In this document: piece by piece, positions 1-40,225 of the stretch
How positions within the stretch are numbered: the first letter of the stretch is position 1
How the letters are laid out: the number at the start of each line of letters is the position of its first letter
Virus genome (UHGV): UHGV-0210683
Length of the DNA: 40,225 nucleotides
Strand: one strand, 5' to 3'
Source: a virus
Position numbers and translations under genes: made by a program
The notes under the pieces: model-generated
What the model was told of the DNA's origin: nothing
Databases searched by the model: none
Seen by the model: the letters and a program-made list of their open reading frames with translations, nothing else

Positions 1-477
1 GTGATGAAACCTATCCTTGATATGTGTTGCGGCAGCCGGATGTTTTGGTTTGACAGGCAAGATAACAGAGTTGTTTTTAGTGATATCAGGCTCGAAAAAC
101 ACATTTTGTGTGACGGAAGAAAATTAAACATAACACCGGATATTATCGCTGACTTTAAAAACCTTCCGTTCCCGGATGAAACATTCTACCAGGTGTTGTT
201 TGACCCGCCACATCTCGTCCGGGTGGGTAAAAATAGCTGGATGTTTAAAAAATACGGTGCGCTGGATAAGCATTCATGGCGCTCTGACCTGGCCGCCGGT
301 TTCAGAGAAGCATTCAGGGTGCTGCGGCCACACGGCGCATTAATGTTTAAATGGAATGAAACACAGATACCGACCAGGGAAATACTGGCTCTTACAGACG
401 AAAAACCAACAGTGGTTCAAAGAGTCGGAAAAAACGATAAAACTCACTGGATTTCATTTTATAAGGAGGGGGTATGA
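1..477 (+). CDS. Phage class I SAM-dependent methyltransferase (probable amino-DNA MTase)
   Basis: Motif I-like ILDMCCGSRMFWF and motif IV-like DPPH. ATGA overlap with the next gene. Confidence 0.75.
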   Translation: MMKPILDMCCGSRMFWFDRQDNRVVFSDIRLEKHILCDGRKLNITPDIIADFKNLPFPDETFYQVLFDPPHLVRVGKNSWMFKKYGALDKHSWRSDLAAGFREAFRVLRPHGALMFKWNETQIPTREILALTDEKPTVVQRVGKNDKTHWISFYKEGV

Positions 478-2603
478 GCCTGACTTACGGATCTGTCTGT
501 TCCGGTATTGAGGCCGCTTCGGTCGCCTGGGAGCCTATCGGAATGACACCCCTCTGGTTCAGCGAAATTGAACCGTTCCCGTCTGCCGTACTGGCTGCGC
601 ACTGGCGCCAGGTGGATAACCTGGGCGATATGACAAAAATCTCTGCAGCTGTTCGCGCCGGTGATGTGCCTGCACCGGATCTGCTGGTGGGCGGCACACC
701 GTGTCAGGCATTCAGTGTTGCCGGATTACGCGGTGGCCTGAGTGACGAACGCGGACAATTAACCCTTTCTTACGTTGAATTAGCGGACAGCATTGATGAA
801 AAAAGAGAACAAAACGGTGAGCAACCGGCAATCATTGTCTGGGAAAACGTCCCCGGTGTGCTCAGCAGCAAAGATAACGCCTTTGGTTGCTTCCTTGCAG
901 GACTTGCCGGAGAAAGTGAAGAATTCAAGCCGACAGGGAAAAAATGGACAAACGTTGGTTATGTGTCTGGACCCAAAAGAACTATCGCGTGGCGGATCCT
1001 CGATGCTCAATATTTCGGAGTCGCGCAGCGCCGCCGTCGCGTGTTCGTTGTCGCAAGTGCTCGAACAGACATCTGTCCCGCAGAAATACTTTTTGAGTAC
1101 GACAGCCTGCACGGGGATATTACGCCGGGCGGAGAAACGGGGCAGACAGTTGCCGCTCTTACTAAAAACGGCGTTGGCGCAACAGGCGCAGACGACAACC
1201 AGGCACAGGCCGGACATCTGATTGCATTCGGTGGGGGCAATACTTCCGGCGAGATCAAAGTTGCCACTACCTGCACAGCACACGGTGCCAGATTAGATTT
1301 TGATACTGACACTTTTGCAGTACACGGCACCCAAGATCCGGACGTTAATCATGAACTGGCGCACACTCTGGGACGTAACCACGGGCAGGAAAATGCCTGT
1401 ATTTCATTTGCAGAAAACAGCCAGGGGGAAATCAGGCTGCAAGGTGGTGACGGTCAGATAGTCGGGCCTTTATCTACAGGTGGCGGTAAGCCTGGTCAGG
1501 GATATCCTGCAATTGCATTCAGCTGCAAAGACTACGGCGGGGATGCTATCGAAAACCTTTCTCCGACATTACGGGCCGGTAACAGCAGCAACAGCAACCA
1601 GAATTCAGGGCAGCCGCCTGCGATTGCTTTGGCAGGAAATACTATTGGCCGCGCACCACAAAACGGTGGCAACGGAACTGGGTATGATGAATCCGGCGTT
1701 TCGTACACCCTGACAAAATCAGATATTCATGGTGTTTCGGTTCGCAATAGCGTCCGCCGCCTGACTCCCGTCGAATGTGAGCGGTTACAGGGATTCCCGG
1801 ATAACCACACCCTAATCAGCTGGCGCGGTAAAGATGCGGCTGACTGCCCGGACGGTCCGCGTTACCGCGCTATCGGTAACAGCATGGCGGTACCGGTTAT
1901 GCGCTGGATTGGTGAACGTATCCTTGCCGCGCTGCCGGTGCAGGAAACCCCGGATCTGCGCTCAGATTACGTGATTGAACTGGAAGAACTCCGTAATAAA
2001 TCTGCCCACATGCTGAAAGAGGTCGGTGACCAGTGGCGGACACCTGATGCGCTGTACTGGGGTATTAACGCGAAGTTCGGCCCGTTCACTCTCGACCTGT
2101 TTACAGATGGTCAGAACAGCAAATGCCCGAATTATTACACCGCCGAAGATAACGCACTGACTCAGGACTGGTCAGAAAAACTGAAAGAGTTGGGCGGTGC
2201 AGCATACGGCAACCCGCCATATTCCCGCAGTAGTTATCACGATAAACAGGCCGTAACCGGTGTTCGTAACATCATGGAGCACGCTCAGGCTATGCGTGAG
2301 AAAGGTGGCCGGTATGTTTTCCTGCTGAAAGCAGCAACGAGCGAAGTGTGGTGGCCGGAGTGGGCTGATCATGTTGCATTCATCCGTGGTCGTATCGGGT
2401 TCGATTTACCGGACTGGTTTGTGCCGGCGGATGAAAAACAGAAACCTTCAGGTGCTTTCTTTGCCGGTGCAGTTGTCATCTTGGATAAGGACTGGCAGGG
2501 AGACAAAATCAGTTATATCAGCCGTGACGAGCTGATCGCCATCGGTGAACTATTTATGAAGCAGGCGCATTGGCTGGTGGAGAAAACAGGGGAGGCTGCG
2601 TGA
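474..2603 (+). CDS. Fused DNA cytosine-C5 methyltransferase plus phage Dam-type N6-adenine methyltransferase
   Basis: C5 motifs SVCSGIEA, GTPCQAFS, ENVPG, QRRRRVF, RRLTPVECERLQGFP, GNSMAVPV. The C-terminal domain has DQWRTP, LDLF and NPPY, typical of phage Dam-family proteins. Confidence 0.9.
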   Translation: MSLTYGSVCSGIEAASVAWEPIGMTPLWFSEIEPFPSAVLAAHWRQVDNLGDMTKISAAVRAGDVPAPDLLVGGTPCQAFSVAGLRGGLSDERGQLTLSYVELADSIDEKREQNGEQPAIIVWENVPGVLSSKDNAFGCFLAGLAGESEEFKPTGKKWTNVGYVSGPKRTIAWRILDAQYFGVAQRRRRVFVVASARTDICPAEILFEYDSLHGDITPGGETGQTVAALTKNGVGATGADDNQAQAGHLIAFGGGNTSGEIKVATTCTAHGARLDFDTDTFAVHGTQDPDVNHELAHTLGRNHGQENACISFAENSQGEIRLQGGDGQIVGPLSTGGGKPGQGYPAIAFSCKDYGGDAIENLSPTLRAGNSSNSNQNSGQPPAIALAGNTIGRAPQNGGNGTGYDESGVSYTLTKSDIHGVSVRNSVRRLTPVECERLQGFPDNHTLISWRGKDAADCPDGPRYRAIGNSMAVPVMRWIGERILAALPVQETPDLRSDYVIELEELRNKSAHMLKEVGDQWRTPDALYWGINAKFGPFTLDLFTDGQNSKCPNYYTAEDNALTQDWSEKLKELGGAAYGNPPYSRSSYHDKQAVTGVRNIMEHAQAMREKGGRYVFLLKAATSEVWWPEWADHVAFIRGRIGFDLPDWFVPADEKQKPSGAFFAGAVVILDKDWQGDKISYISRDELIAIGELFMKQAHWLVEKTGEAA
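793..1221 (+). CDS. Possible nested alternative-frame protein inside the C5-MTase gene (start uncertain; ATGs at 961 and 1003)
   Basis: Open overlapping frame ending in SLSQVLE..VPQKYFLS.TAC.GILRRAEKRGRQLP, a pattern I recall from alternative-frame ORFs of C5-MTase genes. Confidence 0.45.
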   Translation: MMKKENKTVSNRQSLSGKTSPVCSAAKITPLVASLQDLPEKVKNSSRQGKNGQTLVMCLDPKELSRGGSSMLNISESRSAAVACSLSQVLEQTSVPQKYFLSTTACTGILRRAEKRGRQLPLLLKTALAQQAQTTTRHRPDI

Positions 2604-3004
2604 TGATGATCTATACCCAAATTGCAACAGAGATTCCGGCTGGTACGGAGATAACCCGCAAGTATATTCAGGAAAAATACAATATTAATCGTGATCAGGT
2701 ACAAGCGGTAATCAGTGTGCTGCTCAAAACAGGAGCTGTGAAGGTGACGGAATGGCGCGGAAAATTGCGGCATGCCTTTGAAGTATTACCATGTGCCGGG
2801 GAGGTGACTCGCGCATACGAAAAGAAAACGGCATCCTGGAACAGGCCGGCGGAGAGGAAAAGTAAACCTCTGACACCTCGATCAATGGATCGCACTGATA
2901 TAGCTGAGTATCAGTTTACGGAAAAACAAAACCGGCTGATATCTGAATTTACAGCGGCTCAGCGGGAACTGAGAAAATCAAATGGAGTGTATCTCAATGG
3001 CTAA
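2600..3004 (+). CDS. Hypothetical protein, probable winged-helix DNA-binding domain
   Basis: GTGA overlap with the MTase stop, GGGGAGG RBS, wHTH-like ITRKYIQEKYNINRDQVQAVISVLLKTGAVKV. Confidence 0.65.
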   Translation: MMMIYTQIATEIPAGTEITRKYIQEKYNINRDQVQAVISVLLKTGAVKVTEWRGKLRHAFEVLPCAGEVTRAYEKKTASWNRPAERKSKPLTPRSMDRTDIAEYQFTEKQNRLISEFTAAQRELRKSNGVYLNG

Positions 3005-3335
3005 GTCCCCAGCAGAACGCAAAGCCGCACAGAGAGCGCGGCAAAAGAAAACCGGTATAGTCAAACTTGAACTGCTGGTGGATGAGCAGGAACTGGAAAT
3101 GCTGCAGCGTAATTGTTCGTTGCGGCGGCCTGGCCGGGAACCTTATGAGCTGAATGAGTACCTGACGATGCTCATCAGAATCGATGACCGGTCGCTAAAA
3201 TCTGAAATTGAGGAACTGAGTAAGAAAACATGTCGGAAATGTGGCGAAAAACTGCCTGTGGCGGAATGCTGTATGGCTGGTGATGCTGAGTGCTGGAATA
3301 CACTCGGATGGCATGATTTAAAGCTCTGCATATAG
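2997..3335 (+). CDS. Conserved phage hypothetical protein with Cys-rich C-terminus
   Basis: MAKSPAERKAAQRARQ N-terminus, CRKC...CC....C putative Zn site, GGAG RBS. Confidence 0.75.
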   Translation: MAKSPAERKAAQRARQKKTGIVKLELLVDEQELEMLQRNCSLRRPGREPYELNEYLTMLIRIDDRSLKSEIEELSKKTCRKCGEKLPVAECCMAGDAECWNTLGWHDLKLCI

Positions 3336-3492
3336 CTTCTGTATTATAACCTGTGGTTTTCTTAGATGAGATCTTGATTAAGTACGGGGAGTCATTTTTG
3401 ATATATTCTAAAGCTATATTTATTAATCATAAAAGTTACATACTATTTAATTGTTTGATACTAAATAGTATATCTTATCAAAGGGTAATTTT

Positions 3493-4512
3493 ATGGGTTT
3501 TATGTCTAAACTGCGTCAGTTTTTTTTACCTAATAATAAATCCGGAGTCGCGGATAAGTGCTTAGATAAGAAGGATGATAAACGAAAACGTAATGCGAAT
3601 ATTCAAAAAAAATGGTTAACACTAAATACCCCCCCTTTTTTTGGCAAAGCGTGTATGTCACCCAACAAACGCTGGGTTGTTGGATGCAGTGATGATGATG
3701 GTCACGGTACTGGTGGCTGTAGGGATAAGGGCTGCGGTCGGGTGTTATTCTTAGATTATGAGAATGATAACGTTGTCTTCGAGTTGACAAATATTGCTCG
3801 CCCAGTCTCAGCTGCAGTAGCTGACACTGGGCGATTTCTGGTGTTGGATTGTTGCTTTGGAACAGATCTTCAAAGTGAATTGATTACTATTGATCCAGAT
3901 AAAACAGAAGTATACAGACGTTACTTAAAGGCGAATATTTTCAGCATGGGGATTTCAAAATGTGGTAGATATGCAATTTTACAAACATGCAACGCACCAA
4001 ATGAAGATGGAAATATTTTATCTCTGATGGATTTGCAAAGTCAGTCTGTTCTATTTTCTGTGACTCCGTCTACGAGTTGGGCAGATCGTTATAAATTTAA
4101 GGTGGGTACTGATGGTCTGTTAGTTTCCGTTCTGTGTGAGGAAAAAAATGTAGGTTGGTTTAGCTACGCAGCAGATGGAACATTTAATGATAGCTCGGCT
4201 TATCTAAAGGCTCGTTTGGAAAAAGGCGATTACAGCGTAAAAATTCTGGCAGCTAAGGAATTATTGGATTTAAGTGCCGAAAAACAAGATGCCAAGATAG
4301 CATTAGAAGTTGTAGATACCGCACTTTTAGATGGAGCCAATATGCGATCCGACTGGAGTGCTAGTGCGCATAAGATACGTGGAGAAGCATTTGAAATACT
4401 GGATGAACCATGCAAAGCATTAGAGGCATATGAGACCGCTTTAGGGCTAAACCCTAAAATTGGTGTGAAAAGGAAGATTGCCGCTATAAAAAAATCATTA
4501 ACAATAAATTAG
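3493..4512 (+). CDS. AT-rich moron protein with beta-rich repeats and a C-terminal TPR
   Basis: 339-aa ORF in a visibly AT-rich island (~3336-4660). The C-terminal AHKIRGEAFEILDEPCKALEAYETALGLNPKIG is TPR-like. Confidence 0.7.
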   Translation: MGFMSKLRQFFLPNNKSGVADKCLDKKDDKRKRNANIQKKWLTLNTPPFFGKACMSPNKRWVVGCSDDDGHGTGGCRDKGCGRVLFLDYENDNVVFELTNIARPVSAAVADTGRFLVLDCCFGTDLQSELITIDPDKTEVYRRYLKANIFSMGISKCGRYAILQTCNAPNEDGNILSLMDLQSQSVLFSVTPSTSWADRYKFKVGTDGLLVSVLCEEKNVGWFSYAADGTFNDSSAYLKARLEKGDYSVKILAAKELLDLSAEKQDAKIALEVVDTALLDGANMRSDWSASAHKIRGEAFEILDEPCKALEAYETALGLNPKIGVKRKIAAIKKSLTIN

Positions 4513-4656
4513 ACCTATAATCTTAATGCCTGCAATATAATTAATGGTTTCATCACGTAGTAGTGATTTACATTATTTTGTTCTTAAGTATTGTGTTGAT
4601 TTATTAGAGATAGAATGCCGTAATACTAATTAGCAATTTACATTACATCAGTGTAT

Positions 4657-4730
4657 TATTCAGGTGCTGGCCTGAACAACCAGCATCCTGAATACCCGCT
4701 GTGCCACCGGAGATATTTACATGGCACAGC
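4657..4730 (+). promoter_or_regulatory. Structured 5' leader of the DUF1367-Ref-Q operon (two hairpins, the second occluding the start codon)
   Basis: ATTCAGG-TGCTGG...CCAGCA-T-CCTGAAT hairpin (4657-4693). GCTGTGCCA (4698-4706) pairs with TGGCACAGC (4722-4730), enclosing GGAG and covering the ATG at 4721. Confidence 0.6.
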
Positions 4731-5314
4731 ATAGCTTTATCAAACTCCCCAACGATACTCTTGCGCCTGCAAATCCGGCAGCAAGGGATTATCTGCATTC
4801 AAAAGTTAAGTGCGGTGATGTGCTGTCAGCAGACTTCAAAAAGGCACGTAACCCACGATTTCACCGCAAATATTTCGCACTCCTGAACCTCGGTTATGAA
4901 TATTGGGAACCGGTCGGCGGCACCATTTCGCCGGAAGAAAAAGAACTGGTTCGCGGGTATGTGAAATTCCTCGCTTATTACACGGACAATGACGATGCAC
5001 TGCAGTCAGCAGCTGACGCCTATCTTGATGATGTAGCACAAAAGCGCGCGCAGAATATTACTGCGACAAAATCTTTTGACGCTTTCCGATCCTGGGCCAT
5101 TGAACAATCCGGCCAGTACGACACCTACGAAATGCCTGACGGCAGCCTGCGCCGTGTCGCTAAATCAATCAGCTTTGCCAAAATGGATGACCTGCAATTT
5201 GGCGAACTCTATAAATCCACGCTTGATGTGCTGTGGAACTTCATTCTGTACCGCAATTTTTCCACGCAACAGGCCGCTGAGAACGCGGCAGCACAGTTAT
5301 TAGATTTTACCTGA
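4721..5314 (+). CDS. DUF1367-family phage protein
   Basis: RNPRFHRKYFALLNLGYEYWEP and KSISFAKMDD.QF..LY motifs; typical position upstream of Q. Confidence 0.8.
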   Translation: MAQHSFIKLPNDTLAPANPAARDYLHSKVKCGDVLSADFKKARNPRFHRKYFALLNLGYEYWEPVGGTISPEEKELVRGYVKFLAYYTDNDDALQSAADAYLDDVAQKRAQNITATKSFDAFRSWAIEQSGQYDTYEMPDGSLRRVAKSISFAKMDDLQFGELYKSTLDVLWNFILYRNFSTQQAAENAAAQLLDFT

Positions 5315-5326
5315 GAGGCAAGACCA

Positions 5327-5638
5327 ATGACCAAATCAAAGACCAAAGCAGAACAGCAATGGCTGTCGGATGTGGCCGAACTCGGCTGTATCTGCTGCCG
5401 TAACATGGGGTACGGGGCATCCCGTGCAGAACTGCATCATGTGAGAAACGGGCAGGGTATGGGACAAAGGGCGGATCATTATTCCGTACTCCCTTTATGT
5501 CCGCAGCACCACTGGGCATGTTACGAAACGGGATTCCATGCAGCCCCTGCAACATGGCAGCAGATCCACGGCAGCGAACGTGAATTACTGGAGCAGGTAA
5601 TACAGGAAGTCAGGGAGCTGCGAGCATGCCGAGTATGA
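5327..5638 (+). CDS. Ref-like (recombination enhancement) HNH/Zn-finger nuclease
   Basis: GCICC...AELHH...G.G.RA....VLPLCPQHH pattern. Confidence 0.75.
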   Translation: MTKSKTKAEQQWLSDVAELGCICCRNMGYGASRAELHHVRNGQGMGQRADHYSVLPLCPQHHWACYETGFHAAPATWQQIHGSERELLEQVIQEVRELRACRV

Positions 5639-6162
5639 AAAATATTTCTGATGGGCTGAGGCTCGATAAAGAACGTGAAGAGTGGTTACAAAACTGGTTA
5701 TCTTTGTTTGGTGCCTGGGTTTATAGCGGAAGATTAGAAAAGCGGCAGAGCAGTATGATAGCCCAATTTATGGCTACCGTAGAGCGCAGAGATTACCCCG
5801 ATCGCCCTGTTTGTAATGATGATGACGGTCTGCTAATTAATGAGGTGGTAAAGCTGATTTACCATATTGATACGGAAGCCTTTGATATGCTGCTCAGTCG
5901 ATATGTTTATTGCGCATCAGACAGAGCAATAGCCCGTGCACGGCATGGAAAATACAGGCTAAAAGCCATCATTGCACAAAAAAACGGGCTGCCAGCAAAG
6001 AAAGTACCATCATTATCCACATGCCGCCGGGAGGTGGACGAAATACTAAAAGCAGCTGAGTATTTATTATACCAACCGCTGGTAGATGCGTTTAAAAGGA
6101 AAGAAAAAGAAAAGATCCTGAGGCGAAATAGCAAAAACATGTTGACTTCTTTGAACCAGTGA
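5626..6162 (+). CDS. Late-gene antitermination protein Q
   Basis: WL..FGAW, CNDDDGLLI motif, C-terminal HTH; directly followed by a pR'-like promoter and terminators. Confidence 0.85.
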   Translation: MPSMKNISDGLRLDKEREEWLQNWLSLFGAWVYSGRLEKRQSSMIAQFMATVERRDYPDRPVCNDDDGLLINEVVKLIYHIDTEAFDMLLSRYVYCASDRAIARARHGKYRLKAIIAQKNGLPAKKVPSLSTCRREVDEILKAAEYLLYQPLVDAFKRKEKEKILRRNSKNMLTSLNQ

Positions 6163-6170
6163 GCCACTAT
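6142..6170 (+). promoter_or_regulatory. Late promoter pR'
   Basis: TTGACT-17 bp-CACTAT overlapping the end of Q and followed by tandem terminators. Confidence 0.7.
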
Positions 6171-6207
6171 TTCAGGGTAAGTTGCCGTTTTTGTAACTGT
6201 ACCAACT

Positions 6208-6233
6208 AACCCAGCCAATGCGCTGGGTTTTTT
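6208..6233 (+). terminator. Rho-independent terminator tR'
   Basis: AACCCAGC-loop-GCTGGGTT followed by a T run. Confidence 0.8.
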
Positions 6234-6259
6234 CGTTTTTACCTCGTTGTTTATCCTGG

Positions 6260-6283
6260 GCCTCGCTTATGCGGGGCTTTTTT
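6260..6283 (+). terminator. Second Rho-independent terminator
   Basis: GCCTCGC-TTAT-GCGGGGC-TTTTTT. Confidence 0.75.
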
Positions 6284-6300
6284 GTTTTCGGAGGTAGGGC

Positions 6301-6558
6301 ATGCAATGTGCATTGGAATTCCATTCTGCGGGTGTTCGTCCGACAGAGGAAATGGATGACAGAGACGTCATTGTTTATAACCCGTGCGATGGCTGGCATA
6401 TCGGTTACATTCGCTCAGACAGAGAGGGTGATGATTGCTACGTGGGGATATATGACTTTCCGGGATCGGAGTTGTACCCACATACATTTTACATTGCATG
6501 GGCTTTGTTGCCTGATTCCGATTTAATGTCAGAGCAATTTCCACGCAAGTGGAGATAG
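6301..6558 (+). CDS. Hypothetical acidic protein between Q and holin
   Basis: GGAGG RBS, 85 aa, flanked by terminators. Confidence 0.65.
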   Translation: MQCALEFHSAGVRPTEEMDDRDVIVYNPCDGWHIGYIRSDREGDDCYVGIYDFPGSELYPHTFYIAWALLPDSDLMSEQFPRKWR

Positions 6559-6564
6559 TTATTT

Positions 6565-6587
6565 AGGTCGCTTCGGCGGCCTTTTTT
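6565..6587 (+). terminator. Rho-independent terminator
   Basis: AGGTCGC-TTCG-GCGGCCT-TTTTT. Confidence 0.75.
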
Positions 6588-6799
6588 ATTTACGGAAGCA
6601 ACAAAAAGAGCACTGAGGCGTAACGGGCTCATCCCCCAATCTGCGTCATTTGGTCCAGTGTTCTTCTTATTGCTATCCCGCCGCTGGTGGGATTCCGAAC
6701 AATGCCGCAGCCACCTCATTTTAACCTGTTTAAAACATATAACCCGGTTGCGGCATTTCCCTATCACTCAACATACGGAACACTCCGCAGGGGGTGGAT

Positions 6800-6991
6800 A
6801 TGCGCATGTCTGACAAATATTCCAGCCCTACAGCATACGCCTGGGGACTTATAACCTCTGCTTTTGGCGTTTTATCTCTGGACCAGTGGGCTATTGTTGC
6901 CGGGATCATCTGTACTGTCGGGACGTTCCTGGTGAACTGGTATTACAAACGGAAGGAGTTCCAGTTGAAAGCCGGAGAACATCATGAATAA
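6800..6991 (+). CDS. Class II holin (pinholin-like) with Met-Arg-Met dual start (6800/6806)
   Basis: Two TMDs and a charged C-terminus (NWYYKRKE). A CACTCC-GCAG-GGGGTG hairpin at 6781-6796 overlaps the RBS, resembling the lambda sdi structure. Confidence 0.85.
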
Positions 6992-7460
6992 CCGATTATT
7001 TAAAAAAGTCATGGCTGCCTGTTCTGCCGGTGCAATTGCTGGTGCGCTGGTGCTGATCCCCGCATACGAGGGGGTTGAGTACAAACCTTACCGTGATGTG
7101 GCCGGAGTGCTCACCGTATGTTACGGCCATACCGGTAGTGATATTCAGCCCGGCAAGCTGTACACGGACGCTGAATGTAAGGCGCTGCTGCATGACGACC
7201 TGACGAAAGTCCGGCGCGCGGTTGACCCGATGATTAAAGTGCCGATTGATGACAATACCCGGGCGGCCATCTATTCATTTGCATATAACACCGGAACCGG
7301 TGCGTTCTCGCGTTCGACAATGCTGCGCAAACTCAATGCCGGTGATATCGCCGGTGCATGTGACGAAATGAAGCGCTGGACATTTGCCGGTGGTAAACAG
7401 TGGCAGGGTCTGATTAACCGGCGCGAGACGGAGAAAGCGGTATGCCACGGAACCCTTTAA
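6984..7460 (+). CDS. SAR endolysin (T4-like lysozyme)
   Basis: Gly/Ala-rich N-terminal SAR segment; catalytic E-8x-D-5x-T ([22 protein letters not shown]). Confidence 0.92.
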
Positions 7461-7600
7461 TGCTGATCATCATTGCTATCATCCTGCTGACTACTGCTCT
7501 GTTGGCGGGCTGTTATCTGTATTCACTCCCGAATCACTGTAAGCCGCTACCGGGTAACCCACTGGACGGTGTGATCCACTATGAGTGTGAATCGCCATGA
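7442..7600 (+). CDS. Small lipoprotein (52 aa), not in the ORF track
   Basis: [24 protein letters not shown]...: hydrophobic signal with a LAGC lipobox. The stop overlaps the Rz start (ATGA at 7597-7600). Confidence 0.65.
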
Positions 7601-7974
7601 ACTGGAAAGAAGCGGTAATTGCCGCGCTGTTTATTGTTGCCGCCTGGTGGGTATATGACACCTACCGGGATAACCAGCAACTGAAGGTGAATAACACAAC
7701 GTTATCAGGCCAGTTATCGGCACAGCAGGTGATAAACACCATCACGCTTTCAGCTGTTGCTATCAGACACCGTGCCGCACTCGACAACATCAAAGCCAAA
7801 GAAACAGAGGGCACTGAGAATGTCAAAGTTAAAACCGTTATCAGAACGGAGTTTAAAGACAGTGAGTGCGCTGTTACTCCTGTTTCCCCTGGTGTTGTTG
7901 GGAAGTTGCAGCAATACGAAAGAGACATTCGTGCCCGCGCCGGTGGTGCCAATCCCGCCACAACTGACCGCTGA
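7597..7974 (+). CDS. i-spanin (Rz-like)
   Basis: N-terminal TMD, helical periplasmic domain, position after the endolysin. Confidence 0.8.
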   Translation: MNWKEAVIAALFIVAAWWVYDTYRDNQQLKVNNTTLSGQLSAQQVINTITLSAVAIRHRAALDNIKAKETEGTENVKVKTVIRTEFKDSECAVTPVSPGVVGKLQQYERDIRARAGGANPATTDR

Positions 7975-8113
7975 TTGTCCGCTGCCGGTTATTCCTGACG
8001 AACTGACCTATGGCGGCGCAATCCTGTTGTTGGCTGATGCTATGAAGTCGATCGCAGACTGCAATCACGATAAGCGGGCAATACGGGAGATAGAAGCGGA
8101 GAGAGCGAAGTGA
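7820..8113 (+). CDS. o-spanin (Rz1-like lipoprotein)
   Basis: Overlaps Rz in another frame; lipobox LLGS-C; Pro-rich VPAPVVPIPP..CPLP. Start placed at ATG 7820. Confidence 0.8.
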   Translation: MSKLKPLSERSLKTVSALLLLFPLVLLGSCSNTKETFVPAPVVPIPPQLTADCPLPVIPDELTYGGAILLLADAMKSIADCNHDKRAIREIEAERAK

Positions 8114-8565
8114 CAGACGCGGCATTAGTTTTAAGGCCAGTTTCGCTGAGGGCAGCTAATGAGTACATCTCTGACAATCATCGCCACCATGGAAGATGCC
8201 AGGGGTATAAGTTCGCCATCGGCCTTTTTAATGGTACCGGCAATATGGTTGGTGTCGCAGTCGTAGGCCGACCGGTAAGCCGTATCCTTGATGACGGGGT
8301 CTCAGCTGAAGTTACCAGACTGTGCACTGACGGAAGTCGAAATGCATGCTCTAAGTTATATTCGGCGGCCTGGAGGGCAGCAAAAGCCATGGGATACCGA
8401 AGGATGTTCACATATACACTGGCGTCGGAAACCGGAGTTAGCCTGAAGGCGTCAGGATGGCGTAAAGACACCCGGGTAAATGGTCGCTCATGGGATACCC
8501 CATCACGGAGAAGGACCGATAAGCACCCAACTGAAGATAAACAAAGGTGGGTTGTCATTGCTTAA
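8110..8565 (+). CDS. XF1762-family protein (Mom/GNAT-like)
   Basis: LRPVSL..AN.YI..HRHH, EVTRLCTDG..NACS.LY, TYTL..E.G.SLKASGW motifs. Confidence 0.7.
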   Translation: MTDAALVLRPVSLRAANEYISDNHRHHGRCQGYKFAIGLFNGTGNMVGVAVVGRPVSRILDDGVSAEVTRLCTDGSRNACSKLYSAAWRAAKAMGYRRMFTYTLASETGVSLKASGWRKDTRVNGRSWDTPSRRRTDKHPTEDKQRWVVIA

Positions 8566-8569
8566 CAAC

Positions 8570-8594
8570 GCCTCGCTAAATAGCGGGGCTTTTT
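8570..8594 (+). terminator. Rho-independent terminator
   Basis: GCCTCGCTA-AA-TAGCGGGGC-TTTTT. Confidence 0.7.
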
Positions 8595-8612
8595 ATTACC
8601 AGAGGAAAAACT

Positions 8613-8798
8613 ATGTTTAAACATGAATTAGGTCAGGTTGTGCAGGTCACCATCAGCGGCGAAGAAGGTCATGTAAAAGCCCGTGCTGAATATCATAACG
8701 GCCCGAATCAGTATCTCATTCATTATCTGGCAGCGGATGGCCGTGGAACTGACGGCTGGTTTGAAGAAGGCGAGCTGTCCCCGGCAGAACCACAATAA
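8613..8798 (+). CDS. Small hypothetical protein (SH3-like beta pattern)
   Basis: GAGG RBS, 61 aa, lies between two terminators. Confidence 0.7.
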   Translation: MFKHELGQVVQVTISGEEGHVKARAEYHNGPNQYLIHYLAADGRGTDGWFEEGELSPAEPQ

Positions 8799-8806
8799 CC
8801 CATCAC

Positions 8807-8833
8807 AAAGCCTGCTCACTGAGTGGGCTTTTT
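8807..8833 (+). terminator. Rho-independent terminator
   Basis: AAAGCCTGCTC-ACT-GAGTGGGCTTTTT. Confidence 0.7.
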
Positions 8834-8855
8834 AATTGGTTAAGGAGAAAGCACC

Positions 8856-9872
8856 ATGAAACCGGATTGGGGGGTGTTACAGCAACAGTTCCTCGCCGAG
8901 CATTCAGTAACGGGAATATCCCCGAAAGAATGGTGTGAGATACAGGGACTGAATTACGCAACAGCGCGTAGGTACATCAAAAAGCCAACTGTGCAGAGTG
9001 CGCAAAAAACTGCGCAAAAGAAAGTGCGCACTGCGCAGAAAAAAGAATGCGCAAATGAACCGGTGCGCAATAGTGATATACCGGATGCGCAGAGTAACAA
9101 ACCTGCCAATGCGCAGAATGATGAAACTGAGTTCAACCTGCGCAATTACCGGCTCACAGACCTACAGGCTCGCTTCGTGACTGAGTATCTTATCGACCTG
9201 AACCGGACTGCTGCATATAAACGGGCGGGCGGCAAATGCGAGGGGCATAACGCTTACGCAAGCGCGAGTCAGTTATATAGAAATATTGAGGTGAACCGGG
9301 CAATACGGGACGCTCTCGCAGCGCGGGAACGCAGAGCCGAAATTACCCAGGACGCAGTATTAAAAATGTGGTGGGACATTGCCACAGCAGATGTATCTGA
9401 GCTGACGGAATATCGCCGGTTATGTTGCCGCTACTGCTGGGGCTTTGGTTTTAACTATCAGTGGCGTGATTCGATAGAGTTTGAGGACGCTGTCAGTGAT
9501 GCTATGAGGAAGAGTCAGAGGCCACCAAACGACAGGGGTGGCTACGGTTACGACAGCACACTTGACCCGAATCCTGATTGCCCCCGCTGCAATGGTACCG
9601 GTATTGGCCGACCTCATTTCCACGATACACGGGATTTGAGGGGAGCAAGCCGCCGGTTATTTGCCGGGATAAAAGAGGGTAAGTTCGGTACCGAGGTGAT
9701 CACCCGTAATCAGGATGAGGCGCTAAAAATGGTTGCGCAGCATTTGGGGATGCTGAAAAACAGGACGGAGGTCACCGGTGCAGATGGCGGCCCGATACAA
9801 TCAACGGGATTTGACCTCAGTGGACTGACGACAGAGCAGCTTTTGCAGTTACGTGAAAAAGCGGGGAAATAG
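8856..9872 (+). CDS. Terminase small subunit with N-terminal HTH and Zn-finger insertion
   Basis: LT..Q.RF..EYLIDLN.T.AY.RAG TerS motif, CCRYC...CPRC, C-terminal EVTGADGGPI; AAGGAG RBS. Confidence 0.88.
   Translation: MKPDWGVLQQQFLAEHSVTGISPKEWCEIQGLNYATARRYIKKPTVQSAQKTAQKKVRTAQKKECANEPVRNSDIPDAQSNKPANAQNDETEFNLRNYRLTDLQARFVTEYLIDLNRTAAYKRAGGKCEGHNAYASASQLYRNIEVNRAIRDALAARERRAEITQDAVLKMWWDIATADVSELTEYRRLCCRYCWGFGFNYQWRDSIEFEDAVSDAMRKSQRPPNDRGGYGYDSTLDPNPDCPRCNGTGIGRPHFHDTRDLRGASRRLFAGIKEGKFGTEVITRNQDEALKMVAQHLGMLKNRTEVTGADGGPIQSTGFDLSGLTTEQLLQLREKAGK
8999..9144. repeat. Cluster of nine TGCGCA palindromic hexamers inside terS (candidate pac site)
   Basis: TGCGCA starts at 8999, 9011, 9025, 9032, 9048, 9064, 9086, 9110 and 9139, in all three codon phases. 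Confidence 0.8.
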
Positions 9873-10069
9873 CCTCTCTTTAACATAATGGCTCTTACCC
9901 GAATAAGAGAAATCAGGTTCACGCAAAAAGCACACTGAACCTGTCAAAAACAATACTCATCCCCGGGCAATATGCTTGTTTATTTTGTTACTCATTTGTT
10001 ATCAAAAAATCAGAAGTAGCTTCGGAGTGATTCGACGCTGAAAGGCTCATTTTTGTCATTTTAGGTGAT

Positions 10070-11479
10070 GTGATGGATATCAATGTCGATCTGTTTGATG
10101 AAGAAGTTCGCAGAGAGATAGCGCGTCGCAGCCTGCATGAATTTATCCAGTACATTAACCCGGAATACATCACCAGTCACTTTTCGGAAACGGTCTGTGC
10201 ATCACTGGATAACTTTCTGATTGAGATGATGGCCGGTAAGCGGCCGATCCTGATTCTCGGCGCACCGCCGCAGCATGGTAAATCAGATATTGTATCGCGG
10301 TATCTTCCGGCATATTTCTTCGGTAAGTATCCGGATATGCGTGTCGCAGGGCTTTCTTATGGTAAAGATTTAGCCTCTGACATGAACCGTGATGTGCAGC
10401 GGATCATGATGAGTGAGGAATACAAAGCCTTGTTTCCGGAATCGTGCCTGAATGCTAAACGTGTTGTTACGGTCGAGATTGAAGCAAAAAGAAACTCAGA
10501 AACATTCGAGATTGTCGGGCGAAAAGGTGCCTACATCAGCCAGGGGATCGGCGGGCCATTAACAGGTAAAAAAGTTGATCTCGGTATTATTGATGACCCT
10601 ATTAAAAACGCGAAAGAAGCCCTCAGCCCGGTAACGAAAAAGGCGACATGGAACTGGTACATTTCCACATTCAAAACCCGTCTGTCGAAGAACAGCGGTG
10701 AAATCATTATGGCGACCCGATGGGCGACCGATGACCTGTCAGGCAGGGTAATTGACAGCAGCGACAAAGCGAAAGTATTAGCCTTTCCCGCCATTAACGA
10801 GCGCGGTGAGGCATTGGTACCCGAACTGCATCCGATTGACTCTCTGCTTGAGAAAAAGGCGCTGTTTGGTGATTACTTCTGGTCTGCCATGTATCAGCAG
10901 AAACCGAAACCGGGAGACGGGCAGATATTCCACGAAGAATTCGCCCAGTACTACCTGCCGAAAGATCTGCCGGACACCTTTGATGAAGTCATTCACAGCT
11001 GGGATATGACGTTTAAGGACAGTGACGGCACGGACTACGTTGTCGGTCAGGTGTGGGGCAAGAAGGGCGCAAATGCCTATCTGCTGTATCAGATCCGCAA
11101 ACGCATGAGTTTTACCGAAACCCTGAAAGCCGTGAAATTACTGGTTGAGAAATATCCGCAGGCGCGGCGCAAGCTGGTGGAGGATAAAGCCAACGGACCG
11201 GCGGTCATTGATACGCTGAAAACGACCGTATCAGGATTGGTGCCCATAGAGCCGGACGGCAGCAAAATCGCCCGTGCTCACGCCTGCACCGCTGAATGGG
11301 AAGCCGGGAACGTCTGGCTGCCCCATAAAGATATTGCACCGTGGGTCACCGAAACGGTGGACGAAATCACAACATTCCCGTTTGCCGGGCACGATGACAC
11401 CGTGGATGCCATGACACAGGCACTGCGCTATCTGTATCAGAAGAAAGGCGGCGGATTCTTTTCACGCAAGAGGACATAA
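10070..11479 (+). CDS. Terminase large subunit
   Basis: Walker A APPQHGKS, Walker B IIDDP, TRW..DDL, nuclease SWD and HDD.VDA. Confidence 0.95.
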   Translation: MMDINVDLFDEEVRREIARRSLHEFIQYINPEYITSHFSETVCASLDNFLIEMMAGKRPILILGAPPQHGKSDIVSRYLPAYFFGKYPDMRVAGLSYGKDLASDMNRDVQRIMMSEEYKALFPESCLNAKRVVTVEIEAKRNSETFEIVGRKGAYISQGIGGPLTGKKVDLGIIDDPIKNAKEALSPVTKKATWNWYISTFKTRLSKNSGEIIMATRWATDDLSGRVIDSSDKAKVLAFPAINERGEALVPELHPIDSLLEKKALFGDYFWSAMYQQKPKPGDGQIFHEEFAQYYLPKDLPDTFDEVIHSWDMTFKDSDGTDYVVGQVWGKKGANAYLLYQIRKRMSFTETLKAVKLLVEKYPQARRKLVEDKANGPAVIDTLKTTVSGLVPIEPDGSKIARAHACTAEWEAGNVWLPHKDIAPWVTETVDEITTFPFAGHDDTVDAMTQALRYLYQKKGGGFFSRKRT

Positions 11480-11480
11480 C

Positions 11481-12992
11481 ATGTGGCCGTTCAGAAAGCG
11501 GAAAACAGCAGAAATTGCCGCACCTAAGCGGTCAGCGTTCTCAACGCATTTATATTCAGCACTGGCAGCCGAAACAGGATTTCAGGGGCTGGCCTTGCCG
11601 CAACCCACCATGCAGGGCGTGGCGATGGACAGTATCGACGGCACTGTACCGGCATTCAAAGGCGGTCAGGTATACGGCGTTCCTGAGTCACAGGCTGCGT
11701 GGTATGCCTCGCAGATGTTCATCGGCAACAATATGTGTGCGGTGATCGCCAAACACTGGCTGGTTGATAAAGCGTGCAGTATGCCAGCCCGTGACGCTGT
11801 CCGTCAGGGGTATGACCTCGATTGTTCCGGGAGTGACAAAGAAACGCAGAAAAAGCTGCGTAAACTCGATAAAAAATACCGCATCCGGCACCACATGAAA
11901 GAACTGGTACACCTCGGGCGGGTTTACGGTGGCAGGCTGGCACTGTTTGTTGTTGAGACATCCAACCCGAAGGAGTGGTATGAAAACCCTTTTAATCCGG
12001 ATGGCGTGACGAAAGGCATGTACAAAGGGATTAAGCAGATAGATCCGCAGTGGGTCACGCCTGACCTGACGGAAGCTAATTTACAGGACCCGGCCGGACT
12101 TGATTTTTACGACCCAACTTACTGGATTATCGGCGGACGCCGGTATCACAAATCGCACTTCGTGAAGTTCGTGCCGTTCCCGGTACCCGATGTGCTGAAA
12201 CCGACGTATAACTTTTTCGGCGTATCAGTCCCTGAGCGCGTGTACGAGCGAGTATATGCCTCTGAGCGGACCGCGAATGAAGCCCCGCAACTGGCGATGA
12301 CAAAGCGCCTGACGACTATTGGCATGGCGGATGTTGAGGGTGTTGACGCAGCCACCATTCATCAGAACATGATTGAATTTACGGAGATGCGTGATAACTA
12401 CGGTGTGCAAACTGTCGGAGCCGCAGACACTGTTCAGCAGTTCGATACGTCACTCGCGGATCTTGACGCAACCATCATGACGCAGTATCAGCTTGTTGCC
12501 GCTGCCGCAAACGTTCCTGCAACAAAGCTGCTTGGCACAACCCCGAAAGGCTTTAACGCGACCGGTGAGTACGAGGAAGCCAGTTACCGGGAAGAACTTG
12601 AAAGCATCCAGACCAATGACTTAGAAGACCTGTTGCAGCGTCACTACGACATGTTACAGCGCAGCGAGGGTATGGGGACGGACGAGCTTTCAATCACCTG
12701 GTTACCGCTGGACAGTCCTACCGCACTTGAGGATGCAGACATCAAACTCAAGCAGGCACAGACCGATTCAGCGTATGCAGCGGTCGGTGCGGTTGACGGG
12801 CTGGATATCCGTAAAAAGCTGGCGGCAGATAAAGAATCGGCATTTTACGGTATTGACGTGAACGAGGACGATTATGCCCCGGAAAATACGGGTACGAACC
12901 AAACGGGCACGGTGGGCGGCATCCCGTCAGGCAGTTATGAAGGGCAAGCCGCTGCAATATTCGGCAGCAGCCCAAAGCCGTTACCAGCGTGA
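11481..12992 (+). CDS. Portal protein (DUF1073-type)
   Basis: Follows terL; IP.TKLLG..PKGFNATGE-type motif. Confidence 0.85.
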   Translation: MWPFRKRKTAEIAAPKRSAFSTHLYSALAAETGFQGLALPQPTMQGVAMDSIDGTVPAFKGGQVYGVPESQAAWYASQMFIGNNMCAVIAKHWLVDKACSMPARDAVRQGYDLDCSGSDKETQKKLRKLDKKYRIRHHMKELVHLGRVYGGRLALFVVETSNPKEWYENPFNPDGVTKGMYKGIKQIDPQWVTPDLTEANLQDPAGLDFYDPTYWIIGGRRYHKSHFVKFVPFPVPDVLKPTYNFFGVSVPERVYERVYASERTANEAPQLAMTKRLTTIGMADVEGVDAATIHQNMIEFTEMRDNYGVQTVGAADTVQQFDTSLADLDATIMTQYQLVAAAANVPATKLLGTTPKGFNATGEYEEASYREELESIQTNDLEDLLQRHYDMLQRSEGMGTDELSITWLPLDSPTALEDADIKLKQAQTDSAYAAVGAVDGLDIRKKLAADKESAFYGIDVNEDDYAPENTGTNQTGTVGGIPSGSYEGQAAAIFGSSPKPLPA

Positions 12993-13728
12993 CATGTCAC
13001 AACTGATTAAAGGCATGATTGCAGATTACGAAAAGACGTTCAGCAGTCTGCATGAGGATTTTGACGGCGTGACCATGGATGCCAGCTTTGCCAGCCAGAC
13101 CAAAATCTGGCTGAACCGGCTTAAACGCAAGTGGGATAAGATTTTTAACAGTAAGGCCGCAGAGATGGCGGATAAGTTCACCTCGCAGGTGGACATGAAC
13201 GCACAGCGCAGTCTGGACGATTCACTGAAACAACTCTCCGGCGGTATTACGATAAAAACCCCGGCCATGCCCGAAGCCCTGAAAGACAAAATGATTGCCG
13301 CAACGGCAGAAAACGTATCCCTGATCAAATCCATTCCGCAGCAGTTTCATTCCCGTATCGAGGGCGCAGCGTTGCGTTCGGTCAGTCAGACCGGCAGCGG
13401 CAGTAAAACTCTGCTGGATGAAATACGGGATATCGGCGGGGTGACAGAGAAACGGGCTAATTTTATTGCCGTTGACCAGACCCGCAAAATTACCACGGCG
13501 GCTAACTATGAGCGGATGAAGTCTGCCGGGATCCGCAAAGCAATATGGCATCACTCGGCGGGCAGTGCGGAACCCAGGGAATTACACCTTGAGCTTGAAG
13601 GCGAAATCATTGAGTTAGATAACCCGCCGGTCATTGATAAGAAGACCGGTGAACGCGGATTCCCCGGTCAGTTACCGGGATGCAACTGCTTCTTGACACC
13701 TGTTATCGACTTTGGTGAGGAGACATGA
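12874..13728 (+). CDS. Minor head (Mu gpF-like) morphogenesis protein
   Basis: RA.FIA.DQT.K, W.HS...PR..H, PGQLPGCNC motifs. Confidence 0.85.
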   Translation: MPRKIRVRTKRARWAASRQAVMKGKPLQYSAAAQSRYQRDMSQLIKGMIADYEKTFSSLHEDFDGVTMDASFASQTKIWLNRLKRKWDKIFNSKAAEMADKFTSQVDMNAQRSLDDSLKQLSGGITIKTPAMPEALKDKMIAATAENVSLIKSIPQQFHSRIEGAALRSVSQTGSGSKTLLDEIRDIGGVTEKRANFIAVDQTRKITTAANYERMKSAGIRKAIWHHSAGSAEPRELHLELEGEIIELDNPPVIDKKTGERGFPGQLPGCNCFLTPVIDFGEET

Positions 13729-15005
13729 CAAAGCGAACCTATGACAACAACGGCTGGCTCGAAGTAAAAGACAACCCCATCTCAAAGGCCGGGGTTTTTG
13801 ATTATCTGGGGGCTGAAATCGGCGCACCGGAGCCGGACAGAATTTACAAAGTGTTCCGGCCGCCGGAGGAACTGGCCAGTGAAGAAACCATTAAATCATT
13901 CCGCCTGACCCCGTTCATTGTCGATCACGAAATGCTGGGTAAAAACGCCACACCGGCAGAGAAAAAAGGTATTCAGGGCGTTATCGGCGAAAACGTGTAT
14001 TACGACCATCCGTATTTGCGCGGGAATATCAAAATCTTTTCTGACGCCGCTCTGAGCGATATCAGCAGCGGAAAAATTGACCTTTCACCGGGCTACCGCA
14101 GCCGGTATGACTTCGGTAACCCCGGTGTGTACGAGGGGGAGGCATACGAAGTTGTTCAGCGCCACCTGCGTGGCAATCACCTTGCATTAGTCGATGAAGG
14201 GCGCACCGGCGCTGACGTGGCTGTGCAGGATCATCTTGTTGTAACCATTGATACAAAGGAACTTATTCGTATGAACGAAGAAGACAAAGACAAAAAACAG
14301 CCGACCGGTGACGAGAACGGATTTACACCGGAGCAGGTTGAGCAGATTAAACAAATCGTCGTGGCCGCACTGGCTGCCGGTACACCGGCAACGGATGAAG
14401 ACCCGGAGAAAAAGGAAACGACTGACGGCGATCCTGATCCTGAAAAGAAAACGGCAGATGCCGGAGCCGATGCGGAAAAAGCCGTTGAAGACGCAGAAGC
14501 GGAATCCGAAAAAGCGGAATCCGGTGACCCGGAAGCGGTAGAAGCGGCGGAAGTGGCGATTGAAGCCGCAGAGGAAGCCATTGCCGAAGCCAAAGAAGAA
14601 CTTGACCAGGCAACAACCGACAGTCTGACCCGTCGCCTTAAACGTCTGAAACGCGGTATTGCGTCTATGGATGAAATGTCCGCGATGAAGCGCAAAATTG
14701 CCCGTCTGGAAAAAGCCAAACCGACCATGGACACCGGCGAACTGTTAAAGCAGATCGGGGAACGTGACGCACTGGCGCACAAGCTGACGCCGTTTATCGG
14801 GGTATTTGACCACGCACCAATGACGAAACAGCAGGTGGCGGAATACGGCGTGGAAAAACTCGGTATCCGCTGCGATAAGGGCACGGAAAGTATTGCCCTG
14901 AACGCCTGGATGCAGGGGCGCACACCGGATTCACAAAAAGCGCATGCGACGATGGATACCGCCGCAGGCACGGACTCAATTATGAAAAAGTGGGGTGAAA
15001 AATAA
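13725..15005 (+). CDS. Prohead protease/scaffold fusion (DUF2213-type)
   Basis: PISKAGVF.YLG, LS.GY, NHLALVDEGR.G N-domain plus an acidic low-complexity scaffold C-domain. Confidence 0.85.
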   Translation: MTKRTYDNNGWLEVKDNPISKAGVFDYLGAEIGAPEPDRIYKVFRPPEELASEETIKSFRLTPFIVDHEMLGKNATPAEKKGIQGVIGENVYYDHPYLRGNIKIFSDAALSDISSGKIDLSPGYRSRYDFGNPGVYEGEAYEVVQRHLRGNHLALVDEGRTGADVAVQDHLVVTIDTKELIRMNEEDKDKKQPTGDENGFTPEQVEQIKQIVVAALAAGTPATDEDPEKKETTDGDPDPEKKTADAGADAEKAVEDAEAESEKAESGDPEAVEAAEVAIEAAEEAIAEAKEELDQATTDSLTRRLKRLKRGIASMDEMSAMKRKIARLEKAKPTMDTGELLKQIGERDALAHKLTPFIGVFDHAPMTKQQVAEYGVEKLGIRCDKGTESIALNAWMQGRTPDSQKAHATMDTAAGTDSIMKKWGEK

Positions 15006-15502
15006 TGGCAATCCCGAATACCGTGGCGAACGGCATGATTTCCGGTGTTATCGGTGAAATCAGTCATTACGGCCCGACCCGCGTGACCGCAGCGGTGATC
15101 AGTTCTGCGGATGAAACGAAAAACCTCTTCGGTCGTGCCTACACATACAAAGATGATTCCGTTGAATCCGTGCAGGTTGGCGGTGACGGTGCGTTTGCCG
15201 GGATCATGATTAACCCGAAAGCGTACCGTATCGGTGAAGAATACGCCCGTAACGGGACGCAGGGCGAGTTTCTCACCATGGGTGAGATTAACGCCGAAAT
15301 CACCGCCGGGGTGAAAAAAATTAATGCACCGGTGGTGTTCAGTCCGGCGGACGGTTCGCTGTCTGCGAAGGCAAAAGCGGAAGCCGGTGATCTGGTTATC
15401 GGTTTTGTCAGCCGTCACATTGAGTCAGCGGAATCGCCGCATCTGTGTGTTATCCGTCTGACCGAAATCCCGTACACAGTGGCTGCGAAGGAAGGTGAAT
15501 AA
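15005..15502 (+). CDS. Head decoration/cement protein
   Basis: Size and position between protease and MCP; TAATG coupling. Confidence 0.65.
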   Translation: MAIPNTVANGMISGVIGEISHYGPTRVTAAVISSADETKNLFGRAYTYKDDSVESVQVGGDGAFAGIMINPKAYRIGEEYARNGTQGEFLTMGEINAEITAGVKKINAPVVFSPADGSLSAKAKAEAGDLVIGFVSRHIESAESPHLCVIRLTEIPYTVAAKEGE

Positions 15503-16569
15503 TGCCAGTCAGTAAAGCAAAATTTTATATGTCCGGCCGCGATATCCGCAAACACGGGCAACTGAATATTAAGCCCGATCAGAAGTGGACATACAGCGAA
15601 CTGGATCAGATTGGTTTCGGTGGTCTGGCTGCAATGGACTCCGCACTGACCGGTCCGGCTATGTCCGGCGGATTCATTCAGCGTGAGATGTTACAGCATG
15701 TGCTGCCGGGGCTTATCCGTACCGCCACCCGCGTTCGTGTGCTGGATGAAATCACCGGCGTACTGAATGCCGGTAACTGGCACGATGAAGAAATTATCCT
15801 GAATGTGGCAACGCCTGCGAGTAAAGCCGAATTGTACGGTGATCACACTAATATTCCGTTGTCCTCCTACGGGCAGGATCAGGAACGTCGCGGTATTGTC
15901 CGTTTTGAATCGGGATTCCTGGTCGGAAAACTGGAAGAAGCCCGTCAGTCAGCAGCAGGGTTTGAGACTGCCGCAGAGAAACGTAATGCCGTTGCCGAAG
16001 CGCTGGAGCAGGGGCGGGAACGTATCGGTTATTACGGTTTCAACAGCCCGGACACCCGCGTCTTCGGGATGCTGAATGAACCGAATTTACCGGCGTATGA
16101 AACGGCTGCCGCAAAATGGAAAGGGGGCACATTTGCTGCCATCACCGGCGATATTACGGCTATGTTCTCGCGTCTGGAGATGCAGTCCGGCGGTATTATC
16201 AAAGATGATACGGCTATCACAGTGACTCTGCCGCTGGGCTACCGTTCTGCGCTGAATGTGGCAAACCCGGTCGCCCGTGGTGAAACGGTGTATCAGTGGG
16301 TGAAAGAGAACTACCCGAATCTGCGCTTTGTGTTCTCACCGGAATTTGCCGGTGCCAACGGCGGCGCGGATGTGGCGTATATGTTTGCCGAAACCGTGGA
16401 TGATGATTCTACGGCCACCAGTGCGGTTCTTCTCCAGGTGGTGCCGGTGAAATACCAGTTGCTGGGTTCAGAAAACAAAGCCAAAGGCTATCTGGAAGAT
16501 GCCACCAACGCGACCGCCGGTATCATCGTCACCCGTCCGTGGGCCATCACCCGCCTGACCGGGATTTAA
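15502..16569 (+). CDS. Major capsid protein (DUF2184-type)
   Basis: 355 aa, FG.LN.PN motif, followed by a terminator. Confidence 0.85.
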   Translation: MPVSKAKFYMSGRDIRKHGQLNIKPDQKWTYSELDQIGFGGLAAMDSALTGPAMSGGFIQREMLQHVLPGLIRTATRVRVLDEITGVLNAGNWHDEEIILNVATPASKAELYGDHTNIPLSSYGQDQERRGIVRFESGFLVGKLEEARQSAAGFETAAEKRNAVAEALEQGRERIGYYGFNSPDTRVFGMLNEPNLPAYETAAAKWKGGTFAAITGDITAMFSRLEMQSGGIIKDDTAITVTLPLGYRSALNVANPVARGETVYQWVKENYPNLRFVFSPEFAGANGGADVAYMFAETVDDDSTATSAVLLQVVPVKYQLLGSENKAKGYLEDATNATAGIIVTRPWAITRLTGI

Positions 16570-16587
16570 CCCTGTAACGCCTCAATT

Positions 16588-16610
16588 GCCCTCTGCGGAG
16601 GGCTTTTTTT
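16588..16610 (+). terminator. Rho-independent terminator after MCP
   Basis: GCCCTC-TGCG-GAGGGC-TTTTTTT. Confidence 0.85.
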
Positions 16611-16626
16611 ATTTCCGGGAGAAATT

Positions 16627-16980
16627 ATGTCTCTGTATATCTATTGCACCCTGTCCAACGACCAGAACTACGCCACACCGGACGGTCCGGTGTTTATCGC
16701 TGGTCAGGCCAATGTCATGACCAAACACATGTACACCCCGCGCGGACGTGTGACTGAAATCAGTGATGAACAGTACACGCAGCTGAAAAATAACCATGTC
16801 TTTAAGCTGCATAAAGAAAACGGGTTTATCGCGGTGGAAAACCGCAAAGAGGATCCGGATAAAGTGGCGACCGATATGGAAGCCAGCGACAAATCCGCCC
16901 CGCTGACCGAAGAGCAACTGATCGCGGAGGGGAATGAACCGCCGGTCAGCAACAACGGCAAAAAGAACAGTAAAAAATAA
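16627..16980 (+). CDS. Hypothetical virion morphogenesis protein
   Basis: GGGAG RBS; position after MCP. Confidence 0.7.
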   Translation: MSLYIYCTLSNDQNYATPDGPVFIAGQANVMTKHMYTPRGRVTEISDEQYTQLKNNHVFKLHKENGFIAVENRKEDPDKVATDMEASDKSAPLTEEQLIAEGNEPPVSNNGKKNSKK

Positions 16981-16989
16981 GGGGGTTCC

Positions 16990-17418
16990 GTGAACCCGAC
17001 CGACTTTCCGTTAATGTCTTTCCGTGCCATCTATAAGGCTTTTGCCGCGGTGCCCGATGATGAAATTTTTATCATTGCACTGGAAGCACTGAATTACTTT
17101 TCTCCCTGTCGGGGTGTCTGCACAAATTCGGCGTGGATGCTGGTCGTCGCGCATATGCTCGACCTGAACGGCCGTATTGCTGACGGGGAATCACCGACCG
17201 GTGTCGTGACCAGTGTCACGATAGATAAAGTCAGTGTGTCCTACACCGCGCCGCCTGCCGGTTCTGACTGGTCGCACTGGTTCAAGATGAGCACCTACGG
17301 CCAGCAGTTTCTGGCGCTGATAAAACGGTGCAGTGTACCGCGCTACCACGGCGGCGGCGGGGAACGGGCGGCATTTCGCGGCGCGTTCGGGCGCTTCACG
17401 CGGGGAGGTCACCGGTGA
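16990..17418 (+). CDS. Head-tail adaptor (DUF4054-type)
   Basis: FR..Y.AF, AH.L, VSVSY, STYGQQF motifs. Confidence 0.75.
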   Translation: MNPTDFPLMSFRAIYKAFAAVPDDEIFIIALEALNYFSPCRGVCTNSAWMLVVAHMLDLNGRIADGESPTGVVTSVTIDKVSVSYTAPPAGSDWSHWFKMSTYGQQFLALIKRCSVPRYHGGGGERAAFRGAFGRFTRGGHR

Positions 17419-17873
17419 CAAAACTGGCACAACTGAAAGCCGTGTATGACGAACTGGCAAAGAAGCAGCTTAAAGTCGGTTTTTTTGAGCATTCAAAATA
17501 TCCGGACGGTACCCCTGTCGCGTATGTGGCAGCCATTCAGGAACTTGGTTATCCGGCTGGGGGGATCCCGCCGCGTCCGTTTATGCGCCCGGCCATGACA
17601 GAACACAAACCGGAATACAGCAACCTGATTGTCCGGGCTGTGAAAGCTGCAGTGAAAGGCAATATCACCATCACTGACGGACTGACACAAGTCGGCGCAA
17701 AAGCAGCGGGTGACGTGAAGATGATGATTAAATCGGTCACCACACCGCCGCTTAAGGAGGCCACAGTAGCTGCCCGTGCACGGCGGCACAGCAAAGGGAA
17801 AGCCACCGGTAAGCCGCTGGTTGACTCCGGTCTGATGCTGCAATCCGTCACTTTTGCCGTGGAGGATAAATAA
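17415..17873 (+). CDS. Neck/tail-completion protein
   Basis: GTGA overlap, GGGGAGG RBS; IPPRPFMRP and KPLVDSG.M..SV motifs. Confidence 0.7.
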   Translation: MTKLAQLKAVYDELAKKQLKVGFFEHSKYPDGTPVAYVAAIQELGYPAGGIPPRPFMRPAMTEHKPEYSNLIVRAVKAAVKGNITITDGLTQVGAKAAGDVKMMIKSVTTPPLKEATVAARARRHSKGKATGKPLVDSGLMLQSVTFAVEDK

Positions 17874-18241
17874 TGTTCGGAAATCTGCACCGGATTGCCT
17901 CGCGGTATATTCCGCAGCAAACCGTACTCTGGTACCGCTTCAAAAGCCGCGAGCCTGACGAACGGGGCCATGATCAGAACACGTATTATGACCCGGTTGA
18001 GGTTCGCGGGAGCTGGCAGGCGGTGGATACCCAGGACATTCAGTCTATGGGGCTTGACACCAGTCAGGTATACCGTCGTTTGTATACGTCCCACGATATC
18101 AGCGCCATTCAGCGCGGTGCTTCACCGGATTATCTGGTCTTCGGCGGCAAACGCTACGATGTGACCGGGGATGCTGACTGGTATGCACAGGACGGCTGGA
18201 AGTCGGTTATCTGCATTGAGGCAGGCAATTATGACGGATAA
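17873..18241 (+). CDS. Head closure protein
   Basis: Position and size in the neck module; TAATG coupling. Confidence 0.6.
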   Translation: MFGNLHRIASRYIPQQTVLWYRFKSREPDERGHDQNTYYDPVEVRGSWQAVDTQDIQSMGLDTSQVYRRLYTSHDISAIQRGASPDYLVFGGKRYDVTGDADWYAQDGWKSVICIEAGNYDG

Positions 18242-18746
18242 CGATGTTGAGATTGCTGTCCGGAAACAGCTTCTGGCGCAGCTGGCGCAGGCGGGTATCA
18301 ATATCCCGGTCAGGGCAGGTTTTCAGTCAGCAAAACAGGGGCGGGAAGATAATTTCGTTATGTTCTTTCCTGCAGGGGAAAATCCGCAGGGCTGGCAGAA
18401 GCGCAGTTATAACCCGCAGGGCAGTGATGCCGGTCACCTGGAAGCACAGCAGTATGAAACAATATTTCAGGTGCAGGCATTTATCACCGAATTCAGCGGT
18501 TACACCGCGAAAGATATTACGGCTGTCGTCCGGATGATCGTTAATTCGTTACCGTTTACTGAAGCACTGCGGAAACAGGGGATCGGGGTGCAGCGGGCGA
18601 CCGCCATCCGTCTCCCGTATTTTGTTAACGATCGCGGCGATTACGAACAAAACCCGTCTTTTGATTTTAATGTGACTTATACCCGCACACTCCGTCCGGA
18701 AACGGCTGCTGTTACCGCACTGTACCCGGATATTCACCGCATATAA
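18231..18746 (+). CDS. Tail terminator/neck protein
   Basis: Immediately precedes the sheath; start placed at ATG 18231. Confidence 0.6.
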   Translation: MTDNDVEIAVRKQLLAQLAQAGINIPVRAGFQSAKQGREDNFVMFFPAGENPQGWQKRSYNPQGSDAGHLEAQQYETIFQVQAFITEFSGYTAKDITAVVRMIVNSLPFTEALRKQGIGVQRATAIRLPYFVNDRGDYEQNPSFDFNVTYTRTLRPETAAVTALYPDIHRI

Positions 18747-18755
18747 GGTTTTATT

Positions 18756-20243
18756 ATGCCAATTAAACAAACCCGTTACGTCGATATCGCGTCAGCGGTG
18801 ATCGGCGCGTCTGCCGTGCCGATGCGTAAGCTGACGGCGCGGTTATTTTCCACCAATCCTAAAATTCCTGCCGGGCACGTACTGGAGTTTGCATCCGGTC
18901 AGGTTGATGAACTGCTGGGTGCTGACTCTCCGGAGGCGCAGTTTGCCCGGCAGTATTTCAGCTATGTCAGTCCGGCCCCGGTCAGTAAACCTAAAGAATT
19001 ACAGATCGCCTCTTACGAGCCGGTTGGCCGGGCACCGACTTTGTTCGGAGCAAAAGCCGGAGCTCTGGCTGATCTGAAAATGATTGCTGACGGCACGTTG
19101 TCAGTGACATTCGGCAAGGTCACCAAAAGCTACAAAGATATCGATTTATCCGAAGCCAAATCGTATGCCGATATCGCGTCACTGATTCAGGCGAAACTGA
19201 ATGCCGAAAGTGAACCGCAGTTTTCCGGGGCGTATCTGACCTTTAATGCACTCGACAGTGCATTTGAACTCAGCGGCGGCGTGCAGGAACGTGCATCTGT
19301 CAGTGTGGGGTATTCCGTTCTTGCGGATGCGATGGGGCTGTCAGCCGGACGCGCATCCGAGGGCAATCCGGCACAGACTCCGCTGGAGGCATTCAAAGTT
19401 GCGGAGCAGGTTTCGGACTCCTTCGGCAGCGCCACATTTCTGACAGACCTGTCGCTGGATCAGGCCGTCACGCTGGCACAGTACGTTGCCGGGGAGAACG
19501 TGAAATACCAGCTTCATCTGAGTGTGACAAAAGACAATGCCGAAGATTTCAGCGCAGCGCTGATCGGCACCGCGTCAACCGGCCTGAACCTGAAAACAGA
19601 AAGCGGATATTTTATCCAGGCGCTGCCGATGGCGGTGATGGCCGCCACAGATTACGACCGCACTAACGCCACCACTAACTATATGTTCCGTCAGCTCGGC
19701 GTGACATTCCCGGCGCAGGTCACCACAGATCAGGATGCGGACCGTTTCGATAAACTGCGGGTGAATTATTACGGCGAAACCGCTGTGGCTGGTTCACAAA
19801 TCCGCTTTTATCAGCGCGGCTTCCTGTGCGGCGGTAGTTCTAACCCACTGGATATGAGTGTGCATGCCAATGAGCAGTGGCTGAAAGCGTATATCGCGCA
19901 GCAGTGGTTCAGCCTGTTACTGGCAACACGCGGTATTCCGGCCAACAAAGACGGCGAAGCCCGGGCACTGATGGTCATTGCCGGTGCTGTCACCAAAGCC
20001 GTGGATAACGGCACTATCCTTGCCGGTAAAACCTTAACGGAAGTACAGAAAATCGCAGTGACGGATGCGTCCGGTGATGATCTGGCCTGGCACGATGTGC
20101 AGGACAAAGGGTACTGGTACAACGCACAGATTGTTGAAAGTACCGGTGAGAGCGGGTTACCGGAGTACGTGATGAAATACGTGCTGATTTACGGTAAGGG
20201 CGACTGGGTGCGGAAGGTCGAAGGTTCACACAATTTAGTGTAA
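18756..20243 (+). CDS. Contractile tail sheath protein (DUF3383-type)
   Basis: 495 aa, RYVDI.S.V N-terminus, VNYYG.T motif, followed by a tube-sized gene. Confidence 0.85.
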   Translation: MPIKQTRYVDIASAVIGASAVPMRKLTARLFSTNPKIPAGHVLEFASGQVDELLGADSPEAQFARQYFSYVSPAPVSKPKELQIASYEPVGRAPTLFGAKAGALADLKMIADGTLSVTFGKVTKSYKDIDLSEAKSYADIASLIQAKLNAESEPQFSGAYLTFNALDSAFELSGGVQERASVSVGYSVLADAMGLSAGRASEGNPAQTPLEAFKVAEQVSDSFGSATFLTDLSLDQAVTLAQYVAGENVKYQLHLSVTKDNAEDFSAALIGTASTGLNLKTESGYFIQALPMAVMAATDYDRTNATTNYMFRQLGVTFPAQVTTDQDADRFDKLRVNYYGETAVAGSQIRFYQRGFLCGGSSNPLDMSVHANEQWLKAYIAQQWFSLLLATRGIPANKDGEARALMVIAGAVTKAVDNGTILAGKTLTEVQKIAVTDASGDDLAWHDVQDKGYWYNAQIVESTGESGLPEYVMKYVLIYGKGDWVRKVEGSHNLV

Positions 20244-20252
20244 GGATAAAAT

Positions 20253-20705
20253 ATGAATGATGTCTCAGCAACCGGCCTTGCACTGGTGGTACAGGCCAGC
20301 AAAACATTCCCGACAGGAATTTTTATCACGCAGTTTGCGGATGACGCGGATCCGCTCGATTTACCGGCGGTGGATATTGCCCAGACCGGCATGGATATCA
20401 ACGGCAATCTGGTGAGCTGGTCAACGCCCACACCGCAGACTGTCACCATCAACGTGCTGGCGGGCAGTGAGGAAGATCAGAACCTGGCAATCCTTCTGGA
20501 AGCCAACACGGCGAAAAAAGGCCGCCGTCATGCCGGTGACATTATCACTATGGTGGCCTCTTACGGTGACGGCTCCACCACTACCGCCCGTAACGGCAAA
20601 ATCACCAACGGCAGCCGGGGAAATTCTGCCGCCAGTGCCGGGCGTCTTAAATCGAAGCAGTACACCTTTGTGTTCCAGGATTTTGACTCCACGCGTAATC
20701 GTTAA
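20253..20705 (+). CDS. Tail tube protein
   Basis: 150 aa after the sheath; ITQFADDADPLD motif. Confidence 0.8.
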   Translation: MNDVSATGLALVVQASKTFPTGIFITQFADDADPLDLPAVDIAQTGMDINGNLVSWSTPTPQTVTINVLAGSEEDQNLAILLEANTAKKGRRHAGDIITMVASYGDGSTTTARNGKITNGSRGNSAASAGRLKSKQYTFVFQDFDSTRNR

Positions 20706-20710
20706 TCACC

Positions 20711-20734
20711 GGCGGGTATGTCCCGCCTTTTTTT
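20711..20734 (+). terminator. Rho-independent terminator after tube
   Basis: GGCGGG-TATGT-CCCGCC-TTTTTTT. Confidence 0.8.
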
Positions 20735-20747
20735 ACGGAAAAAAAAC

Positions 20748-21209
20748 ATGCTGATTAAACCGAAAGAAGTTCAGATTAAAGATGTGGACGGTATTGAAAA
20801 GGCATTTGTCATCAGCCGTCTGCCTGCGGTGACCGGCCGGGAAATCCTTGCCAAATATCCGCTGTCCAATGCCCCGAAAATCGGGGATTACGAAGTCAGC
20901 AAAGAGGCGATGCTGAAAATGATGGCGTATGTATGCGCAGTGACTGACGATGGTGAAGAGATTCCGTTAAAGACACAGACGCTGATTGATAACCATGTGT
21001 CTGATGGTGAATCCCTGATCCGTCTTGAGCTGGAAATGCTGAAGTACAACACCAGTTTTTTCGGGACCGGCGGGAACTCCGGCTTCCTGCCTTTCCTCAT
21101 CAGCAAGGTCGGCAGTTCACTCCCGTCAGTTATAAAAACGCTGATGGCTTCTTTGCAGTCATCATCAGCGAAGGATTCGCCACCCTCACCGAACTCAAAA
21201 CCACAGTAG
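20748..21209 (+). CDS. Tail assembly chaperone (G)
   Basis: Between tube and tape measure genes; contains a slippery heptamer. Confidence 0.75.
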   Translation: MLIKPKEVQIKDVDGIEKAFVISRLPAVTGREILAKYPLSNAPKIGDYEVSKEAMLKMMAYVCAVTDDGEEIPLKTQTLIDNHVSDGESLIRLELEMLKYNTSFFGTGGNSGFLPFLISKVGSSLPSVIKTLMASLQSSSAKDSPPSPNSKPQ

Positions 21210-21292
21210 ATCTGGAAGAAGCGATGGACTTGTGGGAAATCGCAATCATTAACCGCTACAACGAAGCGCTGGCCGCTTCAAAGGACCGATAA
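21056..21292 (+). CDS. -1 frameshift extension of the tail chaperone (GT)
   Basis: In-phase T-TTT-TTC at 21056-21062. The -1 frame opens about 30 nt upstream and runs to TAA 21290-21292, overlapping the tape measure ATG. It encodes ATLTELKTTVDLEEAMDLWEI. Confidence 0.75.
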   Translation, partial: FFRDRRELRLPAFPHQQGRQFTPVSYKNADGFFAVIISEGFATLTELKTTVDLEEAMDLWEIAIINRYNEALAASKDR

Positions 21293-23430
21293 TGTCATTG
21301 ATGGATACCTTTGTTCAGGTCTTTGAATTTGATACCCGTCAGGCTGACAGTGCATTTGACCGTGTGCAGCGTTCAACGGATGACATTATCGACGGGATGA
21401 AGCAGGCGCAGACTGCCGCGCAGCAGGGGGCTGATTCTCTCGGCGGCGTGTTCACTGAACTCTGGCAGTCATTACAGGGGCTGTCCGGTGAGCACGCTGT
21501 TGATTTTTCCACGAATGCGGCTGATGTGGCAGAGCAGACCGGTGCGGTAAAAGCGCAGGTGGATGCGGTAACCGATTCCCTGTCTGAACTGGAATCTCAG
21601 CAGGCGGGATCAGATGCCAAATGGCAGGATATTCAGGCCTCACTGACGGGTACGGAGGCCGGTTATCAGGCGCTGGTTCAGGCAGTGGCAGCACTGAGCA
21701 GTGACACCGCCGTTCTGACGGATGAGGAGAGTCGCGGTAATGCAGTCCGGCAGCTGGCCGGTGGCATCATTAAAGCCCTGCAGGGGGATTACCGTGAACT
21801 TGGCCGGATTGCGGAGGAAGCCGGTAAAAACAGCGTTGCAGCAGGCAGCAGCGAAGTCGCGGCACAGAAAAAAGTACAGGATGCACTGAGCAAAACAGAC
21901 GAACAGTACCGGAAGGCCGGTGAATCTGTGGCCGGATTTGCCAAAAAAGCACTGACAGCCGTCGGCCTGTTTATGAGCGCCTCTGCCCTTGTCGGTGAAT
22001 CCGTTGCCCGTGCCGCTGAAATCGAATCCCTGGATAAATTCGGTAAAAAAATCAATGTTGCCACGGCAGATGTGGATGCCTTTGCCGGATCAATGGCTGA
22101 ACTCGGTGGTACCCGTGAGGCGGCACAGTCAGACATGGAAGCGATGGCGAAATCATTCGGGTTTGCCGGTAACTCCATGGAAAAAATCCTGCGGACGGCT
22201 GACAAAGTGCAGGGTATGAAATTCGATAAGGCCAAAGCCACACTCGGTGCGCTCGGTGTGTCGGATGATAAAACCGTTGAACTGATGATGAAAGGCCGCA
22301 AAGAACTCGAACGGATGATGGGGGTGCAAAAGGAATATTCCGGCATCACCAGAGAGAGCATTGAGCAGTCTGTCAAATTCAACAAATCCATGCAGAGCTT
22401 TAAGCAGTCCTCCGGTCTGCTGAAAAACAGCTTTCTGGAGATGGTGATCCCGATCCTGGCAACCGGCCTGGAATGGGTCAGTAAATTTGTCGGCTTCTGC
22501 AAAGAAAACAAAACCCTGATCACGGGATTTTTTATTGCAGTCGGTATCGCACTGGCAACCTATTACGTTCCGCCGATGCTCGCGGCTGCGGCGGCCACAC
22601 TGGCGGCAACATGGCCGATTATTGCCATTATTGCGGTCATAGCCCTGCTGGCGGCAGCGTTTGCGCTGGTGTATGACGACATCATGAATTTCATCGACGG
22701 TAACGATTCGATGATTGGCCGGATCCTGGATAAATATCCCGGACTGAAAGCCGTCATTCTGGCGCTGTGGGACGTTTTCAAAAAACTGTTTAATTTCATT
22801 ATTGATGTTGCCGTTATTGTCGGCAAAGCGGCAGCTGATGCTTTCAATCTCATTATTGACGCCGGTAAATCGTTGTGGAACTGGCTGCTCGGTTTTATCA
22901 AAAGTCTGGGGAACTGGGGAAAAAGCTTTCAGGGGGTTTTCGATAACGTCTCCAATGCTGTGGTTGGTATTTTCAAATGGCTGTGGAAACAGATAGAAGC
23001 TTACCTTGGCTGGATCAACAAAGGGCTGAATAAGATTAAAGAGGGCTGGGCGGCCTTTAAAAGCTGGTTTGGTGCCGGTGATGATGATATTGAGGTTGAC
23101 CAGACCGTTAACCGCACGGTGAATGAACAGGGGCAGATTGGGTACGACATGCCACCTGAAAAAACGATCAGTGAGGAGGACGCGGCAAAAATGGCGCAGG
23201 CCATGACCGCACATCTTTACGGTGTGTCAAATGACCCTATGAATCCTGTCACCAGTCAGGCGATCAGCAATCAGTCGACGACCAGTAATGAAACAAACAT
23301 CAGTATCGGTGAACTTAAGGTCGAAACACAGGCAACGGATGCACAGGGTATGGCGGCGGGAGCCAAAGATGCACTCGGATCTCAGTTGCAGGACTTTGGA
23401 CATCAGACAAATACGGGGCTGGGGAAATGA
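21292..23430 (+). CDS. Tape measure protein
   Basis: 712 aa, Ala-rich and helical, hydrophobic segment, Trp/Phe-periodic repeats. Confidence 0.88.
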   Translation: MSLMDTFVQVFEFDTRQADSAFDRVQRSTDDIIDGMKQAQTAAQQGADSLGGVFTELWQSLQGLSGEHAVDFSTNAADVAEQTGAVKAQVDAVTDSLSELESQQAGSDAKWQDIQASLTGTEAGYQALVQAVAALSSDTAVLTDEESRGNAVRQLAGGIIKALQGDYRELGRIAEEAGKNSVAAGSSEVAAQKKVQDALSKTDEQYRKAGESVAGFAKKALTAVGLFMSASALVGESVARAAEIESLDKFGKKINVATADVDAFAGSMAELGGTREAAQSDMEAMAKSFGFAGNSMEKILRTADKVQGMKFDKAKATLGALGVSDDKTVELMMKGRKELERMMGVQKEYSGITRESIEQSVKFNKSMQSFKQSSGLLKNSFLEMVIPILATGLEWVSKFVGFCKENKTLITGFFIAVGIALATYYVPPMLAAAAATLAATWPIIAIIAVIALLAAAFALVYDDIMNFIDGNDSMIGRILDKYPGLKAVILALWDVFKKLFNFIIDVAVIVGKAAADAFNLIIDAGKSLWNWLLGFIKSLGNWGKSFQGVFDNVSNAVVGIFKWLWKQIEAYLGWINKGLNKIKEGWAAFKSWFGAGDDDIEVDQTVNRTVNEQGQIGYDMPPEKTISEEDAAKMAQAMTAHLYGVSNDPMNPVTSQAISNQSTTSNETNISIGELKVETQATDAQGMAAGAKDALGSQLQDFGHQTNTGLGK

Positions 23431-23957
23431 TTACGGAAGTGAAGATATTTGATACGGAATCCTTCACTACGCTGTTTGAGTCAGTAAATCCCGTTCAGTT
23501 GAACGTCCGGGATGAGCATAAGGCGACGCAGTTTCAGGTGGAATCCGGTGAAACCCGCAGTGACCATGTTGTGATTAACCCGGTGGAAATCGGTATGGAT
23601 CTGATACTCACCGGCGAACTGAAAGACGCTTTTGAAGCCATGCAGCAGGCTTACGATCAGCATCAGCTTGTCGGTATTCAGACCAGGGTAAAAACCTATC
23701 AGCCGATGCTGATAGTGAATTTTTACCACGATGAAATCCCGGATATGGCGGACGCGGTGAAACTCTCCCTGCGCTTTACCGAATGGCGGACGGTTGAGCC
23801 GGAATACGGTGAACTGCCGCCGCGCAAAGTTGCGAAGAAAGGGCAGAGCAGTACGGTTAACAGAGGTAAAGTCCAGACAAAAGAGGCAGACGCCGCCACG
23901 AAGAAAAAAGGATCTGTTGCAACCCGTATCGCAGATGGTGACTGGAGTCTTTCATGA
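23427..23957 (+). CDS. Baseplate/tail-tube initiator protein
   Basis: T.F.VESG...SDH...NP motif; follows the tape measure gene. Confidence 0.7.
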   Translation: MITEVKIFDTESFTTLFESVNPVQLNVRDEHKATQFQVESGETRSDHVVINPVEIGMDLILTGELKDAFEAMQQAYDQHQLVGIQTRVKTYQPMLIVNFYHDEIPDMADAVKLSLRFTEWRTVEPEYGELPPRKVAKKGQSSTVNRGKVQTKEADAATKKKGSVATRIADGDWSLS

Positions 23958-24247
23958 AAATCATACCACTGAATGCGGCTCCCAATCAGCGTCTGCGGGT
24001 TACCCTGGACGGACGGGAATGGGAGCTGACGATTAAAGCCGCACGGCGTGTGATGTGCTGTGATATCCGGTGTGATGACCGGGTGATTGTTCAGGGAATA
24101 CGTATTGTTCCGGGGCAGCCGCTGATACCGTACCGCCATCTCACTCACGGCGGTAATTTTGCTCTGCTGACAGAGGGGGATGAACTTCCGTGGTGGGAAC
24201 TGTTTGAAAAAACACAAACACTGATTTATTGGGGGAGCGATGATTGA
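23954..24247 (+). CDS. Baseplate protein
   Basis: IPL...PNQ.L.V.L motif; ATGA coupling. Confidence 0.65.
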   Translation: MKIIPLNAAPNQRLRVTLDGREWELTIKAARRVMCCDIRCDDRVIVQGIRIVPGQPLIPYRHLTHGGNFALLTEGDELPWWELFEKTQTLIYWGSDD

Positions 24248-25055
24248 TTTGCGCCGGATCCGCTGCGGCATTGAACTTAACGGGCGTATGCAGTGGTATG
24301 AGGGATTACGCATCCGGGCCGGGGGCACCAAATATGCCAATCCGCTGCAGAACGAATGCACGGTGAATATTGACGGACTTAACGCGGAAACCCGCACTAT
24401 GCTGCTGACCGAAACCAGTCCGTTCGCTGGTAATAAATCCTCACCCCGGATTGTTGTTGAGGCCGGTCGGGCCGGTAGCGGTATTTTCCGGATCTACACC
24501 GGCGATATTGTCAGTGCTGAAATCTCGTCGCCACCGGATGTGACGCTGACACTGAAAGCGAAAACCAATAATGCCAGCGCCCGGGACATTGTGTCACCGG
24601 AAGGTAAGCAACTGGCCAAAATGAGTGAGATTGCGGCCGATATTGCCCGTGACTGTAACGTGACCCTGAATTTTCAGGCAACGGATAAAAATATCGGTAA
24701 CTGGTATTTCTGCGGTCCGGCGCTGAAACAGGTTGAACGGCTGCAGGAAGCCGGAAATGTGAAAGCGTTCATTGATGATGATGTGCTGTATGTCAAAGAC
24801 AGTGATAAGGCACTTTCCGGAAGACTGCGGATCCTCAGTCAGAAAAGCGGCATGGTCGGTATACCGAAAGCCACGGAGAAGGGGGTTGATGTCACCTACC
24901 TTATCGACGGGGAATCCTCCCTCGGCGGCATGCTGCGTCTGGACAGTAAATATAACCCCGCCCTGAACGGGGATTACATTATCGAGCAGCTCAAATTCGA
25001 TATTGCTTCTCACGACGATCCTTTCTTTTATCAGGCAACCTGCAAACGGGCCTGA
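24240..25055 (+). CDS. Baseplate hub protein
   Basis: EAG, Y.GDI, GMVG.P motifs; position before the spike. Confidence 0.75.
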   Translation: MIDLRRIRCGIELNGRMQWYEGLRIRAGGTKYANPLQNECTVNIDGLNAETRTMLLTETSPFAGNKSSPRIVVEAGRAGSGIFRIYTGDIVSAEISSPPDVTLTLKAKTNNASARDIVSPEGKQLAKMSEIAADIARDCNVTLNFQATDKNIGNWYFCGPALKQVERLQEAGNVKAFIDDDVLYVKDSDKALSGRLRILSQKSGMVGIPKATEKGVDVTYLIDGESSLGGMLRLDSKYNPALNGDYIIEQLKFDIASHDDPFFYQATCKRA

Positions 25056-25068
25056 CACGGGCAAAACA

Positions 25069-25761
25069 ATGAACAAACCAAACAGTGACCAGGCGAATGA
25101 CGGCAGTCTCGCCGGGCAGTTTATGGCTGCGTTCCGTAATCTGCTGATGAATATTGATGACATGCTGCCTGCAGTGGTCGTGAGTTACGACGATGCGACA
25201 AACCGGGCGGTAATCAAACCGCTGGTGATGATGGTCACCACGGAAGGGAAGCGGATCGGGCGTGGCGCACTGCCTAATATCCCGGTATTCCGGTTTGGCG
25301 GCGGCGGGTTCTTTATCCGGATGCCGGTAAAGCCGGGGGATTTCGGCTGGCTGAAAGCGAACGACCGGGATATCAGCCTGATTTTTCAGCGCGGCGGCCT
25401 GGAGGATGAACCGAATACGGCCAGGCTGCATACATTCAGTGATGCCATGTTTTTCCCTGACACGCTCAAAGGCTGGGTGATCGACGGCAAAAACGCGGAC
25501 GCACTGGTGGTGCAGTCAACTGACGGTTCTGTGTGCTTATCCCTGCATAATGATAAAGCCGTCTTTGACGGCCCGAAATTTATCTCTAATGCGCCGGAAA
25601 ACGAATTTAACGGCAATGTGATCGTCAACGGCAACCACGCCGTAAACGGTAACAGTGAATCAAACGGCGGCACTATGACGCATAACGGTAAAAATATCGG
25701 GTCTACCCATAAACATTCAGGTGTTCAGGGTGGCAATAGTGATTCAGGAGAGCCGGTATGA
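25069..25761 (+). CDS. Baseplate central spike (gp138/gpV-like)
   Basis: OB-fold-like N-terminus, beta-helix repeats, terminal H-x-H (STHKHSGVQGG). Confidence 0.85.
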   Translation: MNKPNSDQANDGSLAGQFMAAFRNLLMNIDDMLPAVVVSYDDATNRAVIKPLVMMVTTEGKRIGRGALPNIPVFRFGGGGFFIRMPVKPGDFGWLKANDRDISLIFQRGGLEDEPNTARLHTFSDAMFFPDTLKGWVIDGKNADALVVQSTDGSVCLSLHNDKAVFDGPKFISNAPENEFNGNVIVNGNHAVNGNSESNGGTMTHNGKNIGSTHKHSGVQGGNSDSGEPV

Positions 25762-26102
25762 AGACCTTTGATGTTAACGGGAATAACGATCTGCTCACCG
25801 GAAACGACGGCAATATTGCCATTGTCAGTGGTGAACCGGCGGTAAAAAACGTTTGTGCGCAGTATGTGAAAGCACTGCGCGGGGAAATGCTGCACAAACA
25901 GGATAAGGGGATCCCGTACTGGAAAACCACCTTCGGGCGACAGGCTGATCTGCCGCTGTTTGAATCCGCGTTCCGCGAGCGTATGCGGGAAATTCCGCAG
26001 GTGACCGCCGTCGTGTCTTTCAGAGCCACGCTGAATGATAACGAACTGAACTATGTGGCTGTCCTGCAGACAGAATACGGGAGCATTACGTTAAATGGCT
26101 GA
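25758..26102 (+). CDS. Baseplate wedge subunit (gp25-like)
   Basis: RGE......GIPY and terminal T.YG motifs. Confidence 0.7.
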   Translation: MKTFDVNGNNDLLTGNDGNIAIVSGEPAVKNVCAQYVKALRGEMLHKQDKGIPYWKTTFGRQADLPLFESAFRERMREIPQVTAVVSFRATLNDNELNYVAVLQTEYGSITLNG

Positions 26103-27282
26103 CTATAAATACATTACCTCATCCGGTGTGATTATTCCGGATACCGCAGAACTGCGGGCGGCAGTTGAGGATGAATTCAGAGCCGTATTTGGTCAGGATC
26201 TGGATGTCTCCCCGGAAACCCCGCAGGGGGCGCTGATCACAATGGAAACGGAAAACCGTGATGCGGTAGTCCGTAATAATGCGGAACTGGCAAACCAGAT
26301 TAACCCGGACATTGCCGGCGGTGTTTTTCTGGATGCCATCTGGGCGCTGATGGGCGGACAGCGCTGGGATGCCACTCAGTCGATACTGACGCAGGTTGAA
26401 TTCGGCGGCGTCCCCGGAACTATCATCCCGAAAGGTTCACTGGCTGAAACGCAGGCCGGTAAGCAGTTCGCTACCACAAAAACGCTGATTATCGGTAAAG
26501 ACGGGAAAATAACCGGCGATCTACGGGCGGTTGAAACCGGGCCTGTTGAGTGCCCGGCCGGTAAATTAAACACGGTAGCAAGTTCGGTTCTTGGCTGGGA
26601 AACGGTATCCAACCCGACCAGTGCGGTATTGGGGCGTGTTGCCGAATCTGATTTACAGTCCCGCCGCCGCCGGAAACTGACACTGGCAAAAAATACCGTC
26701 AGTGTCGGTGAGGCGATTACCTCCGCGTTATATGAGCTGGAAGGCGTCCGTTCGCTGGCATACCGCGAAAATTATACTGATACCCCGATGAGCCTGGACG
26801 GGATCACTCTGGTGCCGCACAGCGTATACGTGTGTGTTGAGGGCGGGGAAAGCGGGGAAATTGCCCGAGCTCTGCTGCGCACCAAAACGATCGGAGCGGC
26901 TTTCAACGGCAGTGAGGAGGTTGAGGTACCGGAGCCCGTCAGCGGACAGACCTATACCGTAAAATTTGACCGGGCAAAAGAGATAGTCCTGTTCTGCCGC
27001 GTGACAGTGAAAAAAACATCACTGGATGCGCAGACGGTTATTCCGGCGGCGGTTGAGTCATGGGCCGGGGGCGAAACGGAAGGGGATGGAGGGCTGGTTG
27101 TCGGCCGCGAAGTTTCCCCGTTTGAAATATCGGCCGGTATTAATGTTTCTGAGCCGCGTTTGTTTGTCACACGGGTGGAACTGTCAACTAACGGCACGGA
27201 CTGGTCATCCGATACTTACCCGGTAAAGCTGACTGAGGTTGCCAGAATCAGCCGCAGTGCGGTGCAGGTGGTATTTGTATGA
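26095..27282 (+). CDS. Baseplate J-like protein
   Basis: TPQG, ESD...R.R, EN.T, PHSV...VEGG motifs. Confidence 0.85.
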   Translation: MADYKYITSSGVIIPDTAELRAAVEDEFRAVFGQDLDVSPETPQGALITMETENRDAVVRNNAELANQINPDIAGGVFLDAIWALMGGQRWDATQSILTQVEFGGVPGTIIPKGSLAETQAGKQFATTKTLIIGKDGKITGDLRAVETGPVECPAGKLNTVASSVLGWETVSNPTSAVLGRVAESDLQSRRRRKLTLAKNTVSVGEAITSALYELEGVRSLAYRENYTDTPMSLDGITLVPHSVYVCVEGGESGEIARALLRTKTIGAAFNGSEEVEVPEPVSGQTYTVKFDRAKEIVLFCRVTVKKTSLDAQTVIPAAVESWAGGETEGDGGLVVGREVSPFEISAGINVSEPRLFVTRVELSTNGTDWSSDTYPVKLTEVARISRSAVQVVFV

Positions 27283-27941
27283 CACAGACTATTCAGCAGT
27301 TAACATTTCACTCCGACCTTCTGAGGGCGATCCTGTGGCAGTACGAAGGAGCGGATAATCTGAAAGCGCTGGCCCGTTTTAAATCGGACTGGTTTGAACG
27401 GGCAACCGTCAGTTTCTGGCAGAACTGGTACCGCGATGTGTTTAATATCGATACAGCCGGTGATTTCGGGTTGTCGGTATGGTCCCGCATTCTCGATGTT
27501 CCGCTGGGGATTGATATCCCGCCGAGCGACAAAGCAAAAATCGGTATCGGATTCGGTAAAAAGAAAGCCAATTTCCGGGCAAACTTCCGGCGTAATGCGG
27601 ATTATACCCTGTCGCTGACACCGGAACAGAAACGGCTGATTATCCGGATGCGGTACTTTAATCTGACCCAAAGCCCGACGGTCACCAATATCAATGAATT
27701 TCTTAAGCGTTTTTTCTGGAATGAGGACAGTACAGTCTTTGTGCTGGATCCGCTCGATATGACGTACATGTATTACGTTTTCAACTTTAATCCGGATGAG
27801 CGTCTGCGCGTTTTGCTGGAAAACTTCGATCTGATGCCGCGCCCGTCCGGGGTGGGTGTCAAATACCGTATTGTGGCGAAAAAAGCCTTCGGCCACGGCG
27901 AACACCGTAAAAACTTCCTGGAAAGTAACTTCGGAGAATAA
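27279..27941 (+). CDS. Baseplate wedge protein (DUF2612-type)
   Basis: FNIDTA..FGL.VW.RIL and PRPSGV motifs. Confidence 0.8.
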   Translation: MTQTIQQLTFHSDLLRAILWQYEGADNLKALARFKSDWFERATVSFWQNWYRDVFNIDTAGDFGLSVWSRILDVPLGIDIPPSDKAKIGIGFGKKKANFRANFRRNADYTLSLTPEQKRLIIRMRYFNLTQSPTVTNINEFLKRFFWNEDSTVFVLDPLDMTYMYYVFNFNPDERLRVLLENFDLMPRPSGVGVKYRIVAKKAFGHGEHRKNFLESNFGE

Positions 27942-27947
27942 TCCCCC

Positions 27948-29177
27948 ATGACAAAAATATTTAAAATCCCCTTTGCAACACAGGGGGATCGCACTGCCGT
28001 GCCTGATGAAGTACAGGCAGACGGCTCATTGTCTTACACTCAGGGCTACGGTTACGATTATGAACGTGACCAGGCGACCGATCCGGCGGCCAAAGATATT
28101 GAACGCGAGAAGATGAACAGTATCTTCCATGATATTACCGGTGCGGTCGGGGAAATACAGGCGTTCGGTATGCCGGTGTGGGCGGAAGAAGGTAAGCCCT
28201 ATGCTATCCGCAGTATCGTGTATCACAATAAAAAAGCCTGGCAGTCAAAGATTGAAAATAATAATACCGAACCGGCTGCCGGTACCGCATGGACGGAACT
28301 GAAAGCTGACCTGACCGCCGGGGAGGTCGGAGCCTACACCAAAGGGGAGAGTGACCAGAAATTTCAGCCGCTGGGTAATTACCTGCCCGCTGGTTACAGC
28401 TATTCGAAAGCTGAATCTGACACCAATTTCCAGCCGAAAGGCAACTACGCTCCAGCGGGTAACTATGCTCTGAAATCTGATGTTTATACCAAAACAGAGG
28501 GGGACGGACGTTATCAGGCGAAAGGTAACTATGCGCCGGCAGGGGACTATGCTTTCACCGCTGACCTGGAAAAGAAACTTGATAAAACGTCAGTATTTCA
28601 GACAACCGGGACATCGACAACAGGTACTATAAGTCAGAAAGGGATCACCGATGCACTGAAAAACGCCGTTAATATTGACACTATTTACCCGGTCGGGGTG
28701 GTGATCTGGTTTGCACAGAACAAGAACCCGAACAGTTTGTTTCCGGGCACCAAGTGGTCATACATCGGTGAAAATAAAACCATCCGGCTGGCAAACAGCA
28801 GCGGTAATAATGTTCTGAGCAGCGGCGGGAGTGACAGTATTACACTGACAACCGCACATTTACCGGCTCATAGTCATAGTTTCTCAGGGTCTACATCGAG
28901 CTTTGATTACGGGACAAAGACAACCAATAGTACGGGGGCGCACACACATACATATCAAACACTACAATACCAGAAAGGGAATAGTCACGATGTTGGAGGG
29001 GGGAACTCTGGCTATGAGACCCGAACAACTTCAAGTGCGGGGGCTCATACCCACACTATCGCTATTGGAGCACACTCGCACACTGTTTCAGGTACAACTG
29101 GAAATACAGGTAATGGCTCGTCAGTATCAGTTATTAATGCTTATATCATGCTCATGGGGTGGTACAGAATAGAGTAA
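27948..29177 (+). CDS. Tail fibre protein
   Basis: N-terminal PFA..GD anchor, three YxK.E.D..[FY]Q..GNY.PAG repeats, IYPVG collar, H-x-H-rich tip (HSHS, HTHT, HTHT, HSHT). Confidence 0.88.
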   Translation: MTKIFKIPFATQGDRTAVPDEVQADGSLSYTQGYGYDYERDQATDPAAKDIEREKMNSIFHDITGAVGEIQAFGMPVWAEEGKPYAIRSIVYHNKKAWQSKIENNNTEPAAGTAWTELKADLTAGEVGAYTKGESDQKFQPLGNYLPAGYSYSKAESDTNFQPKGNYAPAGNYALKSDVYTKTEGDGRYQAKGNYAPAGDYAFTADLEKKLDKTSVFQTTGTSTTGTISQKGITDALKNAVNIDTIYPVGVVIWFAQNKNPNSLFPGTKWSYIGENKTIRLANSSGNNVLSSGGSDSITLTTAHLPAHSHSFSGSTSSFDYGTKTTNSTGAHTHTYQTLQYQKGNSHDVGGGNSGYETRTTSSAGAHTHTIAIGAHSHTVSGTTGNTGNGSSVSVINAYIMLMGWYRIE

Positions 29178-29684
29178 TCATAACATTTTGATAAAACGTG
29201 CAGGAGTTCCGGCATAGAGAGAGTTAGCTGGCACGTTGCGGTTAACAACACTATTTGCCGCAATAATACTGTTATCTCCGACGGTAACTCCGGGTAAAAT
29301 TACAGCTCCTGCACCTATCCAAACGTTTTTACCGATTTTGACTGGTTGTATTATGTTGTCTTCATGTCTTTTTTCGGGGGAAGCAAAATGATTAACTGTG
29401 CATATAGTCACATTGGGGCCAATCATTGTTTTATCGTCTATTGTGATTAATGCGTTATCTAAAAAATTACAATTTGCGTTAATGAATACGTCACCAATTA
29501 ATTTTACATTTCCGAATTCAAAATATATAGGGGATGTAATTGAAGCGTTTTTTTCTGCATGGAAGCCAGATTTTATTAATATCGAGTTTCTTTTCCTTCT
29601 GGATAATGTTGAAGTATTAAAAAATATTACCGCTTGGCGTGGCGTTATTTTGTTTTTTAATAAATAATAAAGATATTTCAACAT
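29178..29684 (-). CDS. Hexapeptide-repeat (LbH) O-acetyltransferase moron
   Basis: IGPNVTI, PVKIGKNVWIGAGAVILPGVTVGDNSIIAANSVV, AGTPARFIK; AT-rich and convergent with the tail fibre gene. Confidence 0.85.
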   Translation of the reverse strand: MLKYLYYLLKNKITPRQAVIFFNTSTLSRRKRNSILIKSGFHAEKNASITSPIYFEFGNVKLIGDVFINANCNFLDNALITIDDKTMIGPNVTICTVNHFASPEKRHEDNIIQPVKIGKNVWIGAGAVILPGVTVGDNSIIAANSVVNRNVPANSLYAGTPARFIKML

Positions 29685-29859
29685 TTATAATTTCCTGTGA
29701 CGACTTTACGTATACTTACACCTCAGTGCTATCATACGTTTTGATTTCACAATATCATATTGAATTTTAGTCTACTACATTGATTTTGTTGATATGGAAC
29801 ATAAGTTGTTATTGTGAATGTCGATGGTAACTAATTGATATTTAGATAATAAGCAATGA

Positions 29860-29915
29860 ATTTAAAATCCCTCGGCCGCAAGGCTGTGCGGGTTCAAGTC
29901 CCGCTCTGGGCACCA
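29860..29915 (+). other. attP core: 3' half of tRNA-Leu(UAA) (leuZ-like); not an intact tRNA
   Basis: ATTTAAAATCCCTCGGCCGCAAGGCTGTGCGGGTTCAAGTCCCGCTCTGGGCACCA comprises anticodon loop, variable arm, T arm and CCA. The 5' half is absent. Adjacent to the integrase. Confidence 0.9.
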
Positions 29916-29951
29916 TATAGAAATTCATTGATTTTTCAGTGGGTTAGAGTT

Positions 29952-29983
29952 AAAAGAGAGCGACCTTTATGGTCGCTTTTTTT
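29952..29983. terminator. Bidirectional terminator (downstream of the reconstituted tRNA and of int)
   Basis: AAAAGAG-AGCGACC-TTTAT-GGTCGCT-TTTTTT. Confidence 0.75.
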
Positions 29984-30041
29984 GTGTCCTTAGTCACACT
30001 TCACTATATTTTCACTATATAATTTCACTATATTCTCTCCT

Positions 30042-31064
30042 TCAAACTGTCTTTTTCTGACCACCGACAACAGGAACAACCATCACTTTTCTGTCATACC
30101 GGGCGGTTTGAGTGATATTTTTATGTCCCGATATTTTCTGTTTTTCTGACAGTGGTCCATCGAGATCTGAAATACCTTTAGCCTTCAAATCATGAAAGGT
30201 GAAGTTAAAATTCAGGTGCGGGAATTTTTTAGCTGCAGCTTCTTTGGCTTTTCTCCAGCGACTGTTGAAACCATCCCGTGTATACCCGGAACCTCTGGAT
30301 TGATGAAGTACATAAATACTGCTGATACCAGAATCAAGGGGGAGAGTATTACTCAGGTTTATAGCTGCATGCAGGCGCTCCGTCCATGCCTTTATTTGTG
30401 CTACACCGGTTTTTCCCTGCTTAATGTAAATACCATCCTCTGTTAATTGCGAATAAGTTAATGCCAAAACATCAGCTTGCCGGGCTGCGCAGAGATACGC
30501 TATTTCCATTGCTATCCTGACAACTACAGGGGATACGGAATAGAGCGCATTATATTCATCATCTGTAATATAGCGATCCCTGGCTTGCTCCTTGAATTGC
30601 CGCACACCTTTACATGGATTGCTTTTTACCAGTCCGCGCTCATAACCCCAGCCAAAAACACGGGATAGCAGCGTTTTTTCCCTGTTTGCCTGTGTCGGGC
30701 TTTTAGTGCCGCGCTTATCCATATATTTACGGATATGCTCAGGCTTTATATTATCGGGCTGCATTTTCCCGAATACAGGTAATAGCTTGCCGGAATATTT
30801 ACGATAATCTTTCTGTGTTTCCGGTGACAGGTTAGTAAAGTCGGCGGAAATGAAAAATGAGTTAAACAATGCTGTCAATGTTGCCTCATTTTTCTGATCG
30901 TCTATCAGTTTTTCGTATGCTACCCATACCTCAGCCTGAGTACATGAAAAATCACAAAGCCGGATTGTTTTGTTATCCGGAGTAATAAATTCAAAAGCAG
31001 ACCTGCCCCGTTTAACCCGCTTTGGCATCCAGTTATCAGCAGGGTTTTTCCTTTTCCTACCCAT
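30042..31064 (-). CDS. int: Tyrosine integrase
   Basis: CAARQADV (R), QGKTG (K), FHDLKAK, SGH, ARYDR (Y); adjacent to att. Confidence 0.93.
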   Translation of the reverse strand: MGRKRKNPADNWMPKRVKRGRSAFEFITPDNKTIRLCDFSCTQAEVWVAYEKLIDDQKNEATLTALFNSFFISADFTNLSPETQKDYRKYSGKLLPVFGKMQPDNIKPEHIRKYMDKRGTKSPTQANREKTLLSRVFGWGYERGLVKSNPCKGVRQFKEQARDRYITDDEYNALYSVSPVVVRIAMEIAYLCAARQADVLALTYSQLTEDGIYIKQGKTGVAQIKAWTERLHAAINLSNTLPLDSGISSIYVLHQSRGSGYTRDGFNSRWRKAKEAAAKKFPHLNFNFTFHDLKAKGISDLDGPLSEKQKISGHKNITQTARYDRKVMVVPVVGGQKKTV

Positions 31065-31066
31065 AA

Positions 31067-31285
31067 TTACATAGCCCCGAAGTCAGGTTCTTCTGATACC
31101 GGTAATGTCTGCCGTTTAGCCAGCGGGCTATTAAAATGCGCCCAGGTTGTTTTTGGATATCCGTCCGGCCGCTTTATAAAAAAGATACCGGCACGCTCCA
31201 GGGCTTCGCACTGTTTTGACGGGAATTGATAGCCGGTCAGTTCTATCATTTCGTCCGGGGTAATTACGTCACTCTCGTTTTTCAT
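31067..31285 (-). CDS. Excisionase (DUF4224-type)
   Basis: IT.DE..ELTGY..PSKQC..L...GIFF..RPDG.P; directly upstream of int. Confidence 0.8.
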   Translation of the reverse strand: MKNESDVITPDEMIELTGYQFPSKQCEALERAGIFFIKRPDGYPKTTWAHFNSPLAKRQTLPVSEEPDFGAM

Positions 31286-31448
31286 TTTGGTCTTGCCTCA
31301 TCATCAATAAAATAAGAAGGTCAGCCGTATCGCATGAGCGTTTAATATCTGCCGGAGTGCATGATCTGTTTTTTACACTCGCAGCCAGGCGGCCTAATTT
31401 AATATCAAAGTCGGTCAGTAATTGTTGTCCTGGTTGCCACGGTTCCAT
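31269..31448 (-). CDS. Small hypothetical protein (59 aa), not in the ORF track
   Basis: MEPWQPGQQLLTDFDIKLGRLAASV...; GGGG RBS; overlaps the xis start. Confidence 0.55.
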   Translation of the reverse strand: MEPWQPGQQLLTDFDIKLGRLAASVKNRSCTPADIKRSCDTADLLILLMMRQDQNEKRE

Positions 31449-31518
31449 GATGTTTTCCCCTGTAATGGTATTGGCATCATGGTAATCACCGTGGCGGAAT
31501 AAAACTGATTATGCTTAA

Positions 31519-31707
31519 TCAACTTTTTGTCTGAGAAAAATCGGCCGAGATAATTTCATCAATCAGATAGCACTCTGAAAAAATACCCTTCACGGTCAGT
31601 GTTTCTTTATCCATCAGACAATTTTGCTCATCCGGATAAACGTAGCCGTAGGGCTGATATTCGCAGCTGGTGGCAGAGCAAATCAGCATGAATAATCCGT
31701 ATATCAT
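31519..31707 (-). CDS. Small Cys-containing protein (DUF1482/YebW-like)
   Basis: Hydrophobic N-terminus, C....C, VYPDEQNCL. Confidence 0.6.
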   Translation of the reverse strand: MIYGLFMLICSATSCEYQPYGYVYPDEQNCLMDKETLTVKGIFSECYLIDEIISADFSQTKS

Positions 31708-31871
31708 TTGCTTTCATCCTTCTGCTGCGGCTCGTTACGGGCCTCAATTTTCACCTGTGGAGGCAGGTCGTAATACACATCACACCGGCGGTCTGTATGG
31801 ATGTAGCCGTGACTGCCGTCAGGGAACGTGAGCTTTACCGGCCGGTCTTTGTAGTGTTGGTGTTTTAGCAT
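31704..31871 (-). CDS. 55-aa CsrA-like (carbon storage regulator fold) protein, not in the ORF track
   Basis: MLKHQHYKDRPVKLTFPDGSHGYIHTDRRCDVYYDLPPQVKIEARNE: ML start, alternating beta pattern and a D-x-P-x-x-V-x-I end resembling CsrA (NAPKEVSV). ATGA coupling to the next gene. Confidence 0.55.
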   Translation of the reverse strand: MLKHQHYKDRPVKLTFPDGSHGYIHTDRRCDVYYDLPPQVKIEARNEPQQKDESK

Positions 31872-31901
31872 TGGTCTGCCTTATCGTGACATGTCACGCT
31901 G

Positions 31902-31927
31902 AAACAAAGTGCCCGGTTGCCGGGCAC
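31902..31927 (-). terminator. Terminator within the pL operon after Gp157
   Basis: GTGCCCGG-CAA-CCGGGCAC-TTTGTTT on the minus strand. Confidence 0.6.
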
Positions 31928-31936
31928 CATGGGTAA

Positions 31937-32434
31937 TTACCGGACCATCAGTGAACGTTCACCAATTTCAATATGAGCACCGGGAACTTCAATACCATTT
32001 TCCAGCGCTTCTTTGATGGCTTTTTTATCCGGTGACACAATGGTTTGTACATCAACGAGTTCGTTAGGAAGCAGGGATTCATCATCAATGACAATTGACG
32101 CCCGGCCTTTCACTGCAGTGAATGTGTTTTTCACTGTTTTCAGTTTGTCCTGGCCAGATGCCAGTAAGCAGGTCAGTGCATATTTTTTCAGATCCTTGGC
32201 CTGACGCTTAAATGACTTTTCACGATCCGCCAGGCGTTTGGCTTCTTCACCCAGAGTATTTGCCTGCCCTTCAAGGTTACGGACGTGGATCATAATCGCG
32301 TCCAGTTTATCGCCGAGTGCGCCCTCGATACCTTCCAGGGTGTCGGCTATTTCTTCCGGGGTGAATTCACCGGTCTCTACCAGTCGTTGCAGCTTTTCAT
32401 AGTCTGCGGCTAATGCAATTGCGGTTGTGCTCAT
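31937..32434 (-). CDS. Siphovirus Gp157-family protein
   Basis: DTLE.IEG...DK, E.KRL..R, PDKKAIKEAL..G.EVPGA motifs. Confidence 0.85.
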   Translation of the reverse strand: MSTTAIALAADYEKLQRLVETGEFTPEEIADTLEGIEGALGDKLDAIMIHVRNLEGQANTLGEEAKRLADREKSFKRQAKDLKKYALTCLLASGQDKLKTVKNTFTAVKGRASIVIDDESLLPNELVDVQTIVSPDKKAIKEALENGIEVPGAHIEIGERSLMVR

Positions 32435-34428
32435 TGGTCTGCCTCTTGTTTTTCAGTCAGTGCGGTTAAACATTCATCTTCAATAGCTTTCAGGCGGCGC
32501 AGGCGGCCTTCGAGGTATTTCTGATATTCTTTATCGCCACGGGATTTTGCATTATTAACATGTACGGAAATCTCCCGTGACAAGGTGGATGCAATACCAC
32601 GCAGCTCATTGGTCGTGACTGCCGTCCGCATGGTTTCCGTGTTGCGTTTGAATTTATCGTCCAGTTCCTCGCGGAGACGGACGATATCATCGGCGTTATC
32701 GCTGGCCGCCTTAATTTCAAACTCCATTTTATTTTTGATGAGATATTCAGGGTTATCGTGCATACCCATGAACACATCAGAAGAGAACCCGAGCATTGAC
32801 AGTGCTTTTTTAATCGCGTCTGTCAGTGATTTTTTTATGACCTCACTATCAACTTTTATGCCGTATTGGGTCTGATAGCGGTATGGTGTCGCGCCGTAGC
32901 TTTCAAAATAACAGCACTTGCCATCTTTACTGCGGTACCAAAACTGGATTTTTATTGAATGATTTTGCTCGCAGAACAGAGAACCGTCTGCGTCACGCAG
33001 GTAACGCAGAGCAACCTGTTTGTTGTTTTCCAGAACAGGTTCAGTCAGCGGTTTGCCGTCTAGGAATTTTTCTTCAACCACCTCATAGCCCCAACCTTCA
33101 CCGATCGGTCCGAAAATTTCGGTAGCACGCATAAACATGTAGTTACTGTTAATGCTGGTACCCTGAAATCCCGCGCCCTCTAAAGGCTTGGTAAAGCGTG
33201 GATCTGTGCGCTGTACCTGCTTCCAGATACTCAGATTGTCCGTGTCTGCCAGAACCTCGGCAATCACTTCGGCGCGGCTGCGGAAGTCATCAGTAGCTGG
33301 TTCCTCGGCATGAGCCGGTTCCGGTGTTTGGGCTATGGTAGTCGGTTCATCGTTGGCCGCTACTTCCGGAGCTGGTTTCTCTGCCGGTTTATCTGCTTTT
33401 TTAGTACGTGTGCGCTTGGTCTTTTCCTGCTTTGCTGCTACGGGTGGTTTATCTTCCGTAATATCCGGACCGGACCGGCCTGTTTCCTGGTCATGACTGC
33501 TTTCTGCCGGCGTTATGCCGATACGGTCAGCCACAAACTGTTTACGGGCTGCCGCATCGCTTATCAGGTCAGGTAATTCTTTTCCTTCACGTACGACAGC
33601 AAAGACTGTTTCACGCGGGATCTGCAATGCGGTCGGGATAATACGGAACTCAGTAGACCAGCGCCGCCAGCTTTCATCTTCATCACTGATCAGCTTTTTT
33701 GCAGCGGTAAGTTTGCTTGGCTGAATTTCCCATGGGTCAAAATTACCGGGAAGAAGGGCGAGGGCTATTTCCTGATCCAGTGTCGCGTAATTATGTTCAA
33801 AATTACGTTGCTTTTGCTCCGGGACAGGGAGTTGCCCGGTGGCCGGTTCTGCAGGGAACAGGTATTCTTCTGCCAGCTTCTGTGCTTCTGCTTCGGTAAT
33901 ACCATCCTGAGCTTTTTCCAGAACAGTATTTACCAGCGCTTCTAAATCCTGTTCATTCAGCAGGGAAACCGTGCGTGTGGCCGCGATACCTTTTGCAATA
34001 TTCCGGATCTGCGGGTATTCATCACTTTCGTGAACAAAATCGACCGCTTTGCGGTACTCATTGCGGGTAAATTGTGTTTTTTCATACAGCATGATTGCCG
34101 CAATACGAACGACTGGCGCCGTTTTTGCAAACACTACCATTTCTTCTTCACGTTTCTGCCAGTCGGTACCGTTGAACTCGTACTCTTTGGCAAAATGTTC
34201 ATCAAAACTATCGCCGGCCGGTGCTGGTTTGCCTGCCTGAGCTTCGCAGATTATTGGTGCCGACACATCAAACTTTCCTGTATTTTCAGGATAAGTTTCC
34301 TCCAGCATCACGGTGGCCATTGCTCTGGCCATCTTCTCGGAATTGGCGGAAATCGTGATTGCAACAGTCACAGCACCGTCTTTAAGTGCCGCATCTATGG
34401 GATTAAATGCACAGATATAATTGGTCAT
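32431..34428 (-). CDS. Large recombination protein: RecE-N-terminal-like region plus C-terminal Rad52/Sak-like annealing domain
   Basis: C-terminal TDPRFTK, ATEIFGPIGEGWGY, KKSLTDAIKKALSMLGFSSDVFMG; central TLDQEIALALLPG. Confidence 0.7.
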   Translation of the reverse strand: MTNYICAFNPIDAALKDGAVTVAITISANSEKMARAMATVMLEETYPENTGKFDVSAPIICEAQAGKPAPAGDSFDEHFAKEYEFNGTDWQKREEEMVVFAKTAPVVRIAAIMLYEKTQFTRNEYRKAVDFVHESDEYPQIRNIAKGIAATRTVSLLNEQDLEALVNTVLEKAQDGITEAEAQKLAEEYLFPAEPATGQLPVPEQKQRNFEHNYATLDQEIALALLPGNFDPWEIQPSKLTAAKKLISDEDESWRRWSTEFRIIPTALQIPRETVFAVVREGKELPDLISDAAARKQFVADRIGITPAESSHDQETGRSGPDITEDKPPVAAKQEKTKRTRTKKADKPAEKPAPEVAANDEPTTIAQTPEPAHAEEPATDDFRSRAEVIAEVLADTDNLSIWKQVQRTDPRFTKPLEGAGFQGTSINSNYMFMRATEIFGPIGEGWGYEVVEEKFLDGKPLTEPVLENNKQVALRYLRDADGSLFCEQNHSIKIQFWYRSKDGKCCYFESYGATPYRYQTQYGIKVDSEVIKKSLTDAIKKALSMLGFSSDVFMGMHDNPEYLIKNKMEFEIKAASDNADDIVRLREELDDKFKRNTETMRTAVTTNELRGIASTLSREISVHVNNAKSRGDKEYQKYLEGRLRRLKAIEDECLTALTEKQEADQ

Positions 34429-34443
34429 TGGTCTTGCCTCTGG

Positions 34444-34815
34444 TCAGTAAGGTAATGCTTCGTCGTCTTTGGAGATAACTTCACCCTCCAGGCATAGCAG
34501 TGCCTGTATCTGGTCTTCCAGTAATCTGGTTTTGGCAGTTGCATCTGCAAGGATCTGATTTTGCTCTGCCCGTAAACTGTTAATTTCGGCCTGAACTAAA
34601 TCAGATTTACTGACTGAAGGGTCGGGTAATTCAAACTGGTGTTCGGCAACGGGGAAGCCCATACCGTCAGTCGCTTTGAATTTGTGGGTGAATACTGAAT
34701 ACGCGATACTTCCGTCAAACCGTTTTTGTGCATGGACGTAAAGCGTGACTTTGAGGAGGTTAGGTTGTGCTTTCATAGCAACTCCTTTAAAATGATGTTT
34801 CCAATGATTCGTCAT
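34444..34815 (-). CDS. Hypothetical protein, first pL gene (two in-frame starts: 34815 and 34776)
   Basis: ATG 34815 is preceded by GAGGCAAGACCA and ATG 34776 by AAGGAG; C-terminal coiled coil. Confidence 0.7.
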   Translation of the reverse strand: MTNHWKHHFKGVAMKAQPNLLKVTLYVHAQKRFDGSIAYSVFTHKFKATDGMGFPVAEHQFELPDPSVSKSDLVQAEINSLRAEQNQILADATAKTRLLEDQIQALLCLEGEVISKDDEALPY

Positions 34816-34886
34816 TGGTCTTGCCTCTTCTGACGGTTGGTCCCGTCAGTGGAACTCCGGATTAGCTTTGGTCGGCGACTCCGGGT

Positions 34887-34914
34887 AAAAGAGCCCACTT
34901 CGGTGGGTTTTTTT
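34887..34914. terminator. Bidirectional terminator in the pL leader (tL1-like)
   Basis: AAAAGAGCCCAC-TTCG-GTGGGTTTTTTT. Confidence 0.75.
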
Positions 34915-35054
34915 ACGTCTGAAATAAGGTGCCCGTCTTTCCGGGCTGTCAGGTCGCCTTGCCTCTTCTGCCATCTTCGTGGCGTTATTTGTTTCCTGGT
35001 GCTGCCGTAAAACTGTGAACGTTTATCCTGAATACCCGCTGTGGGGTTTTGATG
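34887..35054 (-). ncRNA. Candidate ~165-nt pL leader sRNA
   Basis: Bounded by pL and the terminator. Contains a 19-nt antisense to 4685-4703 and a boxB-like GCCCG-GAAAGA-CGGGC hairpin (34931-34946). Confidence 0.5.
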
Positions 35055-35060
35055 ACATAA

Positions 35061-35102
35061 ATATTAGCAATGCTATTTTTATTATGCAATAGCAATGCTA
35101 AT
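35061..35102 (-). promoter_or_regulatory. pL promoter with operators OL1/OL2
   Basis: TTGCAT-17 bp-TAATAT on the minus strand; palindromes ATTAGCAATGCTATT (35063-35077) and AATAGCAATGCTAAT (35088-35102). Confidence 0.8.
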
Positions 35103-35112
35103 TATTTAAGGC

Positions 35113-35139
35113 AAAAAAAACGCCACGATAATAGCGGCG
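35113..35139 (-). terminator. cI terminator
   Basis: CGCCGC-loop-GTGGCG-TTTTTTTT on the minus strand. Confidence 0.7.
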
Positions 35140-35160
35140 CTCATTAAGGGGTTGATTTAC

Positions 35161-35913
35161 TTATGCAAAGTCAATCATTCTAATGGGGAGGGATTTTATA
35201 ACTTTTCCGATTATGCGCAGATCATGGGTTTCATTTTCTTCAATGTAAAACGTTTCGTAAGCTTCATTATCAGATTTCACTGCGAGCCTGCGACCTTTTA
35301 CGCGCTGTAATCTTTTAATAAATAATGAATTTTCAAAGGTAAAAACATAAATACCATCACTGTCAAAAAAAGAGTTATGGGTGTCAACAAATACAACATC
35401 TTTTGGGTTGATAGCTGGCGACATGCTATCCCCACTGATGTTGATCATCTCTATACCTTTCAAGTTTCTTCTCCCAAAGAGTTCAAAAACTTTTTCTGGT
35501 GAAAACTCTATTGATTTTATCGTGTCAGGGAAATCAGCATTAATAAAGCCGCCGGGACCAGCTTTAGCATATACATCCATAAGCCTTAATGTATTGATCT
35601 CATTGCTTGTGATGGCATTTGTCTGATGGGCTGAATTAGTGTCGGATGTAGTTCTTATGTGTTCAAGCAAAGGACCTATTTCCGGATTTATTTCCTCAGG
35701 TTGAACCTGAAGCAAAGCAGAAAATTTCAATACGGTATCCGTGTTTAGTGCTGTTCTTGCATTTAAATACTGGCTGACCGCCGCTTGTGTATTAAACCCA
35801 AGAGCATCCGCAGCTTTTTCCTGAGTTAAGCCGAGGGATTCACGCTTTGCTTCCCAGATTGCTCGCAATCTTTGCGCTGCGCTTTTGTCTGTATCGGATA
35901 TTTTTCTGTTCAT
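35161..35913 (-). CDS. cI: CI-like repressor (HTH plus S24 autopeptidase)
   Basis: LTQEKAADALGFNTQAAVSQYLN HTH, AG cleavage site, GDSM.P serine and IKRL lysine. Confidence 0.93.
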   Translation of the reverse strand: MNRKISDTDKSAAQRLRAIWEAKRESLGLTQEKAADALGFNTQAAVSQYLNARTALNTDTVLKFSALLQVQPEEINPEIGPLLEHIRTTSDTNSAHQTNAITSNEINTLRLMDVYAKAGPGGFINADFPDTIKSIEFSPEKVFELFGRRNLKGIEMINISGDSMSPAINPKDVVFVDTHNSFFDSDGIYVFTFENSLFIKRLQRVKGRRLAVKSDNEAYETFYIEENETHDLRIIGKVIKSLPIRMIDFA

Positions 35914-35990
35914 ACCATGCAGTTTATTTGTGTTGCTAATACTTTTCCAATAGCATTGCTATTGATCGTTTAAATTAGCGGTGCTAATAT
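35914..35990. promoter_or_regulatory. OR region: pR, pRM and operators OR1-3
   Basis: pR TTGATC-17-TAATAT (35962-35990). pRM -10 TAAACT lies 7 nt before the cI ATG. Operators at 35974-35988, 35949-35963 and a degenerate one at 35926-35940 (consensus AWTAGCNNTGCTAWT). Confidence 0.8.
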
Positions 35991-36018
35991 CAGGTAACCA
36001 AACTCACAGGAGGTTCTT

Positions 36019-36267
36019 ATGAAATTAGGTGATTACCTGAAAAAACACGGAATCAGTCAATCTGAGTTCGCAAAAATTGTCGGCGTCACGCAGGGCTATG
36101 TCAGCCAGGTGGTCGCGGGTAATTATTTTTTAAAAGGCAAAAAAGCCATTGATTGGGCTTCAAAAACCCAATGGTTTGTGACTCCACATGATCTGAATCC
36201 GGATGATTATCCAAATCCTCATGATGGAATTCCTACTGCTGAATCAGTATTACAGCAAGCCAGTTAA
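36019..36267 (+). CDS. cro: Cro-like (YdaS-family) regulator
   Basis: SQSEFAKIVGVTQGYVSQ HTH, VTPHDLNPDDYPNP.DG.P tail; divergent from cI. Confidence 0.85.
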   Translation: MKLGDYLKKHGISQSEFAKIVGVTQGYVSQVVAGNYFLKGKKAIDWASKTQWFVTPHDLNPDDYPNPHDGIPTAESVLQQAS

Positions 36268-36271
36268 AAAA

Positions 36272-36289
36272 CTGATTATTCATAATCAA
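36272..36289. promoter_or_regulatory. YdaT/CII-type binding site (pRE-like region)
   Basis: CTGATT-N6-AATCAA, one mismatch to the TTGATT-N6-AATCAA inverted repeat described for YdaT; lies between cro and ydaT. Confidence 0.6.
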
Positions 36290-36310
36290 TTTCGCGACAG
36301 GAGACGCAAG

Positions 36311-36763
36311 ATGATGAATAACAATAAAATAATTAAGGATGAGATTGAATTATGGGCGGCGGAAAAAGGACAGGAGCATGTCGCAATCGAAATTAGCAGG
36401 GCGCATTTTTTAATACTGTGTGGTGATCAACCGTCACGCCTGTACCCGATAGAAGACGGGGCCGGTAACGCAGACTGGAAAGCAATTAATAACAACAGGC
36501 AGCAAATTTTCCGTTGGTTGCGCGGTAATTCTCCGGCAGCAGACAGAAAATTCAGTGAGCTGATCCCGGCAATCAAAATTGCATTACCTGCTGACCGGTT
36601 GGCGCGGGTTAACGGGGATGAGTCGGTTAATTATCTGGCTTCCCTGGCAATCAAAGAATTTGCTGCAGCAATCAGCGAAACACTTTTAGGCAGTCGTGAC
36701 ATGTCACAGTGCATATCAAAAGCAGTAACCGCATTAAATGCGATGCGCATGACCAGCGCATGA
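36311..36763 (+). CDS. YdaT-family CII-like regulator
   Basis: WAAE.GQE.VA.EI, NNRQQIFRWL, L.PAI..ALP motifs; AGGAG RBS. Confidence 0.8.
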   Translation: MMNNNKIIKDEIELWAAEKGQEHVAIEISRAHFLILCGDQPSRLYPIEDGAGNADWKAINNNRQQIFRWLRGNSPAADRKFSELIPAIKIALPADRLARVNGDESVNYLASLAIKEFAAAISETLLGSRDMSQCISKAVTALNAMRMTSA

Positions 36764-36780
36764 GAAAGAGGCAAAGACCA

Positions 36781-37005
36781 ATGCTGAATACAACCGAAAA
36801 AATCACCTACCGCAACGGATTTATGCATAACGGCGACCCGACGGACATTGAAACAATACGGCCAATTTTTGAGGGACGACGTGCTGCGGCTCTCAGTGTC
36901 TGGGAACAGTACGAGCAGATGAAAGCAAAATTACTGCAGCGCAATCTGACCCCTGAACAGTATCAGAACGCATGCCGCGATATTGCCAGAGCACTGGGGG
37001 TGTGA
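36781..37005 (+). CDS. Hypothetical protein
   Basis: GAGGCAAAGACCA-ATG start; LTPEQYQ.ACR.IA.ALGV. Confidence 0.7.
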   Translation: MLNTTEKITYRNGFMHNGDPTDIETIRPIFEGRRAAALSVWEQYEQMKAKLLQRNLTPEQYQNACRDIARALGV

Positions 37006-37006
37006 C

Positions 37007-37858
37007 GTGAGTAATAAAATTCAGGGCTACGTATGGGATGCCTGTGCCGTTTCCGGTGTGAAAGGCACAAAACTGATGATTATGGTTCGCCTGGCTGATT
37101 TCTCCAGTGATGAAGGGATCAGCTATCCGAGCGTAGAAACACTGTCCCGACAGATTGGGGCAGGCGTCAGCACTATCCGCGATGCATGCAGTGAGCTTGA
37201 AAAGGATGGCTGGCTGACAAAAAAACAGCGCCGGAACGGTAACCGTAACGCATCGAATTTATATTTTCTCAATGTCGATAAGCTGGAAACTATCGCGTTG
37301 CAGGAAATCGCAAAGCTGAAAAAACAGCGTGAAAATAATGCAATTTCTCACCCTCCAGTTTCTGACGGTTCAGAATCCGACCGGTCAGAAAACAGTAATT
37401 CCGGGCGTTTTGACCCTCCAGATTCTGGCGTTAAAGGGGGTTTTCACCCTCCAGAATCTGGAGGCGATCCATCAGTAAATTCAAAACATGATCCATCAGT
37501 AAATTCAAAAGAGGATCCGAAGCCTGCGACGCAGAAAAAATCCACGGTGAAATTTGACCCGTTGTCAGTCCGTCCGGAAAACGTCAGCGAACCTGTCTGG
37601 CAGGATTGGGTGAAATTCCGGAAGGAGATTAAAAAACCACTGACGGAAACCAGCTGCCGGCAGATTGGCAAAAAGCTGGCCGGGCATCCGGATCCTGATT
37701 CTGTGCTGTGTGACTCGATTGCCAACGGCTGGCAGGGAATATTCCCGGAACGCACCACAGGTCGGAAACCTGCTAAGCCGAGCACACACTCCGGATTCAG
37801 CGATAAAAACTACGAGAGCCGCTCTGCGGCATGGGTGAACGGGGGTAAGCATGTCTGA
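37007..37858 (+). CDS. Phage replication initiator (wHTH; O-like)
   Basis: LAD.S.DEG.SYPS.ETL, SNLY.L, internal iterons, C-terminal W.DW..FRK...SIANGWQG.F. Confidence 0.85.
   Translation: MSNKIQGYVWDACAVSGVKGTKLMIMVRLADFSSDEGISYPSVETLSRQIGAGVSTIRDACSELEKDGWLTKKQRRNGNRNASNLYFLNVDKLETIALQEIAKLKKQRENNAISHPPVSDGSESDRSENSNSGRFDPPDSGVKGGFHPPESGGDPSVNSKHDPSVNSKEDPKPATQKKSTVKFDPLSVRPENVSEPVWQDWVKFRKEIKKPLTETSCRQIGKKLAGHPDPDSVLCDSIANGWQGIFPERTTGRKPAKPSTHSGFSDKNYESRSAAWVNGGKHV
37350..37510. repeat. Replication origin iterons
   Basis: ACCCTCCAG(W)(W)TCTG at 37350, 37413 and 37446; 21-bp GATCCATCAGTAAATTCAAAA at 37466 and 37490. Confidence 0.8.
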
Positions 37859-38423
37859 CGAACTGAACGTGAATATCCCGCCTCGCTTTGTTGCAGCGAC
37901 ATTTGAGACGTATCACCCGGCGAATCAGGATGCGGAAAGCAATCTGAAAATCTGCCGCGAGTATGCCGACACATGGCTGTCCCGTAAAACCGCCGGAGAG
38001 GCACTTATTTTGTGCGGAACACCAGGAACCGGGAAAACACACCTCGCAGTGTCAATCGCCCGTCAGGTTGCAACTGAGGCGAAGGAATCGGTATTTATCA
38101 CCACAGCGGCGCGTATTATCCGGGCTTTTCGCCGTACATGGGCTGGCGATGCGGAATACAGCGAGCTCGACGTACTGGAAAAATACTGCGAGCCAGGTCT
38201 GCTGATTATCGACGAAATCGGGGTGCAGTACGGAACTGACTCAGAGCGCAATATTCTGTTTGAAGTGATTAACGACCGTTATGAGGACATGCTGCCGACC
38301 ATCATGATCAGCAACCTGCCGCTGAACGAACTGGCACCGCTGTTGGGTGAACGAGTTATTGACCGCATGCTGGAAGGTGGCGCAGTGCTGTCGTTCAACT
38401 GGCCAAGCTACCGGAGTAATTGA
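37851..38423 (+). CDS. DnaC/IstB-like helicase loader ATPase
   Basis: GTPGTGKTHLA, LLIIDEIG, ISNL, RVIDRM. Confidence 0.9.
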   Translation: MSDELNVNIPPRFVAATFETYHPANQDAESNLKICREYADTWLSRKTAGEALILCGTPGTGKTHLAVSIARQVATEAKESVFITTAARIIRAFRRTWAGDAEYSELDVLEKYCEPGLLIIDEIGVQYGTDSERNILFEVINDRYEDMLPTIMISNLPLNELAPLLGERVIDRMLEGGAVLSFNWPSYRSN

Positions 38424-38425
38424 TT

Positions 38426-39796
38426 ATGTTCAGTGAGCAGGAATTAGAAGCCGCTGTCATTGGTGGTTTACTGGCCGGTGGTGCCACTCAGGATGCCTAT
38501 GACGTTCTGGCAACACTGCCTGATGATGCTTTCAGTGTCGGGTACTTTTCCAGGGTGTACCGGGAAATAAAAAAACAGGCACTGACGAGTGCAATTATCG
38601 ATCCGGTATTTATCGCGGACGCACTCGGGGGAAATGGTGATTTTGCTCATATCATGGAGCTCACCAGAAAAACCATCTCATACGCAAATCTGAAAGGGTA
38701 TGCCGAAAAAGTCAGGAACTATGCGGCTGTTCGTAAAATTACAGCGCTGATAAATAAATTTCAGAAAGAAATTACTGATGCTGCCACTCATGACCAGGCC
38801 GAAAGCGTAATTCAGAAGTTCAGCAGCGAGTTCACCCTGATCACCAGCGAGAAAGAAAGCCTGGTACCGGTTCACCTCAACGAACTGATTGACGGCTATG
38901 TTGATGTGCTGGAGAAGCGGAACCGTGGCGAGGGCAGCGGCATGATGATCCGGACCGGTATCGAAGCACTGGACGATAAAATCGGTGGTTTTAACCCTAC
39001 GGACCTGATTTTTATCGGCGGCCGGCCGGGCATGGGTAAAACTGAACTGGCACTCACGATGATGGAAAAAATGACAACCGCCGGTGACTCTGTGCTGATG
39101 TTCTCCATGGAAATGGCGAACATGCAGATCGCCGAGCGTATGATTGCCGTGGCTGCGCAGCTGCCGGTTTCCAAAATGCGCAACTGTGATTTGGACGACG
39201 AGGGCTGGGGGCGGATCAGTTCAGCAATCGCACATCTGATTGACCGGGACATTCACATTATAGATGCCAGCAATCTGACCATTGATCAGATATGCGCCAT
39301 CAGTGAGCGACATAAACGCAAATATCCGGCCACAAAAGGCATTTTCATCGACTATCTCGGGCTGATTAAAAAGCCTAAGGCGGAGCGTAACGACCTGGCT
39401 ATTGCTGCGATATCGGCCGGTATGAAAGGCTTGGCTAAAAGTATTCACACACCGGTTGTGGCTCTGAGTCAGTTATCCCGTGACGTGGATAAACGACCGC
39501 TGAACCAGCGCCGTCCGGTCGCTGCAGATCTGCGTGACTCCGGTAGTCTGGAACAGGATGCAGATTTTATTTTCCTCACCTACCGGGACGTGGTTTATAA
39601 CCCGAACAGCCCGGCAAAAAACTATGCGGAGATCATCATCGAGAAAAACCGGCACGGAAAAACCGGAACTGTGTATCAGGAATTTAAAAACGGCCACTAT
39701 CTGCCAACCGACCAGATTTCAGCAGCAGAAGTAAGTCGTATGCAGCAACAGGCGGAGGTACCTAAAAGACGCCGCTACGCCGATAAAGCATTTTAA
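38426..39796 (+). CDS. DnaB-like replicative helicase
   Basis: GRPGMGKT, FSMEM, IDYLGL, LSQLSR, DLRDSGSLEQDAD, KNRHG. Confidence 0.95.
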   Translation: MFSEQELEAAVIGGLLAGGATQDAYDVLATLPDDAFSVGYFSRVYREIKKQALTSAIIDPVFIADALGGNGDFAHIMELTRKTISYANLKGYAEKVRNYAAVRKITALINKFQKEITDAATHDQAESVIQKFSSEFTLITSEKESLVPVHLNELIDGYVDVLEKRNRGEGSGMMIRTGIEALDDKIGGFNPTDLIFIGGRPGMGKTELALTMMEKMTTAGDSVLMFSMEMANMQIAERMIAVAAQLPVSKMRNCDLDDEGWGRISSAIAHLIDRDIHIIDASNLTIDQICAISERHKRKYPATKGIFIDYLGLIKKPKAERNDLAIAAISAGMKGLAKSIHTPVVALSQLSRDVDKRPLNQRRPVAADLRDSGSLEQDADFIFLTYRDVVYNPNSPAKNYAEIIIEKNRHGKTGTVYQEFKNGHYLPTDQISAAEVSRMQQQAEVPKRRRYADKAF

Positions 39797-39816
39797 GACC
39801 AACAGAGGCAAAGACC

Positions 39817-39993
39817 ATGATAATCAAAGACCCTGTTACGTGCGAATCTCTCGTGCGTGATAACTATCCCCGCATGCCGGATGATGGCTGTGACCATACC
39901 AACCGTCACTTAGACCGGCTGCATGCCGCGCGCCGTGCCCGGAAAAAAATCCCGTATCAGTCTGCCCCTGAACCAAAGAAACAGGGGGTGTGA
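39817..39993 (+). CDS. Small hypothetical protein (58 aa), not in the ORF track
   Basis: GAGGCAAAGACC-ATG start; MIIKDPVTCESLVRDNYPRMPDDG... Confidence 0.6.
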   Translation: MIIKDPVTCESLVRDNYPRMPDDGCDHTNRHLDRLHAARRARKKIPYQSAPEPKKQGV

Positions 39994-39995
39994 GC

Positions 39996-40225
39996 ATGTC
40001 CGGACAATCAAATTATTTACCTGCAGGTCTGCCTCACAATCGCGCACTGTGGCCTGCTGAGTATCAGGAAAAAGAGCAGCTTGATTTGGCTGCCAGCCGC
40101 CTGATTAAACAGCTCAGAATGCAGAAAATACACAGAACGACTGTACTGGTGGCTATCGAAAAAACACCGGCGGATCAGCAAATGTTTTTCCGGGAGCGCC
40201 TGAACTACTGGCAGGGGGTAATTAA
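39996..40225 (+). CDS. Hypothetical protein (77 aa if circular; stop at positions 2-4)
   Basis: Open to the window end; ...ATT AA|G TGA when joined to position 1, giving a GTGA overlap with the first gene. Confidence 0.65.
   Translation, partial: MSGQSNYLPAGLPHNRALWPAEYQEKEQLDLAASRLIKQLRMQKIHRTTVLVAIEKTPADQQMFFRERLNYWQGVI

Follow-up and report, generated by a model that had tools for sequence, protein, structure and literature searches.

What would keep one near-identical ribosome-binding element at the starts of early genes in both early operons of a phage? We addressed this question in the UHGV virus genome UHGV-0210683, a lambda-like phage analyzed as one window of 40,225 nucleotides, for which an earlier note had described eight such elements. 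Our analysis suggests that the element, hereafter the tag, is likely the common target of a predicted IsrB-like antisense RNA encoded at 34800-34914 (+), which would repress seven early genes (Table 1).

Table 1. Coordinates of the tags and of the features discussed in the window
Feature	Position	Strand	Remark
Tag, ref-like nuclease gene	5314..5329	+	gene 5327-5638, PF16786
Tag, excisionase gene	31283..31299	-	gene 31067-31285, phrog_1266; overlaps 3' end of 59-aa ORF
55-aa five-stranded protein	31704..31871	-	itself a target gene; CsrA likeness only a lead
Tag, 55-aa gene	31869..31882	-	weakest of the set; gene 31704-31871
Tag, Gp157 / Gam-like gene	32432..32446	-	gene 31937-32434
Tag, 665-aa RecE-position recombination gene	34426..34441	-	gene 32431-34428, phrog_2489
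First pL gene, likely true extent	34444..34776	-	own Shine-Dalgarno, untagged
Putative promoter of the RNA	34765..34793	+	weak -35 (34765-34770), 17 nt, -10 TAAAAT (34788-34793)
Predicted IsrB-like antisense small RNA gene	34800..34914	+	~115 nt; 5' end inferred from -10 box
Seed, complement of the tag	34812..34829	+	18-nt exact matches to ref and recE-like starts
UUGGUC loop, hairpin 2	34837..34842	+	loop nearly fixed, stem covaries
UUGGUC loop, hairpin 3	34868..34873	+	part common to Gifsy IsrB
Intrinsic terminator	34884..34914	+	UUCG loop, U7; may act weakly on - strand also
Non-coding partial tag copy in pL leader	34952..34970	-	candidate decoy or attenuation site
Tag, 74-aa gene ahead of replication genes	36767..36783	+	gene 36781-37005, phrog_2465
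Tag, 58-aa gene downstream of dnaB	39804..39819	+	gene 39817-39993, phrog_4183

The tag at early gene starts

All eight elements were where the note had placed them, each on the coding strand and each ending in ATG. The pattern AGGCA{1,3}GACCA{1,4}TG, which is post hoc because it was written from these same eight sites, occurred eight times in the window compared to a mean of 0.005 (maximum 1) in 200 dinucleotide shuffles. A looser core pattern occurred nine times versus 0.26 in shuffles, the ninth site, at 40034 (-), being without an ATG. The extra GACCA clusters reported alongside the tags were also present, near four of the seven trans starts (ref, recE-like, 36781 and 39817). The 19 other untagged starts listed had none nearby; for a twentieth untagged start, the ATG at 34776, the sole GACCA was the cis copy 44 nt upstream. 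As claimed before, no structural-gene start in the window was tagged, and the cI, cro, int and Q starts were untagged as well. Had the tag been equally common upstream of host genes, a phage regulon would have been a poor reading of it. In five host genomes of relatives, picked for carrying such prophages, no tag lay outside phage genes: 33 of the 34 exact tags lay at the prophage locus, tightly clustered at a single place in each genome, and the remaining one belonged to a ref-like phage gene.

The eighth copy (34813-34828), previously assigned to the first pL gene as its start, sits inside the predicted antisense RNA gene and is probably no gene start, because PHROG 2479 aligns to the 123-aa frame from residue 17 onward, an AAGGAG Shine-Dalgarno serves a second ATG at 34776, and the frame after this cis copy differs in length among 33 distinct relatives (4 codons in 15, 123 codons in 4, other lengths in 13 and no ATG in 1). 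The seven other tags precede early genes.

A predicted antisense RNA complementary to the tag

The predicted RNA consists of three hairpins, the first followed by a toehold and the second and third bearing UUGGUC loops, and a terminator. Folded as the + strand (z -5.6), it had a U7 tail and a pair of UUCG loops, and positions 34819-34825 were predicted to form a single-stranded toehold (unpaired probability ~1.0). The structure is conserved: across 20 homologues, 9 of 37 pairs were changed on both sides and 97% of cells paired (0/500 shuffles); in the hairpin 2 stem, 5 of 8 pairs were changed on both sides. Counted on the antisense strand, the cells comprised 113 G·U versus 5 A·C, a count that is biased because the structure was predicted on that same strand; with the terminator omitted, the strand preference in the window was small (-33.6 vs -31.2).

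A -10-like box was found at the equivalent place in the relatives listed, reading TATAAT in ZF40, and TAGAAT stands immediately upstream of the mapped IsrB 5' end. The putative promoter was absent from the list of a consensus promoter scan, and the terminator scan listed the - strand reading only at 34884..34914. When 34700-35060 was compared by blastn with phages and E. coli, the matches were short pieces only, mostly terminator. In RNA run X4, a 115-nt contig with a depth of 85 covered 34805-34913; we did not take it as expression because contigs upstream of the predicted start were equally deep and the strand was not given.

Ranked by duplex energy, the seven tagged starts took places 1-6 and 8 among 55 trans starts. 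With the full-length RNA, six of the seven tagged sites ranked high, the 55-aa start fell outside the top 14 of 52, and the untagged dnaB start came fourth. The complementarity spans the Shine-Dalgarno and AUG of distant mRNAs, the arrangement that would be looked for in a trans-acting antisense RNA repressing translation.

Seed and tags change together among relatives

In prophages of Morganellaceae, Serratia and Sodalis/Phytobacter/Pluralibacter, the RNA seed and the tags change together, giving lineage-specific matches of 13-22 nt. A trans site of at least 13 nt near an ATG was present at 22 of 35 GTDB loci, compared to 0/35 for a reversed-seed control; of the 13 loci with no site near an ATG, one is 837 bp long and two look like chance hits. 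A matrix of 11 RNAs against 11 loci was block-diagonal, with three seed families and two stray single matches, and within Serratia seed and tags switched together in the rows listed. The Pectobacterium phage ZF40 carried the RNA, six tags among 26 starts read, and a cis copy without AUG. ZF40 is an isolated temperate phage with the same layout, its copy of the RNA lying at NC_019522 5237-5363. Two loci (L017 and L021) kept the recE tag with no RNA match, and at another (L158) a tag-like xis start lies beside a non-cognate IsrB. The shared tag, the complementary front end of the RNA and the covariation across related phages together make it likely that a single RNA would shut off translation of the seven genes.

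Alternative explanations

Lineage covariation alone is also expected if recombination homogenizes all copies. The tags could thus be recombination joints, as the earlier note had offered as an alternative, or a gene-converted ribosome-binding cassette, complementary to the RNA merely since the RNA gene overlaps one copy. The phage does encode a recombinase, Gifsy IsrB works without tags, and a check for G·U bias in 78 distinct tag sites gave 9 wobble-keeping vs 6 wobble-breaking transitions, with no clear bias. We nevertheless judge this account very improbable, and joints unlikely as the main reason for the tags, because the tags keep to starts and to the coding strand, and Serratia and ZF40 retain the cis copy within the RNA gene in a form that lacks the AUG. 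This copy, retained even where no gene follows, is located at the exposed toehold; the flanks of the tags differ in sequence between sites; hairpin 1 of the Morganellaceae changes on its 5' arm with the seed arm fixed; and the Sodalis sites lie 15-23 nt ahead of the AUG.

The interpretation given in the note is partly supported: our results favour a putative RNA-level regulon over both early operons, with a candidate small RNA fitting as the regulator, which overlaps one of the eight tag sites and covaries with the tags. A protein operator, also considered in that proposal, fits less well. On this view an RNA-binding protein of the phage would bind the tag; the most plausible one is the 55-aa protein, acting on GACCA in the manner of CsrA, with the hairpins as its sense-strand sites or the RNA as its sponge. 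Trans sites were indeed present at all 15 GTDB loci with a 55-aa homologue, the gene's own start is tagged in both the window phage and ZF40, and GACCA copies in tandem would fit binding by a dimer. Models of the protein gave a monomer of five short strands, and in the ESM Atlas 14% and 59% of the members of its neighbours at 0.83 and 0.86 carry Pfam CsrA, which we regard as leads only. By sequence, the protein gave no match to CsrA (no Pfam match to PF02599; E ~85 for CsrA in an iterated HMM), and an HHalign comparison with CsrA, based on a shallow profile of four sequences, gave 0.6%. Five structure searches with the monomer model, which may miss an intertwined CsrA-type dimer, produced no clear match, and sequence matches in the PDB to Bap repeats seem to reflect a strand pattern shared by chance. 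The protein is not needed, because tag and RNA occur together, with cognate sites of 13-22 nt, at five loci with no detectable 55-aa homologue (L038, L046, L050, L062 and L068), and the Serratia homologues are untagged. Moreover, some gp157 starts lose GACC yet stay complementary, the structure favours the antisense strand, and the matches, of up to 22 nt and tracking the RNA sequence, are longer than a CsrA-type site. We therefore hold a protein operator to be distinctly unlikely.

It is also possible, though unlikely, that pairing between RNA and tags takes effect in lytic growth rather than in the established lysogen, as a shut-off after the early burst or in the lysis-lysogeny decision (for instance from a CII-activated promoter). 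This timing would fit a weak -35 that overlaps where the first pL gene begins, the lack of tags at cI, cro, int and Q, and a report linking the lambda aQ antisense RNA to the lysogenic response (PMC12197685). Against lytic timing, IsrB is expressed in uninduced Salmonella lysogens according to two sources (PMC2330248, 10.1101/787010), and the CI of the window phage is of peptidase-type length and adjoins the RNA gene.

Proposed mode of action

What we observed are the tags, their complementarity to the predicted RNA, its conserved structure and the lineage covariation; the expression, pairing, repression, timing and titration described here we infer. Having its own putative promoter opposite pL, the RNA would be transcribed under CI repression of pL and pR. 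It would pair over the Shine-Dalgarno and start codon of the seven early genes, starting at the exposed UCUUGCC toehold; hairpin 1 would then open to give an 11-18-bp duplex that blocks translation, and the UUGGUC loops would perhaps assist via neighbouring GACCA copies. In the lysogen, leaky excision, recombination and other early messages would be silenced. On induction, pL transcripts would titrate the RNA with their full complement and the leader decoy. The partial copy in the pL leader has a 13-nt exact complement to the RNA (net -13.5 kcal/mol), and lineage-matched counterparts exist in many relatives, not all.

If true, one RNA that finds near-perfect sites at the start codons of seven genes in both early operons would constitute a post-transcriptional regulon for lysogeny and account for the silence of leaky excisionase and recombination messages. 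This reading also suggests lineage-specific RNA immunity groups, and natural seed and tag variants could serve as orthogonal RNA-RBS pairs for synthetic regulation. A more tentative extension, which we put forward with some doubt, is a lambdoid prophage family whose IsrB-type RNA is a master repressor with a private address at each ribosome-binding site in both operons. This RNA would provide a lineage-specific second, RNA-coded immunity beside CI and an RNA-versus-RNA switch at induction via the pL leader decoy, possibly with a CsrA-derived 55-aa protein on the fixed UUGGUC loops.

Relation to known regulatory RNAs

The Rfam isrB model (RF01386) matched the predicted RNA over its full length (positions 1-87; 31.9 bits, E 7e-4). 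We class the RNA as a relative of IsrB rather than a member because this score is below the gathering cut-off of 35 bits. Reciprocally, a model built from the predicted RNA family matched Gifsy IsrB (34 bits, E 3e-6). IsrB-1 and IsrB-2 (of the Salmonella prophages Gifsy-2 and Gifsy-1) likewise lie antisense in the early-left operon ahead of recE with their own -10 box, and both they and the predicted RNA have a UUUGGUCGG hairpin followed by a UUCG terminator. In the window, one small gene separates the predicted RNA from the recE-like gene. IsrB is a northern-verified transcript, antisense just before recE and thus matching in place and orientation (PMC2330248); a second source associates it with ProQ and calls a role in lysogeny "likely" (PMC5391140). 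The two differ in that IsrB has 88/94 nt and the predicted RNA ~115 nt, with an extra UUGGUC hairpin and a different 5' seed, and in that seven starts are tagged in the window phage versus none in Gifsy-1/2. For Gifsy IsrB, no target stood above shuffles, 71 of 100 shuffled seeds pairing as well as the real one. Our literature search, which covered few subscription journals, returned no paper with IsrB targets or the tag; RIL-seq and ProQ data may list IsrB chimeras. The present reading proposes a job for a family described in 2008.

P22 sar is an antisense RNA of a lambdoid phage that lowers expression of a lytic or decision gene. Lambda OOP and aQ are described in the same terms (PMC12197685). 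Each of these acts in cis on one gene, whereas the predicted RNA has seven distant predicted targets and the copy that it overlaps is probably no gene start. P4 CI RNA and P1/P7 C4 RNA are likewise small structured phage RNAs that pair with short complementary sites, by which they confer immunity (PMC4825925, PMC3632133). Processing of P4 CI, however, takes place from the strand that also bears its two sites, seqA/seqC, and this RNA acts by causing termination within a single operon, whereas the predicted RNA is encoded antisense, opposite pL, with sites over many start codons in two operons. The phage antisense RNAs compared here act on one gene or one leader. Rfam C4 (RF01695) and c4-a1b1 had no match in the window, and both models matched Gifsy-1 as a positive control. 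CsrA/RsmA with CsrB-type sponges are similar in that one short motif recurs both in hairpin loops and at ribosome-binding sites, and the predicted RNA matched rsmX weakly (22 bits vs 56). In the window phage, by contrast, loops and mRNA tags are complements rather than an identical motif, and they match over a long, lineage-specific stretch.

Eight tagged sites and seven tagged genes

A lambdoid phage genome makes up the window, with int-xis and recombination genes on the left and cI-cro-cII-like-replication genes on the right; it also includes the nin region, Q, and genes for lysis and the virion. We confirmed the eight copies of the GAGGCA(A)AGACCA-ATG element (the tag) that the earlier note had located, each on the coding strand and each ending in ATG; a pattern derived from them gave 8 sites in the window versus 0.005 in 200 shuffles. 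Tagged genes encode a Ref-like nuclease, an excisionase, a 55-aa protein, Gp157, a 665-aa protein in the RecE position and two small pR products. No tag precedes cI, cro, int, Q or any structural gene. In five complete genomes of 4-5 Mb from Proteus, Providencia and Xenorhabdus, picked for carrying such prophages, we counted 34 exact tags and none of the reversed control. Thirty-three were grouped closely at the prophage locus, with a single cluster in each genome, and the remaining one begins a ref-like phage gene, so the tag is not equally frequent at host genes, the outcome that would have spoken against a phage regulon.

A predicted antisense RNA at the eighth site

The eighth copy (the cis copy), previously assigned to the first pL gene, is unlikely to begin a gene: the profile of that gene's family aligns only from residue 17 of the frame begun there, a second ATG has its own Shine-Dalgarno, and among 33 distinct relatives the frame after the copy has 4 codons in 15 and 123 codons in only 4. 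On the opposite strand lies a predicted RNA (fold z -5.6) made up, from its 5' end, of one hairpin, a brief unpaired segment, two UUGGUC-loop hairpins and a terminator, with a TAAAAT box 7 nt upstream. Consensus scans listed neither its putative promoter, whose -35 is weak, nor its terminator, whose stem runs into a U tail. Rfam gave no match at cut-off and no C4 membership; isrB matched over its full length at 31.9 bits against a cut-off of 35, and the RNA is a relative of RF01386 below the score for membership. The nearby pL-leader hairpin is, we presume, boxB-like. Its Serratia version includes the core of the Serratia tag, and the hairpin is a possible origin of the tag.

Across 20 homologues, both sides had changed in 9 of 37 pairs and 97.3% of 735 cells pair, a value reached by 0 of 500 shuffles. 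G·U cells (113) outnumbered A·C cells (5) on the antisense strand, a count biased by the structure having been predicted on that strand. With the terminator left out, stability favoured this strand in 20 of 23 listed rows, and only slightly so in the window; a -10-like box was present in all 23.

IsrB-1 and IsrB-2 are described as northern-detected 88/94-nt RNAs of Gifsy-2 and Gifsy-1, antisense beside sbcA/recE (PMC2330248), where Rfam also locates IsrB in both Gifsy phage records. A TAGAAT box stands at promoter spacing before the longer IsrB 5' end, which supports the promoter call in the window. IsrB-1 is reported to be expressed in uninduced strain 4/74 (10.1101/787010) and gave few reads in an Hfq pull-down (PMC2515195); it is also listed among ProQ-associated RNAs, and its role is described there as likely to lie in lysogeny (PMC5391140). 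No IsrB target was found in the literature searched. Gifsy starts yielded no tag, and in pairing the IsrB seed did not stand out from shuffled seeds, of which 71 in 100 were as good; the regulon is thus not common to all IsrB relatives. Gifsy-1 IsrJ contains CGACCAAA, which complements the loop of the IsrB hairpin, and may be an RNA-RNA partner of IsrB. One prophage (L158) combines a Gifsy-type IsrB with a module of xis and a homologue of the 55-aa gene, in which the start of xis resembles the tag; by sequence it is a mosaic whose RNA seed and tag are not cognate.

Coordinates of the features discussed
Feature	Record	Position	Strand	Remark
Predicted RNA gene	window	34800-34914	+	IsrB-like
Cis copy of tag	window	34813-34828	-	inside RNA gene
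Second ATG	window	34776		first pL gene
pL-leader hairpin	window	34931-34946	-	conserved, GAAAGA loop
Partial tag	window	34952-34970		non-coding, pL leader
55-aa gene	window	31704-31871	-	
665-aa protein gene	window	32431-34428	-	recE-like
cII-like start	window	36290-36325		untagged
GTGACATGTCAC copies	window	12989-13000, 31886-31897, 36696-36707		perfect palindrome
tRNA-like stretch	window	29860-29915		adjoins int
Theta-like ORF	window	39996-40225 and 1-6		predicted stop at 2-4
IsrJ	L032 (Gifsy-1)	33406-33480		
Second, divergent csrA	L074 (Xenorhabdus genome)	1501-1680		
IsrB with 55-aa/xis module	L158 (prophage)	13118-13737		

Seed and tag change together

A GTDB scan for the IsrB hairpin plus terminator returned 35 loci. 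In 22 of these, the 5' part of the RNA (the seed) had at least one exact complement of at least 13 nt near an ATG of its own locus, and in 13 no site was found near an ATG; the reversed control gave none. The shared sequence is GAGGCAAGACC in Morganellaceae, GAGGAAAGACC in Serratia (matching over 22 nt in one case) and GAGTTTTGACCAA in Sodalis, Phytobacter and Pluralibacter, often 15-38 nt ahead of the AUG, and in S. rubidaea RNA and tags alike have shifted to CTAGG. An 11 x 11 matrix of RNAs against loci was block-diagonal save for two stray single matches. Among 93 locus stretches tagged on both operons (many overlapping), a pattern found the RNA in 76; a covariance model, run on 15 of the remaining 17, found it in 14, and the one miss has the RNA elsewhere on the same contig. 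Two loci (L017, L021) keep a recE tag, with no match in the RNA search. Anti-CRISPR work mentions Pectobacterium phage ZF40 (PMC6765145). This phage encodes the RNA behind a TATAAT box; of 26 starts read, 6 are tagged, among them those of xis and the recE-like gene, and its cis copy lacks an AUG. Judged from these sequences, the system of tag and predicted RNA is real and conserved, and would be a new form of phage antisense control.

Ranked by plain duplex energy among 55 starts, the seven tagged ones took places 1-6 and 8, and cII took place 7. When the calculation used the full RNA and included opening costs, six of the seven fell within the top 7 of 52, the untagged dnaB start ranked 4th and the 55-aa start lay below the top 14. 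The cII-like start reaches -27.8 kcal/mol with the seed, similar to weaker tags, and is absent from the top 14 when the full RNA is used. A UCUUGCC stretch, predicted fully unpaired, is a plausible toehold. Lineage-matched partial tags occur in the pL leaders of many relatives, not all.

Mechanism and alternatives

We consider it likely that the predicted RNA, transcribed from its own promoter, would pair across the Shine-Dalgarno and AUG of the seven early genes and, in the lysogen, prevent leaky early messages from being translated, and that pL transcripts would titrate it on induction. It would act like phage immunity RNAs: P4 CI RNA pairs with two sites, leading to termination (PMC4825925, PMC3632133), and OOP and aQ are each described as acting on single genes (PMC12197685); PMC12803456 and the Pas preprint deal with other RNAs. 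The same pairing timed to lytic growth or decision seems unlikely. Less likely again is that the tags are homogenised repeats, the least probable reading: these would equally yield seed/tag covariation, and a gene-less copy kept at the RNA's toehold argues against them, without proof. Against the favoured reading, tag variants did not lean clearly towards G·U pairing (9 wobble-keeping vs 6 wobble-breaking transitions).

That the tag is a protein operator ranks between those two, and is improbable. The 55-aa protein has a pattern that we take to be reminiscent of CsrA. Structure models gave it five strands, and among the members of its ESM Atlas neighbours (<0.9), 14% and 59% are annotated with CsrA; neither Pfam nor HHalign nor any of five structure searches lent the likeness support. 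All 15 GTDB loci with a 55-aa homologue have tag sites. Tag sites also occur in five loci where the search gave no homologue, and the homologous genes in Serratia lack a tag. The system does not need the protein, which may play an accessory part. A Xenorhabdus genome (L074) carries a second, divergent csrA.

Other features of the genome

The C-terminal half of the 665-aa protein resembles Pseudomonas phage proteins annotated as Rad52-like annealing proteins, so it is possibly a fusion and not a plain exonuclease. The palindrome GTGACATGTCAC occurs three times in the window (chance mean 0.07), two copies standing shortly upstream of tagged genes. Of 410 loci, many of which overlap, 183 contain it, and ZF40 has three copies. 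It is a candidate DNA site for a dimeric protein, reminiscent of matS but with a different spacer. By eye, the stretch adjoining int resembles the 3' half of a tRNA gene and is attP-like; ARAGORN found no whole tRNA there. The theta-like ORF continues across the window's ends and its predicted stop overlaps an ATG at position 4, which makes the window appear to be a whole genome in circular form.

Follow-up and report, generated by a model that had tools for sequence, protein, structure and literature searches.

INTRODUCTION

The C4 RNA of P1 and the CI RNA of P4 are structured prophage antisense RNAs whose exposed loops pair with repeated sites on lytic messages.

The Salmonella small RNA IsrB is reported to be encoded antisense just upstream of sbcA and to be detectable by northern blotting (PMC2330248), and its expression in lysogens has been described (PMC7067206). 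Among RNA-binding proteins, the CsrA fold is reported to use its backbone for reading A(N)GGAX and to be unable to accommodate other bases (PMC4005645), and L4 and R44 are described as critical in E. coli CsrA, in which the R44A change abolishes regulation (PMC7652899). CsrA genes also occur in phages: one survey reports them in 30 of 2,517 phage genomes (PMC7366521), and one phage CsrA is reported to affect plaque size, the role of phage CsrA proteins being presented in that source as nearly untested (PMC11879866).

Here we analyze a 40,225-nt stretch of phage DNA (UHGV virus genome UHGV-0210683), termed the window. A reading made earlier from its letters alone (the sequence-only reading) had singled out a 55-aa ORF as a CsrA-like protein that may recognize a GACCAA element.

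RESULTS

A selected 55-aa gene in the left early operon

The source DNA is a lambdoid phage, and the 55-aa ORF sits in its left early operon, whose order is repressor, 123-aa ORF, exonuclease, Gam-like gene, 55-aa ORF, two small ORFs, excisionase, and integrase. The ORF and the gene coupled to it are located as follows:

31704 to 31871, minus strand (31871-31704): 55-aa ORF, phrog_2482; likely a diverged CsrA-family protein
31519 to 31707, minus strand: 62-aa ORF, ATGA-coupled to the 55-aa ORF; without a PHROG match

The 55-aa protein begins with ML, AAGGCAGACCAATG is located directly 5' of its start, and its stop codon overlaps the ATG of the 62-aa ORF (ATGA). It matches the profile of phrog_2482, a family of unannotated function, with an E value of 2.9e-14 over residues 1 to 51. 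Comparison with the copy from Morganella psychrotolerans over the first 47 codons revealed 0, 2, and 15 differences at first, second, and third positions, respectively; since 13 of the 16 changed codons are synonymous and 3 are non-synonymous, we conclude that the ORF is a selected gene under purifying selection. The profile match and the synonymous bias confirm that the ORF is real, coupled through ATGA, and preceded by AAGGCAGACCAATG, as had been claimed. The DLPPQVKI motif is present too, but at residues 35 to 42, with a 13-residue tail after it, and not at the end of the protein as the sequence-only reading had it.

Relatives of the ORF were found in records of Morganella, Providencia, Proteus, Xenorhabdus, Arsenophonus, Yersinia, Pectobacterium, and Brenneria, and the family is spread over lambdoid prophages of many Enterobacterales. 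A tblastn search of phage records gave no match with the 55-aa ORF as the query; with a relative as the query, it retrieved gp05 of phage ZF40 and two more records.

Elsewhere in the window, we noted the following features:

1 to 477, plus strand: a further methyltransferase gene, ahead of the gene for the 709-aa protein
474 to 2603, plus strand: gene for a 709-aa protein with full-length matches to two distinct DNA methyltransferase families
8110 to 8565, plus strand: Mom-like DNA modification gene
29178 to 29684, minus strand: AT-rich gene for a 168-aa protein, hexapeptide-repeat acetyltransferase-like by eye
about 29855 to 29915: tRNA-like fragment beside the integrase gene, by eye, which may be the attachment core
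39990 to 40223, plus strand: DNA polymerase III theta-like gene

Likely CsrA ancestry of the 55-aa protein

At the Pfam cutoff of 27 bits, the 55-aa ORF has no match to any family, CsrA included, and the 18 members of the family alignment (A1) likewise have no match to Pfam CsrA; one other family member reaches an E value of 0.048. The link to CsrA emerged from a search of 1.84 billion proteins with the profile of the 18 aligned sequences, which gave 59 matches, 23 of them short proteins covering most of the profile. We scanned 24 proteins against Pfam (19 of the short profile matches plus five earlier family members) and found three above the CsrA cutoff (36.0, 43.8, and 49.3 bits) and three more that match CsrA at E<0.001. 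The A1 profile aligns to the three Pfam-positive proteins with E values of 2.5e-6, 4.9e-5, and 2.9e-4, from positions 1 to 46 to positions 1 to 52, so that homology to CsrA/RsmA (PF02599) is found by profile over the whole core via these bridge proteins. One bridge protein matches RsmE/CsrA structures by sequence (E of 0.002 to 0.004), and four of the six match PHROG 9500 (E of 2e-6 to 0.03), a PHROG without matches among the family members. A value of 98.8% from hhalign is circular because the bridge proteins aligned in it had been found with the family profile.

With the numbering anchored on M1 and P37, residues M1, L2, and P37 of the 55-aa protein fall at CsrA's own residue numbers, and the positions of L4 and R44 are occupied by H4 and A44. 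Across 51 family members, R is found at position 44 in 10, L at position 4 in at most one, and R29 in 49. The AlphaFold2 monomer, of moderate confidence (pLDDT 76.6, pTM 0.51), has five strands in the CsrA order (residues 2 to 7, 12 to 15, 21 to 24, 30 to 34, and 41 to 44); the C-terminal helix after beta5 is absent from it, and residues 48 to 55 have pLDDT values below 50. Fold searches with the monomer model as the sole query gave no CsrA among their matches. In the ESM Atlas, the fourth row (0.83) has CsrA on 14% of its members, which we take as a lead only. The earlier call of a CsrA-like protein, made by eye, is thus supported by the profile bridge and the order of the five strands, and not by Pfam or by the fold searches with the monomer.

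The likeness could instead be convergent, the 55-aa protein being another small all-beta protein with a profile link that runs through a common 'TxPDG' beta-hairpin. In keeping with this, the other 36 of the 59 profile matches are longer proteins aligned in part, mostly over one beta-hairpin, and the CsrA-positive bridge proteins have a PDG motif that is absent in E. coli CsrA. Furthermore, the best match of the family among solved structures by sequence is a Bap C repeat (E of 2e-12 summed over two repeats, 3e-4 each), which also came third in the Foldseek ranking for the monomer model (E of 0.98). However, the bridge proteins are of CsrA size, align from residue 1 to about residue 50, have the ML..P37 spacing in common, and score above the Pfam cutoff, and the Bap match concerns residues 6 to 53 of an internal repeat, not a free-standing 55-aa protein. 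We consider convergence unlikely and CsrA ancestry quite probable, although the family tests do not assign the 55-aa protein to PF02599.

A start-site element and its complement in a predicted IsrB-like RNA

GACCAA alone is not enriched in the window (20 seen versus 22.0 expected), and AGGCA(N)GACCAA is (6 seen versus 0.03 expected). A relaxed pattern of this element gives eight sites in the window, seven of which are at gene starts:

5315 to 5329, plus strand: HNH-like gene upstream of Q
31283 to 31299, minus strand: start of the excisionase gene
31869 to 31882, minus strand: own start of the 55-aa ORF (AAGGCAGACCAATG), with a one-base gap
32432 to 32445, minus strand: start of the Gam-like gene
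34426 to 34440, minus strand: start of the 665-aa exonuclease gene
36768 to 36783, plus strand: gene that follows cII (phrog_2465) and precedes the replication initiator
39805 to 39819, plus strand: gene after dnaB

The eighth site (34815-34826) serves as the template of a predicted antisense RNA. A separate start, AAGGAG..ATG at 34776, follows 39 nt downstream of this site, and the ORF that begins there aligns with its PHROG from residue 17 onward. The features of the RNA are as follows:

34765 to 34793, plus strand: candidate small-RNA promoter TTGTGC-17-TAAAAT, by eye, 8 of 12 consensus positions
about 34801 to 34914, plus strand: predicted IsrB-like small RNA with a putative 5' end, an anti-element segment, two UUGGUC-loop hairpins, and a terminator
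34813 to 34827, plus strand: exact complement of the element (CATTGGTCTTGCCTC) in the small RNA, directly 5' of the IsrB match

The Rfam IsrB model (RF01386) scores 31.9 bits (E of 0.00092) against 34828-34913 on the plus strand, under its cutoff of 35, and Rfam gave no match at the cutoff within the window; the class B locus L384 reaches 35.0 bits. The antisense position upstream of the exonuclease gene, the conserved loop, and the terminator of IsrB are all found here. The region folds with a z score of -4.9 and ends in a hairpin followed by seven U. A consensus promoter scan did not list the candidate promoter, and a -10-like hexamer is located upstream of the RNA in the window and at the same place in relatives.

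In 16 diverse variants of the RNA, three UUGGUC-type motifs are almost invariant and the stems change. Double changes are seen at 13 of the 23 consensus pairs on the antisense strand, versus at 8 of 12 on the message strand, which has half the energy. Folding is better on the antisense strand for every one of the 16 variants (by a mean of 15 kcal/mol), which is moderate evidence, because G/U-rich strands generally fold better. RNA-seq depth was raised over 34684-34951 in one of four runs, on contigs without strand and with a depth that cannot rank genes. When 53 starts were ranked by duplex energy with the RNA, six element genes came first and the 55-aa ORF eighth, a partly circular ranking to which we give little weight.

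The element exists in three classes (A, GAGGCAAGACCAATG; B, GAGGAAAGACCAA; C, CGAGTTTTGACCAATGACC), and in each of them the RNA contains the matching complement; a group D, which includes Gifsy-2, has the IsrB core only, without the element. The element copy under the RNA often has no ATG after it and is therefore not kept as a start site. Gifsy-2 retains IsrB and its conserved loop without the element and without the 55-aa ORF, so the loop has another role there. Class C has fewer targets, with 0 to 2 copies per locus at ORFs of at least 40 aa, and its circuit may be simpler than that of A and B.

GACCA-loop hairpins are found 10 to 30 nt upstream of many element copies, and hairpins with a GACCAA loop precede class C sites as well. 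Of 41 class B sites, 27 have an additional GACC on their upstream side (8.8 expected), as do 45 of 126 class A sites (19.5 expected), the latter count being diluted by unrelated genome matches. These upstream hairpins could make loop-loop contacts with the UUGGUC loops of the RNA. In the window, one GACCA-loop hairpin (36743-36761, plus strand) precedes the element copy of the post-cII gene. We consider the IsrB-like RNA, 3 kb away from the 55-aa ORF, a better candidate reader of the element, and a more likely one, than the 55-aa protein.

At loci L350 and L429 (near 8318, minus strand), which have Gifsy-type RNAs, a 78-aa ORF that resembles Cro by eye begins with ACCGACCAATG, which is complementary to the loop conserved in IsrB. 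This ORF is a possible IsrB target; the cro gene of Gifsy-2 is without ACCGACCAATG.

Distribution of the ORF, the element, and a leader hairpin

Among the 119 loci fetched by the RNA core alone, 68 have at least 3,500 nt on the left-operon side. The 55-aa ORF is present in 18/19 of these in class A, 7/7 in class B, 0/3 in class C, and 1/39 in group D, the loci being related and not independent samples. A separate fetch of class C yielded 79 loci, 71 of them with the RNA, and none of the 79 carries the ORF family (best score, 10.5 bits; class B members, at least 68). Thirty of them hold the whole left arm to the integrase, again without the ORF, and at 17 of these 30 (12 contigs) an element copy starts an ORF of at least 40 aa. 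Class C thus keeps the GACCAATG element and the RNA without the ORF, a situation that the sequence-only reading had itself named as speaking against its model. The 55-aa protein had been presented there as the best effector of the element; this place more probably belongs to the IsrB-like RNA.

In classes A and B, the ORF and the element are associated, as the sequence-only reading had asked to be checked, but five neighboring genes of the module (the first left gene, the exonuclease, Gam-like, 59-aa, and post-cII genes) are distributed in the same way as the ORF. Since co-occurrence does not single out the ORF, we rejected it as support for the ORF as the effector. The element is found on the ORF's own start in 50/55 and 5/6 proteins of two subfamilies and in 1/23 distinct proteins of a third, so the autoregulation through the element that had been suggested is not general.

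In one class A prophage (L365, near 14293, plus strand), the ORF is cut to 25 aa, and the element, the RNA, and the leader hairpin are retained. Another prophage, with a Gifsy-type RNA, contains a member of the ORF family (L429:13085-13297, plus strand) and has the class B element only at an excisionase-like gene, as if the distal left arm had been swapped in.

The left-operon leader contains a further candidate site:

34931 to 34946, minus strand: hairpin capped by GGAAAGAC, candidate protein-binding site; single copy in the window

In prophages of classes A and B, this hairpin has a fixed cap and a stem that covaries in pairs. Counted over distinct RNA variants with the whole left arm, the hairpin is present in 49/57 of class A, 30/33 of class B, 0/18 of class C, and 1/13 of group D, with the proviso that many A and B loci in this count had been fetched via the ORF or the element and that L568, L575, and L578 are class C in the presence counts and D here, the patterns used being different. 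It is absent from 12 of 90 ORF-bearing variants. We selected it as the best candidate site on account of its GG, the core that the CsrA fold reportedly requires. Judged by sequence, the GGAAAGAC hairpin is a candidate ligand of the 55-aa protein, another protein of the module or a host factor being possible partners.

An N-type nut pair was rejected as a reading of the GGAAAGAC hairpin, which occurs just once in the window. Several such hairpins can be present in one class B leader (L549 and L553). The left leader of these same two class B loci (L553:6254-6355, plus strand, and also L549) has a segment similar to the 3' portion of RprA, a host small RNA (43.3 bits, E of 0.054).

DISCUSSION

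We propose that the 55-aa ORF is an early gene that likely encodes a far-diverged, helix-less protein of the CsrA family, and that it is likely one of the seven targets of the antisense RNA and not the reader of the tag; we assign this reading a probability of roughly 0.55. In a lysogen, the RNA would be transcribed from its own promoter and make first contact, through its UUGGUC loops, with GACCA stretches of early messages that arise by leakage, after which its 5' segment would mask the ribosome site and start codon at seven early genes. Genes of excision and recombination, replication-linked genes, and genes near Q would be kept down in this way, as would the 55-aa ORF, the RNA acting as a second lock behind the repressor. 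After induction, the 55-aa protein might dimerize in the manner of CsrA and bind RNA from the early module to which it belongs.

A more elaborate scheme, which we find doubtful, is a two-layer translation switch in which the antisense RNA would silence the early ribosome sites and a CsrA paralogue without the standard RNA-binding residues would flip the switch after induction by binding the UUGGUC loops or the GGAAAGAC hairpin. Similarly, and with as little likelihood, the protein could act after induction on the UUGGUC loops, or on the leader hairpin together with the GG(A/C)AAGAC half of the element, thereby freeing the early messages from the RNA. That the ORF occurs alongside the GGAAAGAC hairpin and the RNA classes with an additional UUGGUC hairpin (A and B) is consistent with such a counter-switch, but the five other module genes share this distribution, and L365 keeps the element, the RNA, and the hairpin with a truncated ORF. 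The GG of UUGGUC occupies the same loop positions as in the ACGGAU loop reported bound to RsmE (PMC4005645), and the widely kept R29 corresponds, by numbering, to the stem-contacting Gln29, two points that also argue for binding of this kind.

According to the sequence-only reading, the protein would be a CsrA that reads GACCAA for GGA and represses the element genes and itself, message-strand GACCAA-loop hairpins serving as decoys. The element on the ORF's own start, here and in most proteins of two subfamilies, would agree with this, as would the ability of the message strand to fold a GACCAA-loop hairpin and the extra GACC at class B sites, which recalls two-site CsrA targets. Yet the element and the GACCAA-loop hairpins persist without the ORF, the element is nearly missing from the third subfamily, protein positions 4 to 7 and 43 to 47 vary widely while GACCA is fixed, the RNA structure is better on the antisense strand, and the CsrA fold is reported unable to take other bases; we therefore regard GACCAA recognition by the protein as very improbable. 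It is rather improbable that the target is the host Csr system, the protein being a heterodimer partner or competitor without R44 and the element merely controlling the ORF. The rarity of R44 in the family fits this proposal, given the reported effect of R44A (PMC7652899), as does an influence of Csr on prophage activation in Serratia (cited in PMC7366521). Nevertheless, the sequence is far from that of host CsrA and has no Pfam match, which makes heterodimers doubtful, and a literature search for a phage protein acting on host Csr found no such case by title.

The reading of the 55-aa ORF as a CsrA-related target of the antisense RNA would give a likely ancestry to PHROG 2482, which is unannotated in prophages of Morganella, Proteus, Providencia, Xenorhabdus, Yersinia, and Pectobacterium. 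IsrB-type RNAs would gain a testable function, for which natural matched variants of the element and the RNA exist. Should the 55-aa protein bind a non-GGA motif, the rule that the CsrA fold fixes specificity would be broken. A search of openly accessible literature records found no published description of the PHROG 2482 family, the element, or an IsrB target.

Comparison with known systems

Like CsrA, RsmA, and RsmE (PF02599; PDB 1Y00 and 2JPP), which have about 55 to 60 aa, the 55-aa protein has an ML start, P37, and five predicted strands. Unlike them, it has, by numbering, H for L4, A for R44, and R for Q29, and no predicted C-terminal helix; its family has an invariant DG turn. As with the CsrA homologues described in phages (RsmM of Pseudomonas aeruginosa phages, PTXU04 gp28, and PHROG 9500/5527; PMC7366521 and PMC11879866), we are dealing here with a CsrA-family gene in a phage, provided that the ancestry holds; those homologues were found by PSI-BLAST from E. 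coli CsrA or annotated as CsrA-like, whereas the present gene belongs to PHROG 2482. Phage CsrA genes are thus already known, and PHROG 2482 is likely a more diverged, unannotated branch of them.

The predicted RNA resembles IsrB (RF01386) of Salmonella Gifsy-1 and Gifsy-2 in lying upstream of the exonuclease gene, in antisense orientation to the left operon, and in having the GCUUUGGUCGG loop and a terminator, and it differs from IsrB in being longer, with an anti-element segment and a second UUGGUC hairpin. In contrast to P1 C4 and P4 CI, its proposed targets are seven gene ribosome sites distributed over the two early operons.

Follow-up and report, generated by a model that had tools for sequence, protein, structure and literature searches.

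The prophage and its early region

The window, i.e., the complete 40,225-nucleotide stretch of virus genome UHGV-0210683 that was analysed, is a lambdoid prophage record with a cI-like gene (35161-35913) and with cro-like, cII-like, and replication genes to the right of it. The leftward operon consists, in this order, of a 110-aa gene, an exonuclease gene, a Gam-like gene, three small genes, and the excisionase and integrase genes. The operator-like sites at the inferred pL promoter and at pR comprise three exact copies, and their count when two mismatches are allowed is at chance level. The closest named relative found was in Morganella psychrotolerans (91% for the 55-aa protein), and a Morganella host is therefore assumed. 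Elsewhere, the window encodes a fused C5-cytosine and Dam-type adenine methyltransferase (474-2603), a Mom-family gene after the lysis genes (8110-8565), and, at its end, a DNA polymerase III theta-like gene (39996-40223).

The leader of the pL transcript contains the elements that are central to this study, which are collected in Table 1 together with the short sequence tags found at early-gene starts. Two further minus-strand features were observed in this leader. Directly before the terminator, a conserved hairpin (GCCCG-GAAAGA-CGGGC, 34931-34946) is found that we take to resemble a boxB-type site; its GGAAAGAC core is present in 62 of the 79 distinct upstream leaders, some of which carry a duplicate, and no N-like gene was identified alongside it. 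Moreover, a 42-codon Arg-rich open reading frame (34846-34974) that had no PHROG match begins just before the ninth, partial site and spans the terminator and hairpin 2.

Table 1. Positions of the predicted RNA unit, the tags, and the operator-like sites in the window
Feature	Position	Strand	Remark
Predicted -10 box (TAAAAT) of the small RNA	34788..34793	+	conserved in homologues
Predicted IsrB-like small RNA, ~115 nt	34800..34914	+	5' end placed from the -10 box
5' hairpin, covering the 5' portion of the anti-tag, rich in G·U pairs in relatives	34801..34818	+	17 distinct stems
Anti-tag CATTGGTCTTGCCTCT	34813..34828	+	anti-SD half largely unpaired
Hairpin 1, loop UUGGUC at 34837-34842	34830..34849	+	13 distinct fully paired stems
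Hairpin 2, loop UUGGUC at 34868-34873	34857..34884	+	portion common to Salmonella IsrB
Intrinsic terminator-like hairpin, UUCG loop, U7 tail	34891..34914	+	U4 tail, weaker, on the minus strand
First (cis) tag copy	34813..34828	-	its ATG (34815) shares the frame of the 110-aa gene
Tag, start of 665-aa exonuclease gene	34426..34441	-	18-nt complement
Tag, start of 165-aa Gp157/Gam-like gene	32432..32444	-	
Tag, start of 55-aa gene (phrog_2482)	31869..31881	-	
Tag, start of excisionase gene	31283..31298	-	
Tag, start of 74-aa gene between cII-like and replication genes	36769..36783	+	
Tag, start of 58-aa gene after dnaB-like gene	39806..39819	+	
Tag, start of 103-aa HNH/Ref-like nuclease gene just before Q	5316..5329	+	18-nt complement
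Ninth, partial site in pL leader, upstream of terminator, no start codon	34958..34970	-	13-nt RNA complement
Two operator-like palindromes at the inferred pL promoter	35065..35100	-	matching sites 35951 and 35976 (pR)

Hairpins and putative expression signals of the RNA unit

The initial annotation had proposed two tandem hairpins that display GACCAA in their loops on the minus (pL) strand, followed by a third GACCAA. Hairpin 1 was found to be the perfect 7-bp stem described, with a loop that reads GACCAA on the minus strand and UUGGUC on the plus strand, and the third GACCAA was located at 34815-34820. Hairpin 2 was likewise found at the position given; the minus strand forms an 8-nt loop (CGACCAAA) on a weak stem of 5 bp, a 3x3 internal loop, and 2 bp, while the plus strand has an extra U·G pair and a UUGGUC hexaloop. 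Two plus-strand elements had been overlooked, i.e., the 5' hairpin and the -10 box.

The T, A, A, and T positions of the -10 box are invariant among 27 aligned homologues. The box types among 49 distinct RNA units, extracted with a pattern that demanded such a -10 box, were TAAAAT (33 units), TATACT (10), TATATT (5), and TATAAT (1); the extraction of 55 distinct leaders from 433 loci did not include this demand. The promoter scan output of the window did not contain the -10 box, no convincing -35 box was found for a plus-strand RNA, and the terminator scan reported solely the minus-strand reading of 34891-34914.

Probable assignment of the hairpins to the plus strand

Folding z-scores for positions 34810-34890 are modest (-2.48 on the minus and -1.58 on the plus strand), and those obtained with the terminator included are similar for the two strands (-4.21 and -4.86, respectively); window folding alone is therefore neutral with respect to strand. 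The distribution of wobble pairs in relatives was determined by a strand-neutral walk, in which G·U and A·C were scored alike, over the 49 distinct units (from 227 loci). The ratio of G·U pairs on the plus versus the minus strand was 42:0 in the 5' hairpin (17 distinct stems), 11:2 in hairpin 1 (13 distinct stems, all of which remain paired), and 4:0 and 6:0 in the two stems of hairpin 2, counts that are not independent events because related stems share changes. Covariation analysis of 27 sequences, with a structure that leaves out hairpin 1, showed 99.4% of the cells to be paired and two-sided changes in 8 of the 20 pairs, a level reached in 1 of 500 shuffles. The hairpins noticed initially are real and show covariation among homologous leaders.

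The plus-strand wobble pairs, the conserved -10 box, and the U7 tail together therefore predict a plus-strand RNA of approximately 115 nt. On these sequence-based grounds, the hairpins most likely reside on the plus strand, within a small RNA that is antisense to the pL transcript. The four RNA runs considered consist of contigs that carry neither strand nor transcript-end information.

Tags at the starts of early genes

Besides the hairpins, the initial annotation had referred to eight ribosome-binding-site elements, and eight tagged start codons were recovered with the pattern AGGCA(1-3)GACCA(1-4)TG, which has 8 matches in the window versus a mean of 0.01 in 100 Markov controls. All eight full tags end in ATG, and GACCAA by itself occurs in the window at chance level (20 copies versus 22.0 expected). 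The suggestion that a plus-strand RNA would be antisense to all eight elements is supported with the qualification that the 15-mer complement is perfect for three of the eight, and that the other five have shorter complements or bulges of 1-2 nt. The ATG of the first tag opens a 4-codon open reading frame in Proteus and Providencia types and is missing in Yersinia types and in L040, so that it is not conserved as a gene start, and this cis copy therefore looks like the template of the anti-tag. Of the 79 distinct upstream leaders, 28 contain tag-like sites and 23 contain complements of hairpin 2.

When pairing with the anti-tag was calculated for 56 starts, the eight tagged starts ranked 1-8 (-29.4 to -19.8 kcal/mol, the next start being at -16.5), a ranking that is partly circular, as the 16-nt anti-tag was defined from the tagged sites. 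The cost of opening was estimated at about 9.7 kcal/mol for the 5' hairpin and 3.7 for the anti-SD half, and the predicted net binding at the seven distant sites amounts to -6 to -22 kcal/mol, with the 55-aa gene scoring no better than untagged genes. The tag of the Gam-like gene is degenerate in most Proteus types, which counts against the antisense reading. G·U-compatible tag variants were seen (GATCAA, GAGGTAAG, and GGGGCAAG), with too few unconstrained positions to be discriminating. Among the matches listed, literature on the motif strings concerned unrelated work only, and no description of the tag system was found in the open-access literature searched.

Concerted changes of tags and anti-tags in related phages

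In five Dickeya-type loci, an A is found at tag position 8 in 14 of 14 distinct tags, compared to 1 of 97 elsewhere, and the RNA and its hairpin-1 loop change together with the tags. A hairpin 2 plus terminator pattern matched 21 of 401 genomes (none with the reversed control), and 20 wider IsrB-like regions were collected, 18 of which were analysed (L535 and L536 were left out), with new tag codes being predicted from the anti-tag of each relative. Tags that match the phage's own RNA were present at gene starts in 9 of the 18 loci, and the other nine have no tags. Five codes are distributed over nine loci, with 4-6 own-code copies each, cis copy included; a sixth code is found in L523, where the complement at a start codon is 23 nt long, and L526 and L527 have a code version that contains an internal mismatch. 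In eight loci, 2-8 copies of the phage's own code directly precede an ATG, versus 0 in 30 controls for each. The code matrix contained a single off-diagonal match, located away from any start, and the mean duplex energy was best on the diagonal for five of the six RNAs. Complementarity between tags and anti-tags reaches 16-23 nt, thereby extending into the flanks and the second codons. Moreover, one genome (G003) contains two prophages (L223 and L533) with the same kind of RNA unit and different codes.

Several observations count against this pattern or limit its weight. The window RNA pairs with neighbours of Dickeya-type sites as well as some own-code partners pair with each other, the Dickeya-type anti-tag binds the window tags as well as its own through G·U pairing (-24.0 versus -23.8), each code switch is a single lineage event, and the permutation of flank covariation is weak and not independent (86/2000). 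In addition, the hairpin-1 loop of L504 fits its own tags in a 4-nt core only. Hairpin 2 is unchanged in the Dickeya-type phages and lost in L466, and its loop is retained in Gifsy-1 and in eight Gifsy-type loci that have no tags; this loop may therefore have another role. Specificity seems to reside in the 5' anti-tag, and the UUGGUC loops may contact the ACCAA core or the leader sites, or bind something else.

Relationship with IsrB

No Rfam family was matched at cut-off in the whole window. An E-value search (E<=10) of positions 34400-35200 yielded isrB (RF01386) at 34828-34913 on the plus strand, with 31.9 bits (E 9e-4), which is below the gathering cut-off of 35. C4-type matches were absent both at cut-off in the window and at E<=10 in 34400-35200, and a match to rsmX (E 0.076) was dropped as it was mostly due to the terminator. 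L514, which has the same architecture, clears the RF01386 cut-off at 40.9 bits, and L507 and L515 were not listed. In 151 genomes, the RF01386 search matched the centre genome alone, and a search with model R1 returned chiefly terminator-level noise, plus four strong matches; model R1 picks up the IsrB of Gifsy-1 at E 0.0075, a score at which other terminators do no worse. Blastn against annotated phages gave five short matches only, all terminator-level.

The architecture supports kinship, as the window RNA contains a GCUUUGGUCGG-bearing hairpin followed by a terminator, as in IsrB, and the RNA unit lies antisense within the early-left operon of a lambdoid prophage, as IsrB does. IsrB-1 and IsrB-2, from Salmonella Gifsy-2 and Gifsy-1, respectively, are RNAs of 88 and 94 nt that are encoded antisense between sbcA and the preceding gene and are induced by starvation (PMC2330248). 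Like the window RNA, they are encoded opposite the early-left operon, close to the exonuclease gene, and they share with it the hairpin-2 loop, the terminator, and a similar size. The window RNA differs in having two additional 5' hairpins and the anti-tag, and in being located one gene further upstream of the exonuclease gene; in contrast to the window, Gifsy-1 has no tags at its gene starts, and 25 starts checked there contained no convincing site for IsrB. On the basis of these sequence features, the predicted RNA is an enlarged close relative of Gifsy IsrB, not a formal member of RF01386. Expression of IsrB in a lysogen has been reported (bioRxiv 10.1101/787010), and isrB-1 is represented by 4 versus 2 reads in an Hfq table (PMC2515195). 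No target or mechanism of IsrB was found in the text consulted.

Two further sites were noted in Gifsy-type loci. In Gifsy-1 (L127:41645-41680), a degenerate two-part site before the first leftward gene forms the most favorable duplex with the IsrB loop, albeit a weak one (-15.3 kcal/mol). The tagless loci L519, L521, L529, and L530 have in common a stretch of 12-14 nt that is complementary to the 5' end predicted for their own RNA; it lies in a separate GC-rich hairpin of the pR strand, 3.7-8.5 kb from the RNA unit and away from any start codon.

A model for tag recognition and its alternatives

The combined observations make it probable that an IsrB-like plus-strand RNA of approximately 115 nt pairs through its 5' part with the tags, which cover the Shine-Dalgarno sequence and start codon of eight early genes, and thereby blocks translation of these genes. 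A plus-strand C4-like antisense RNA had initially been put forward as the second option, and it gains support from the conserved promoter box, the structure, the similarity to IsrB, and the co-switching of tag and anti-tag. Like Gifsy IsrB, the predicted RNA would be produced in the lysogen. Pairing with a tag would begin at the unpaired anti-SD stretch of the RNA, after which the tag would invade the 5' hairpin, weakened by its G·U pairs, to form 13-18 bp; additional contacts with the ACCAA core would come from the UUGGUC loops. Leaky pL and pR transcripts of xis, the exonuclease, Gam-like, and HNH genes, and three small genes would be silenced in this way. When the prophage is induced, the RNA would be titrated by convergent transcription from pL and by the leader, which is fully complementary to it, and the block would be lifted. 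Because the tag and its mirror in the RNA covary in related phages, one RNA likely keeps eight genes untranslated.

Three alternatives deserve consideration. The plus-strand RNA could act in cis only, on the pL leader (through termination, processing, or control of the first gene), with the tags being recombination copies of a strong ribosome-binding site. The occurrence of Gifsy-type IsrB without tags, the complementary sites in the leader upstream of the terminator, and the normal SD and spacing within the tag are all consistent with this explanation. It is nevertheless improbable, since the tags are confined to early-gene starts, in both operons and up to several kb away, and, in six codes, have been altered in parallel with the RNA, spacer and second-codon letters included.

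Alternatively, RNA-tag pairing could have an outcome other than guarding lysogeny, for instance by guiding a protein or nuclease or by timing expression in the lytic cycle. Under such a scheme, proteins could bind the loops that stay invariant irrespective of the code. We consider this still less probable, as pairing across the SD and AUG normally blocks initiation, and IsrB has been seen in uninduced lysogens in the material available.

The third alternative elaborates on the architecture emphasized by the initial annotation, a sponge of the CsrB/RsmZ type in which a phage protein, e.g., the 55-aa product, binds GACCAA in mRNA, with the leader hairpins as high-affinity or sponge sites and the plus-strand RNA as a secondary matter. 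In CsrB/RsmZ a repeated motif is likewise found in loops and at ribosome-binding sites; however, those loops carry the same motif as the mRNA, whereas the window loops are complementary to the mRNA motif, and in comparison with CsrB/RsmZ and CsrA/RsmA no GGA loops and no CsrA homologue were found here. CsrA homologues are known from phages and are of importance for plaque size in PTXU04 (PMC11879866). The 55-aa family looks CsrA-like by eye, its model is five-stranded and all-beta (pLDDT 78), and 14% of the members of an Atlas neighbour cluster at 0.83 belong to PF02599, which is a lead only. Moreover, the 55-aa gene carries a tag nearly always, additional GACCA motifs are present on the mRNA strand, both in leaders and ahead of this gene, 2 of the 13 hairpin-1 wobble pairs favor the minus strand, and L223 has a minus-strand hairpin (CCCCG-GACCAA-CGGGG) before the 55-aa gene.

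Against these points, a profile comparison by hhalign between the 55-aa protein and CsrA (24-30 sequences) reached a probability of 0.2%, and reversed controls scored higher. The gene is absent from the leader-to-integrase region in L251 (and the overlapping L320), L523, L526, L527, and L533, all of which have kept the tags and the RNA unit, and the variable spacer and flanks agree letter for letter with each phage's own RNA. The L251 record is 64% complete, and the search there gave a 15-residue, 12.7-bit match only; G003, which holds L533, has a copy of the 55-aa gene in its other prophage. The 55-aa protein had no Pfam match, and Bap repeats were the sole matches among PDB sequences; its model had no Foldseek match at E<=0.001 in the PDB and viral libraries and a best Z of 4.8 in VIA, without a CsrA row. 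A missing fold match is compatible with a CsrA fold, and a monomer model of an intertwined dimer may mislead. The wobble pairs favoring the plus strand, the lack of detectable CsrA homology of the candidate protein, and the five tagged loci without this candidate reader speak against the sponge, of which the minus-strand GACCAA loops were the initial basis; this explanation is the least probable of the three, and it is unlikely that the 55-aa protein reads the tags. Antitermination of the N/boxB or put type was rejected, as the hairpins were not encountered a second time in the pR leader and the evidence on strand runs in the opposite direction.

The 55-aa family (phrog_2482; 31704-31871 on the minus strand of the window) is found in prophages of Morganellaceae, Yersinia, Serratia, and Dickeya, with more divergent members at the same position in L040, L524, L525, and L532. 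Directly upstream of the tag of this gene, a small mRNA-strand hairpin is present in the Yersinia-type loci L223 (9965-9982), L224, and L221, with GACCAA, GATCAA, or AATCAA as the loop.

Comparison with known systems and implications

Satellite phage P4 has RNA-based immunity, and there, as here, complementary sites flank the RNA gene in an early leader. The comparison with P4 CI that was suggested initially fits less well than that with C4, because CI RNA is processed from its targets' own strand and brings about termination, whereas the RNA here is antisense and most of its sites cover start codons. Processing of CI RNA is cited in PMC5499578. Closest in its presumed working is C4 of P1/P7, a phage RNA that pairs around a ribosome-binding site, stops translation, and sets heteroimmunity (PMC12197685, the main text of which does not mention IsrB). 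As in these systems, exposed RNA segments that are complementary to ribosome-binding sites and vary between phages were found here. C4 controls one operon (ant) and is processed by RNase P (PMC5499578), in contrast to the window RNA, which has its own predicted promoter and eight dispersed early-gene targets. Finally, the Start Associated Sequences of Cluster K mycobacteriophages and Cluster EF Microbacterium phages are unusually conserved 13-bp tags at the ribosome-binding sites of about ten genes, with an unclear role (PMC7302621). They are unrelated to the window tags in sequence and hosts, and antisense RNA is not mentioned in the available text of PMC7302621.

The targets of known phage antisense RNAs, such as C4, lie in a single operon, whereas an apparently purpose-built regulon of tagged starts extends across both early operons here, and the natural code variants constitute ready-made compensatory mutants. 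Antisense RNAs are worth seeking behind other unexplained start-associated phage motifs as well. If the proposed model is correct, the switch between lysis and lysogeny in lambdoid prophages of Morganella, Proteus, Providencia, Xenorhabdus, Yersinia, and Dickeya-type hosts has an additional, post-transcriptional layer, the function of the orphan IsrB family becomes testable, and natural orthogonal RNA-RBS pairs become available. More tentatively, and with the odds somewhat against it, the RNA and its private tags could form a second, RNA-based immunity layer in which diverged, orthogonal codes spare co-resident prophages and silence superinfecting phages of the same code; if this were true, the IsrB family would gain a function.

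Follow-up and report, generated by a model that had tools for sequence, protein, structure and literature searches.

A repeat shared by the pL and Q-operon leaders of a lambdoid prophage as a candidate natural toehold-type switch

The prophage described here carries a 19-nt sequence, ATCCTGAATACCCGCTGTG, whose two copies we interpret, with a probability of about two in three, as the halves of a natural toehold-type switch: the pL transcript's leader would open a hairpin predicted to lie over the first start codon of the Q operon. The window, the whole 40,225-nt stretch of viral DNA analyzed (UHGV-0210683), is a circularly permuted lambdoid prophage. Exact copies of ATCCTGAATACCCGCTGTG lie at 4685–4703 and 35025–35043, both on the plus strand. 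The first is inside the leader of the DUF1367, Ref-like and Q genes on the plus-strand transcript, and the second is 118 nt beyond the 3′ end of cI on the leftward, minus-strand transcript, so the two RNAs are complementary. A search of the window with up to three mismatches allowed found no third match, none of 100 shuffles contained two matches, and the 19-mer is the second-longest exact direct repeat of the window. Upstream of each copy are TGAAC (4673–4677 and 35016–35020) and GGTGCTG (4663 and 34998). The exact repeat, the weaker upstream matches and the complementarity of the RNAs from the two sites, all described in a first-pass annotation of this DNA, were recovered.

The gene order of the window is cI on the minus strand (35161–35913, a CI-type repressor with HTH and S24 domains), cro, a cII-like gene, replication and methyltransferase genes and an AT-rich insert, after which come the DUF1367 gene, the Ref-like gene, Q, and the lysis and morphogenesis genes. 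The DUF1367 or irsA-type gene is the first of the Q operon (4721–5314, plus strand; Pfam PF07105, E = 1e-86; a homologue is labelled irsA), and its nearest named relative is in a Morganella genome (96% identity). The Ref-like gene of the DUF968 family (5327–5638, plus) bears a AGAGGCAAGACCAATG tag at its start, and its end is overlapped by the start of the late antiterminator gene Q (5626–6162, plus; PF06530, phrog_943). An Rfam scan of the window returned nothing at the gathering threshold. An AT-rich gene for 339 amino acids (3493–4512) occupies a variable slot preceding the Q-operon promoter; the matches of its product are only weak C-terminal ones to terminase small-subunit profiles. A 709-aa protein encoded at 474–2603 fuses a cytosine methylase with a Dam-type adenine methylase domain, and the palindrome GTGACATGTCAC is found three times in the window (12989, 31886 and 36696) and also in ZF40 (locus L113, ~5135).

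We propose a plausible mechanism by which the two leaders could act together. In the lysogen, Q-operon mRNA would be made from its own promoter and held untranslated, and Q would be kept silent through translational coupling and probably through Rho polarity. Upon inactivation of CI, the pL RNA would dock at the toehold, possibly aided by a GUUC–GAAC loop contact, and would displace ~6 bp of the start-codon stem. Opening of this stem would permit expression of the first gene, then Q, and then the late genes. The pL leader would thus be an RNA key, with Q and hence lysis turned on only after prophage induction; the trigger and target are 3–10 kb apart. Because no intrinsic terminator is listed on the plus strand between 4721 and 6162 and Q overlaps the Ref-like gene, Q is likely reached through coupling or Rho polarity. 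The C/G ratio early in the first gene is 1.06–1.21, a slight excess with no prominent C-rich Rho signature.

Loci were gathered around five DUF1367 homologues (the best 80 matches of each) and supplemented with named phages. The gene was on the plus strand in 388 loci, and removal of 82 with less than 8 kb upstream and four with no clear start left 302. A 22-nt flank outside the seed located a pL site in 270 of the 302 loci, yielding 141 unique pairs; these sites are not fully independent because the flank library was seeded from top hits. A second look at the remaining 32 loci found a cognate site in six, a mismatched site in one, and none in the DNA examined in 25.

On the target side, a putative sigma-70 promoter for the Q operon (TTAGCA-18-TATTAT, 4630–4659, plus strand, −10 hexamer at 4654–4659) would place the start near 4665. 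A −10-like hexamer is present 15–24 nt before the hairpin-1 loop in 201 of 202 distinct leaders, compared with 55 of 202 in a control window, and this position persists although the upstream DNA varies. Retention of the −10 box makes it likely that the Q operon is served by a promoter of its own, with transcription starting at hairpin 1. For Gifsy-1, a start site has been reported 1,600 nt upstream of antQ (PMC4825925, available text). Since the LT2 record places the start of irsA 1,556 nt before Q, we infer that this site is the promoter of the same Q-operon leader.

Hairpin 1 of the predicted fold (4665–4685, plus; TGCTGG/CCAGCA) displays the loop CCTGAACAA (CCUGAACAA), a candidate second contact for the trigger, and is predicted in 146 of 160 distinct leaders, with many different stems, many of them compensated, and a TG(A/G)(A/G)C loop. 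It is followed by a predicted single-stranded toehold of 12 nt (4686–4697, plus), which forms the leading portion of the 19-mer (over the 141 pairs, the median toehold length is 11 nt), and by hairpin 2 (4698–4730, plus), whose arms are 4698–4706 and 4722–4730 and whose loop holds GGAG (4709–4712). The 3′ arm covers the UG of AUG and six bases of codons 2–3, and the trigger reaches 4698–4703 of the 5′ arm. The predicted fold therefore agrees with the earlier proposal that a stem formed by 4698–4706 sequesters the DUF1367 start codon, with a stability (z = −3.1) equalled by two of 200 shuffles. The 19-mer had also been said to overlap arms of both leader hairpins. This is so for the 5′ arm of hairpin 2; with a start near 4665, the 3′ arm of hairpin 1 shares only one base with the 19-mer, which is otherwise mostly free toehold up to hairpin 2. 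The start codon region is predicted to be hidden in all 160 distinct leaders, with five or more of the nine initial coding bases paired upstream. Compensated pairs occur in the start-codon hairpin at position +4 (CG 104, UG 51, UA 5) and position +6 (CG 75, UA 68, UG 13). If transcription came from further upstream, hairpin 1 would extend by pairing of 4657–4664 with 4686–4694 (TATTCAGG/CCTGAATA) and hide the toehold; such an extended hairpin is seen in some Morganella leaders only. In three loci the Q-operon leader is present twice, the extra copy lying ~1.4 kb upstream of the principal one (L038, ~8610–8670; L056, 8647–8675; L081, 8596–8665).

On the trigger side, the putative pL (35053–35100, minus strand) consists of TTGCAT (35089–35084) and TAATAT (35066–35061) with a start at ~35053. 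It is absent from a consensus promoter scan of the window, and we infer it from its position, from clearer homologues and from the operator-like palindromes TAGCAATGCTA (35065–35075 and 35090–35100), which are likely CI operators. The pL region is an inverted match to the cI–cro interval. The trigger seed (35025–35043, minus) would span ~+11 to +29 of the pL transcript, and the trigger anchor GUUCA (35016–35020, minus) complements UGAAC in the hairpin-1 loop. The seed is at ~+10 in the pL leaders of Gifsy-2, Qin and the window, and 80–130 nt into the leader where it is preceded by another conserved element; the putative pL start of Gifsy-2 is followed after ~70 nt by the start of an annotated ORF. 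A conserved element upstream of the trigger, AAGTAGC...TAYGAA, was found in 50 of 232 pL regions and is absent from the window. This element (L113 6060–6160, L118 3380–3450, L013 3090–3150 and L121 5230–5280, all minus) is a candidate cis-acting antiterminator. A candidate second target on the pL operon, an 11-mer at 34011–34021, was rejected as not general, the longest seed matches being 7.5–7.9 compared with 7.3–7.5 after shuffling.

The trigger had been pictured as a discrete sRNA ending ~165 nt after pL. This is unsupported, because the hairpin at 34894–34907 closes an IsrB-like match on the plus strand and fits that RNA better. The hairpin is listed as a terminator on the minus strand too, with a tail of CTCTTTT there and of seven T on the plus strand, and no such hairpin is conserved in position in Gifsy-2 or other pL leaders. 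The trigger is probably the 5′ leader of a long pL mRNA, or a fragment of it, rather than a terminator-defined sRNA. The IsrB-like antisense RNA with its terminator (34828–34913, plus; hairpin 34894–34907, T7 tail) matches Rfam RF01386 at 31.9 bits, under the gathering threshold of 35 (E = 9e-4), and IsrB matches above gathering lie at a like position in L112 (Gifsy-2) and L013. IsrB thus shares the early-left region with the trigger in both the window and Gifsy-2, but it is on the opposite strand, ~110 nt further down, and is a separate RNA. The putative 5′ part of the IsrB-like RNA (34801–34913, plus) mirrors a GAGGCA(A)GACCAATG-type tag found at several early gene starts (5314, 36767 and 39804, plus; 34828, 34441, 32444, 31881 and 31299, minus), one of which is the start of the Ref-like gene just before Q. 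The IsrB-like RNA, to which the pL transcript is antisense, might act as another lock on Q.

Folding of the two regions together, a check named in the first-pass annotation, supported their pairing: the co-fold of the window gains −20.9 kcal/mol, compared with a mean of −4.4 and a best of −12.5 for 200 shuffled triggers, and loses the 9-bp stem, while a weak alternative helix re-pairs GGAG, the Shine–Dalgarno motif. Across the 141 pairs, the core extends a median of 6 bp into the anti-AUG arm, leaving 2, and at least three bases into it in 136; it reaches the Shine–Dalgarno-like motif in none. By prediction, the trigger therefore pairs with the inhibitory strand and not with the ribosome site, and it is the inhibitory strand with which it co-varies. 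The cognate trigger raises the predicted accessibility of positions +1 to +9 from 0.19 to 0.46, compared with 0.18 in the presence of a non-cognate trigger, and the predicted rise exceeds 0.3 in 69 of 141 cognate and two of 141 non-cognate combinations; the folding leaves aside the loop contact and ribosome competition. Predicted opening is mostly a feature of Morganellaceae (47/62), with 4/23, 6/20, 9/30 and 3/6 in the other groups.

The same pairing could have the opposite sign, a reading that we consider unlikely: the pL RNA would cover a ribosome standby site and delay Q until Cro shuts off pL, serving as a lysis timer. The duplex stops a median of 15 nt short of the AUG, near enough to interfere with ribosome loading, and occupies the leader's only single-stranded stretch; moreover, predicted opening is small in 72 of the 141 pairs. 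There is reportedly a precedent for standby-site blocking in IstR-1/tisB, and for antisense delay of Q in lambda paQ. Entry into the anti-AUG arm in 136 of 141 pairs without ever covering the Shine–Dalgarno motif would, however, be counter-productive for repression. In addition, a Q operon with its own promoter would be unguarded in the lysogen, where pL is off, yet Gifsy lytic genes are reported to be silent in lysogens (PMC7067206, available text). Activation is favored because a self-promoted Q operon has to be silent whenever pL is. Of the proposal that a pL-derived sRNA switches on the operon leading to Q, the switching-on is consistent with the co-variation and the geometry, whereas the discrete sRNA found no support. 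Expression of the antirepressor raises antQ-operon mRNA in Gifsy-1 (PMC4825925, available text), a rise that would follow if pL RNA relieved polarity.

A duplex that creates a processing or anti-termination signal, through an RNase III cut or blocked Rho loading, rather than displacing the strand directly, is less probable still. It would keep the pairing itself, but the median core of 14 nt is short for RNase III, and conservation centres on the start-codon hairpin.

Pairing as such, between the pL leader and the Q-operon leader and under selection, is well supported, and we regard it as very probable. Co-variation of the two sites in related phages, which the first-pass annotation had named as a check, was borne out: the mean duplex energy of the 141 unique pairs was −32.9 kcal/mol for cognate partners, compared with −19.9 when partners were shuffled over all pairs and −26.3 when they were shuffled within groups, and no shuffle matched the cognate mean (0/5000 in either case), although these significances are overstated because the pairs share ancestry. 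In the ZF40 group alone (six pairs), 51 of 5000 shuffles did so. For 115 of 141 targets, the cognate trigger was among the top 10% of 96. An unbiased duplex scan of both upstream strands returned the pL site as the best partner in 49 loci out of the 58 scanned. Whole-locus scans ranked the pL site first in Gifsy-1, Gifsy-2, SEN34 and ZF40, but not in mEp237, Kp5LV, RothC, L391 and L392; reading of the pL leader found the cognate site in mEp237, Kp5LV and RothC, and likewise in pAEv1818 and pPE4.

The co-variation spans Morganella, Proteus, Providencia, Xenorhabdus, Salmonella Gifsy, Klebsiella and E. coli prophages, and the seeds differ wholesale among classes (ATCCTGAATACCCGCTGTG, AACACTTGCTGTG, GCTGCTGTGCC, ACCTTCTGCGC, AACCTACAGCGCC, CTAATGACCGGCG and others). 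In the Klebsiella group, DUF1367 is ~97–100% identical to the query, yet there are several seed classes. Here the hairpin-1 loop and the trigger anchor change together (GAGC/GAGC 18, mismatched 1 and 0, other/other 11; p = 2e-7); one Klebsiella class, of several pairs, matches only partially. Mismatched pairs were found at three loci (L138, L334 and L223).

Mismatches within the ungapped core, counted as distinct events, were G–U wobble-compatible in 21 cases and of the opposite kind in six (p = 0.006), with 18 transversions, and among mismatched cores (n = 76) sense pairing was better in 65 and worse in seven. BUCT708, outside the sample, has an 18-nt core with three differences, all G–U compatible. 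Over the whole window of each pair, the wobble test was reversed (41 vs 73) and opposite-strand pairing scored better in 111 of 141. We attribute this reversal to the linker between seed and anchor, which skews whole-window tests because the target linker sits inside hairpin 1. Restriction to the ungapped core, a definition chosen after the whole-window mismatch and strand result had been seen, turned both results toward sense pairing. A DNA-level origin of the repeat, as a duplicated protein-binding site or a recombination scar whose match is kept by descent or gene conversion, has on its side that both sites are directly behind promoters, that the whole-window tests did not favor the sense model and that shared ancestry is only partly removed, but it is very improbable, given that the sequence changes completely between groups while complementarity, the core G–U bias, the hairpins and the loop–anchor match persist, and that the pL site is retained beside several unrelated repressor types.

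The switch by RNA pairing that we favor is reminiscent of the IsrK/orf45–anrP/AntQ system of Gifsy-1, in which, according to the available text (PMC4825925), a prophage RNA acting in trans opens a silent leader and Q expression is a downstream output reached by translational coupling. IsrK itself, as described there, is located downstream of Q, has its own read-through transcript as target and works via an antirepressor (PMC4825925), whereas the trigger here comes from pL, 3–10 kb off, and its target is the Q operon's first gene. With the trigger at pL and the target in the Q-operon leader, the location is unlike that of IsrK/C4, downstream of Q; the IsrK/C4 Rfam models gave no match at gathering in the window and none at E ≤ 5 in either region. 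Gifsy-1 carries both IsrK and the pL/Q-leader module. In the lambda N/nut system, N, a pL product, modifies polymerase and licenses Q. The present module is similar in that a pL product made on derepression would license Q and then the late genes; unlike N/nut, the signal would be RNA pairing on a separately promoted operon and not polymerase modification. As the first-pass annotation had noted, no N gene is visible: profile searches found none in the window (a divergent N could be missed), and a set of 69 pL-proximal ORFs from relatives, chosen out of 186 clusters, contained no match to an N family. The idea that the module replaces N holds at most for turning Q on, and not for read-through of early terminators.

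HK022 put is likewise an RNA element of the leader of pL in lambdoid phages that lack N (PMC9378689, available text). It acts in cis on RNA polymerase, according to the same source, whereas here the co-varying partner is on another transcript. A 2025 paper also proposes put for an N-less phage (PMC12315714, available text). Among the 40 listed of 47 matches to the upstream element of ZF40, HK022 was absent. Engineered toehold switches are laid out with a toehold, a ribosome site in a loop and the start codon in a stem. The leaders described here are predicted to share this layout, the unwinding of the lower stem by the trigger and the division into orthogonal sequence classes; they differ from the synthetic switches in being natural, in their stem of 6–9 bp and in an extra 5′ hairpin with a co-varying loop, and their function is predicted. 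We found no account of pL-leader/Q-operon-leader pairing in the open-licence literature (most subscription papers and supplements lie outside it), and it is not described in the available text of a Pas sRNA preprint (10.64898/2026.05.13.724894) or of PMC9879122.

We lean slightly toward a general reading, namely that, beside the N protein and put RNA, there is a third way of linking repressor loss to the late switch, in which a natural toehold switch on the Q operon of the right arm is opened by a left-arm mRNA leader acting as its sequence-specific key. This arrangement would be common in enterobacterial prophages (Gifsy-1/2, Qin, Rac-type, Klebsiella and Morganellaceae) and split into many orthogonal key–lock classes. 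Like immunity groups, such classes would limit cross-activation between co-resident prophages; they would also constrain viable arm recombinants and explain why distant modules stay matched in mosaic genomes. In nature, the module would be the counterpart of the engineered toehold switches. What the conserved irsA region does has been called elusive (PMC3121763, available text), and the reading offers a specific, mutation-level hypothesis for Q activation in N-less lambdoid phages that covers well-studied prophages.

By sequence comparison, the module is not tied to DUF1367. In Qin of E. coli K-12, the predicted partner of the dicBp leader is the leader of an unannotated 92-aa ORF that precedes ydfU and ydfT (Q); among 3041 windows the dicBp leader takes first place, although most of the stem is retained in the Qin co-fold. 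The hypothesis is testable in K-12, because Qin has a matched pair and dicBp is reported to be inducible by Rem (PMC10448788, available text). The annotated ydfU start, tried as a candidate, has no matching leader; the match belongs to the unannotated ORF upstream. This ORF lies between rem and ydfU (L388, 4585, minus; NC_000913.3, 1,644,584) with a full two-hairpin leader, and its homologues are annotated as hypothetical in other prophages. From 80 loci of the 92-aa-ORF family, 30 were too short and two lacked a start, and 43 of the 48 usable loci had a pL site with a matching seed, all of one seed class. The cognate and shuffled energies of this set were −23.45 and −23.44, since a single seed class cannot reveal co-variation. 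A 101-nt pL-leader query matched 3724 of 5426 E. coli genomes, a figure that counts matches to a query including flanking elements, and not pairs. In Pseudomonas D3 and Vibrio VvAW1, the DUF1367 genes abut or overlap the upstream gene, and inspection of their upstream stretches revealed no two-hairpin leader. A phage recorded from Stenotrophomonas (L473, OM816834.1) has an enterobacterial-type layout and carries the full module.
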